Shown here: piece by piece, positions 1 to 27,272 of the stretch
Layout: each line of letters begins with the position of its first letter
Position numbering within the stretch: position 1 is the stretch's first letter
NCBI GenBank assembly: GCA_036500365.1
Contig: DASYCF010000189.1
Span: forward strand, 1-27,272
Length of the DNA stretch: 27,272 nt
Direction: 5' to 3'
DNA from: Byssovorax sp.
Lineage (GTDB): Bacteria > Myxococcota_A > Polyangia > Polyangiales > Polyangiaceae
The notes under the pieces: model-generated
What the model was told of the DNA's origin: nothing
Database searches by the model: none
The model's input: the letters and a program-made list of their open reading frames with translations, nothing else
Made by a program: the position numbers and the translations under genes

Positions 1-20
1 CATTCGACCGGGATGGATCG

Positions 21-1430
<1,410 letters not shown>

Positions 1431-1463
1431 CGCGAGCGCTTCGCGCCACCTCCTCCTCGGACG

Positions 1464-2525
1464 ATGAGCCGCCGCTCCCCTCGCCTGTCGGCGTTCGCGT
1501 CGGGCCTGCTCGCGCCGTCGCTCGCGTCGATCGTCGGCGCCGCCGCGTTCGCGCTCGCCGAGCTCGCGTGCGCGTGCGCGTGCGTGACGCCGCGTCGCCT
1601 CGCGGAGGTCGAGCCGCGCTGGTTGATGAAGGACGGCCTCGACGAGTACGCGCGCGTGTCGCTCGAGGCGTTCCGCATGGCGGCCGAGGCGCCTGCGCCG
1701 CTCGGCGTCGTCTACCTCGGCTCGTCGATGGCGCGGCGCGCGCTGCTCGACGGCGACGATCCGGCGCCGATCGAGGCGGATCTCGCGCGCCTCGTCGGAG
1801 AGCGCGTGCGCTTCCACTCGCTCGAGACCCCGGGCCAGACGCTGCTCGAGGCGCGCTCGCTCGCGGCGTTGATCCCGCGCTCCTTCGACGGCGTCGTCAC
1901 GATCGTCGTGCACGAGGACCACGACGACGAGCGCAACGCGGCCGTCGCAGGAGCGAAGAGCTTCCGCGACCTCGCGCGGCTCGCCGTCGACACGCCCGGC
2001 GTGACGCCGCCGACGGGCGTGCACTTCCTCGATCACCTCGACTGGTACGCGGCGCGGCGCGGCGCCCTCGCGCGGCTCGGACCCGTCCCCGAGTGGCCGC
2101 GCGGCGGCCCTCCGACGGCCGGCGGGAGGCCGATCGGGCTGCGGAGGTGGCGCGAGATCGAGCGGCGCGCCGAGGCGAACCCGTCACCGCTCCTCGACAA
2201 GCACGAGCTCGCGCTCGAGACGCTCGTCGAGTCCGCGCGCGGCGACGGCCGCGTCGTCGTGCTCCTCGAGTCACCCGCGAACCCGCGCTACGCCGCCTTC
2301 AAGGCGCACCTCGCCACCGGCTACCGCTCGCGCATGCAGGCGCTCGCGAAGCGAACCGGCGCGCTCTACTGGGACCTGAACCCGGTCGCCGATCTCGTCC
2401 CCGAGGAGTTCGACGACCAGGTGCACCTCGGCGCGTACGCCGCGCGCCTCCGCTTCCAGACGCTCTACGTGAACCGCCTCGCCGCCCAGCTCGTGAAGAT
2501 GCGCGACGAGGCGAACGGTCGGTGA
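1464..2525 (+). CDS. SGNH/GDSL-hydrolase-like membrane-anchored protein (possible polysaccharide O-acyl transfer/modification partner)
   Basis: N-terminal hydrophobic segment; block-I-like VVYLGSSM; C-terminal DxxH motif (EEFDDQVHL); GC-rich third codon positions. The family call rests on motifs only. Confidence 0.6.
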   Translation: MSRRSPRLSAFASGLLAPSLASIVGAAAFALAELACACACVTPRRLAEVEPRWLMKDGLDEYARVSLEAFRMAAEAPAPLGVVYLGSSMARRALLDGDDPAPIEADLARLVGERVRFHSLETPGQTLLEARSLAALIPRSFDGVVTIVVHEDHDDERNAAVAGAKSFRDLARLAVDTPGVTPPTGVHFLDHLDWYAARRGALARLGPVPEWPRGGPPTAGGRPIGLRRWREIERRAEANPSPLLDKHELALETLVESARGDGRVVVLLESPANPRYAAFKAHLATGYRSRMQALAKRTGALYWDLNPVADLVPEEFDDQVHLGAYAARLRFQTLYVNRLAAQLVKMRDEANGR

Positions 2526-2529
2526 CCCG

Positions 2530-3759
2530 TCACTCGAAGCGGAGCGCGTCGATCGGATCGAGCCGCGACGCCTTGCGCGCCGGGTAGAGGCCGAAGACGA
2601 CGCCGGTGAGCGCGCTGAAGCCGACGGCGACGAGCACCACCTCGGGTCGCACGAGCATCGTCCAGCCGAACTTGTGCGCGAGCTCGCCCGCGGCGCCGAC
2701 GCCGAGCGCGACGCCCATCAGCCCGCCGAGGAACGCGAGCGCCATCGCCTCCGCGAGGAACTGACCCAGGATCTGCGTGCGCTTCGCGCCGATCGCCATG
2801 CGGAGGCCGATCTCGCGCGTCCGCTCGGTGACGCTCACCAACATGATGTTCATGATGCCGATGCCGCCGACGAGGAGCGACACGCCCGCGACCGCGGCGA
2901 GGAGCGTCGTCAGCGTGTCGGTCGACGCGGCCTGTGCGCTCTGCATCTCGGCGAGGTTCCGGATCGAGAAGTCGTCGTCCTGACCCTGCGCGAGGTGATG
3001 GCGCTCGCGGAGCAGCGCGCGGAGACCCGACTCGACGCTCGCCGTCTGATCGGCGCTCGCGGCGCTCACGTACACGGTGCCGGAGAGGTACTTCTGGAGC
3101 CCGCCCTGGATCTTCGTCTGGAAGGTCGTGACGGGCACGTACACGCAGTCGTCGTAGTCCTGGCCCGTCGCGCTCTGGCCCTTCCGCGCGAGGACGCCGC
3201 TGACGACGAACGGCACGTTCTTGATGCGCACCGTCTGGCCGACGGGGTGCGCGTTCGCGCCGAAGAGCTTGTCGACGACCGTCTCGCCGAGCACGACGAC
3301 CTTCGCGCCGCCGTCGACGTCGCCCTGCGTGATCGCGGCGCCCTCGGCCGTCTGCCACGCGCGCACGTCGAAGTACTCGGGCGTGACGCCGTACACGGTC
3401 GTGCCCCAGTTCTGCTCGTCGCTCAGGAGCTGCGACGTCACGCGGAGCTGCGGCGCGGCGGCGCCGACGCCGGGCACCTCCGTCTTCATGGCGCGGAGAT
3501 CGTCCCACGTGAGCGTCGGCTGCGAGCCGAAGCCGCCCTGCGCGCCGCCCGCGCTCGACGAGCCGGGCAGCACGACGAGCAGGTTCGTGCCCATCGACGC
3601 GAACGTGTCGGCGACGCGCGATTTGGCGCCCTCGCCGATCGCGACCATCGCGATGACGGCGCCGACGCCGATGACGATGCCGAGCGTCGTCAGGATGGAG
3701 CGGGTCTTGTTGCGGAGCAGCGCGCGGAGCGCGATGCGCAGGGTCTGGAGCGGGTTCAT
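2530..3759 (-). CDS. MacB/FtsX-family ABC transporter permease
   Basis: Start MNPLQTLRIALRALLRNKTRSILTTLGIVIGVGAVIAMVAIGEG; GGIGIMNIMLVSVTERTREIGLRMAIGA; ends ASRLDPIDALRFE. Start moved from 3864 to ATG 3759, which has a GAGGA RBS. Confidence 0.95.
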   Translation of the reverse strand: MNPLQTLRIALRALLRNKTRSILTTLGIVIGVGAVIAMVAIGEGAKSRVADTFASMGTNLLVVLPGSSSAGGAQGGFGSQPTLTWDDLRAMKTEVPGVGAAAPQLRVTSQLLSDEQNWGTTVYGVTPEYFDVRAWQTAEGAAITQGDVDGGAKVVVLGETVVDKLFGANAHPVGQTVRIKNVPFVVSGVLARKGQSATGQDYDDCVYVPVTTFQTKIQGGLQKYLSGTVYVSAASADQTASVESGLRALLRERHHLAQGQDDDFSIRNLAEMQSAQAASTDTLTTLLAAVAGVSLLVGGIGIMNIMLVSVTERTREIGLRMAIGAKRTQILGQFLAEAMALAFLGGLMGVALGVGAAGELAHKFGWTMLVRPEVVLVAVGFSALTGVVFGLYPARKASRLDPIDALRFE

Positions 3760-3796
3760 GAGCGTGGTCCTCTTCGAACGACGAGCGTTGCAACCG

Positions 3797-4546
3797 TCAC
3801 GCCGCGCGCTGCACCCCGGGCCGCGCGGGGATCGGCTCGTGGCGAGTGTCCGATTGCACGACACCGTCCTTGACGACGACGACGCGCGAGAGGTGCTCGG
3901 CGATGTCCGGCTCGTGCGTGACGAGGACGATGGTGATGCCGCTCCGCCCGAGCTCCTGGAACAGCGCCATGATCTCGACGCTCATCTGCGAGTCGAGGTT
4001 GCCCGTCGGCTCGTCGGCGACGAGGAGCTTGGGCTCGCCGACGATTGCGCGCGCGATCGCGACGCGCTGCTGCTGCCCGCCCGAGAGCTGGTTCGGGTGG
4101 TGATCGAGCCGCGCGCCGAGGCCGACGCGCTCGAGCGCCCGCGCCGCGCGCGCCCGCCGCTCCTTCGCGCCGACGCCGGCGTAGAGCAGGGGCAGCTCCA
4201 CGTTCTCGAGCGCCGACGTGCGCGAGAGCAGGTTGAAGCTCTGGAACACGAAGCCGAGCGTCCGGTTGCGCACCTCGGCCAGCTCGTCGGCGTCGAGGTG
4301 CGAGACGTCGCGCCCGGCGAGCATGTACGAGCCCGACGTCGGCCGATCGAGGCAGCCGATGAGGTTCATCAGCGTCGACTTGCCCGAGCCGCTCGAGCCC
4401 ATCACGGCGACGAGGTCGCCCTCGTCGATGTCGAGCGAGACGCCGCGCAGCGCGTGCACGTCGACCTCGCCCATCCTGTACGTCTTGGTGACGTCGCGGA
4501 TCTCGACCAATGCGCCGCCGCGCGGCGCGCTCGTACGTTCGTTCAT
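3797..4546 (-). CDS. MacB/LolD-family ABC transporter ATP-binding protein
   Basis: Walker A GSSGSGKS; FVFQSFNLL; signature [14 protein letters not shown]; Walker [14 protein letters not shown]; VTHE switch; GAGGA RBS. Confidence 0.97.
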
Positions 4547-4586
4547 GGTTTCCTCGCTGGTGTGCGGGAGAGAGTCGTCGTCGGAA

Positions 4587-5804
4587 TCAGAACATCTTGC
4601 CCATACCGCGCGAGCCGCCGCCGGGGGCGCCCTGCGCGCGCGGCGCGGCGGCCGCGCCCGCGCCGTCGACGATCACGCGGTCGTTCGCGGCGAGCGCGTC
4701 GCCGACGACCTCCGTCGCGGCGCCGTCCGTGATGCCCGCGTGGATCGCGACGCGCACCGGCGCGCCGTCGCGCAGCACGTACACGGCTTTGTCGCTCGGC
4801 GCCGCCCCGACCGCCGCCGGGGCCGCGTCGGCCGCGGGGTGGAAGCGGAGCGCCGCGTTCGGCACCGTCGTCGCGCCGTCCGACTCGGCGTACGTGAAGG
4901 CGACGTTCGCGGTCATGCCGGGGCGGAGCTCGAGGTTCGGGTTCTCGACGTCGAGCACCGCGTCGTACGTGACGACGTTCTGCAGGGTCGTCGCCGCGTT
5001 CCTGATCTCGCGCACCGCGCCGACGAAGCGCTCGCCGGGGAACGCGTCGACGGTGAACGTCGCCTTCATGCCGGGCTGGAGCTTGCCGACGTCGCTCTCG
5101 GCGACGCTCGTGTCGACCTGCATCTTCTTCAAGTCCTGCGCGATCGTGAACAGCGTCGGCGCCTGGAGCGCCGCGGCGACGGTCTGCCCGACGTCGACCG
5201 TGCGCGAGATGACGGTGCCGTCGACCGGCGAGACGATCTTCGTGTACCCGAGGTTGATCTCCGCCTGGTGCGCCGAGGCCTGGGCCTGGGCGACCGAGCC
5301 CTGCGCGGCGGCGACGTCGGCCTGGGCCGAGCGCAGCGTCGCCTTCGCGGTGTCGACGTCGGCCTGCGAGACGAGGCCCTCCCTCGAGAGCCCGGTCGCG
5401 CGGTCGAACTGCGCCTGCGCGTTCTCGACCTGCGCCTTCGCCTTCGCGAGCGAGCCGACGGAGGCGGCGACGTTCGCGCGCGCCTGCTCGACGGACGCCT
5501 GGAAGAGCTCGGGGTCGATCAGGGCGAGCACCTGGCCCTTCTTCACGGTCGTGTTCCAGTCGGCGTCGAGCTCCTTCACGCGGCCCGACACCTGCGTGCC
5601 GACCTGCACCGTCACGAGCGCCGACACCGTGCCGGTCGCGGTGACCTTCGCCACGACGTCCGAGCGGCCGACGGCGACCGTCTGGTAGTGGACCGCAGGA
5701 GTCTTGTCGGCGAGCGCGGCCTTGGCGCCGGCGCCCGCGCCGCCGATCGCGAGCGCGACGAGCAGGGGGACGAGGACCTTCCGGAGGCGCGGTTGCGTGT
5801 TCAT
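4587..5804 (-). CDS. MacA-like periplasmic adaptor (membrane fusion protein, RND/ABC efflux)
   Basis: MNTQPRLRK plus an N-terminal anchor; VTATGTVSALVTVQVGTQVSGRV; alpha-hairpin; YTKIVSPVDGTVISRTVDVGQTVAA; LRPGMTANV. This is the C-terminal part of track ORF 4587..7250; true start ATG 5804. Confidence 0.95.
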   Translation of the reverse strand: MNTQPRLRKVLVPLLVALAIGGAGAGAKAALADKTPAVHYQTVAVGRSDVVAKVTATGTVSALVTVQVGTQVSGRVKELDADWNTTVKKGQVLALIDPELFQASVEQARANVAASVGSLAKAKAQVENAQAQFDRATGLSREGLVSQADVDTAKATLRSAQADVAAAQGSVAQAQASAHQAEINLGYTKIVSPVDGTVISRTVDVGQTVAAALQAPTLFTIAQDLKKMQVDTSVAESDVGKLQPGMKATFTVDAFPGERFVGAVREIRNAATTLQNVVTYDAVLDVENPNLELRPGMTANVAFTYAESDGATTVPNAALRFHPAADAAPAAVGAAPSDKAVYVLRDGAPVRVAIHAGITDGAATEVVGDALAANDRVIVDGAGAAAAPRAQGAPGGGSRGMGKMF

Positions 5805-5816
5805 GCCGACCCACAC

Positions 5817-5832
5817 AGCAACCGCCGGACCA
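5817..5832 (-). promoter_or_regulatory. Putative sigma54 (-24/-12) promoter of the macA-like operon
   Basis: Minus strand reads TGGTCCGGCGGTTGCT: GG at 5831-5830, exactly 10 nt, GC at 5819-5818. Consensus is TGGCAC-N5-TTGCW. A sigma54 activator is encoded in the adjacent divergent operon. Confidence 0.6.
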
Positions 5833-5883
5833 CCCGCGATCCGGCCAAAAGCGCGCAAAATGGGGCGCACGGAATCCCTACAG

Positions 5884-5895
5884 GTGTCCGGGCAC
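5884..5895. promoter_or_regulatory. Near-palindrome GTGTCCGGGCAC, candidate enhancer-binding-protein site
   Basis: 10 of 12 positions are dyad-symmetric. It lies about 80-85 nt from both predicted sigma54 start sites. Confidence 0.3.
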
Positions 5896-5943
5896 GTGAC
5901 GCGGCCCGCTCCAGGAGCTGCTTGATCTAAGGTAAATGCCCTC

Positions 5944-5959
5944 GGGAACCCGGCTTGCT
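5944..5959 (+). promoter_or_regulatory. Putative sigma54 (-24/-12) promoter of the kinase-regulator operon
   Basis: GGGAACCCGGCTTGCT: GG at 5945-5946, 10 nt, GC at 5957-5958, with TTGCT at -12. Confidence 0.45.
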
Positions 5960-5972
5960 TCCGGTGAACACG

Positions 5973-7321
5973 ATGACGTTCTCGATCCGGCACCGCTTCC
6001 TCGCGGTCGCGCTCCTCGGCGTGACGATGTGCCTCGTTTCGCTCGGCGCGCTCTACCGGATCATGTCGGTGTCGAGCACGCAGCGGCTCGAGCGCGCGCG
6101 CGACGCCGCCGTGCAGGAGACGCTGATCCTCGCTGGCGCCGAGCCGGACGCGCGCCTCCGCGGCGTCGAGATCGCCGGGCCGAACGGCATGAAGAGCGGG
6201 TTCGTCGGCGACGACGACCGTCCCCCGGGCCTCGAGGCCGACTGGGCGCGCCCGTTCGATCTCGCGCGGGTGGCCGCCCGCGCGAGCGGCAAGCGCGCCG
6301 TGCAAGAGAAGTCGGTCGCCGGCGGCATGCTCGTCCTCGCCGTGACGCCCGCGCGCGGCGGCGGGTTCGCGTGGACCGCGGTCCCCGCGCCCGACCCGCC
6401 GAACCTCCGCATGTGGCGCATCATCGTCGCCGCGCTCACCGCGGCGACCCTGCTGCTCGTCGCCGCGTCGGTCGCCGCCGTCACGAGCGTGCGGGCTAGC
6501 GCCGGCTCGTTGAAGAGCTCGCTCGCTCGCCTCGCGCACGACCTCGACGCACCGGTCGAGCGGCCGCCCGTGCGCGAGATGGCCGAGGTCGCCGATGGCA
6601 TCGCCGATCTCGCGAGCGCCCTCGCGCGGTCCGAGAAGGAGCGCGATCGCCTCGGCGCCGAGCTCGCCGATCGCGAGCGCCTCGCCGCGCTGGGCCGCGT
6701 CGTCGCCGGCGTCGCGCACGAGGTCCGCAACCCGCTCGCGTCGATCAAGCTGCGCCTCGACCTCGCCGTGGCCGATCCCGCGCTGCCGGCCTCGTATCAA
6801 CAGTCGCTCGCCCGCACGTCGGAGGAGATCGATCGGCTCGATCGACTCGTCCGCGATCTCTTGCTCGTCGCCGGTCAGCGGCGCGGCGTCGTCGAGCGCT
6901 CGTCGCTCGGGGACCTCGCTCGGGCCCGCGTCGACCTGCTGGTTCCGTGGGCCCTCGAGCGCGACGTCCGCGTCAGCGCTCGCGGGGACGCGACGGCCGA
7001 GGTAGCTTCCGACGCGGTGGCGCGCGCCATCGACAACCTCGTGAAGAACGCCGTCGAGGCCTCCCCTGCCGGCGCAGAGGTGCGCGTCGTCGTCGAGAAC
7101 GACGCCGGCCTCGCGATGGTCCGCGTCGAGGACGAGGGGCCCGGCGTCGCGCCCGAGCGCACGCGCGAGCTCTTCGAACCGTTCTTCACGACGAAGTCCG
7201 AGGGCACCGGCCTCGGCCTCGCGATCTCGCGGTCGATCGCGGCGTCGCACGGCGGCACGCTGACCTACGCGCGCGCCGGCGACCGCACGCGCTTCTCGCT
7301 CTCGCTCGGAAAGGCGGCCGC

Positions 7322-7325
<4 letters not shown>
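5973..7325 (+). CDS. Membrane-bound sensor histidine kinase (2 TM, HAMP, HisKA, HATPase_c)
   Basis: H-box VAHEVRNPL; N-box DNLVKNAVEA; G1 DEGPG; F-box LFEPFFTTK; G2 GTGLGL; two hydrophobic helices. ATG 5973 preferred over TTG 5955. Confidence 0.95.
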
Positions 7326-8698
<1,373 letters not shown>

Positions 8699-8727
8699 GC
8701 TCCGAGCCCGCGCGCGAGGCGCGGCGC

Positions 8728-9483
8728 ATGAACTTCCTCCTGCATCGTCACCTCGCCGAGGACGCGCTCGACTCCGCGGCGGCGGGCGTCGGCGCGATGC
8801 TGCCGGACCTCTGGCGCATCGCCGATCGCCGCGTCCGCGCGCGCCGCGCCGTGGACCTCGACGTCGTCGACGCGCGCGACGGCGCGCTCGCGTCCGTGCT
8901 CGCGGGCGTCGGCCATCACCTCGACGCCGACGCTGCGTTCCACGCGTCGGGCGCGTTCGTCGAGGGAGAGCGCGCAGTCGGCGACGCGATCGCGGCGCTC
9001 GACGTCGCCGAGGCGCGGCTGCGGCTGTTCGCACACGTGACGTGGGAGCTCTGCCTCGACGGCGCGCTCGTGCGTCGGCTCGGCGTGCGCAGCATCCAGG
9101 AGCGCGTCGCGGCGGGGCTCGGGGACGACGACGACGCCGCGATCGCGCGCGCGGCGTCGCTGCACCATTTCGCGCGCGCGGCCGACGCCGACGGAGCGCG
9201 ACGCGCGGCGTTCGACGCGCGCATGCACCGCATCCTCCATGGCCTCGCGACGGAACCTTGGATCGAGGGCTACGCGACAGGCCCCGGCGTCGCGGCGCGC
9301 GTCTCGCAAATCCGCGGGCGCGTCGGCCTGCCGGCGCTCGAGATCGACGCGGCGACGCGCTTCGGCCGCGCGCTCGACGGCCTCGCCGCGCGCGCCGACG
9401 CGGCCCTCGACGCGATCCTCGTGGACCCGGCCTACTCCCAGCCGACGAGGCGCGCGCCGAACGGATCGACCAGCGCCTCGTGA
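8728..9483 (+). CDS. AcpH-like (ACP phosphodiesterase / zinc phospholipase C-P1 nuclease superfamily) protein
   Basis: N-terminus MNFLLHRHLA resembles AcpH MNFLAHLHLA; GAMLPD; GVGHHLDADAAFH; HVTWELCLD metal-ligand pattern. Start moved from 8371 to ATG 8728. Confidence 0.6.
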   Translation: MNFLLHRHLAEDALDSAAAGVGAMLPDLWRIADRRVRARRAVDLDVVDARDGALASVLAGVGHHLDADAAFHASGAFVEGERAVGDAIAALDVAEARLRLFAHVTWELCLDGALVRRLGVRSIQERVAAGLGDDDDAAIARAASLHHFARAADADGARRAAFDARMHRILHGLATEPWIEGYATGPGVAARVSQIRGRVGLPALEIDAATRFGRALDGLAARADAALDAILVDPAYSQPTRRAPNGSTSAS

Positions 9484-12065
9484 CGCGGCACGACGCGGAC
9501 GGCGAACGCGTGCTCGCCCGTGTCGCGCGCCTTCGCCTCGCCCTCGTAGCGGTACGAGCCGTCGGGTCCACGACCCGCGAGCGCGAGCGGGACGGCGGCG
9601 CCGTGCGCGACCGCGTGGCCGCCGTGGAGACGCCCGCAGTAGAGCTCGACGGCGACGTCGTCGGGCGTGAGCTCGCCGAGCGCGACGTTCGCCGCGACAC
9701 CGCACGGCTGCCCGGCGAGGACGCGGCGCGCGCCGATCTGCTCGACGGCGACGACGCGCACGTCCTTCCACGCCGCGCCGACGCGCGCGCGCCACGCGGC
9801 CAGCGCGCGCGACGCCGCGAGGCCCTCGCCCTGCATGGCCCGGACGCGCAGGGCCGCGGGGGCGTACAGCGTCTCGGCGTACTCGCGCACCATCCGCGCG
9901 GTGTTGAAGCTCGCGCCGGTCGACGCGATGCTCCGCTTCACCCGCGCGAGCCAGGCGCGCGGCACGCCGCCCGCGTCGCGGTCGTAGAACGTCGGGACGA
10001 TCTGATCCTCGAGCAGCCGGTAGAGGAGCTCGGCCTCGACGCGATCGCCGTGCTCGGTGTCGGCGTACTCCTCGCCCGCGCCGATCGCGAAGCCGTTGTC
10101 GCCGGCGTACGCCTCGGCCCACCAGCCGTCGAGCACGCTCGCGTGGAGCGCGCCGTTGAGCGCCGCCTTCATGCCGCTCGTCCCGCTCGCCTCGAGCGGG
10201 CGGCGCGGCGTGTTCAGCCACACGTCGACGCCGGAGACGAGCGCGCGCGCGACGCTCATGTCGTAGTCCTCGAGGAACACGATGCGGCCGCGAAACGCCG
10301 GCGTGTTCGAGGCGCGCACGATCTCGCGAATGAGCTCCTTGCCGCCCCAGTCCTGCGGGTGGGCCTTGCCCGAGAAGACGAGCTGCACGGGGCGACCCTC
10401 GCCGCTCACGGCGCGGAGGAGGCGCGCCGCGTCGCGCAGCAAGAGCGTGCCGCGCTTGTACGTCGCGAAGCGCCGCGCGAAGCCGATCGTGAGCGCGCGC
10501 GGGTCGAGCGAGGCGAGCCGCTGCGCCGCCGCGGCCGCGCCGAACGCGACGCCGCTGCGCGAGATGCCCGTCGCGCGGCGCGCCTCGGCCGCGGCGACGT
10601 GCGACGGGATCGACGCGATCAGGCGCGCGCGCTCTGCCTCGCGAACCGCCCAGAGCTCCTCGTCCGGGATGCGCAGCGCGGCCTGCCACGTCGCCTGCTC
10701 GCCCGCGCGCTCGAGCCAGTCCCCGCCGAGGTGCCTCGCGTAGAGCGCGCACATCGCCGAGCTCGTCCACGTCGCCGTGTGCACGCCGTTCGTGATCGAG
10801 CCGATCGGCACCTCGTCGTCGCCGAGCTCGGGCCACAAGACGCGCCACATCGCGCGCGCCTCGCGGCCGTGGAGCAGGCTCACGCCGTTGTAGCGATCGG
10901 CCATGCGGATCGCGAGCACGGGCATCGAGAACTCGGCGCGCGCGTCCGTCGCCTCCACGCGGCCGATCTTGTGCACCTCGTCAGCCGTGAGCGCGACGCC
11001 CTTCGCGAGCACCTCGAGGTATGGCGCGATGAGGTCGTGCGCGAAGCCGTCGTTGCCGGCAGGCACGGGCGTGTGCGTCGTGAACACGTTGCCAGCGGCC
11101 GCGGCCTCACGCGCGACGGAGAACGGCGCGGCCGCGTCGTGCATCAGCTGCCGGACGCGCTCGAGCGCGAGGAACGCCGAGTGCCCCTCGTTCATGTGAC
11201 ACACCGTCGGCGCGACGCCGATCGCGCGCAGCATGCGCACGCCGCCGACGCCGAGGAGCAGCTCCTGGCGGATGCGGTGCTCACGGTCGCCGCCATACAG
11301 CGTGTTCGTCAGCGCGCGATCCTCGGGCGCGTTCTCCTCGAGGTTCGCGTCGAGCAGGTAGAGCGGCACGCGGCCGACGTCGACGCGCCACGCCTCGAGC
11401 GCGACGTCGCGCGTCTTCTTCGCGTCGCCCGCGACGGGCAGCGTGACCGTGACGCGCGCGCGTCGCCCGGCCGCGTCGTTCACCGCGCTGACGGGGAGGT
11501 CGTGCCAGTCGTTCGGCGGGTAGCGCTCGTTCTGCCAGCCCTCGGCGTCGAGCACCTGGCGGAAGTAGCCCTGCGAGAACGCGACGCCCACGCCGACGAG
11601 GGGAACGCCGAGGTCGCTCGCGCTCTTCAGGTGATCGCCCGCGAGCACGCCGAGGCCGCCGGAGTACACGGGCAGGCACGCGTGGATCCCGAACTCCATA
11701 GAGAAGTAGGCGATGGTGGCGCTCGCGATCGCGGCGGTCCCCGCGCCGTCGGCGTTCGGCCGGCCAAACCTGCGATCGAACCACGTCTCGCGGTGGAGGT
11801 ACGTGTCGAGGTCCGCGGTCACCGCGGCGAGCTCGGCGAGGTAGCCCGCGTCTCCCGCGAGCTCGACGAGCCGCGCCGTCGGCGCCCGCGCGACGACCGC
11901 GAGCGGGTTCTCGCCGAGCGCATGAAACGCGTCGGGATCGACGCGCGCGAAGAGCTCGCGCGCGCGATCGTTCCAGGACCACCAGAGGTTGTGCGCGAGC
12001 GAGAGCAGCGGCGCGAGCGGGCGGGGGACGTCGGGGACGACCTCGAAGCGATGAATCTTCTTCAT
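9432..12065 (-). CDS. glgP: Alpha-glucan (glycogen/starch) phosphorylase
   Basis: LAHNLWWSW; YFSMEFG; PVYSGGLGVLAGDHLKSASD; HMNEGH; FTTHTPVPAG; ITNGVH; GFARRFATYKR; GKAHP; PLP-lysine motif EASGTSGMKAALNG. Start is ATG 12065 (MKKIHRFEV), overlapping the upstream stop (ATGA). Confidence 0.97.
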   Translation of the reverse strand: MKKIHRFEVVPDVPRPLAPLLSLAHNLWWSWNDRARELFARVDPDAFHALGENPLAVVARAPTARLVELAGDAGYLAELAAVTADLDTYLHRETWFDRRFGRPNADGAGTAAIASATIAYFSMEFGIHACLPVYSGGLGVLAGDHLKSASDLGVPLVGVGVAFSQGYFRQVLDAEGWQNERYPPNDWHDLPVSAVNDAAGRRARVTVTLPVAGDAKKTRDVALEAWRVDVGRVPLYLLDANLEENAPEDRALTNTLYGGDREHRIRQELLLGVGGVRMLRAIGVAPTVCHMNEGHSAFLALERVRQLMHDAAAPFSVAREAAAAGNVFTTHTPVPAGNDGFAHDLIAPYLEVLAKGVALTADEVHKIGRVEATDARAEFSMPVLAIRMADRYNGVSLLHGREARAMWRVLWPELGDDEVPIGSITNGVHTATWTSSAMCALYARHLGGDWLERAGEQATWQAALRIPDEELWAVREAERARLIASIPSHVAAAEARRATGISRSGVAFGAAAAAQRLASLDPRALTIGFARRFATYKRGTLLLRDAARLLRAVSGEGRPVQLVFSGKAHPQDWGGKELIREIVRASNTPAFRGRIVFLEDYDMSVARALVSGVDVWLNTPRRPLEASGTSGMKAALNGALHASVLDGWWAEAYAGDNGFAIGAGEEYADTEHGDRVEAELLYRLLEDQIVPTFYDRDAGGVPRAWLARVKRSIASTGASFNTARMVREYAETLYAPAALRVRAMQGEGLAASRALAAWRARVGAAWKDVRVVAVEQIGARRVLAGQPCGVAANVALGELTPDDVAVELYCGRLHGGHAVAHGAAVPLALAGRGPDGSYRYEGEAKARDTGEHAFAVRVVPRHEALVDPFGARLVGWE

Positions 12066-14080
12066 TCGTGGATGACGACCAGCGTGCCCTCGCCGTTGTC
12101 CTCGTTCGCGTTCACGCCGTGCCAGCCGTCGGGCATCGGCGGATCGGTCCAGAAGAACAGCCGGTGCGCGTCGACCGGGGCGAGGTTCACGCAGCCGTGG
12201 CTCCGCGGCGTGCCGAAGACGTCGTGCCAGTAAGCGGCGTGGAGCGCATAGCCGCTCTCGAAGTACTGGATCCACGGCACGTCGCGGAGGAGGAACGTGC
12301 CCTCGCCGCGGCGCTTGGTCACGCCGTACTCGCCGTCGCCCTTGCGGGGGACGGGCTTGCCGTGCTCGCTCGGCTCCTTGTCGGCTTTGTCGACCTTCGC
12401 CTTCGAGGCGCCCTTGCCGCCGGTCGACTTGCTCGACGCGACCTTCTCGGCCTTGTCGGCCTTCTTGCCCTTCGCGTGCTTCGTCGGCTTGTCATCGTCT
12501 TCGGCGCGCGCGACGGGCTCGCTCGCGGTCTTCGAATCGGCCTTGCCGCCGACGCTCGAGCGCTCGTTCGAGTCCATCGTCGCGGTGACGTGCTTGTTCC
12601 GGATGTGGAAGACGCCGCGCACGGTGGCCGTCGTCTTCTTCGGATCGTCGAGGCCGGCCGCGCCCGTCGACACGAGCGTCGCGTAGACGGCCTTCTGGCC
12701 CTCCCACATCACGAGCGTCTGGTTCGTGATCGAGATCTCGATCCACTTCTTGCCCTGCTTCGCCTCGTCGGGCCAGGTGGCGGGCGGCACGGCGAGGCCG
12801 ACGTCCTGCGAGCTCAGCCAGTGCTTGTCGGTCGTGCGGTAGTACTTCACGCCCTCGACCGTGCGCATCGTGCCGGTGAGCCCGACCGCGCTCCGGTACT
12901 CGACCGGGTCGCTCGCGACCACCTTGCCCTTGACGATCTTGTAGCTCGTCGCGCCTTGCGAGCGCACGAACGCGAGCGGCGCGTCGAGGCCCCTGCCGAG
13001 CTCGACCCCGTGAAACGGCGAGCCCTCGTCTGGCTTGATCTTGCTCGCGGGCGCGAGGCGCATGTCGGTCGTGATGGCGAAGCGACGATCGAAGCCGTCC
13101 TCCGACGACAGGAACGAGCCGACGAGCGACAGGCCCGCGTGGCGACGCGCGCGATCGGCGAACACCTCGAAGCCCTTCGTGCGGTAGTCGCTGACGTTCG
13201 GGATCGCGCGCTTGTGACCCTCGAGCCAGAACGGCATCGCGTCGGAGTCCCCCTCGCCGCCGAGCAGCGCGCCGAGCGACAGCTCCTCCGAGTTCTTCGC
13301 GAGGCCGAGCTCGCCGAGCTTCTTGTCGGGGATGGCGACGCCGCGCGCGTCGATCGCGACGTCGTTCGCGCCGAGCGCCACCTTCGACGCGGCGGCGCCG
13401 TTGTCCTTGAACCAGTCGAGGTGCTCCTTGAGCTTGAACTCGGCCTTGAGCTGCTCGGCCGCGGTGGGCACGCGCATGTAGAGCGGGAGGACGGCGCGCA
13501 CGAACGCGTACGAGTACGGGAGCGGCGCGGCGAGGTTCGGTCGCTTCTGCGCGGCCTTGAGCAGGGGCGCGTCGAGGTCGACGGTCGCGTCGTCGCCGGC
13601 GCACACGAAGCCGCGCGGCTCGATCTGGTACCAGCCGCCCTTGCAGCCCGCGTGGCCGACGGGCTCCGCGCTCCGCGGCACCTTCGTTCCGACGCGCAGG
13701 TAGCCGAGCTTCTTCGCGGTGTCGCGCGGCTCCTTGTACACGGTGGCGACGAACGCCGTGACGCCGAGGAGCGGCTTGTCGCTCGCGTACGACGGCGTGG
13801 TCGGCGGCCGCTGCGGGTCGGCGACGGGCTCCGCGACGGCGAGGGCGCCTGCGCTCGACATCGGCGAAGCGCTCGACGCGGCGCTCGCCGACGCGGCCGG
13901 GCTCGACGCGACGTGCGTGCCCGCGATGAACGCCGCCGTCGCGACGGCCACGGAGAGCGCGCCGCCCGCGATCACGGCGCGCGACCGCGGAGCCGCCGCG
14001 ATCACGGCCCGCAACCGCGGAGCCGTCGACGACAAGCGGCGCGCCGCTGCGCTCGCGAGGACACTGAACACCCGCGCCAT
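12062..14080 (-). CDS. L,D-transpeptidase (YkuD domain at C-terminus), membrane-anchored, myxobacterial type
   Basis: KWIEISITNQTLVMWEG...YATLVSTG; DVPWIQYF; catalytic ALHAAYWHDVFGTPRSHGCVNL (His and Cys); N-terminal TM segment and Ala/Ser linker. Confidence 0.9.
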   Translation of the reverse strand: MARVFSVLASAAARRLSSTAPRLRAVIAAAPRSRAVIAGGALSVAVATAAFIAGTHVASSPAASASAASSASPMSSAGALAVAEPVADPQRPPTTPSYASDKPLLGVTAFVATVYKEPRDTAKKLGYLRVGTKVPRSAEPVGHAGCKGGWYQIEPRGFVCAGDDATVDLDAPLLKAAQKRPNLAAPLPYSYAFVRAVLPLYMRVPTAAEQLKAEFKLKEHLDWFKDNGAAASKVALGANDVAIDARGVAIPDKKLGELGLAKNSEELSLGALLGGEGDSDAMPFWLEGHKRAIPNVSDYRTKGFEVFADRARRHAGLSLVGSFLSSEDGFDRRFAITTDMRLAPASKIKPDEGSPFHGVELGRGLDAPLAFVRSQGATSYKIVKGKVVASDPVEYRSAVGLTGTMRTVEGVKYYRTTDKHWLSSQDVGLAVPPATWPDEAKQGKKWIEISITNQTLVMWEGQKAVYATLVSTGAAGLDDPKKTTATVRGVFHIRNKHVTATMDSNERSSVGGKADSKTASEPVARAEDDDKPTKHAKGKKADKAEKVASSKSTGGKGASKAKVDKADKEPSEHGKPVPRKGDGEYGVTKRRGEGTFLLRDVPWIQYFESGYALHAAYWHDVFGTPRSHGCVNLAPVDAHRLFFWTDPPMPDGWHGVNANEDNGEGTLVVIHE
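13966..14025. repeat. 30-bp tandem duplication (2 copies, 28/30 identical) in the 5' end of the L,D-transpeptidase gene
   Basis: CCGCGATCACGGCGCGCGACCGCGGAGCCG followed by CCGCGATCACGGCCCGCAACCGCGGAGCCG; encodes APRLRAVIAA / APRSRAVIAG. Confidence 0.9.
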
Positions 14081-14129
14081 TCAGCGGCGTTTCATGCCGC
14101 AGCCGTCTCCGAGAAGCAACCGCCGCGCG

Positions 14130-15815
14130 TCACTCTCCGGGCGTCACGACGGGGCGATAGCGGAACGCGTCGGTCTGCGTGAGCGCGACGAGCAGCGAGC
14201 GAATCGAGTAGTTCGACGCCTTGAACGCGCCCTGGAGCTGCACGAGCGAGCACTCGTTCGGCGTCTCGCCGCGACCGTACGCGAAGCGGAACCACTGCGT
14301 CGCGACGCAGTTCTTCACGTCTTCGCTGCCGGCGAGCCGCTGCGCGAGCTGCACCGCGCCGACGAACGGGCCGTCGCAGTCGCCCGAGTCGTACACGTCG
14401 CCCGACGCGTCGACCGGGAGGCCTTGATCCGTGGTCCGATACGCGCCGACCGCGTCGTAGTTCTCGAACCCGAAGCCGATCGGATCCATCAGGTGGTGGC
14501 ACGTCGCGCACGACGAATCGGCCGAGTGCTCCGCGTAGAGCTCGCGCGTGCTGACGCCGGCCGTGACCTGGGGCGGCGTGATGATGAGGTTGTTCGGCGG
14601 CGGCGGCAGCGGCTGGCACAGCAGACGCTCGCGGACGAACTTGCCGCGGAGGATCGGGCTCGACGTGTCGGGCTTCGCGTTGATCGTCATGATGCTCGGC
14701 TGCGTCACGAAGCCGGCGCGCTCGGTCGGGTCGAGGTCGACCTTCACGAACGACTCGCCGGTCACGCCGCGCACGCCGTAGAAGCTCGCGAGCTCCTCGT
14801 CGACGAGCGAGTACGACGCGGTGAGCATCTCGGTCACGTCGCCCTGGCCCTGGAAGACGACGTAGTCGAGGAACGCCTGCGTCTCGCGCTTCATCAGCGG
14901 AATGAGCGCCGGCGTCCACCTCGGCGAGACGTACTCCGCGTCCTTCGTCACGGTGTCGATGTCGTCGAGGCCGAGCCACTGCGTGTGGAAGTTCTCGACG
15001 GCGTCGTGCGCGCGCGGGTCGTCGAGCATGCGCGTGGCCTGCGCGGCGATTTGATCGGCCGTCTCGAGCTCGCCAGCGGCCGCCGCGGCGAAGAGCGCGT
15101 CGTCTGGCGTCGAGTTCCAGAGCATGAACGAGAGGCGCGACGCCATCTCGTAGTCGTCGAGCTGCACGACGCCGGCCGACACCTCGGTCGTCGTGCCGAA
15201 CTCGACGCGGTAGAGGAAGTGCGGCGACTGGAGCACCGCCTCGATGACCAACTGGATCGCGGACTGGAAGCCGAACGTCGGCTTGGCCGTGGTGTAGAGG
15301 TTCGTGAGGCGCGTCGTCGTCGAGTCGTCGAGCGGGCGGCGGAACGCGCGGCCCCCGAAATCGGCGATGAACTGCGCGGCGCACGCGTCCTGGCCGGTGA
15401 CGGTCACGTCGCACTTGAGGAGCGTCGGCATGTCGCGCGTCGCCCGGATGGCGATGCTTTCGGCGGCGTCGAGGTACTGCTCGGCGAGGAGCTTCGAGAC
15501 GGCGAGCGACGTCGCCTGATCGTCGAAGCCGAGCGACTGCGCCTCGGGCACCATGTCGGCGGCGGGGTTCGACGTGTCGCCGAGGAGATCGCGGATCGTG
15601 TTGTCGTACTCGGTCCGCGTGAGCCTGCGCATCGGCGCGGCGCCCGGGTTGATCCCGCCGCCGCAGTCGGCCGTCTGCGGGACGTCGACCGGGTTCGGCG
15701 GATCGCCGAGGTCGCCCGAGGTGCATCCGGCGACGACGCCGCCAGCGAGCGCCACGAAGAGCGCGACGCCCATGCCGAGCGAGGTCCGACGGTGCCTCCA
15801 ACGCTGCAAGCGCAT
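14130..15815 (-). CDS. DUF1592-family lipoprotein (DUF1587-DUF1595-DUF1592-DUF1588-DUF1585-type architecture) with a CxxCH motif
   Basis: Lipobox VVAGC; MRRLTRTEYDNTIRDLLG; RAFRRPL; VLQSPHFLYRVE; YEMASRLSFMLWNSTPDDAL; SPILRGKFVRERLLC; SCATCHHLMDPIGFGFENYDAVG. ATG 15815 has a GGAG RBS. Confidence 0.88.
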   Translation of the reverse strand: MRLQRWRHRRTSLGMGVALFVALAGGVVAGCTSGDLGDPPNPVDVPQTADCGGGINPGAAPMRRLTRTEYDNTIRDLLGDTSNPAADMVPEAQSLGFDDQATSLAVSKLLAEQYLDAAESIAIRATRDMPTLLKCDVTVTGQDACAAQFIADFGGRAFRRPLDDSTTTRLTNLYTTAKPTFGFQSAIQLVIEAVLQSPHFLYRVEFGTTTEVSAGVVQLDDYEMASRLSFMLWNSTPDDALFAAAAAGELETADQIAAQATRMLDDPRAHDAVENFHTQWLGLDDIDTVTKDAEYVSPRWTPALIPLMKRETQAFLDYVVFQGQGDVTEMLTASYSLVDEELASFYGVRGVTGESFVKVDLDPTERAGFVTQPSIMTINAKPDTSSPILRGKFVRERLLCQPLPPPPNNLIITPPQVTAGVSTRELYAEHSADSSCATCHHLMDPIGFGFENYDAVGAYRTTDQGLPVDASGDVYDSGDCDGPFVGAVQLAQRLAGSEDVKNCVATQWFRFAYGRGETPNECSLVQLQGAFKASNYSIRSLLVALTQTDAFRYRPVVTPGE

Positions 15816-15980
15816 TTCGTAAGCTCCGCGCCAGGGCGCGCAGGCCCGAGCCCGCAAAGGCTACCGCCGCGCCGACCCACCGTCGACCCCGTTCGCCTGC
15901 GCTCGGCGTCGCGACGTGAAACCTCGCGTGTTCGACCGTCGCGCGCGAAAGCTGCGACCCGATGTACTAGGCTCCGCGGC

Positions 15981-16823
15981 GTGACTTACTCCGGCGCCGC
16001 TCGCCCAGCGGCCCTCGGCGCGATCGCGAGCGCGCTCGCCTTCGCCGCGGCCACCGCGTCGCTCGCCCGGCCCGCCGAAGCGGACGAGCCGGCGCGCGAG
16101 AAGAACGCGGTCGGCACCGAGCTCTTCGAGTTCGGCCTCGCGATGGCCGCCGGGGGACGACGCTTCACGTACTCGGATCCGGTTTCGGCGAACATCCGCG
16201 ACTACAGCGTGTTCGGCGCGGTGATGCCCGAGCTCCACCTCGCGTTCTACCCTGCCGCGGACACCGGGATCACGTTCGCGCGCGACGTCGGCTTCGAGCT
16301 CACGGCGACGAGCGCGTTCGGCCTGTCGTCGCAGTCGAGCGACGGAACCAGCGTCGGCAGCTCGTACGATCGCCTCGACGCGATGGTGCGCGCGCGGTTC
16401 TTTCCGGCGGGCCGGACCGGCACGTCGCTCGGCCTCGCGGGCGGCGCGTCGCTGCTGCGGTTCTCGTACGACGCGAGCGGCTCGCTGGCCGACCAGGTGC
16501 CGGGCGCCGCGTACGAATCGCTCCGCCTCGCCGGCGACGCGCGAGCGCCGATCGGCCGCGGCGCGCTGACGATCGCGATCGCGTACGACGCGCCGCTCAC
16601 GGCGGGCGACGTATACGACCGCTTCACCGGCTCGACCGTAGGTGGGATCGACGTGCGCCTCGGCGCGTCGTTCCTCGTCGGCGCGGGCGTCGAGGTGCGC
16701 GCGGCCGCGTCGTACACGCGCTTCTTCTATGCGTTCGCGCCCGTCCCCGGTGACACCTACGTGGCGGGCGGCGCCCTCGACGAGTTCTTCGGCCTGTCGC
16801 TCGGAGCTGCGTATGCGTACTGA
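15981..16823 (+). CDS. Putative outer-membrane beta-barrel protein (about 10 strands), unknown function
   Basis: Sec-type signal peptide ending AEA; about 10 alternating amphipathic strands (ELFEFGLAMAAG, VGFELTATSAFG, GVEVRAAASYTRFFY); C-terminal aromatic beta-signal GLSLGAAYAY. This is the tail of track ORF 13719..16823; the GTG 15981 start is inferred. Confidence 0.7.
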   Translation: MTYSGAARPAALGAIASALAFAAATASLARPAEADEPAREKNAVGTELFEFGLAMAAGGRRFTYSDPVSANIRDYSVFGAVMPELHLAFYPAADTGITFARDVGFELTATSAFGLSSQSSDGTSVGSSYDRLDAMVRARFFPAGRTGTSLGLAGGASLLRFSYDASGSLADQVPGAAYESLRLAGDARAPIGRGALTIAIAYDAPLTAGDVYDRFTGSTVGGIDVRLGASFLVGAGVEVRAAASYTRFFYAFAPVPGDTYVAGGALDEFFGLSLGAAYAY

Positions 16824-17541
16824 TCCGGCGCGCTCGAGCCTCCGCCTGCGCGCCGTCGCGGCGGCGCTCGCGGCCCTCGGCGCAGGCGCGTCGCTCGCGG
16901 GCTGCCCCGGCACGCTCGACGACAAAGGCGCGTTCCTGCACCCGGACGGGAGCGACTGCCCCGACGTGCCGTCGACGATCTTCATCCCGAACTGCGCGAC
17001 CGCCCCGGGGTGCCACTCCGCCGCCGATCGCATGCAGGGCCTCGACCTCGCGTCGCCGAACGTGGCCGCGCGCGTCGTCAACCAGCCCGCGAAGGAGTGC
17101 GTGCCCGGCATCCTCGCCGACCCCGCGAACCCGTCGCAGAGCATCCTCTATTTGAAGCTGTTCCAGCCGGCGCCGTGCGGCTCGCAGATGCCCCTCGGCG
17201 CCGACCCGCTGAGCGACACGCAGATCGCGTGCGTCGAGACGTGGATCCAGGATCAAGGCGCGGGCGGCAGCGGCGTCGGCGGATCGGGCGGAGCCGGCGG
17301 CGCGACGGGGGTGGGCGGCGCGGCGCAGTCCGGATCAGGCGGCGCGGGCGGCGCAGGCGGGACCGCAGCGGGCGGCGGCGGCGCAGGTGGTCTCGGAGGC
17401 ACTGCGCCGACCGGAGGTGGCGGCTCCGCGAGCAGCGGCGCCGCGAGCGCGTCGGGCGGCGCCGGTCTCGGCGGCGCGAGCGCGACCGGCACATCGGGTG
17501 GCGCAGGTCGCGGTGGCGCGGGCGGCGGCGGCGGCGCGTGA
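16813..17541 (+). CDS. Lipoprotein with atypical CX5CH cytochrome-c-like domain and Gly/Ala/Ser-rich tail
   Basis: Canonical lipobox SLAGC; CATAPGCH (16993-17016); distal GSQMPLG; WI at domain end; about 94-aa Gly-rich tail. ATG 16813 has a GGAG RBS and overlaps the beta-barrel gene by 11 nt. Confidence 0.7.
   Translation: MRTDPARSSLRLRAVAAALAALGAGASLAGCPGTLDDKGAFLHPDGSDCPDVPSTIFIPNCATAPGCHSAADRMQGLDLASPNVAARVVNQPAKECVPGILADPANPSQSILYLKLFQPAPCGSQMPLGADPLSDTQIACVETWIQDQGAGGSGVGGSGGAGGATGVGGAAQSGSGGAGGAGGTAAGGGGAGGLGGTAPTGGGGSASSGAASASGGAGLGGASATGTSGGAGRGGAGGGGGA
17257..17538 (+). repeat. Low-complexity Gly/Ala/Ser/Thr (GGC-rich) coding repeat
   Basis: GAGGSGVGGSGGAGGATGVGG...GGGGGA running to the stop codon. 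Confidence 0.9.
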
Positions 17542-17542
17542 C

Positions 17543-17558
17543 GCCGGGGCGCCCCGGC
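17543..17558. terminator. Perfect 16-bp palindrome GCCGGGGCGCCCCGGC just after a stop codon; possible terminator or RNA stabiliser without a U-tract
   Basis: Self-complementary; starts 1 nt after the TGA ending at 17541; no poly-T. Confidence 0.35.
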
Positions 17559-17573
17559 TGAAGGCTCGCGCCG

Positions 17574-19868
17574 ATGCGACTCCGGCTGCGATCGTTCGCG
17601 CTCGCGGCGCTGCCCGTCCTCTACGTCGCCGCGGTCTCCGTGCAGCAGACGGGCGGCAGCGCGCTCGCGTTCGCCATGCTCGGAGGCCTCCCGCTCGCGC
17701 TCCTCTTCGCCTGGTCGCGCACGGCGCCGCCGGTGCGAGGCGTCGATCGAACCGACGGGGTCGCGCGAACCGGGGCGCGCGTCGCGTTCACGGGCGCGGC
17801 GCTGGTCTGCGCCGCGCGGACGGGCACCGGCGGCGCAGGGTTCCTCGCCGCAGAGAACCTCGGCGCCGCGCTCGCGGCGACCGGCGGCCTCGTCGCGTTC
17901 TCGCGTGTGCAGGGACCGGGCGGCCTGGTCGACGCGTCGCCGCGGCCACGGAGGCTCGACGCCGCCGCGTTCGGCTCGCTGCTCTGGGCGGTCGCGATCG
18001 CGCTGCCTGCGGCGCAGATCGCGGCGCCGGACCGCGCGCAGGGGCTCGACCCGCGCTGGCTCGACTACGGCGTCGTCGCGGCGTCGCTCGCGTCGCTCGG
18101 CGTGATGCTCGCCTCGACCGCGCTCGTGCTCGTGCAGAAGCGCCTCGAGCTCGGCGCCGCCGACCGCGCCGGCGCTGCGTTCTCGCTCGCGCTGACGGCG
18201 CTGCTCGTCGGCGTGCTCGCGGCGGTGACGGGCGTGGCGCCGGCCGAGCGCCTGCTCCCGCTCGCGTGCGCGTGCGCCGGCGTCGCGCTGGCGGCGAGCG
18301 CGGTCGCGCGGGAGGCCGACGCGCTCGCACAGGCGAACCGCGTCACGCTCGCCGCCGCCGCGCTCGTCGCGCCGCTCGCCCTCTTCGCGGGGTACGTCGC
18401 GCGCGTGGCGCCGAAGCGGAGCGCGGCCACGGTCGCCGTCGCCGTCGCCGCGGCGTCGCTTGCGGGGATGATCGCGCCGATCCTCGGACGGCGCCTCTTC
18501 GCGCCGGCCGCGGGGCGGTGGCTCTCCGCGCTCGACGCCGCGACGCGCGCCGCGATGACGCCCGATCCCGAGGCCGCGCTCGAGGCTGCGCTGCTCGCGC
18601 TGCGCGCCGCCGCGGGCCAGCGCGGCAAGGACCCGGCGCTCTATTTCGTGGGCGTCCCCGAGGTCGTCACCGTCGACCGGGCCGGGTACGCGCGGCGGGA
18701 GCGCGCGGAGCCGCCGCCGCGCCTCGTCGAGCTGGCGGCCGAGGAGCCCGAGGGCGTGCTGCGGCTCGAGGTGCTGCGCGCGGTGCTCGTGCGCAGGCCC
18801 GACGTGCGCCCGCTCGAGGCGTGGCTCGATCAGCGCGGCTTCTCGGCGCTCGCGCTCGTTCGCGACGACGCGGGGCCGATCGGACTGCTCGCCATCCCGG
18901 CTGGCTCACGTCGCCGCGCGTGGACGCTCGAGGAGGCGCGCGCGCTGCGCCGGCTCGCGGATCGTCTCGGCGCGGTGATCGGCGCGTCGGCGCTCCTCGC
19001 GAGGTCGCGCGCGCGTGAGCTCGAGGTGCGCGGCGAGCTGGCGAACGCGCGGACCCAGATCACGGAGCACGCCGCGGCGCGCGCCCGCGACGCGACACGC
19101 CACCGCGCCGCCGCCGAGGCGCTCGCGCGGCGAGCGCGCCTCGCGTCGTACAGCCCCGCCGCACGCGCGGCGCGCGAGGCCATCGAGCGGCTCGCCGAGC
19201 GCGGCCGACCGATCGCGCTGTTGTCCGCGCCCGGCATCGACGCGTCGACGTGGGCAGCGGCGGCGCACCTCGCGTCGGCGCGCCGCGACGGTCCGCTGGT
19301 CGTCGTCGCGGGGACCCGCGTCGCGGAGCACGGCCTCGATCGATGGCGCGACCCCGCCGCGTCGCCGCTCGCGGCCGCGGAGACGGGCACGCTCGTGCTC
19401 CTCGACGCGCAGGCGCTCCCGCTCGACGTGCAGCGCTACGTCGCGGCGTCGCTGGGGGACTCGACCGGCCTCGTCGTCTCGCTCCGCGCGACGGTCGACG
19501 CGCTCGTCGCCGCCGACGCGCTCGGCGAAGAGCTCGCGGATCGGCTCGGCGATCGCGCCGTCGCGCTGCCGCCGCTCGCCGCCCGCGCCGAGGACCTGCG
19601 CGCGCTCACGCTCGAGATCCTGGCCGAGCTCTCGATCACGCTCGGCGCGCGGGCCGTCGGCCTCGACGCGATGGCCCTCGCGGTCCTGCTCGAGCACGAG
19701 TTCCCGGGCAACGACGCCGAGCTCGCGGCGGTGCTCGTCCGCGCCGCGCTCGCAGCGCGAGGGGACGCGATCACCCGGGCCGACCTCGAGCGCGCAGGGT
19801 TCACGGCGGCGGCCGAGCTGTCTCCACACCCGCGGCGCGCGTCGAGCAGGCCCCCGCGCGCGCGCTGA
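17574..19868 (+). CDS. Polytopic membrane protein with a GAF-like middle region and a degenerate sigma54-activator-type AAA+ domain, no HTH
   Basis: First 310 or so aa contain about 9-10 hydrophobic helices. The C-terminal part is collinear with enhancer-binding AAA+ domains: YSPAARAAREAIERLA, GPLVVV, GTLVLLDA, ELADRL, LPPLAARAEDL, EFPGNDAEL. Confidence 0.7.
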   Translation: MRLRLRSFALAALPVLYVAAVSVQQTGGSALAFAMLGGLPLALLFAWSRTAPPVRGVDRTDGVARTGARVAFTGAALVCAARTGTGGAGFLAAENLGAALAATGGLVAFSRVQGPGGLVDASPRPRRLDAAAFGSLLWAVAIALPAAQIAAPDRAQGLDPRWLDYGVVAASLASLGVMLASTALVLVQKRLELGAADRAGAAFSLALTALLVGVLAAVTGVAPAERLLPLACACAGVALAASAVAREADALAQANRVTLAAAALVAPLALFAGYVARVAPKRSAATVAVAVAAASLAGMIAPILGRRLFAPAAGRWLSALDAATRAAMTPDPEAALEAALLALRAAAGQRGKDPALYFVGVPEVVTVDRAGYARRERAEPPPRLVELAAEEPEGVLRLEVLRAVLVRRPDVRPLEAWLDQRGFSALALVRDDAGPIGLLAIPAGSRRRAWTLEEARALRRLADRLGAVIGASALLARSRARELEVRGELANARTQITEHAAARARDATRHRAAAEALARRARLASYSPAARAAREAIERLAERGRPIALLSAPGIDASTWAAAAHLASARRDGPLVVVAGTRVAEHGLDRWRDPAASPLAAAETGTLVLLDAQALPLDVQRYVAASLGDSTGLVVSLRATVDALVAADALGEELADRLGDRAVALPPLAARAEDLRALTLEILAELSITLGARAVGLDAMALAVLLEHEFPGNDAELAAVLVRAALAARGDAITRADLERAGFTAAAELSPHPRRASSRPPRAR

Positions 19869-19878
19869 CGAGGTCGGC

Positions 19879-20784
19879 TCAGGCGCGCTGCGCCGGGCGC
19901 CCCTCCGCGAGCTTGAAGCCCGCCGACACCTCGCTCGCGAACGACTCGACGAGCCGCCGCGCCGCCGCCCTCGCGTCGGGGATGCCCTTCGCGGCGCGCG
20001 CGAGCACGGCCATCGCCGCTGGCCCCGGCTGGCGCGCCATGGCGCGGTACGCGAGCGATCGGCCGGGGGCGACCGCGATCAGCGCGAGCGTCGACGCCGA
20101 CCACGCGAACTGCGGCGTCGCGCGCGTGGCCGTGGCGATGTCCGTCAGCGGCGAGCGCGTGAGCCAGAGGGCGAGCGCGGCCTCGAACTCGTCCGCCGAG
20201 AGCGCGCCGATGCCCGCCGCCATGCTGCCGAGCGTCACCTTGCGCGAGTCGACCGTCACCTGGCGGAGCGACGGCCACGCGAGCAGGCGCGGCGGGGCCG
20301 GCTGGCCGCGAAAGCGCGCCGAGCCCGTCCACCACGCGACCGTCGAGTCGGTGCGCACGACGTCGAGCGTGCGCGCGAAGGTCGCGTGCCGCGCGAGCGC
20401 CGAGCCCACGTCGCGCGGCGGCGGCACGCGCTCGCACACGGCGACGACGTTCGCGACGAGGCGCCGGTGTCGCCCGCGCGTGAGCGGCCCTGCGAGCTCG
20501 TGGTTCGTCGCCTGCAGCAGGTCGTTGAGCGCGGCGACGAGCGCGAACGACGACGCGTCGACCGGCTTCACGGTGTCGACCGGCGCGAGGAGCCGCGCGC
20601 GGCGGACCCGCGCGACGTCGAGCGCGAGCCGCAGCTCGAGGTTCGCGAGCTCGCGGCCCTTCGCGAACTTGAGCGCGAGCGTCGCGCCGAACGGCCGCGT
20701 GAGGTGCAGCTCACCGCCGAGCACGAGCGGCCCGAGCACGTGCTCCGCGAGCTCTTCGAAGCGCTCCGCGAGCTCGTCGCTCAA
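19879..20784 (-). CDS. Hypothetical protein (301 aa), possibly an FtsH-ternary-system (fvmX-like) component
   Basis: TTG start overlaps the upstream stop (TTGA, 20784-20781); typical codon bias; aromatic/Arg motif ARHATFAR...VAWWTGSARFRGQPAPPRLLAWP. The family resemblance is from recollection only. Confidence 0.6.
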   Translation of the reverse strand: MSDELAERFEELAEHVLGPLVLGGELHLTRPFGATLALKFAKGRELANLELRLALDVARVRRARLLAPVDTVKPVDASSFALVAALNDLLQATNHELAGPLTRGRHRRLVANVVAVCERVPPPRDVGSALARHATFARTLDVVRTDSTVAWWTGSARFRGQPAPPRLLAWPSLRQVTVDSRKVTLGSMAAGIGALSADEFEAALALWLTRSPLTDIATATRATPQFAWSASTLALIAVAPGRSLAYRAMARQPGPAAMAVLARAAKGIPDARAAARRLVESFASEVSAGFKLAEGRPAQRA

Positions 20785-22307
20785 CGACCCGCCCCGCTGT
20801 CGGCCGGCGCGTCGGGCTTGGGCAACGCAGCGGGGCTCGGCAGGTCGCGCATCGGCCGGATGCCGACGCCCTCGAGCATGAGCTCCGAGATCTCGGTCGC
20901 GAGCGCGGCCTCGAGGCCGGTCGACGTCGCGTCGAGCGGCGCCCACGCCTGCGCCTCGAGCAGCGCGGTCTCGAGCGGGACGAACGCGTCGCTCGGGATG
21001 CCGATCGCGCGCCCGTCGCGGCCGATGAAGAGCACGCGCCCAGACGGCGAGCCGAGCGCGCGATAGAGCACCTCGGGCGCGACCGCGGGCACGGCGTCGT
21101 AGCCGGCCGGGATGTAGAGCCCGGCGCGGAGCTCGCGGAAGAACTCGCCCACGGGGATGCCCTCGATGCCCGTCGGGTGCCGGAGGAAGACGCCCTGCGC
21201 GGTGAGCGCGACCTCGGCGCGGCGGAGCGTCTCGGGCCCGAGCGCGTACGCGACCTGGCGGAGGAGCGGCATCTCCTCGGGCCGAATCCAGCTCGCCGTG
21301 ACCGACCGCCACGGCTCCGACGTCGGAAAGAGGCGCAGCGCGAGCGAGACGGACCCCGGCTTGGCGAGCGCCGGCGACCCGCGCGCCGTGGCGACGTCTT
21401 GCCTGAGCTCGACGCGCGCGAACGCCGCGACGTCGCCGAGCGCAGGCAGCTTCGGCAGCTCGAGGACGTCTTGACCGCCGCCGCGAAAGAGCACGAGCCC
21501 TGCCTCGTTGAACACGGGGCACGCGCGGAGGTTCACCGGGTGCCGGTGCCCGGACTCGACCGCCGCGCCCGGCGCCACGGGCAGGAACACGCCGAGGCCC
21601 GGCGTGTGAGAGAGCAGCGGCAGCATGCGCTCCGGCACCTCCGGCACGCGGAACACGTAGCGAACGACGGGCGCGTCGTCGAAGCTCGACGTGGGCGGCC
21701 ACTCGGCGACGCCGACCTCGGCGTCGACCTGCGAGCGCACGAAATAGTGGATCAGCGCAGGCCCGAGCCCGGCCTCGGCGACGATCCAGCGCTGGCCCGG
21801 CTCCCGCGCCGTCGACGGATCGGGGTGCGGCTCGAGCCGCAGGAGGAGCGCGCGGACCTCGATCTTCCGCTCGACGTCGTACACCTGCGAAAAGGCGTTG
21901 TGATAGAGCGCGAGCGCGGCGTCGCTCGCGGTGATCTGCGCGATGTCGTAGCCGAAGGGCGCCGCGGCGTCGCGATACTGGACGAAGTGGCGGCTCGTCC
22001 CCGTGAAGGTGTACCCGCCCGCGAGGCGCGCGACCTCGGCGACGCGATCCATGCGATCGCTGCTCTCGGCGCCGAACGTGAGCGTGACCTCGCGCGCGCC
22101 GAGCTTGGACTTCACGACGTCGACGGACAGCGAGCGCAGGATGTCCGCGAGCGAGCCCTGGCGCGTGTAGAGCGCGAGGAACGCGACCAGGCGGTCGATC
22201 GACGGGAGGAGCACGAGGCCCTTGGCGCCGAGCGCGACGCCCTTCGCCTCGAGGCCGAGGCCGGGCGTGCGGAGCCGCGTCTGATGGACCGCGACTCGAT
22301 CGAGCAT
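20781..22307 (-). CDS. Hypothetical soluble protein (508 aa), possibly an FtsH-ternary-system (fvmX-like) component
   Basis: Balanced globular composition, strong codon bias, coupled to the downstream gene, no signal peptide or TM segment. The CDS is well supported; the function is not. Confidence 0.65.
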   Translation of the reverse strand: MLDRVAVHQTRLRTPGLGLEAKGVALGAKGLVLLPSIDRLVAFLALYTRQGSLADILRSLSVDVVKSKLGAREVTLTFGAESSDRMDRVAEVARLAGGYTFTGTSRHFVQYRDAAAPFGYDIAQITASDAALALYHNAFSQVYDVERKIEVRALLLRLEPHPDPSTAREPGQRWIVAEAGLGPALIHYFVRSQVDAEVGVAEWPPTSSFDDAPVVRYVFRVPEVPERMLPLLSHTPGLGVFLPVAPGAAVESGHRHPVNLRACPVFNEAGLVLFRGGGQDVLELPKLPALGDVAAFARVELRQDVATARGSPALAKPGSVSLALRLFPTSEPWRSVTASWIRPEEMPLLRQVAYALGPETLRRAEVALTAQGVFLRHPTGIEGIPVGEFFRELRAGLYIPAGYDAVPAVAPEVLYRALGSPSGRVLFIGRDGRAIGIPSDAFVPLETALLEAQAWAPLDATSTGLEAALATEISELMLEGVGIRPMRDLPSPAALPKPDAPADSGAGR

Positions 22308-22331
22308 CGGCGCTTGCCCCGCGCGCGCCGG

Positions 22332-22589
22332 CTACTTGTACATCTCGTCGAGGATCTCGTCCTCGCGGCCCTGCTTGATCAGCCGGTCGTGGCGGAACCC
22401 CTCGTCGAGCGAGAGGTAGGTGAAGAACAGGATGATCGGGATCAGGCCGGCGATGGGCATGTTGTCGCCCTTGCCCACGATCGCGAGGATGTACTCCCAC
22501 CCGTCCCAGCTCTTGCTCGACTCGTACCAGACGACCCCGGCGAGGATCGTGGCGAAGATCACGACGAAGAGACCGCGGTGCCGCTGCAT
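22332..22589 (-). CDS. Small 2-TM membrane protein resembling the N-terminal module of cytochrome bc subunit IV-like proteins
   Basis: Non-shadow composition (W, Y, I, F, K rich); motif AIVGKGDNMPIAGLIPIILFFTYLSLDEGFRHDRLIKQG; near-consensus promoter directly upstream. Confidence 0.65.
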   Translation of the reverse strand: MQRHRGLFVVIFATILAGVVWYESSKSWDGWEYILAIVGKGDNMPIAGLIPIILFFTYLSLDEGFRHDRLIKQGREDEILDEMYK

Positions 22590-22595
22590 GCGCGC

Positions 22596-22624
22596 ACCCT
22601 AGAAGCCCGCCCGAGGCCAGTCAA
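22596..22624 (-). promoter_or_regulatory. Sigma70-type promoter giving a leaderless mRNA
   Basis: TTGACT (22624-22619), 17-nt spacer, TAGGGT (22601-22596), 6 nt, then ATG at 22589, so +1 falls on the A of the start codon. No Shine-Dalgarno. Confidence 0.75.
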
Positions 22625-22736
22625 GCCCGTGATCCCCGGAGCATCCGCGGCCGGCGCTGCGTGTCGCACATGAGAGCACCTCGGCGACGTCGCAGTACCT
22701 TGTGGGCGCGTTCGGCGGCACGCGCAACTTCGCGCA

Positions 22737-22766
22737 TTGACCCACAAAACCGCAGCGTGATAGCTC
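22737..22766 (+). promoter_or_regulatory. Possible sigma70-type promoter of the 22830 operon
   Basis: TTGACC at 22737-22742, 18 nt, then TAGCTC preceded by TG(A); AT-richer patch. The -10 element lacks the conserved final T. A strong GGAGG RBS follows at 22818-22822. Confidence 0.3.
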
Positions 22767-22829
22767 TATTCCTCAGGGTGGATTCGGTCGTTCCCTGACC
22801 CCCTCACGCCGCGCCTCGGAGGTTGTCCG

Positions 22830-25160
22830 ATGACCCGTCATTTGCGTCGCGCTCTCGGTGGTCGTGCGTCCCTCGGCGCGCTGCTCGTCGCGATCTCGTT
22901 CGGCGGCCTCGGCGGCTGCTCCTCGGGGACCGACACGGCGAGCACCGACGGCGATGCCAACGGCGCTCAATGCCAGACGACGAAGGACTTCTTCGAGACG
23001 GAGGTCTGGAGCCCGTTCATGGGTCAGGTCTGTTACGACTGCCACGGTCCAGGCGGCAAGGCGCAGCAGCAGAACGCCAAGTTCCTCCTCCAGCCGGCCG
23101 CGTCGCCCGATTTCATCGACCAGAACCTCGCCAACATCAAGACGGTCATCTCGTACGAGTTCAACGGAGTCCCCGAGATCCTCGTCAAGCCCGTCGGCGG
23201 CGCGAACCACGGCGGCGGCGCCGTCATCTCGGCAGACGGTCCCGAGATCCAGGCGCTGACGCAGCTCGTCCAGAAGATCCAGCAGGGGGACGGCGGCTGC
23301 GTCGAGGCGCCGAACTCCACGATCGCCGCCGTGAAGCTCCTCGGCCCGACCGACACGTTCCGCAAGGCGGCGCTCGATCTCGGCGGACGCCTCCCCACGG
23401 CGACGGAGACTGCCGCCATCGCGAAGGGCGGCGACGCGGCGCTCGACACGGCCCTCGACGAGCTGATGACGGAGGACACGTTCCTCCAGCGCCTCCGCGA
23501 GATCTGGGGCGACATCCTCCTCACCGACAAATACTACCTGTCGTACAGCGGCGCCGCGATCGACTCGCTCAACGAGCAGACGATGTACCCGGCGCTCGCT
23601 CCCTACAAGGATCCCAACAACCCGAAGTACATGGATCCGAATCGGCCGCTCATCAACCAGGCCATCGCGCAGGAGCCGCTGAACCTCATCGCCTACATCG
23701 TGAAGAACGAGCTGCCATTCACCGACGTCGCGGCCGCCGACTACACGGTGGTGAACCCGTTCCTCGCGACCGCGTACGGCGTGACGGACGTCCAGTTCAC
23801 GGATCCGACCGATTACAATGAATGGCACCCGGCGCACGTCACCCTCGGGACCGGGACCGCGCTCCCGCACGCGGGCATCCTGTCGACGCCGGTGTTCTTG
23901 AACCGCTGGCAGACGACGCCGACGAACCGCGACCGCGGCCGCGCGCGCCGCGTGCTCCTGTTCCTCCTCGCGACCGACATCCTCCAGATCGCGACGCGGC
24001 CCATCGATCCCACGGCGATCACGCAGGACGACAACCCCACCCTCGACGACCCGCTGTGCACGGTCTGCCACACGATCATCGACCCGCTCGCGGGCGGCTT
24101 CCGCGGATACGACCCGTACGACTACGAGTCGTTCGATCCGGACGTCGCGATCAGCGGCTGGTACACCGACATGGCGCCGACGGGATACGACGGCACGAAC
24201 ATGGATCCGTCGCAGTACGCGACCGCGCTGCCCTGGCTCGCGTCGCAGGTCGCCGCGGACCCGCGCTTCATCACCAACGCGGTGAACGTCATCTACACCG
24301 GATTCACGGGCCGCACGCCGATCCTCTATCCGCAAGACAACACGGATCCGAACTTCGTGTCGAACCTCGCCGCCTGGACGGCGCAGGACGCGTTCCTCAC
24401 CGCGACGGGCCAGGCCTTCACGAAGTCGCACATGAACCTGAAGACGATCGTGAAGGCCGTCGTGAAGAGCGCGTATTACCGCGGCTCCGCGGCGGGCAGC
24501 TCGACCGCGGATCCCGTGCTGCTGACCGACGTGGGCGGCGGCCGCCTGCTCACGCCGGAGATGCTCTCGCGCAAGGTGTCCGCCGTCGTCGGCTTCTCGT
24601 GGCACCCGAACTGGGACGCGACGCACGACTACCTCGCTCAGGACTACCGCATCACGTACGGCGGCATCGACTGCGACTCGGTGACGACGCGCCTCACGAC
24701 GCCGAACGGCATCATGTCCGCCGTGCAGTCGCGCCTGGCGAGCGAGATGGCCTGCCACGCGACGGCGTTCGATTTCACGAAGCCCGCGGCCGATCGCCTG
24801 CTCTTCCCGAACGTCGAGCTCGCCGAGGTGCCCGAGTCCGCCGGCAACACGGTCTCGGGCTCGGTCGACGACATCAAGGCGAACATCGTCTACCTGCACC
24901 AGCAGATCCTCGGAGAGACGCTGAGCACGGACGACCCGGAGGTGCAGCGCACCTATCAGGTCTTCCTCGACACGTGGCACGAGCTCTCCGAGAGCGGCGT
25001 GACCAGCGTGAACTGGGAGTGCGAAGGCCGGTGGGACTGGACCGACGACTCCGATCTGTCGGACGACGTGATCATCAGCGACGACCAGAACTTCACGATG
25101 CGCTCGTGGCAGGCGGTGGTCACCTACCTCCTGTCCGACTACTCGTTCCTCTACCAATAG
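22830..25160 (+). CDS. Large acidic lipoprotein, DUF1588/DUF1592-related, with two CxxCH heme-binding motifs
   Basis: Lipobox GLGGC; CYDCH (23031-23045) in an N-terminal cytochrome-like domain (NHGGG); FRKAALDLGGRLPT; HAGILSTPVFLNRWQTTPTNRDRGRAR; CTVCH (24057-24071) followed by IIDPLA; ends YLLSDYSFLYQ; GGAGG RBS. Confidence 0.82.
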   Translation: MTRHLRRALGGRASLGALLVAISFGGLGGCSSGTDTASTDGDANGAQCQTTKDFFETEVWSPFMGQVCYDCHGPGGKAQQQNAKFLLQPAASPDFIDQNLANIKTVISYEFNGVPEILVKPVGGANHGGGAVISADGPEIQALTQLVQKIQQGDGGCVEAPNSTIAAVKLLGPTDTFRKAALDLGGRLPTATETAAIAKGGDAALDTALDELMTEDTFLQRLREIWGDILLTDKYYLSYSGAAIDSLNEQTMYPALAPYKDPNNPKYMDPNRPLINQAIAQEPLNLIAYIVKNELPFTDVAAADYTVVNPFLATAYGVTDVQFTDPTDYNEWHPAHVTLGTGTALPHAGILSTPVFLNRWQTTPTNRDRGRARRVLLFLLATDILQIATRPIDPTAITQDDNPTLDDPLCTVCHTIIDPLAGGFRGYDPYDYESFDPDVAISGWYTDMAPTGYDGTNMDPSQYATALPWLASQVAADPRFITNAVNVIYTGFTGRTPILYPQDNTDPNFVSNLAAWTAQDAFLTATGQAFTKSHMNLKTIVKAVVKSAYYRGSAAGSSTADPVLLTDVGGGRLLTPEMLSRKVSAVVGFSWHPNWDATHDYLAQDYRITYGGIDCDSVTTRLTTPNGIMSAVQSRLASEMACHATAFDFTKPAADRLLFPNVELAEVPESAGNTVSGSVDDIKANIVYLHQQILGETLSTDDPEVQRTYQVFLDTWHELSESGVTSVNWECEGRWDWTDDSDLSDDVIISDDQNFTMRSWQAVVTYLLSDYSFLYQ

Positions 25161-25199
25161 GCCGACGAACCGAACTCGGAATCGAGGAGCAACAGCGCC

Positions 25200-26546
25200 A
25201 TGGATCGACGCCGCTTCGTTCAGCTCGCAGGTCTCGCAGGTCTCGGCTTCATCGCCCCGGTCGGCCTCAAGGTCAGCCGCGCGGACTCCGGCAAATACGG
25301 GGGTCCGTACTTCATCATGGTCGACGCGAACGGCGGGTGGGATCCGACGTTCTGCTGCGATCCCAAGGGTGGAGACATCGACCGTCCGTACACCGTCGGT
25401 CAGATCGGGACGGCCGGCAACATCCACTACGCGCCGATCTCCGGCGTGACGTCGCAGAGCGAGACCTTCTACACGAACCAGGCGTTCTTCGAGAAGTACT
25501 ACTCCCGCCTCATGATCCTGAACGGCGTCGACACGGAGACGAACAACCACGACAGCGGCACGCGGACCACGTGGTCCGGGCAGCTCGACGAGGGGTATCC
25601 GTCGTTCGGCGCGCTCGCCGCCGCGGTCGCGCTCGAGAAGCTCAACGTGCCGCTCGCGTTCCTCAGCGCCGGCGGGTACGACGCGACCGAGGGCGTCTGT
25701 TCGTTGAGCCGCGTCGGCGATCCCGACGTCGTCGAGAAGCTCGCGTACACGAACACGATCAACCCGGGCGACACGGCGAACGCGACCGAGTACTACAACA
25801 CGCCGACGACCGCGGCGCGCATCGCCGCGGCGCAGGCTGCGCGCCTCCAGGCGAAGCGGGACAAGCAGAGCCTGCCCGCGCCGAAGGCGGCGATGAGCTC
25901 GCTCTTCCTCACGCGGAGCGGGAGCTCGGGGCTCGGCGAGCTCGCGCAGGAGCTCGCCACGACGCCGCTGCTCTCTCCCACCGATCTGCCCGATCTGGCG
26001 CACATCCAGGACACGAACTCGCTCAACGATCTCAAGAGCGTGATTCAGCAGGCGCAGCTCGCCGTGCTCGCCTTCCAGGCCGGCGTCGCCGTGAGCGCGA
26101 ACTTGAACATCACCGGCTTCGACACGCACTCGAACCACGACGCGAATCAATCGCACCAGATGGCGTCGCTGCTGCGTGGGCTCGCGTTCCTGTTCGATCT
26201 CCTCGACTCGACCGGCCTCGCCGACAAGACGTACGTCATCGTGGGATCGGACTTCGGTCGCACGCCGACGTACAACGCAGACGGCGCGGGCGGCGGCAAG
26301 GACCACTGGAACATCACGAGCATGATGCTCGCGGGACCCACCGTGCAGGGCAACCTCGTGATCGGCGGCACGGACTCCGCCCAGGTGTCCACGACCGTCA
26401 ACGAGCAGCTCCAACCGGACTCGGGCGGCTTCCGCGTGACGACGCCGCTCATCCACGTCGCGCTGCGAAAGCTCGCGGGCGTGACCGGGACGGCCAACGA
26501 TCTCGCCTTCCCGCTCGCGGGCGACGTGCTGCCGTTCTTCGGCTGA
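25200..26546 (+). CDS. DUF1501 domain protein with twin-arginine (Tat) signal peptide
   Basis: MDRRRFVQLAGLAG; GGWDP; GFDTHSNH; VGSDFGRTP; GKDHW; GAGGAG RBS; typical partner position downstream of a DUF1588-type lipoprotein. Confidence 0.88.
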   Translation: MDRRRFVQLAGLAGLGFIAPVGLKVSRADSGKYGGPYFIMVDANGGWDPTFCCDPKGGDIDRPYTVGQIGTAGNIHYAPISGVTSQSETFYTNQAFFEKYYSRLMILNGVDTETNNHDSGTRTTWSGQLDEGYPSFGALAAAVALEKLNVPLAFLSAGGYDATEGVCSLSRVGDPDVVEKLAYTNTINPGDTANATEYYNTPTTAARIAAAQAARLQAKRDKQSLPAPKAAMSSLFLTRSGSSGLGELAQELATTPLLSPTDLPDLAHIQDTNSLNDLKSVIQQAQLAVLAFQAGVAVSANLNITGFDTHSNHDANQSHQMASLLRGLAFLFDLLDSTGLADKTYVIVGSDFGRTPTYNADGAGGGKDHWNITSMMLAGPTVQGNLVIGGTDSAQVSTTVNEQLQPDSGGFRVTTPLIHVALRKLAGVTGTANDLAFPLAGDVLPFFG

Positions 26547-26547
26547 A

Positions 26548-26576
26548 GCGCCGGGTCACGCTGGAAGGCCCGGCGC
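26548..26576 (+). terminator. GC-rich hairpin after the DUF1501 stop (GCGCCGGG...CCCGGCGC)
   Basis: 8-bp perfect arms at 26548-26555 and 26569-26576, extendable by 2 pairs; no U-tract. Confidence 0.35.
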
Positions 26577-26643
26577 GACGAGCGTACGCTGGCCTCGTGG
26601 TGGCACGCTCGCATGACTTGGTCTTCGAGGGACGGGCGATGGA

Positions 26644-27272
26644 ATGGACGCGCTGAGCGAGCCGCTCCTCGCCGGTCGATTCCGGCTCGAGCGCGAGGTC
26701 GGACGCGGCGGGGCCGGCATCGTCTATCGAGCGTCCGACGCGCTGAGCAAGCTCGACGTCGCGATCAAGATCATCGCCTCGATCGGAGGCGTCGACGCCG
26801 TCGAGCACTCGCGGTTCACCCGCGAAGGCCAGCTCCTCGCCGAGCTCGATCACCCCGGCATCGTCCGCGTCGTCGCGTTCGGCGCCCTCGACGCCCAGTA
26901 CACCGACAAGCTGGGCAGGCGCCTCGAAGAAGGCGCCCCCTACATCGCGATGGAGTGGCTCGAGGGCGAGGACCTCCAGGCGCGCCAGCGCCGCGCCCCG
27001 CTCGGCCTGCCCGACGCGCTGGAGGTCGGCCGCCAGGTCGCCGCGGCGCTCGCCGCCGCGCACCAGGCGGGCATCGTGCATCGCGACATCAAGCCGTCGA
27101 ACATCTTCCTCATCGGCGCCGGCGCCGTGAGCGATCCGCCGACGTCCGGCGTGACGACGCACCGCCCCGCCGGCGCGGCGGACATCCGCACGAAGCTGGT
27201 CGATTTCGGCGTGGCAGCGACGAACGACGTGCGCCTCACGCGGACGGGCGCCGTCGTCGGAACGCCCGCGTA
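26644..27272 (+). CDS. Hanks-type Ser/Thr protein kinase, 5' part (runs off the window; absent from the ORF track)
   Basis: My translation from ATG 26644: MDALSEPLLAGRFRLEREVGRGGAGIVYRA...VAIK...RFTREG...LDHPGIVRV...PYIAMEWLEG...GIVHRDIKPSNIFL...KLVDFG...GTPA. Confidence 0.95.
   Translation, partial: MDALSEPLLAGRFRLEREVGRGGAGIVYRASDALSKLDVAIKIIASIGGVDAVEHSRFTREGQLLAELDHPGIVRVVAFGALDAQYTDKLGRRLEEGAPYIAMEWLEGEDLQARQRRAPLGLPDALEVGRQVAAALAAAHQAGIVHRDIKPSNIFLIGAGAVSDPPTSGVTTHRPAGAADIRTKLVDFGVAATNDVRLTRTGAVVGTPA

Follow-up and report, generated by a model that had tools for sequence, protein, structure and literature searches.

Does a cluster of genes with haem-type motifs encode one electron-transfer chain or several unrelated systems? 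The question was raised by a region of about 12 kb (positions 14130-26546) of a myxobacterial genome, lying in a stretch of 27,272 nucleotides of Byssovorax sp. DNA that was analysed as a whole and is called the window here. The initial annotation had proposed a single chain linking the inner membrane with the cell surface. All of the genes that it listed (A to I) were found in the region, and its division into four transcription units, A (minus strand), B-C-D (plus), G-F-E (minus) and H-I (plus), was upheld. Comparisons were made with 40 relatives and with 120 genomes sampled from the family; G000 denotes the genome under study and other G numbers its relatives. The comparison indicated that the region is probably a mosaic of three independently conserved units, A/B-C (unit 1), D/E-F-G (unit 2) and H-I (unit 3), and not one electron-transfer chain.

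Gene A, its missing partner, and the B-C pair

Unit 1 comprised the following features.

A, 14130-15815, minus strand: lipoprotein with the Pfam domains DUF1587/1595/1592/1588/1585 (PSD3-PSD5-PSD4-PSCyt3-PSD2)
Gap between the A stop codon and the start of the YkuD gene, 14081-14129, 49 nt: occupied by a Tat DUF1552 gene in the syntenic relative G101
B, 15981-16823, plus strand: small (280 aa) beta-barrel of the outer membrane that carries a signal peptide and ends in AYAY
C, 16813-17541, plus strand: small lipoprotein combining a domain like that of class I cytochromes c (CX5CH ... G-x-x-M-P) with a Gly-rich tail

The A protein matched all five Pfam models above their cut-offs. When its sequence was read from Met15 of the ORF, a positively charged n-region preceded the lipobox VAGC; the motif CATCH followed the family pattern, CxxCH being present in 9/9 homologues. 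A DUF1552 gene followed A in all eight loci with an A-type gene next to B-C in which the downstream gene was examined (seven in clustering, and G101), with the Pfam identity shown directly for three loci. In G101, D, C and B read leftward and A, DUF1552, YkuD and a phosphorylase gene rightward. A tblastn search found no DUF1552 remnant in the window, and PF07586 had no match in the whole G000 assembly, a 76%-complete MAG in whose unassembled part a DUF1552 gene could sit, compared with 14, 6 and 19 matches in three relatives. We consider it probable that the usual partner downstream of A has been lost in G000. The initial annotation had passed over this loss.

B starts with a GTG codon, and its ESM Atlas model matched OMP_b-brl, OpcA and omptin clusters (TM 0.70-0.82). 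C starts inside B with an 11-nt overlap and is translationally coupled to it, in agreement with the coupled outer-membrane barrel described earlier. B-type and C-type genes were adjacent or one gene apart in approximately 20 loci of relatives. An A-type gene adjoined B-C in G005, G019, G021, G034, G013, G036, G020, G001, and G101, the gene order taking at least four forms; genomes with such an arrangement held only 2-18 PSD4 genes each, giving a chance of about 0.3-3% per locus for proximity within 8 kb. In many genomes the three genes occur together in varying order, and a Tat DUF1552 gene usually comes after A.

The C protein had the lipobox LAGC and the motif CATAPGCH. This motif is CX5CH, and the C family had CX4CH in 50/56 clusters, CX5CH in 6/56, and CXXCH in 0/56; C carries a one-residue insertion relative to the family's CX4CH motif. 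The first Cys, the Cys-His and the Met-Pro were invariant in 23 homologues of C, 10 of which weakly matched PSCyt1. The top structural matches of the AF2 model (pLDDT 85.6) were nearly all c-type cytochromes, among them FoxE (Z 5.7), with individual Z scores that were low (5.7 or less). C is probably a monohaem-type lipoprotein with a cytochrome c fold.

The H-I pair and the haem-type motifs

Unit 3 consisted of two genes.

H, 22830-25160, plus strand: lipoprotein of 776 aa, a divergent member of the PSCyt/PSD superfamily
I, 25200-26546, plus strand: DUF1501 protein with a Tat signal, consistently encoded downstream of H

The H protein had the lipobox LGGC. Its N-terminal domain is cytochrome-like and contains CYDCH and H127, and its helical core holds another invariant CxxCH, CTVCH; C64/C67/H68 and C406/C409/H410 were invariant in 67 aligned homologues. 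The 577 homologues found belonged to a subfamily mostly of Polyangiaceae. H gave weak Pfam matches to PSD4 and PSCyt2, its residues 20-173 matched the N-terminal region of the NCBIfam RoxC model (E 3.9e-7, 28.6 bits against a family cut-off of 900), and its N-terminal domain weakly resembled PccH and FoxE. The AF2 model of H (pLDDT 89.7) had no fold match in the PDB and matched DUF1588, DUF1549, and DUF1553 clusters of AFDB. The I protein, a Tat-signal DUF1501 protein as the initial annotation had it, matched the DUF1501 Pfam model with 91.4 bits (cut-off 27) and had the Tat motif RRRF; RR and Asp/His/Thr residues were invariant, and some of the DUF1501 clusters found for it in the ESM Atlas also matched Phosphodiest. 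H and I were adjacent and co-oriented in all relatives examined (12/12), as well as in Minicystis rosea, G121, G101, and G113, and the pair stood alone in Minicystis, G023, G014, and many others. H-I is a conserved, self-contained two-gene unit.

The lipoboxes and the four motifs noted earlier on three lipoproteins were thus all present, each motif being invariant within its family, and three of them (CATCH, CYDCH, and CTVCH) had the CxxCH form, CATAPGCH being CX5CH. Judged by this invariance within their own families, the Cys/His motifs of A, C, and H do not appear to be due to chance. Absolute invariance of C-x-x-C-H, His included, is typical of haem attachment sites. CX5CH is not a proven substrate of Ccm. 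As the first description had led us to look for, CcmF- and CcmC-like genes of Ccm-type maturation were present in the genome. From these sequence features it is plausible that A, C, and H are c-type haem proteins. We know of no member of the PSCyt/PSD and Tat-enzyme families that has been shown to carry haem or to which an activity has been assigned.

The class I cytochrome c fold of C, with an invariant Met-Pro at the expected position, the relationship of the H N-terminal domain to PSCyt1 and to the RoxC haem domain, and the full invariance of the motifs all speak against proteins without haem. An alternative in which CxxCH is a metal or disulfide site in hydrolytic nutrient-scavenging or envelope-maintenance systems, made up of a phosphatase- or sulfatase-fold Tat enzyme and a large substrate-binding lipoprotein, is unlikely; it would accommodate the overlap of DUF1501 clusters with the Phosphodiest family, the invariant Asp/His/Thr pattern of I, typical of metal-dependent phosphoesterases, the cores of H and A, which are not cytochrome-like, and the carbohydrate-binding modules and neighbouring sulfatases noted by He 2017 (PMC5615132). 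The second CxxCH of H, like that of A, is embedded in a helical core for which no structural relative has been solved, and these two motifs may have a metal or disulfide role. DUF1552 and DUF1501 aligned at their N-termini (hhalign, 81%), and the Tat partners belong to a phosphatase-like superfamily and not to any redox family; therefore, a redox chain is only one of several possible chemistries.

The D-E-F-G block and the linkage between the units

Unit 2 lies between the two modules.

D, 17574-19868, plus strand: polytopic membrane protein whose AAA+ and lid domain is of sigma54 type but degenerate
E, 19879-20784, minus strand: cytoplasmic protein of about 301 aa whose gene is coupled to F through an overlapping TTGA
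F, 20781-22307, minus strand: highly conserved, single-copy cytoplasmic protein of 508 aa
G, 22332-22589, minus strand: protein of 85 aa with two TM segments

The description of D as a membrane pseudo-ATPase was confirmed. Approximately eight hydrophobic segments preceded the sigma54-type AAA+ and lid region, in which Walker A was SAPGIDAS without Lys, the GAFTGA region was deleted, and the Walker B Glu and sensor-II Arg were lost; D had no HTH and no redox motif. These losses suggest a dead AAA+ protein. D was present in 39/41 relatives, usually near F and not near B-C or H-I. Neither a signal peptide nor a TM segment was detected in E or F. E had no family match; it was 54% identical to the G005 copy, which adjoins F, and an E gene between D and F was confirmed only in G000 and G005. 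F, found in 23/41 genomes and mostly on contigs other than that of H-I, showed 80% identity to G005 and G003, and its sole match was a sub-threshold one to bpX2 (21 bits, cut-off 23.6). D and F were convergent on the same contig, a few kb apart and away from haem genes, in G008, G022, G019, G021, and G005. G had been likened to a cytochrome bc accessory module; its small size and two TM segments were as described, but the likeness did not hold, as there was no Pfam, NCBIfam, or PADLOC match, only its own Myxococcota cluster was found in the ESM Atlas, and its similarity to PetD-type ORFs of G000 and two relatives was no better than chance (best E 0.25). The region contained neither a quinol-oxidising nor a cytochrome b component. 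The D-E-F-G block was usually on other contigs than H-I or B-C. The products of unit 2 are cytoplasmic or inner-membrane proteins and are unlinked to haem genes elsewhere; in all likelihood the block sits between the modules only through the local gene order of this lineage and is part of neither.

The conserved linkage expected of a single system was observed within A/B/C and between H and I, and did not extend to the D-G block or to units 1 and 3 as a rule: H-I was within 25 kb of B-C in only 4/35 family genomes with both, and was not found that close in the other 31/35. Since co-location of H-I with B-C or A exceeded random expectation in five genomes (G000, G005, G019, G121, and G040), units 1 and 3 may have some functional cross-talk. 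A stronger version of such cross-talk, in which the modules merged after the loss of DUF1552, with I serving both A and H, and B-C as a shared barrel and cytochrome accessory, seems improbable. In its favour, G040 and G121 have B-C directly upstream of H-I and no A gene there, G019 has H, I, A, DUF1552, B, and C co-oriented within 12 kb, A has remained intact with high GC3 and its conserved motif despite the absence of DUF1552, and DUF1552 and DUF1501 have a related N-terminal region in common. However, besides the separation in most family genomes, H and A belong to homologous families, as do I and DUF1552, so that occasional clustering may reflect paralogue neighbourhoods, and partner swapping has no direct support.

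It is very unlikely that unit 1 is a decaying, non-functional remnant that has lost its enzyme partner and only looks intact. The disappearance of DUF1552 without a remnant (none in the assembly, 6-19 in relatives) and the insertion in C would suit decay, but the three ORFs are intact (GC3 0.92-0.95; 0.95 in A), all invariant residues are kept, and CX5CH is a tolerated variant because it recurs in 6/56 family clusters. Least probable of all, and already largely refuted by the synteny data, is the proposed chain of A to I, starting in the inner membrane with D and G and crossing the periplasm to the surface: the genes lie within 12 kb, the closest relative G005 keeps their order with a 14.7-kb insertion, and B-C-D are co-oriented with a 33-nt gap in G000 and co-oriented also in G018 and G101, but D and F have a much wider conservation than the haem genes and mostly lie on other contigs, E and F are cytoplasmic, G is not bc-like, D has no redox motif, and H-I occurs by itself in many genomes.

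Relation to known PSCyt/PSD modules

Our preferred reading is that of a mosaic in which units 1 and 3 are probably variants of a single design, known and widespread but uncharacterised: a large periplasmic all-alpha lipoprotein of the PSCyt/PSD superfamily with invariant CxxCH is paired with an enzyme, DUF1552 or DUF1501, that is exported by Tat. PSCyt3/PSD2-5 proteins were reportedly paired with DUF1552 by Studholme in 2004. Conserved PSCyt2 plus DUF1501 and PSCyt3 plus second-family pairs of unknown function were described by Kamneva 2012 (PMC3542564) and He 2017 (PMC5615132), the former already making an electron-transport proposal for the PSCyt2 plus DUF1501 pair. Gene A resembled the PSCyt3/PSD2-5 plus DUF1552 systems (He 2017, PMC5615132) in its five domains, the invariant CxxCH of the family, and the translationally coupled Tat DUF1552 gene of relatives; it differed in lacking this partner in G000, in being a lipoprotein without a fused cytochrome or carbohydrate-binding domain, and in being flanked by a barrel and mini-cytochrome pair, absent from the description in He 2017 (PMC5615132) and not known from Studholme 2004. 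The H-I pair shared with PSCyt1/PSCyt2/PSD1 plus Tat DUF1501 (Kamneva 2012, PMC3542564) a conserved CxxCH protein beside a Tat DUF1501 protein and the model matches to DUF1549 and DUF1553 clusters, whereas H is a lipoprotein with two invariant CxxCH motifs. Its sequence was closer to PSD4 and PSCyt3 than to PSCyt2 and PSD1, with scores under the cut-off in both cases, and it belongs to a hybrid subfamily.

RoxC lipoproteins, rubber-oxygenase-related tri-haem proteins whose purified forms show c-type haem spectra (PMC10837239), resembled H only in the extra N-terminal CxxCH (third-haem) domain; the rest of H is unrelated to the MauG/CCP-like Rox catalytic domain. The C model had the topology of class I c-type cytochromes (FoxE, PccH, c6, c552), with an N-terminal helix, Cys...Cys-His, a Met-Pro loop, and a C-terminal helix, but differed in its CX4CH or CX5CH family spacing, lipid anchor, extra conserved cysteines, and marginal sequence similarity to PSCyt1. 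Porin-cytochrome conduits of the MtrAB/MtrC or PioAB type likewise have a barrel gene translationally coupled to that of a haem-motif protein; B-C was rejected as a member by barrel size and motif number, as B, with 280 aa, is like the 10-strand barrels OpcA and omptin and too small to sheathe a cytochrome, and C has a single motif instead of ten. The C-terminal region of D aligned with the AAA+ and lid domains of an intact sigma54 activator in the window; D differs from such enhancer-binding proteins in the lost elements given above, in its fusion to a polytopic membrane domain, and in its place in another conserved block.

In a working scheme, A, C, and H would be exported by Sec, lipidated, and supplied with covalent haem by the Ccm system of the genome, and I would fold in the cytoplasm, probably with a metal, before Tat export. 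H and I may act as a complex on an envelope or imported substrate, the PSCyt1-type cytochrome domain being provided in cis by H and in trans by C, and B might anchor its module at the outer membrane or admit substrate. Electron transfer could be coupled to the phosphatase-fold enzyme, or haem could serve as a sensor or structural cofactor. Modules of PSCyt proteins and Tat enzymes are already known, with their function unsolved, and A/B-C and H-I are new members or variants of them.

Gene map of the region

GC3 and frame plots, together with family searches, placed nine genes at 14130-26546, designated A to I. The GC content of the window was ~72%, and ORF lists were therefore crowded with shadow frames; a 427-aa ORF at 15861-17144 on the minus strand is a shadow of B and C. 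The genes were as follows.

14130-15815, minus strand: A, DUF1592-family lipoprotein with a CATCH motif
15981-16823, plus strand: B, outer-membrane barrel
16813-17541, plus strand: C, small lipoprotein with a CATAPGCH motif
17574-19868, plus strand: D, membrane pseudo-AAA+ protein
19879-20784, minus strand: E, gene between D and F
20781-22307, minus strand: F, gene convergent with D
22332-22589, minus strand: G, small protein with two transmembrane segments
22830-25160, plus strand: H, PSCyt/PSD-superfamily lipoprotein with CYDCH and CTVCH motifs
25200-26546, plus strand: I, Tat-signal DUF1501 protein

The gene map gave four transcription units, the same number as in the initial annotation; here A and B-C are treated as unit 1, D and E-F(-G) as unit 2, and H-I as unit 3. 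The initial annotation proposed that the genes could form one envelope electron-transfer or oxidative substrate-processing chain. The genes and motifs were real, and the unifying interpretation was only partly right: the region combines an unrelated block with two modules, each a member or variant of a class that is known but functionally unsolved. Synteny with relatives was built on tblastn matches; GC3-based gene calling had left out some genes or drawn them too long, B and C of the window among them. The source assembly (G000) is a MAG of 1423 contigs and 76% completeness. Nothing of use came from Rfam or from scans for promoters and terminators in this region. The gene that follows I, at 26613-27272, clustered in BLAST with genes for Ser/Thr protein kinases in relatives, those of loci L032 and L047 having a Pkinase domain; a kinase-type gene is not a conserved neighbour of I, and such genes are common in myxobacteria.

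Two PSCyt/PSD-type modules

The domains underlying modules of this class were reportedly defined in Rhodopirellula by Studholme in 2004. In unit 3, the H protein was a heme-motif lipoprotein as proposed, with the lipobox LGGC and the motifs CYDCH and CTVCH. Where the Pfam cut-offs are 23.3 bits (PSD4) and 29.8 bits (PSCyt2), it scored 23.1 and 19.3 bits, respectively. Both CxxCH motifs were invariant in 67 aligned homologues, as were H123, C638, and C727, and in the same 67 proteins C44, C153, H343, M444, and H686 were nearly invariant (residue numbers of the alignment run 4 lower than those of the window ORF). The structural model of H (pLDDT 89.7, pTM 0.89) located the second CxxCH in a helical core. 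No convincing solved relative of this model was found in the PDB by Foldseek or VIA-align, and the model clearly matched AFDB clusters of DUF1588, DUF1549, DUF1553, and "cytochrome c domain" proteins, with E values of 1e-19 to 1e-43 for DUF1588 and DUF1549.

The downstream protein I scored 91.4 bits for DUF1501 (cut-off 27) and carried an RRRF Tat motif in which R3 and R4 are nearly invariant, in agreement with its earlier description as a Tat-signal DUF1501 protein. Residues D48, D54, D111, T114, H117, D308, H310, D351, D368, and H369 were invariant in its homologues, and some DUF1501 clusters in the Atlas also matched Phosphodiest; neither phmmer nor a profile search found a PDB sequence match for I. 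From this Asp/His/Thr pattern and the overlap with Phosphodiest, the Tat partner looks like a phosphatase-superfamily metalloenzyme rather than a redox enzyme; enzymes of the alkaline-phosphatase superfamily have metal-binding Asp/His residues and a Ser/Thr/Cys nucleophile on the AP fold. Orthologues of H were found in 12 of 40 relatives, with I directly downstream in all 12, and the adjacency also occurred in Minicystis rosea, where the other neighbours were unrelated, and in G121, G101, and G113. A 1334-aa metagenome protein (P0068) resembled a fusion of H and I, but it arises from reading through the stop codon of H: its linker corresponds to intergenic sequence, and the Tat signal lies internally. 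It is a gene-call or sequence artefact rather than a Rosetta-stone fusion.

In unit 1, A carried both the lipobox and the CATCH motif proposed for it, and its domains in the order PSD3-PSD5-PSD4-PSCyt3-PSD2 (DUF1587/1595/1592/1588/1585) scored 78.9, 78.0, 148.4, 112.6, and 57.1 bits, every one exceeding its Pfam gathering score. The CxxCH motif (C450, C453, and H454) lies at the PSCyt3/PSD2 junction, was kept in nine of nine aligned homologues, and aligned with the CTVCH motif of H, both following the pattern C-x-x-C-H-x-x-x-D-P-x-G. Downstream of A, a YkuD gene follows after 49 nt, at the position where a PSCyt3 plus DUF1552 module would have a PF07586 gene. In the complete genome G101 the order was D<C<B|A>DUF1552>YkuD>phosphorylase, the same as in the window except that DUF1552 is absent here, and a DUF1552 gene followed A in the loci of relatives where that position was examined. 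PF07586 had no match in the 76%-complete G000 assembly versus 6-19 matches in three relatives, and tblastn found no remnant of DUF1552 in the window. A, B, and C of the window are intact, with every invariant residue kept. The initial annotation had overlooked that the DUF1552 gene was lost here and that the remainder of unit 1 was left intact. The adjoining stretch at 9432-14080, which holds an alpha-glucan phosphorylase gene (DUF3417 and Phosphorylase) and the 672-aa YkuD L,D-transpeptidase gene, was syntenic with G101, and in another relative (G023, locus L017) a YkuD homologue lies 3 kb away from H-I.

B has a GTG start at 15981, a signal peptide, and the C-terminal residues AYAY. We assigned it as a small outer-membrane barrel because its model in the ESM Atlas matched OMP_b-brl, OpcA, and omptin clusters (TM 0.70-0.82). 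The ATG of C (16813) lies 11 nt inside B, confirming the coupling of a barrel to a small lipoprotein, and C itself had the lipobox LAGC and the CATAPGCH motif noted earlier, besides a Gly-rich tail. Homologues of C were searched with the domain only; the full-length query was swamped by matches to the Gly-rich tail. Two Cys, one His, and a Met-Pro (M100-P101) were invariant in the family, and the spacing in 56 database clusters was CX4CH in 50, CX5CH in six, and CXXCH in none. CATAPGCH is a CX5CH motif, which does not have the canonical CXXCH spacing; the family motif is itself non-canonical, and within the family CX5CH is a minority form that recurs, being shared by six of the 56 clusters. 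Modelled with AF2 (pLDDT 85.6), the C domain showed a class I cytochrome c layout. When the model was compared with 48,161 PDB chains in a Foldseek-independent scan, it matched almost only c-type cytochromes, with FoxE at the top (Z 5.7), followed by YhjA, c6A, c-556, PccH, SoxAX, c552, MtoD, and others; most of the top 50 matches were c-type cytochromes, and the single scores were weak, the enrichment striking. Weak Pfam PSCyt1 matches were detected in 10 of 23 members of the C family, and comparison of the C-family profile with the N-terminal domain of H gave a 33% probability, which is suggestive only.

B and C were adjoining, or had one gene between them, in about 20 loci of relatives. An A-type gene stood beside B-C in G005, G019, G021, G034, G013, G036, G020, G001, and G101, in the orders B-C-A, A|B-C, A-DUF1552-B-C, and C-x-B-A. 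Where this was so, PSD4 genes numbered only 2-18 per genome, and the association of an A-type gene with B-C is far beyond chance by an estimate drawn from per-genome PSD4 counts only. A porin-cytochrome conduit of the MtrAB type has a barrel of more than 20 strands round a multihaem cytochrome, whereas B is of OpcA or omptin size (280 aa) and C has a single motif; the size of B and the lone motif of C ruled out such a conduit.

Three further observations were made on these genes. Three tandem C-like cytochrome-fold domains, apparently within larger ORFs, were present beside DUF1592-type genes at L046:8437-10523 (G037:C12) and L047:8539-10608 (G025:C12); the mini-cytochrome therefore exists in multi-domain form too. 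Upstream of the second B-C pair of G005, a 784-aa protein is encoded that weakly matches DUF1800 (L029:4246-6600, G005:C66), a family that likewise forms pairs with DUF1501. The exact C protein (P0122) is recorded on three contigs, of which the longest (45,891 bases) exceeds the window, and the same organism, or one almost identical to it, has probably been assembled better elsewhere.

CXXCH motifs thus occur in two exported proteins, A (one) and H (two), both with lipoprotein signal peptides, and the modelled C domain shows a class I cytochrome c fold, at weak single scores, in which the invariant M100-P101 would supply the axial Met. Haem binding by C is plausible because of its invariant motif, class I fold matches, and PSCyt1 matches. 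It is likewise plausible for the N-terminal domain of H, since its residues 20-173 matched the NCBIfam RoxC model over the N-terminal portion of that model. Many of the RoxC proteins, which are lipoproteins, have an additional CxxCH domain at the N terminus, and c-type haem spectra have been recorded for purified RoxCs (PMC10837239). As for cytochrome c maturation, CcmF- and CcmC-type genes were found in G000, and ResB was not found in this 76%-complete MAG.

The block of D, E, F, and G

D was a membrane pseudo-ATPase as described, with about eight hydrophobic segments followed by a sigma54-type AAA+ domain and a lid region. In an alignment with the intact activator of the window, D had lost the Walker A Lys, the GAFTGA loop, the Walker B Glu, and the sensor-II Arg, and it had no HTH; the lid was kept. 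With all five hallmark features missing, D was rejected as a sigma54 enhancer-binding protein. G was indeed a small protein (85 aa) with two transmembrane segments, and its proposed likeness to a cytochrome bc module was not reproduced. Pfam, NCBIfam, and PADLOC gave no match for G, and the Atlas gave only its own 146-member Myxococcota cluster; as a cytochrome bc subunit IV or accessory protein it reached a best tblastn E value of 0.25, which is chance level, against the PetD-type ORFs of five bc loci in G000, G005, and G006. E and F were also considered as a MoxR-vWA ternary or defence system; the sole signal was a sub-threshold bpX2 match of F, and PADLOC found nothing.

D was present in 39 of 41 relatives. 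In G008, G022, G019, G021, and G005, D and F shared a contig and ran convergently at a distance of a few kb, with E confirmed between them in the window and G005 only. F was single-copy and had 80% identity to its counterparts in the nearest relatives; in most cases it lay on contigs other than that of H-I. G accompanied F in G005 and G003 only. Identity to the nearest relatives was ~80% for F and G versus ~52% for H and I. D-E-F-G was regarded as a separate block because of the distribution of D and F, the location on other contigs, and the lack of an export signal in E and F.

Linkage between units and relation to known modules

The whole A-to-I order was found elsewhere only in G005, with a 14.7-kb insertion. 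In a sample of 120 genomes of the family, H occurred in 55, B in 52, and both in 35; among these 35, H and B lay within 25 kb only in G000, G005, G019, and G121, and were 44 kb apart in G101. G040, a genome of another family, was a further case of H-I near B-C, and in both G040 and G121 B-C stood just upstream of H-I with no A gene. The synteny across relatives and the 120-genome sample contradicted the proposal that the nine genes form one chain or system. G019 had H, I, a gene for a PHM-like copper monooxygenase, A, DUF1552, B, and C in one orientation inside 12 kb, interrupted between I and the monooxygenase gene by a TetR gene of the opposite orientation. The PHM/DBH-like monooxygenase gene (Cu2_monoox_C) and TetR, at L015:5020-7110 (G019:C73), separate H-I from A-DUF1552-B-C, which may indicate that the supercluster of G019 has an oxidative context. 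Units 1 and 3 are together more often than random placement predicts, yet this is the exception. Clustering of paralogues is an alternative explanation for their occasional closeness, H and A being homologous, as are I and DUF1552.

Pairs of PSCyt2/PSD1 with DUF1501, and of PSCyt3/PSD with a second family, have been described as conserved, membrane- or periplasm-targeted, and possibly electron-transferring, with function unknown (Kamneva 2012; He 2017), and the electron-transfer role inferred for H-I in the initial annotation repeats the proposal made for PSCyt/DUF1501 in those two studies. H-I shares the Tat DUF1501 protein and the adjacency with the PSCyt plus DUF1501 module; H scores below both the PSD4 and PSCyt2 cut-offs, and its modelled fold matches DUF1588 and DUF1549 clusters. 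A further reading, which we consider improbable, is that B-C would be a generic outer-membrane docking and electron-entry accessory for either PSCyt/Tat-enzyme pair, and that in this genome, with DUF1552 gone, a single haem-dependent outer-membrane machine would be formed by A, B, C, H, and I and act on an extracellular or envelope substrate. If such a five-protein machine existed, this low-copy myxobacterial lineage would offer a minimal system for learning what the large planctomycete PSCyt/DUF1501/DUF1552 families do.

No new kind of respiratory chain emerges from the window. PSCyt/PSD plus DUF1501 or DUF1552 pairs are among the largest families of Planctomycetes, Verrucomicrobia, and some Myxococcota that lack an assigned function, a question open since 2004. 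To these the window adds a well-populated hybrid subfamily, H with DUF1501, that has a confident model and no solved structural relative; a myxobacterial pair of a barrel and a CX4CH/CX5CH cytochrome-c-fold lipoprotein that travels with either pair type; and a natural loss of the Tat enzyme gene of one module with the rest intact. Genomes like G000 have one or two modules, not dozens, and would be practical for testing haem binding, complexes, and substrate.

Follow-up and report, generated by a model that had tools for sequence, protein, structure and literature searches.

This locus raises the question of whether two overlapping genes, one for a beta-barrel and the other for a lipoprotein with a stretched Cys-His motif, together encode a cytochrome module of the outer membrane, and what kind of module that would be. 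The pair lies within a window (the whole stretch of DNA analysed, 27,272 nucleotides of a Byssovorax sp. contig) in which we mapped the following features:

14130..15857, minus strand: divergent neighbour, a DUF1592/DUF1588/DUF1587/DUF1595/DUF1585 (PSD/PSCyt3-type) lipoprotein gene, identified by Pfam and by its recurrent context
15981..16823, plus strand: predicted outer-membrane beta-barrel gene, short form (P0001, 280 aa), from GTG at 15981 to TGA at 16821-16823
16803..16806, plus strand: Shine-Dalgarno-like element GGAG in the barrel 3' end, 6 nt upstream of the lipoprotein ATG, read from the sequence
16813..16823, plus strand: 11-nt barrel/lipoprotein overlap, ATGCGTACTGA, read in two frames (barrel ...YAY-stop, lipoprotein MRTD)
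16813..17541, plus strand: lipoprotein gene (P0002, 242 aa), from ATG at 16813 to TGA at 17539-17541
16894..16905, plus strand: lipobox LAGC (Cys31), followed by the conserved CPGTLxDK, from the translation and alignment A1
16942..17262, plus strand: class-I-like cytochrome c domain of the FoxE/PSCyt1 type, residues about 44-150, from profile, structure and BLASTP matches
16993..17016, plus strand: CATAPGCH, putative CX5CH haem-attachment motif (Cys61/Cys67/His68, residues 61-68), from translation and conservation
17188..17193, plus strand: Met126-Pro127 in GSQMPLG, putative distal axial ligand motif, from conservation and alignment to cytochrome c6 and FoxE
17263..17538, plus strand: Gly/Ala/Ser-rich low-complexity C-terminal tail, residues 151-242, from the translation

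We propose, with a probability of about 0.6, that the pair is a conserved, translationally coupled outer-membrane module of Polyangia, in which a 10-strand barrel is joined to a c-type cytochrome lipoprotein of the FoxE/PSCyt1 type carrying a putative haem.

First, both genes are sound and they travel together. Their codon-position GC (barrel GC3 0.92, lipoprotein GC3 0.88) fits genuine plus-strand genes, and chance open reading frames are excluded because dozens of homologues were found for both proteins (51 for the barrel, 57 for the lipoprotein) and because the pair, including its 11-nt overlap, recurs elsewhere. Cultured members of the class are among the carriers: the lipoprotein has a homologue in Minicystis rosea, and the barrel has one in a Sorangium strain. 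The overlap described in the original prediction is confirmed by the open reading frame coordinates and translations, and the lipoprotein translation does contain both CATAPGCH and GSQMPLG. A promoter/terminator scan of positions 15700-17800 gave nothing meaningful. Conservation of the gene pair had been proposed as a check, and the genes are indeed linked in other genomes: matching by hand across the lipoprotein and barrel tables of top-scoring matches, we found the pair in at least 40 genomes from 10 Polyangia families, in two gene orders. Among the matches listed, the partner was on the same strand at 22 of 30 barrel-centred loci and at 19 of 27 lipoprotein-centred loci. At least 10 other genomes share the identical 11-nt overlap from ATG to stop (L113, L114, L115, L117, L118, L121, L122, L123, L124 and L126). 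With such coupling the lipoprotein and the barrel would be made in a fixed ratio. The predicted complex of barrel residues 33-280 with lipoprotein residues 31-150 scored 0.25 (mark, 0.32) in a run without controls.

The lipoprotein is built for export, as a periplasmic apoprotein must be, with a signal peptide ending in the lipobox LAGC; it would be routed by Sec and Lol. Cys31 is invariant in alignment A1 and the residues that follow it are unusually conserved (P32, G33, L35 and D37 at 90% or more), while the C-terminal tail of the homologues varies in length and composition or is missing. The conserved segment, the coupling of synthesis through the overlap and the presence of a disordered Gly-rich tail in many family members would all suit a barrel that acts as an assembly or export factor, threading or flipping the lipoprotein to the surface in a Slam-like or RcsF/OmpA-like manner, with the CPGTLxDK tether or the Gly-rich tail passing through the lumen. 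However, many tail-less orthologues still have the barrel, and the searches showed no resemblance to Slam (DUF560) or other known lipoprotein translocons; we consider this the least probable of the alternatives, a long shot.

Second, the lipoprotein domain belongs to a cytochrome family, although curated models miss it. Pfam returned no match to the lipoprotein at E<=1, the sole NCBIfam match was TIGR03806 (E 0.16, below threshold), and PSCyt1 in a six-frame search of the genome did not reach the lipoprotein gene of the window; the protein thus falls below the curated thresholds of Pfam PSCyt1, Pfam Cytochrom_C and the NCBIfam cytochrome models. The family of its domain comprises 17,396 clusters at E<=1e-3 and overlaps Pfam PSCyt1; most of the best-matching members examined are from Myxococcota. 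Five of 33 close relatives match PSCyt1 itself (best E 4.5e-5), 17 of the 30 loci above the Pfam PSCyt1 cut-off are also matched by profile A1 with the whole domain covered, and ESM Atlas clusters neighbouring the domain carry PSCyt1.

Profile A4, built from 81 family domains, matches FoxE (5MAB) with E=6.7e-13, covering both haem domains over their full length. It also matches cytochromes c6 (E 7e-6) and, lower, CcoP, with class I matches ranging from E 7e-6 to 1e-3; the narrower profile A1 reaches cytochrome c6 only at E about 0.1. By BLASTP the window domain is 33-40% identical to five canonical CX2CH domains of P0110 (E 5e-12 to 9e-10), and the gap in these alignments falls within the haem motif. 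The AF2 model of the lipoprotein has a mean pLDDT of 77 (64-88 over the motif region, residues 41-80), and VIA-align places FoxE first among its matches (Z 5.7, 83 aa, rmsd 3.0); c-type cytochromes take up about 30 of the 50 rows, most of them below FoxE at Z 2.3-3.7. Foldseek of the same model against PDB gave nothing at E<=0.001. The A4 and VIA-align matches to FoxE support the original description of the lipoprotein as cytochrome c-like. The accompanying statement that the barrel and its partner matched no system that could be named does not hold for the domain, which profile A4, VIA-align and BLASTP allow us to name as FoxE/PSCyt1-type.

The closest characterised relative is FoxE of Rhodobacter ferrooxidans SW2, a member of the same domain family. 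FoxE is the dihaem c-type cytochrome encoded in the foxEYZ operon for phototrophic Fe(II) oxidation; it is reported to accept electrons from Fe(II), and it is extracytoplasmic with a bracing disulfide (PMC10654088). The A4/FoxE alignment brings together the C..CH motif, G-L-[DN]-L, M-P-[LP]-G and a W-I helix. FoxE is a soluble two-domain protein in which the motifs are canonical CXXCH, and it occurs together with FoxY and FoxZ, whereas the window lipoprotein is a single lipid-anchored domain with CX5CH, a Gly-rich tail and an outer-membrane barrel as its partner. PSCyt1 (PF07635, "Planctomycete cytochrome C", of PVC bacteria), whose domains are generally uncharacterised (bioRxiv 10.1101/150078), keeps the company of PSD/DUF1592-type and DUF1501 proteins (PMC3542564), a setting common to the window. 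It is usually the N-terminal module of large multidomain CXXCH proteins, in contrast to the stand-alone CX5CH lipoprotein found here. The window domain also has the element order of class I monohaem cytochromes c such as c6, that is, an N-terminal helix with C..CH, Met-Pro about 60 residues on, and a C-terminal helix; it differs from them in its stretched Cys spacing, its putative extra disulfides, its lipid anchor and the greater length of the insert that separates motif and Met.

Third, the residues expected to hold a haem are nearly invariant. In 322 aligned domains, Cys61 and Cys67 are each present in 320, His68 in all 322, Met126 in 318 and Pro127 in 320. Loss of the His and Met had been named as a finding that would count against a cytochrome; they are conserved instead. 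The Met-Pro of the window aligns with MPAF of cytochrome c6 and MPLG/MPPG of FoxE, in agreement with the suggestion that the Met is placed like a class I axial ligand. Dihaem proteins of the FoxE type are described as exchanging their axial ligands, each haem receiving its Met from the partner domain (PMC10654088), which makes ligation within a single domain uncertain.

The Cys spacing is more variable. The lipoprotein, with a single CXnCH motif in its 242 residues, has CX5CH where the canonical motif is CXXCH, and so fits the wider CXnCH definition. A census of family domains counted 208 with CX4CH, 95 with CX2CH, 12 with CX5CH and 4 with CX3CH, and CX6CH is also found among the natural variants at this site. 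The non-canonical CX5CH is thus present as first described, but the family norm is CX4CH and CX5CH is a rare one-residue insertion; in the window it is a Pro inserted within a CX4CH orthologue group, and for that reason maturation of this copy could be poor. CX5CH has arisen on several occasions, in differing sequence contexts, with the His and Met-Pro retained each time, and 30 of the 63 multi-domain proteins combine CX2CH with CX3CH, CX4CH or CX5CH domains in one polypeptide.

The other Cys residues come and go. C96 and C122 occur together in 103 of the 322 domains and are jointly missing from 199, which leaves 20 discordant domains. Judged from such co-variation, the non-motif Cys behave as two optional disulfide pairs, C49-C140 and C96-C122, as had been suspected of the extra Cys.

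These data bear on an alternative that we regard as unlikely yet worth weighing, a haem-free derivative of the cytochrome fold. Here the CX4-5CH loop would be no substrate for a haem lyase and the Cys pair would form a disulfide or, with the His and Met, a metal site (for example Cu or Zn); the lipoprotein would then serve the barrel as a structural partner, binding partner or chaperone and have no redox role. Typical soft-metal ligands include Cys, His and Met. The first Cys is lost in a few family members (for example in GCTTHH variants), and the lipoprotein fails every curated cytochrome model. CX5CH, moreover, is not among the natural haem motifs described in PMC11492766 and found no mention in the literature searched. 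The near-invariance of the motif residues (about 99% of the domains retain both Cys, the His and Met-Pro) nevertheless counts against a haem-free relic because a relic site should drift. So do the alternation of stretched and canonical motifs in single polypeptides and the repeated origins of CX5CH with the His and Met-Pro retained, and CX4CH is an accepted natural motif that binds haem in known cytochromes (PMC11492766).

A maturation route for a c-type cytochrome is at hand. The same genome encodes CcmE (66 bits in a profile search) and three Cytochrom_C_asm genes (CcmC/CcmF-type) above cut-off; System I (Ccm) is encoded by the genome. ResB was not found in this assembly, which is 76% complete. 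In the cytochrome module that we favour, one haem c would be loaded by System I in the periplasm, with thioethers to Cys61 and Cys67 of the stretched loop, His68 as the probable proximal ligand and Met126 as the probable distal one, and the fold may be braced by up to two disulfides. We infer that the lipoprotein would work at the outer membrane as a tethered oxidoreductase or one-electron carrier, exchanging electrons with a presumed physiological partner.

Fourth, the barrel sets limits on what such a module could do. The protein has a Sec-type signal peptide and ends in AAYAY, and its AF2 model (mean pLDDT 84) has 10 strands, the number roughly foreseen in the original prediction. Foldseek places OmpT, Pla and OpcA at the top for this model (E 7e-9 to 5e-7), at 11-13% identity; Pfam and NCBIfam searches of the protein gave no usable match, and in particular no Pfam omptin match. 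Many of the homologues are 440-480 aa long with an additional N-terminal domain, and the barrel profile A2 matches the 280-aa window barrel at positions 161-449 only. Alignment A2 has 16 invariant and 24 nearly invariant columns and a conserved motif PGDxYVAGGALD, with no invariant His among these columns. We considered an omptin-like (OmpT/Pla) protease and rejected this enzymatic role because A2 shows no conserved His; the likeness to omptins is at the level of fold only.

The pairing of a porin with an outer-membrane cytochrome had suggested the logic of a porin-cytochrome conduit. MtrAB/PioAB and Cyc2 do resemble the window pair in coupling an outer-membrane barrel to c-type-cytochrome-like sequence. 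In those systems a far larger barrel surrounds a multihaem or fused haem domain. The window pair, in contrast, has separate genes, a 10-strand barrel of the OmpT/OpcA class and one haem motif. An MtrAB/PioAB-type conduit is therefore not supported, given a barrel of 10 strands (280 aa) and a partner with a single CXnCH in place of a multihaem one. Going by the model, a 10-strand barrel of OmpT/OpcA size cannot house a cytochrome. A Cyc2 has its haem motif and barrel in one polypeptide; here they are in two genes, and the barrel protein has no Cys-X-n-Cys-His motif. In our reading the barrel would be an anchor or partner, possibly a small-solute channel, and not a sheath round the cytochrome.

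A related possibility is that Fe(II), or some other small electron donor or acceptor, enters through the barrel and is oxidised or reduced by the tethered FoxE-type monohaem cytochrome on the periplasmic face of the outer membrane; in the sense of Cyc2 or FoxE, the pair would be a miniature porin-cytochrome split over two genes. The reported Fe(II) electron uptake of FoxE, as the closest characterised relative (PMC10654088), speaks for this, as do the strict coupling of the barrel and cytochrome genes, their adjacency despite gene-order inversion, and the unusually conserved barrel residues with the motif PGDxYVAGGALD. Yet the barrel has only 10 strands, no downstream electron carrier was recognised in the operon, and the homology with FoxE is confined to the domain, neither FoxY nor FoxZ being seen among the window genes. 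Furthermore, barrels of OmpT/OpcA size are not known to form channels, nor are Polyangia known to oxidise iron. We think this possibility improbable. A broader form of it, in which the pair is a minimal outer-membrane redox unit (for example a split, Cyc2-like enzyme that oxidises Fe(II) or a different small redox-active solute) and System I naturally matures CX4CH, CX5CH and CX6CH sites in class-I-type monohaem domains, which would extend the haem-attachment repertoire, we would rate slightly higher, and still as doubtful.

If haem binding by the favoured module is true, the family would be a large unannotated branch of c-type cytochromes, with thousands of clusters having CX4CH in place of CXXCH and with CX3CH, CX5CH and CX6CH as natural variants at that site. 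This would matter for genome-wide cytochrome counts, which normally rest on CXXCH-only searches, and it would inform the tolerance of haem lyases. It would also tie the "planctomycete" domain PSCyt1 to FoxE, which is solved and functionally studied, and define in Polyangia a tightly coupled cassette of a barrel and a cytochrome-type lipoprotein. Without haem, the family would clearly exemplify a cytochrome fold recruited for a different role.

We also considered recurrence of the same domain within the window. This idea was dropped because profile A1 matched no other window protein, including the N-terminus of the gene at 22830-25160. That gene is DUF1592-like, with an N-terminal part that is cytochrome-like and has no A1 match. 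Separately, 10 of 56 related loci have a DUF1592-type gene within 1.5-3 kb of the cytochrome-type gene, and so does the window; the divergent DUF1592-type neighbour is a recurrent context of the barrel-lipoprotein pair and at most a candidate part of the module.

The barrel and lipoprotein genes lie on the + strand of the window, which has a G+C content of about 73%. Features of the pair and its surroundings, those within the lipoprotein being read from its translation, are as follows.

15981–16823, + strand: barrel ORF, from GTG at 15981 to TGA at 16821–16823, 280 aa
16813–17541, + strand: lipoprotein ORF, from ATG at 16813, 242 aa
16813–16823, + strand: overlap of the barrel and lipoprotein ORFs, 11 nt
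Six bases upstream of the lipoprotein ATG, + strand: GGAG, read in the sequence
Cys31 of the lipoprotein, + strand: lipobox LAGC
Region following the lipobox, + strand: lipoprotein domain of about 105 residues, with CATAPGCH at residues 61–68 and GSQMPLG containing Met126
C-terminal 90 residues of the lipoprotein, + strand: Gly/Ala/Ser tail
14130–15857, divergent from the pair: lipoprotein with Pfam DUF1592/1588/1587/1595/1585 (PSD/PSCyt3-type)
17574–19868, starting 33 nt after the lipoprotein: membrane protein whose sigma-54-activator AAA+ domain is degenerate
22830–26546, 5 kb downstream of the pair: 776-aa weak-DUF1592 protein and DUF1501 protein

GC3 from codon-position G+C is 0.92 for the barrel and 0.88 for the lipoprotein; on this basis both ORFs are taken to be true genes of the + strand, and the long ORFs on the opposite strand to be shadows. 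The 11-nt overlap and the CATAPGCH and GSQMPLG motifs of the original prediction are confirmed at these positions, and that observation was right in all details.

Neither Pfam nor NCBIfam recognised the lipoprotein, its sole match, at E 0.16, being to the dihaem cytochrome family TIGR03806, and the 57 homologues found by word-indexed search were, where named at all, hypothetical proteins of Polyangiaceae/Myxococcales MAGs. An alignment of 33 homologues (profile A1) has a mean column identity of 30%, with C31, C61, C67, H68, D78, L79, M126, P127 and W144 invariant. The family is very large: when 1.84 billion representatives were searched with a profile, 17 396 clusters reached E ≤ 1e-3, of which 560 reached E ≤ 1e-30, and many of the proteins contain two to eight tandem domain copies. 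Five of the 33 relatives show some match to PSCyt1, the Pfam 'planctomycete' cytochrome domain (4.5e-5 being the best E), and a few do so to Cytochrom_C or Cytochrome_CBB3; conversely, of 30 loci that exceed the Pfam threshold for PSCyt1 in genomes from the same class, A1 matches 17, covering the whole domain. Neighbours in the ESM Atlas include clusters in which 25–91% of members have PSCyt1. A second profile (A4), built from 81 domains sampled family-wide, matches both haem domains of FoxE (5MAB), the dihaem c-type cytochrome of Rhodobacter ferrooxidans SW2, end to end at E = 6.7e-13; the next matches are cytochromes c6 (7e-6 at best), CcoP and further c-type cytochromes. The AF2 model of the lipoprotein (mean pLDDT 77; >86 for residues 81–150) found nothing with Foldseek; in a full structural scan its top match was again FoxE (Z 5.7, 83 residues, rmsd 3.0), and c-type cytochromes made up about 30 of the 50 rows listed. 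Finally, plain BLASTP aligns the window domain with five CX2CH domains of a single protein, P0110, at 33–40% identity (E 5e-12 to 9e-10), with a single gap that falls inside the Cys...Cys-His motif. From these profile, structural, Pfam-overlap and BLASTP links, it is near certain that the domain belongs by family, and probable that it belongs by fold, to the FoxE/PSCyt1-type, class-I-like cytochromes c. This is a known kind of protein, and nothing here overturns current understanding; what is new is the sequence link between PSCyt1-type domains and FoxE, and a very large, mostly unannotated branch with CX4CH as its standard motif and natural CX3CH, CX5CH and CX6CH variants.

The motif census covers 322 domains, drawn from the 207 top-scoring proteins and aligned to A1. 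The alignment has the first Cys in 320 domains, the second Cys in 320 and the His in 322; in the count of Cys spacings, five domains lack the first Cys. The distal Met that had been predicted as an axial ligand is kept in 318, and its adjoining Pro in 320. By Cys spacing the domains comprise 208 CX4CH, 95 CX2CH, 12 CX5CH and 4 CX3CH, and 30 of 63 multi-domain proteins hold canonical CX2CH beside CX3CH, CX4CH or CX5CH in one chain. The extra Cys, suggested earlier as possible disulfides, resolve into two co-varying pairs: C96/C122 (both present in 103 domains, both absent in 199, discordant in 20) and C49/C140 (160, 121 and 41, respectively), a pattern that is that of two optional, putative disulfides. 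A bracing disulfide is also present in FoxE (PMC10654088). That Cys, Cys-His and Met-Pro are kept almost without exception, while the structural Cys pairs come and go, argues for a cofactor site rather than a relic, and makes unlikely the haem-free alternative, in which the motif Cys pair is itself a disulfide or metal site.

A survey of described haem motifs lists CXCK, CX2CK, CX3CH, CX4CH, CX11CH, CX15CH and CX17CH (PMC11492766); CX4CH is thus an accepted haem motif, and CX5CH is absent from that list. Neither 'CX5CH' nor 'CXXXXXCH' occurred in the literature searched. All other members examined of the window's orthologous group have CX4CH (e.g. CGGTGCH, CATAGCH), so that CATAPGCH appears to have arisen by insertion of one residue, a Pro. 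The source genome (76% complete) encodes System I in the form of CcmE and three CcmC/CcmF-type proteins; ResB was not found in this 76% complete assembly. Considering motif conservation, the accepted CX4CH, the Ccm genes and the place of CX5CH off the list, haem attachment appears plausible for the family and least certain for the window's CX5CH copy, and we judge haem binding by the lipoprotein to be rather probable.

Several variants of the motif were seen elsewhere. The locus L094 (G031:C321, ~1456–1743) has CASSAGQCH, a CX6CH, in a PSCyt1-positive domain (35.9 bits, above the Pfam cut-off), and stretched spacing is therefore not limited to the Pfam-negative branch. In P0129, P0130, P0140 and P0176, G-C-T-T-H-H replaces C..CH, with the first Cys gone and a second His gained; such domains may bind haem through a single thioether or non-covalently, or may have lost function. 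Tandem arrays of up to 7–8 copies occur in proteins of 960–1830 aa (P0110, P0111, P0126 and others), often combining CX2CH with CX3CH or CX4CH copies, and would form 'beads-on-a-string' multihaem proteins of class-I-type domains.

Conservation of the gene pair, which had been proposed as a check, was found from both sides: of the 30 top-scoring barrel loci from 301 genomes in the class, 22 have an A1-type gene on the same strand no more than 1.5 kb away, and a barrel is present at 19 of 27 lipoprotein loci (named GTDB genomes, all Polyangia MAGs). TBLASTN recovered the pair in 16 of 18 wider neighbourhoods, with a 17th (genome G163) added by profile search. Hand-matching of coordinate tables gave about 45 adjacent pairs, spread over at least 40 genomes from 10 families; a single genome may have as many as three. 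Lipoprotein followed by long-form barrel is the more frequent order in the class; the other, that of the window, is barrel then lipoprotein. In the latter, at least 10 other genomes (loci within L113–L126) share the 11-nt overlap, from the lipoprotein ATG to the last base of the barrel stop codon, and the overlapping frames encode ...Y-A-H/Y-stop of the barrel and M-R-T-D/E of the lipoprotein, so that dual coding conserves the first four lipoprotein residues. With this order the barrel ends in His in most genomes, not the usual aromatic residue. This Polyangia cassette with its conserved 11-nt coupling overlap is new. By these gene comparisons the linkage is strong. The genes stay adjacent when their order is inverted, have been duplicated repeatedly as a pair and keep the overlap, which argues for a functional unit produced in a fixed ratio. 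Physical partnership of the two proteins we put at even odds; that the barrel instead exports or threads the lipoprotein is very improbable. In family f16 (large-genome Polyangia), all 46 of 46 genomes have several cytochrome-type domain copies and 0 of 46 the barrel family; thus the domain does not depend on the barrel.

The barrel protein has a Sec-type signal at its start and AAYAY at its C-terminus, and its AlphaFold model, made with 22 homologues, has 10 strands (mean pLDDT 84). Among solved structures it comes closest to OmpT, Pla and OpcA, likewise barrels of 10 strands (Foldseek E 7e-9 to 5e-7, 11–13% identity). Its family, found in Myxococcota, is marked by a C-terminal barrel and a PGDxYVAGGALD motif, both conserved, and most members reach 440–480 aa because of an extra N-terminal periplasmic domain; the window barrel is a short form covering only positions 161–449 of the barrel profile. 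The extra domain, at residues ~35–175 of long forms among P0062–P0109 and absent from the window copy, was placed by the ESM Atlas near CsgG/LpoB/DUF3280-like folds. The porin-cytochrome conduit logic first offered for the pair is not borne out: we reject an Mtr/Pio-type conduit, whose defining features are not seen here, given a barrel of 10 strands and a single haem motif. It is improbable that the pair forms a miniature Cyc2/FoxE-like unit for metal oxidation in which the barrel would serve as channel.

We favour, at a probability of roughly 0.6, a lipoprotein that would receive haem c via Ccm, with His68/Met126 as ligands and up to two disulfides, and would be tethered at the outer membrane; the small barrel, co-produced, would anchor or partner it, and its role would be that of a one-electron carrier or oxidoreductase. 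The axial Met of either FoxE haem is described as coming from the opposite domain (PMC10654088), so that ligation in a single-domain lipoprotein may occur in cis or between the chains of a dimer.

Among neighbouring genes, a DUF1592-type gene lies within 1.5–3 kb of a cytochrome-type gene at 10 of 56 other loci examined, some in genomes without the barrel; this association is suggestive, not universal. In f16 the two are often divergent (L010, L013, L014, L019, L020, L028). Orthologues of the weak-DUF1592/DUF1501 genes lie within 1.5–4 kb of a cytochrome-type lipoprotein in two other genomes (L036 in G287, L045 in G163). The membrane-protein gene at 17574–19868 may be co-transcribed with the pair; this membrane protein also directly follows the pair in one other genome belonging to the same family (L034 in G263, 4768–6678). 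A 672-aa YkuD L,D-transpeptidase homologue is encoded at 12062–14080 on the − strand; its catalytic-domain match spans residues 445–670 against a 146-position profile, which implies a large Lys/Ala/Asp-rich insertion within the catalytic domain.

Follow-up and report, generated by a model that had tools for sequence, protein, structure and literature searches.

The usual picture of an enhancer-binding protein (bEBP) is that of a soluble machine which uses ATP to open sigma54 promoters. One gene in the window, by which we mean the whole 27,272-nucleotide stretch of Byssovorax sp. DNA that was analyzed (contig DASYCF010000189.1), encodes a protein, P0001, in which a bEBP-like domain stripped of its catalytic residues is attached to a polytopic membrane domain, raising the question of whether such a protein still has a function and, if so, which one. 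A sequence-only reading had described it as a membrane-embedded, intact, bEBP-derived AAA+ protein without determinants for ATPase activity, sigma54 contact or DNA binding, and this description is supported by both alignment and homology. The domain order is ten transmembrane (TM) helices, GAF domain, long helix, AAA+ core and lid, laid out along the gene as follows.

17574-19868, + strand: whole gene of the membrane pseudo-bEBP P0001, 764 amino acids plus stop codon (open reading frame)
17574-18503, + strand: residues 1-310, putative intramembrane sensor of ten TM helices, both termini inside, outer loops very short (hydropathy, AlphaFold2)
18504-18923, + strand: residues 311-450, GAF domain (VIA-align, Foldseek)
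18924-19148, + strand: residues 451-525, a single continuous helix of about 72 residues joining GAF to AAA+, signalling-helix-like (AlphaFold2)
19149-19577, + strand: residues 526-668, bEBP-type AAA+ alpha/beta core without catalytic residues (profile, Foldseek)
19224-19247, + strand: Walker A remnant SAPGIDAS, residues 551-558, with A557 for Lys and D556 for the second Gly (alignment)
19329-19370, + strand: residues 586-599, family-specific segment (W591, D593, S597-P598) replacing the GAFTGA L1 loop (alignments)
19392-19409, + strand: Walker B remnant LVLLDA, residues 607-612, with L610 in place of Asp and D611 in place of Glu (alignment)
19578-19808, + strand: residues 669-745, AAA+ lid, with R671, D674 and the sensor II remnant FPGNDAEL at 19701-19724 (Pfam)
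19809-19865, + strand: residues 746-764, disordered, non-conserved tail that ends in an Arg-rich cluster, no HTH (AlphaFold2, alignment)

The ancestry of the C-terminal domain was evident from profile and structure comparisons. A profile of the P0001 family matched bEBPs in the PDB with E values of 1e-26 to 1e-17, among them NtrC1 (4l4u; E=1.2e-26 across core and lid) and the AAA+ domain of NifA (E=5e-26), and Foldseek retrieved 1ny6, 6lua and others at E about 1e-9 (TM by target 0.7-0.76), with VpsR and FleQ also among the structural matches of the AAA+ domain. Pfam AAA_lid_14 (PF25601) covered residues 670-744 at E=6.4e-9 and 36 bits, above its gathering threshold of 27, and P0001 still has its lid motif, LPxLxxRxEDL, as well as PGN..EL. 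PF14532 (Sigma54_activ_2) aligned with the core from end to end (profile positions 5-138) at 21.4 bits, under its cut-off of 25; PF00158 gave no match in P0001, and no NCBIfam model reached its cut-off (best 50 bits vs 529). The C-terminal domain is thus a bEBP-type AAA+ domain, the match being far beyond chance, and the concern voiced in the sequence-only reading, that this part of the protein might fail to model as AAA+, is answered by the profile and Foldseek results.

Motif changes were read from an alignment of P0001 with the window's own two activators, and family-wide residue counts were taken over 106 representatives (clusters). Four of the losses described earlier were found as stated, namely Walker A turned from GESGTGKE into SAPGIDAS, a deleted GAFTGA loop, sensor II without its arginine, and no HTH. 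At Walker A (S551-APGIDA-S558) the lysine position is held by A557, and Lys occurs in 0/106 representatives, with G554 in 106/106 and D556 in 94/106. GAFTGA, which lies on loop L1, is the sigma54 contact (PMC7175178). The 15-residue GAFTGA/L1 stretch of the activators has given way to the shorter RWRDPAASPL, a segment whose W, S and P are present in 87, 87 and 88 of the 106 representatives, respectively, and the pre-sensor-I (L2) stretch is about 14 residues shorter than in the window activators. Sensor II changed from WPGNVREL to FPGNDAEL, starting at F710; A715 sits at the position of PspF R227, which we take to be the sensor II arginine, and Arg is found there in 2/106 representatives. P0001 stops 51 residues past PGN and has no HTH_8 by Pfam, and the HTH is likewise absent across the 106 representatives as judged from tail lengths and sequences. 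The tail itself (residues 746-764) has a pLDDT below 50 and a column conservation of 0.12; basic C-termini are nevertheless frequent, at least three of the final eight residues being Arg or Lys in 66/106 representatives.

Two earlier statements needed correction in part. Walker B is indeed changed to LVLLDA (FLDE to L609-L610-D611-A612), but the Glu reported as missing is matched by an acidic residue, D611 (74/106), and the residue lost is the Asp, replaced by L610. Similarly, the statement that every catalytic motif is lost holds for the Walker A Lys, L1, the Walker B Asp, the first arginine finger and the sensor II Arg, but not for R657 at the second finger position. With PspF R162 and R168 assumed to be the two arginine fingers, the first corresponds to G651, in a column where Arg is not among the seven commonest residues, and the second to R657, where just 51/106 representatives have Arg. 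The dead motifs are conserved in themselves: G554 and, in the lid, R671 (106/106) are invariant across the representatives, and D674 is present in 105/106.

We then considered the gene as a unit of selection. It was called identically on three metagenome contigs, its start codon is supported by homologues that align from residue 1, and a second contig differs from the window gene by two nucleotides, both synonymous. There are 144 homologues at 38-60% identity, and the family comprises 392 representatives at 50% identity (about 390 clusters), nearly all of 740-810 aa. It is single copy in 22/23 sampled genomes of its own family (Polyangiaceae), occurs also in sister families of the same order (Polyangiales), and was found in 0 of roughly 250 sampled genomes outside Polyangiales. 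Among four Sorangium orthologues, dN/dS was 0.24 overall, 0.22 in the AAA core and 0.18 in the lid, and the AAA+ part is no higher than the TM and GAF parts; the genes neighbouring the orthologue gave 0.59 and about 1.0 in the same comparison. Column conservation in the family alignment is higher in the AAA core than anywhere else in the protein. A search for expression returned the sequence only in DNA soil-metagenome runs, with no expression data. P0001 is therefore a conserved pseudo-enzyme, with catalytic residues absent, purifying selection and wide retention: the family is order-wide, single-copy and not decaying. The open 764-aa frame that had been reported at this locus is intact, and the relaxed selection among orthologues that would have pointed to decay was not seen, the dN/dS values indicating purifying selection instead.

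The part of the protein ahead of the AAA+ domain resembles a sensor. AlphaFold2 models (pLDDT 88.6 for P0001, and 90.0) place the TM helices at residues 2-26, 30-50, 62-82, 88-110, 129-150, 160-188, 195-218, 224-244, 248-278 and 280-308 with pLDDT about 90. Similarity to a 7TM bundle was seen for helices 2-8 (VIA Z 10-12, a range common for helical bundles), and the comparison of the TM domain with the PDB gave this generic 7TM-bundle similarity and nothing closer. Structural matches in the Atlas linked the TM part to PrsK-family and HisKA_7TM sensors at TM 0.50-0.58, a moderate similarity of structure only. For the following domain, VIA-align returned the GAF folds of NifA (8jrc, Z 10.2), Nlh2 (4g3v, Z 9.9) and PtsP (3trc, Z 10.7); residues 311-478 reached Z 9-11 against many GAF structures, including those of the bEBPs NifA, Nlh1 and Nlh2, and GAF domains were among the Foldseek matches, placing the domain in the GAF fold. 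Pfam GAF had no sequence match in P0001 itself and weak matches in sister proteins. The linker helix (452-523, pLDDT about 90) carries the conserved columns R477, R481 and E482. In AlphaFold DB, a similar TM+GAF+helix module occurs in clusters (structural matches to kinase and cyclase sensors, E 1e-9 to 1e-5) whose proteins terminate in a GGDEF, histidine-kinase, guanylate-cyclase or PPM domain. The sequence-only reading had anticipated about 10 TM helices followed by a GAF-like/coiled-coil region in a membrane sensor; hydropathy and AlphaFold2 bear out the helices, fold searches support a GAF domain and a long helix, and the sensor reading fits the kinase and cyclase matches of the module.

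Comparison with known systems sets the protein apart from each of them. GAF-AAA+-HTH bEBPs (NifA, NorR and Aquifex Nlh1/Nlh2) share the order GAF, helical linker, AAA+ core and lid, with matching GAF and AAA+ folds, but P0001 adds the 10-TM N-terminus and the linker helix of about 72 residues, and no longer has an HTH, GAFTGA/L1, a conserved arginine finger, or the Lys of Walker A, the Asp of Walker B and the Arg of sensor II; L2 is shortened. In PrsK and HisKA_7TM (PF16927) proteins, too, several membrane helices joined by minimal outer loops precede GAF and a long helix; the output of P0001 is a dead AAA+ domain and not a kinase, GGDEF or cyclase domain, and no sequence-level match to either family was found in Pfam or NCBIfam. 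TyrR, Rhodobacter capsulatus NtrC and HupR are sigma54-independent regulators whose bEBP-derived central domain has an absent or altered GAFTGA; they are soluble and keep the HTH, and TyrR also keeps ATP binding. P0001, in contrast, is integral to the membrane and has neither the P-loop lysine nor an HTH. Full-text searching of the literature yielded no description of a bEBP of this type that is membrane-bound or catalytically dead.

A closer analogue of the TyrR-like regulators was found in sister families of the same order (L026-L029, L033-L035), an observation that had been missed earlier and is new here. Their proteins, of 807-855 aa, have the same build of polytopic N-terminus, GAF, degenerate Sigma54_activat domain and lid, with an equally dead P-loop, and carry in addition a C-terminal Fis-type HTH (HTH_8). 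The HTH-less proteins branch from inside HTH-bearing clades in the tree, with modest support at the key nodes (0.77 and 0.60). Since the sisters keep the HTH on the same dead AAA+ domain, the ATPase appears to have been dead already in a DNA-binding ancestor, and the window's clade to be an already inactive, membrane-anchored bEBP-like regulator that lost DNA binding later. That order of events makes recruitment of the domain specifically as a poison subunit less likely. We infer that the ancestor was a membrane-anchored GAF-AAA+-HTH regulator, of NifA/NorR/Nlh2 architecture plus a membrane sensor, in which ATPase activity and sigma54 coupling would have been lost early and DNA binding afterwards in the window's clade.

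The gene neighbourhood was examined for partners. Two genes lie directly upstream in the window:

15981-16823, + strand: outer-membrane-barrel-like protein, upstream of P0001 (gene call, translation)
16813-17541, + strand: Cys-motif lipoprotein, directly upstream of P0001 (gene call, translation)

With a 32-nt gap to P0001, both may be co-transcribed with it in the window; no sigma54 promoter match was found near 15774-15980 or 17542-17573. As a family-wide partner the pair was rejected, being upstream only in the window, Sorangium, Chondromyces and one further genome (G230). Other clades have at this locus a divergent PhoH-PIN/MATCAP/TonB-receptor group, or a divergent diadenylate cyclase plus YkuD. 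The most frequent neighbours, a convergent pair encoding 301-aa and 508-aa proteins, were also rejected: the pair is adjacent in only about 11/26 loci, and the 508-aa protein is class-wide and occurs also in families without the pseudo-bEBP; of the 23 sampled genomes of the family, 8 did not yield it and 7 more have it on a different contig or at a distance. Pfam and the Atlas offered no clue to the 301-aa protein. A link to the window's two activators (21-1430 and 7322-8698) was set aside as well, there being no shared transcription unit and no conserved adjacency. Among about 30 loci examined, no universal neighbour or fixed partner of the family was found.

We consider that P0001 is probably a functional pseudo-enzyme, a polytopic inner-membrane receptor of Polyangiales whose output is a catalytically dead bEBP-type AAA+ domain. 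The residues for nucleotide binding and hydrolysis, the L1 sigma54-contact loop and the HTH are lost and L2 is shortened, and from its sequence the protein is predicted to work without ATP hydrolysis, sigma54 remodelling or HTH-mediated DNA binding. A signal would be sensed in the membrane or by the GAF domain and would run down a signalling helix, presumably dimeric given the architecture, by analogy with the histidine kinases and GGDEF cyclases in which a comparable TM+GAF+helix module is found. The pseudo-AAA+ domains would then be packed or exposed differently, and they may act, independently of nucleotide, as a module for binding to or assembling with a putative cytoplasmic partner, with the PGxD P-loop remnant, the W-x-D-x3-SP segment replacing L1 and lid R671/D674 as candidate binding surfaces. 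The clamp-loader subunits delta and delta-prime are inactive, structural AAA+ proteins that work in a ring with active paralogues and are not membrane-bound; they belong to an unrelated clade, and there too an AAA+ fold has been selected without catalysis, presumably for protein-protein contacts.

Of the alternatives, the one that survives best, unlikely as we judge it, is that genuine bEBP subunits are capped or sequestered at the membrane by the dead AAA+ domain, or join it there in mixed assemblies, such that sigma54 transcription would be tuned negatively by a membrane signal. Hetero-oligomeric bEBP pairs such as HrpR/HrpS do exist, P0001 retains the bEBP core fold and the lid motif, the incomplete genome has more than 20 bEBP-like loci, and in Minicystis a Sigma54_activat protein is encoded downstream of the gene, on the same strand and 56 nt apart. 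That locus, however, is the only one of about 30 in which a genuine bEBP adjoins the orthologue; the window's activators are 9 and 16 kb distant with unrelated genes in between; features that shape the ring interface are changed, with the first arginine finger lost, the second unconserved, L1 deleted and L2 shortened; and the HTH-bearing sisters with the same dead site suggest an earlier, non-decoy role. We give slightly less credence to an extended form of the idea, in which P0001 would be a signal-gated decoy that inserts into or caps bEBP rings at the membrane and the HTH-bearing sisters would be unrecognised membrane-integral, ATP-independent transcription factors. If the decoy reading were true, it would amount to a global envelope-controlled brake on sigma54 transcription, because Polyangiales carry dozens of bEBPs.

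It is similarly doubtful that P0001 is a membrane-localised effector whose remodelled pocket would have exchanged ATP for another ligand, be it a metal ion, a basic peptide or a second messenger. The pocket residues (G554, D556, H565, a D/E at the switch-Asn position, D611 and D/E714) are conserved and not randomised, a GAF domain is present, and FleQ and VpsR, both among the structural matches, offer an analogy in binding c-di-GMP on their AAA+ domains; yet an acidic pocket without Lys or Arg is ill-suited to phosphates, and the diadenylate cyclase gene that is divergently adjacent in two Minicystis-like loci is a neighbour limited to one subclade. Improbable, too, is a membrane domain that is itself the effector, as a transporter, channel or lipid-handling module, with GAF and pseudo-AAA+ as its regulatory or structural cytoplasmic appendage. 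Ten TM helices do exceed the needs of most sensors, an L,D-transpeptidase gene is recurrent nearby in several loci, and one sister has a sub-threshold Pfam match to an undecaprenyl-phosphate translocase-like family (24.6 bits vs a cut-off of 26), but the TM part is structurally closest to kinase/cyclase sensor modules and 7TM bundles and not to transporters, the cytoplasmic AAA+ part is the most conserved, and the same module drives an HTH in sister lineages. A decaying remnant, a former membrane bEBP heading for loss as the missing catalytic motifs and HTH might suggest, is already refuted by a frame that is intact in every genome examined, dN/dS of about 0.2 in the dead domain, family-specific residues invariant over 106 clusters and the purely synonymous differences of the second contig.

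A receptor with a pseudo-AAA+ output thus remains our preferred reading. A large family in which the bEBP motor is degraded yet as tightly conserved as the rest of the protein provides a natural series on what the AAA+ fold does without ATP, leading from active soluble bEBPs to a membrane-anchored dead AAA+ domain with an HTH and on to the same protein without it. An orthologue is present in the genetically tractable Sorangium cellulosum So ce56, and the family suggests that the makers of epothilone and other myxobacterial natural products have a signalling route that is as yet unstudied.

The pseudo-enhancer-binding protein gene (pseudo-bEBP; 17574-19868, + strand) is open over 764 aa, as the sequence-only reading had stated. 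Three soil-metagenome contigs carry a gene call for the identical 764-aa protein, and on one of them the gene differs from that of the window at 2 bases, both third-position and synonymous. As motif reference we used the window's own pair of canonical bEBPs, both response regulators (21-1430 and 7322-8698; each with Response_reg, Sigma54_activat, AAA_lid_14 and HTH_8), to whose entire central domain the last 240 residues of the pseudo-bEBP aligned. The alignment confirmed four losses reported by that reading: Walker A is S551-A-P-G-I-D-A-S558, without Lys, where the window bEBPs have GESGTGKE; the shorter segment RWRDPAASPL stands in place of the loop L1 block with the sigma54-contacting GAFTGA; the sensor II stretch is changed to FPGNDAEL; and the chain stops 51 residues past PGN without an HTH. 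Walker B is likewise altered (LLDA vs. FLDE), but Glu had been named as the lost residue; in the alignment D611 falls at the Walker B glutamate, so that the missing residue is the aspartate. The pre-sensor-I (L2) stretch is also ~14 residues shorter than in the window bEBPs, and the arginine-finger positions hold G651 (first) and R657 (second, which we take to be that of PspF R168).

Against Pfam, the protein matched AAA_lid_14 above threshold (36 bits; threshold 27) and Sigma54_activ_2 from end to end below threshold (21.4 bits; threshold 25). A profile of 39 family members matched the NtrC1, NifA, ZraR, FleQ, PspF, FlrC and LuxO structures over core and lid (E=1e-26 to 1e-12), and in an AlphaFold2 model (mean pLDDT 88.6) residues 526-745 superposed on the AAA+ domains of NtrC1, FlrC, PspF and FleQ (Foldseek E ~1e-9; TM by target 0.68-0.76). 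The C-terminal domain therefore models as AAA+ and, as had been proposed, is an AAA+ domain of the bEBP type. Hydropathy and the model placed ten long hydrophobic helices at residues 2-308, with outer loops of just a few residues, matching the predicted number of about ten; given a basic N-terminus and an even number of helices, both termini of the membrane domain are probably cytoplasmic. The suspected GAF-like/coiled-coil region resolved into a GAF domain (residues 311-450; VIA-align Z 9-11 to many GAF structures, including those of the bEBPs NifA (8jrc), Nlh2 (4g3v) and Nlh1 (4g3k), with Foldseek matches too) and a single helix of ~72 residues (452-523) leading to the AAA+ domain. The PDB held no convincing relative of the TM part, the Z of 10-12 to 7TM bundles being in the range expected for helical bundles. 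AlphaFold DB clusters contained a similar TM-GAF-helix module joined to GGDEF, histidine-kinase, guanylate-cyclase and PPM-phosphatase outputs, and a structural search of the ESM Atlas matched PrsK-family and HisKA_7TM sensors (TM 0.50-0.58); on these predicted folds, the N-terminal 500 residues resemble a module for sensing at the membrane, of a kind usually coupled to an enzyme as output. The C-terminal tails are non-conserved and disordered (19809-19865 in the window) and usually finish in an Arg/Lys cluster, with at least 3 basic residues among the last 8 in 66 of 106 family members (mean 2.9, 0.86 expected); this could reflect lipid affinity, nucleic-acid affinity or mere high-GC composition.

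A word-indexed search returned 144 homologues (38-60% identity), those named all being Polyangia (Sorangium, Chondromyces, Byssovorax, Minicystis), and when the N-terminal 505 residues were used for an exhaustive profile search, 392 representatives of clusters at 50% identity were recovered, 178 with E below 1e-30; the non-fragmentary ones are nearly all 740-810 aa. Of the 301 genomes sampled from the phylum, 22 of 23 from the window's family (Polyangiaceae) carry the gene as a single copy, and 16 of 25 from sister families of the same order also have it; it was found in none outside the order. Among 106 full-length representatives, the Walker A Lys position never holds Lys (Pro in 52, Ala in 35), the glutamate-switch Asn is Asp or Glu in 95, Arg is absent from the seven commonest residues at the first arginine finger and present at the second in 51, and the sensor II Arg survives in 2. 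Other positions are essentially invariant (R671, 106/106; D674, 105/106; E716, 104/106) or strongly kept: G554 (invariant, 106) and D556 (94) in the Walker A region, H565 (101), and W591 (87), S597 (87) and P598 (88) in the segment that replaces L1. No region of the protein is more conserved than the AAA core. For four Sorangium orthologues (So ce56, GT47, So ce854, So0157-2), compared over columns shared with the window protein, pairwise dN/dS by the Nei-Gojobori method was 0.24 overall, 0.24 for TM, 0.29 for GAF, 0.31 for the helix, 0.22 for the AAA core and 0.18 for the lid, absolute values that are rough because the estimates are pairwise and GC3 is extreme. In the same genomes the two genes upstream gave 0.59 and ~1.0, values that are high partly because of variable-length low-complexity Gly/Ser/Thr/Pro linkers. 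The dead AAA+ domain is thus constrained at least as much as the rest of the protein, with no relaxed selection, and distribution, conservation of the dead motifs and dN/dS together exclude a decaying gene.

We also fetched and aligned more distant sister-family matches of the same order, seven of which (open frames of 807-855 aa) encode HTH-bearing relatives:

L026:1007-3553, + strand, HTH-bearing sister protein
L027:1204-3768, + strand, HTH-bearing sister protein
L028:1088-3604, - strand, HTH-bearing sister protein
L029:1104-3662, - strand, HTH-bearing sister protein
L033:1043-3562, - strand, HTH-bearing sister protein
L034:1013-3559, - strand, HTH-bearing sister protein
L035:1036-3456, - strand, HTH-bearing sister protein

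All seven have a polytopic N-terminus (6-10 hydrophobic peaks), a GAF-helix region that the N-terminal profile picks up (E=1e-8 to 1e-29), a Sigma54_activat or Sigma54_activ_2 match (AAA_lid_14 in 6/7) and a clear C-terminal Fis-type HTH_8 (E=1e-9 to 1e-13); on alignment they too lack the Walker A GK motif and GAFTGA. Judged by sequence, they look like membrane-integral, ATP-independent transcription factors. A FastTree phylogeny was built from the AAA+ region, with canonical bEBPs as outgroup. In it the membrane proteins all fall into a single long-stemmed clade, with the HTH-bearing ones basal and the HTH-less family a nested monophyletic group, at modest support (SH-like 0.60 and 0.77). A distant HTH-less member (P0119) still has WPGNVREL, and the sampled genomes of the window's family contained no second, HTH-bearing copy. 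The simplest history is that a GAF-AAA+-HTH activator joined a membrane sensor, lost ATPase and sigma54 coupling, and then lost the HTH in the window's family.

The neighbourhood of the gene varies. In the window it follows:

15981-17541, same strand as the pseudo-bEBP gene, genes for a barrel-like protein and a Cys-motif lipoprotein

Outside the window, this arrangement was confined to Sorangium, Chondromyces and a single additional genome. Both genes (window; loci L012, L059, L060 and L061) are fast-evolving among Sorangium strains, and the lipoprotein motif has five residues between Cys in the window and four in So ce56. Half of the 32 nt that separate the lipoprotein and pseudo-bEBP genes is taken up by a perfect 16-bp palindrome, GCCGGGGCGCCCCGGC (17543-17558), which has no T-run after it and could be an operator or RNA structure. 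At ten other loci the neighbours are a divergent PhoH-PIN, MATCAP and/or TonB-receptor group, at two that are Minicystis-like a divergent diadenylate cyclase (DACNG/DACNH/DAC; L036:5348-6661, - strand; L062:3303-4865, - strand) with a YkuD L,D-transpeptidase beyond, and further loci differ again; a YkuD gene also lies nearby in the window (12062-14080), So ce56, GT47 and sister-family locus L056. A convergent pair of uncharacterised 301-aa and 508-aa proteins lies close to the gene in ~11/26 loci. The 508-aa protein (window 20781-22307, - strand) was rejected as a partner: it is conserved class-wide (30-73% identity), occurs in families without the pseudo-bEBP and lies elsewhere in several genomes having both. 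Its match in four genomes (G010, G275, G110, G105) has one or two in-frame stops, TGA in 3/4. Among the loci examined a canonical bEBP adjoins the gene only in Minicystis (L036:9342-11336, + strand; a 664-aa Sigma54_activat protein on the same strand, 56 nt after it), and no sigma54 promoter motif lies upstream of the gene. Genomic context therefore yields no partner; that the protein is a decoy for real bEBPs appears unlikely.

Our analyses establish the architecture, conservation and descent of the pseudo-bEBP, and that it has lost the determinants of catalysis, sigma54 contact and DNA binding. We infer that it acts in the membrane as a dimeric receptor whose sensor, GAF domain and signalling helix would together set the disposition of two pseudo-AAA+ domains; as output, a cytoplasmic partner would be bound or released via conserved family-specific surfaces. 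Coiled-coil linkers keep the AAA+ domains of NtrC1, DctD and Nlh2 as regulated dimers, and the proposed dimer control is modelled by analogy on these. A receptor with a non-canonical ligand pocket is somewhat more doubtful than a decoy: several of the nucleotide-contacting positions of active bEBPs carry acidic residues here (D556, D/E579 in most members, D611, D/E714), which would argue against phosphate binding. Less probable still is that the TM domain is itself the effector.

Relatives of bEBPs that work independently of sigma54, TyrR among them, are known already, as are degenerate Sigma54_activ_2 domains. Neither full-text literature searches nor NCBIfam yielded a description of a bEBP family that is membrane-integral, lacks an HTH and is catalytically dead, or of its HTH-bearing membrane sisters.
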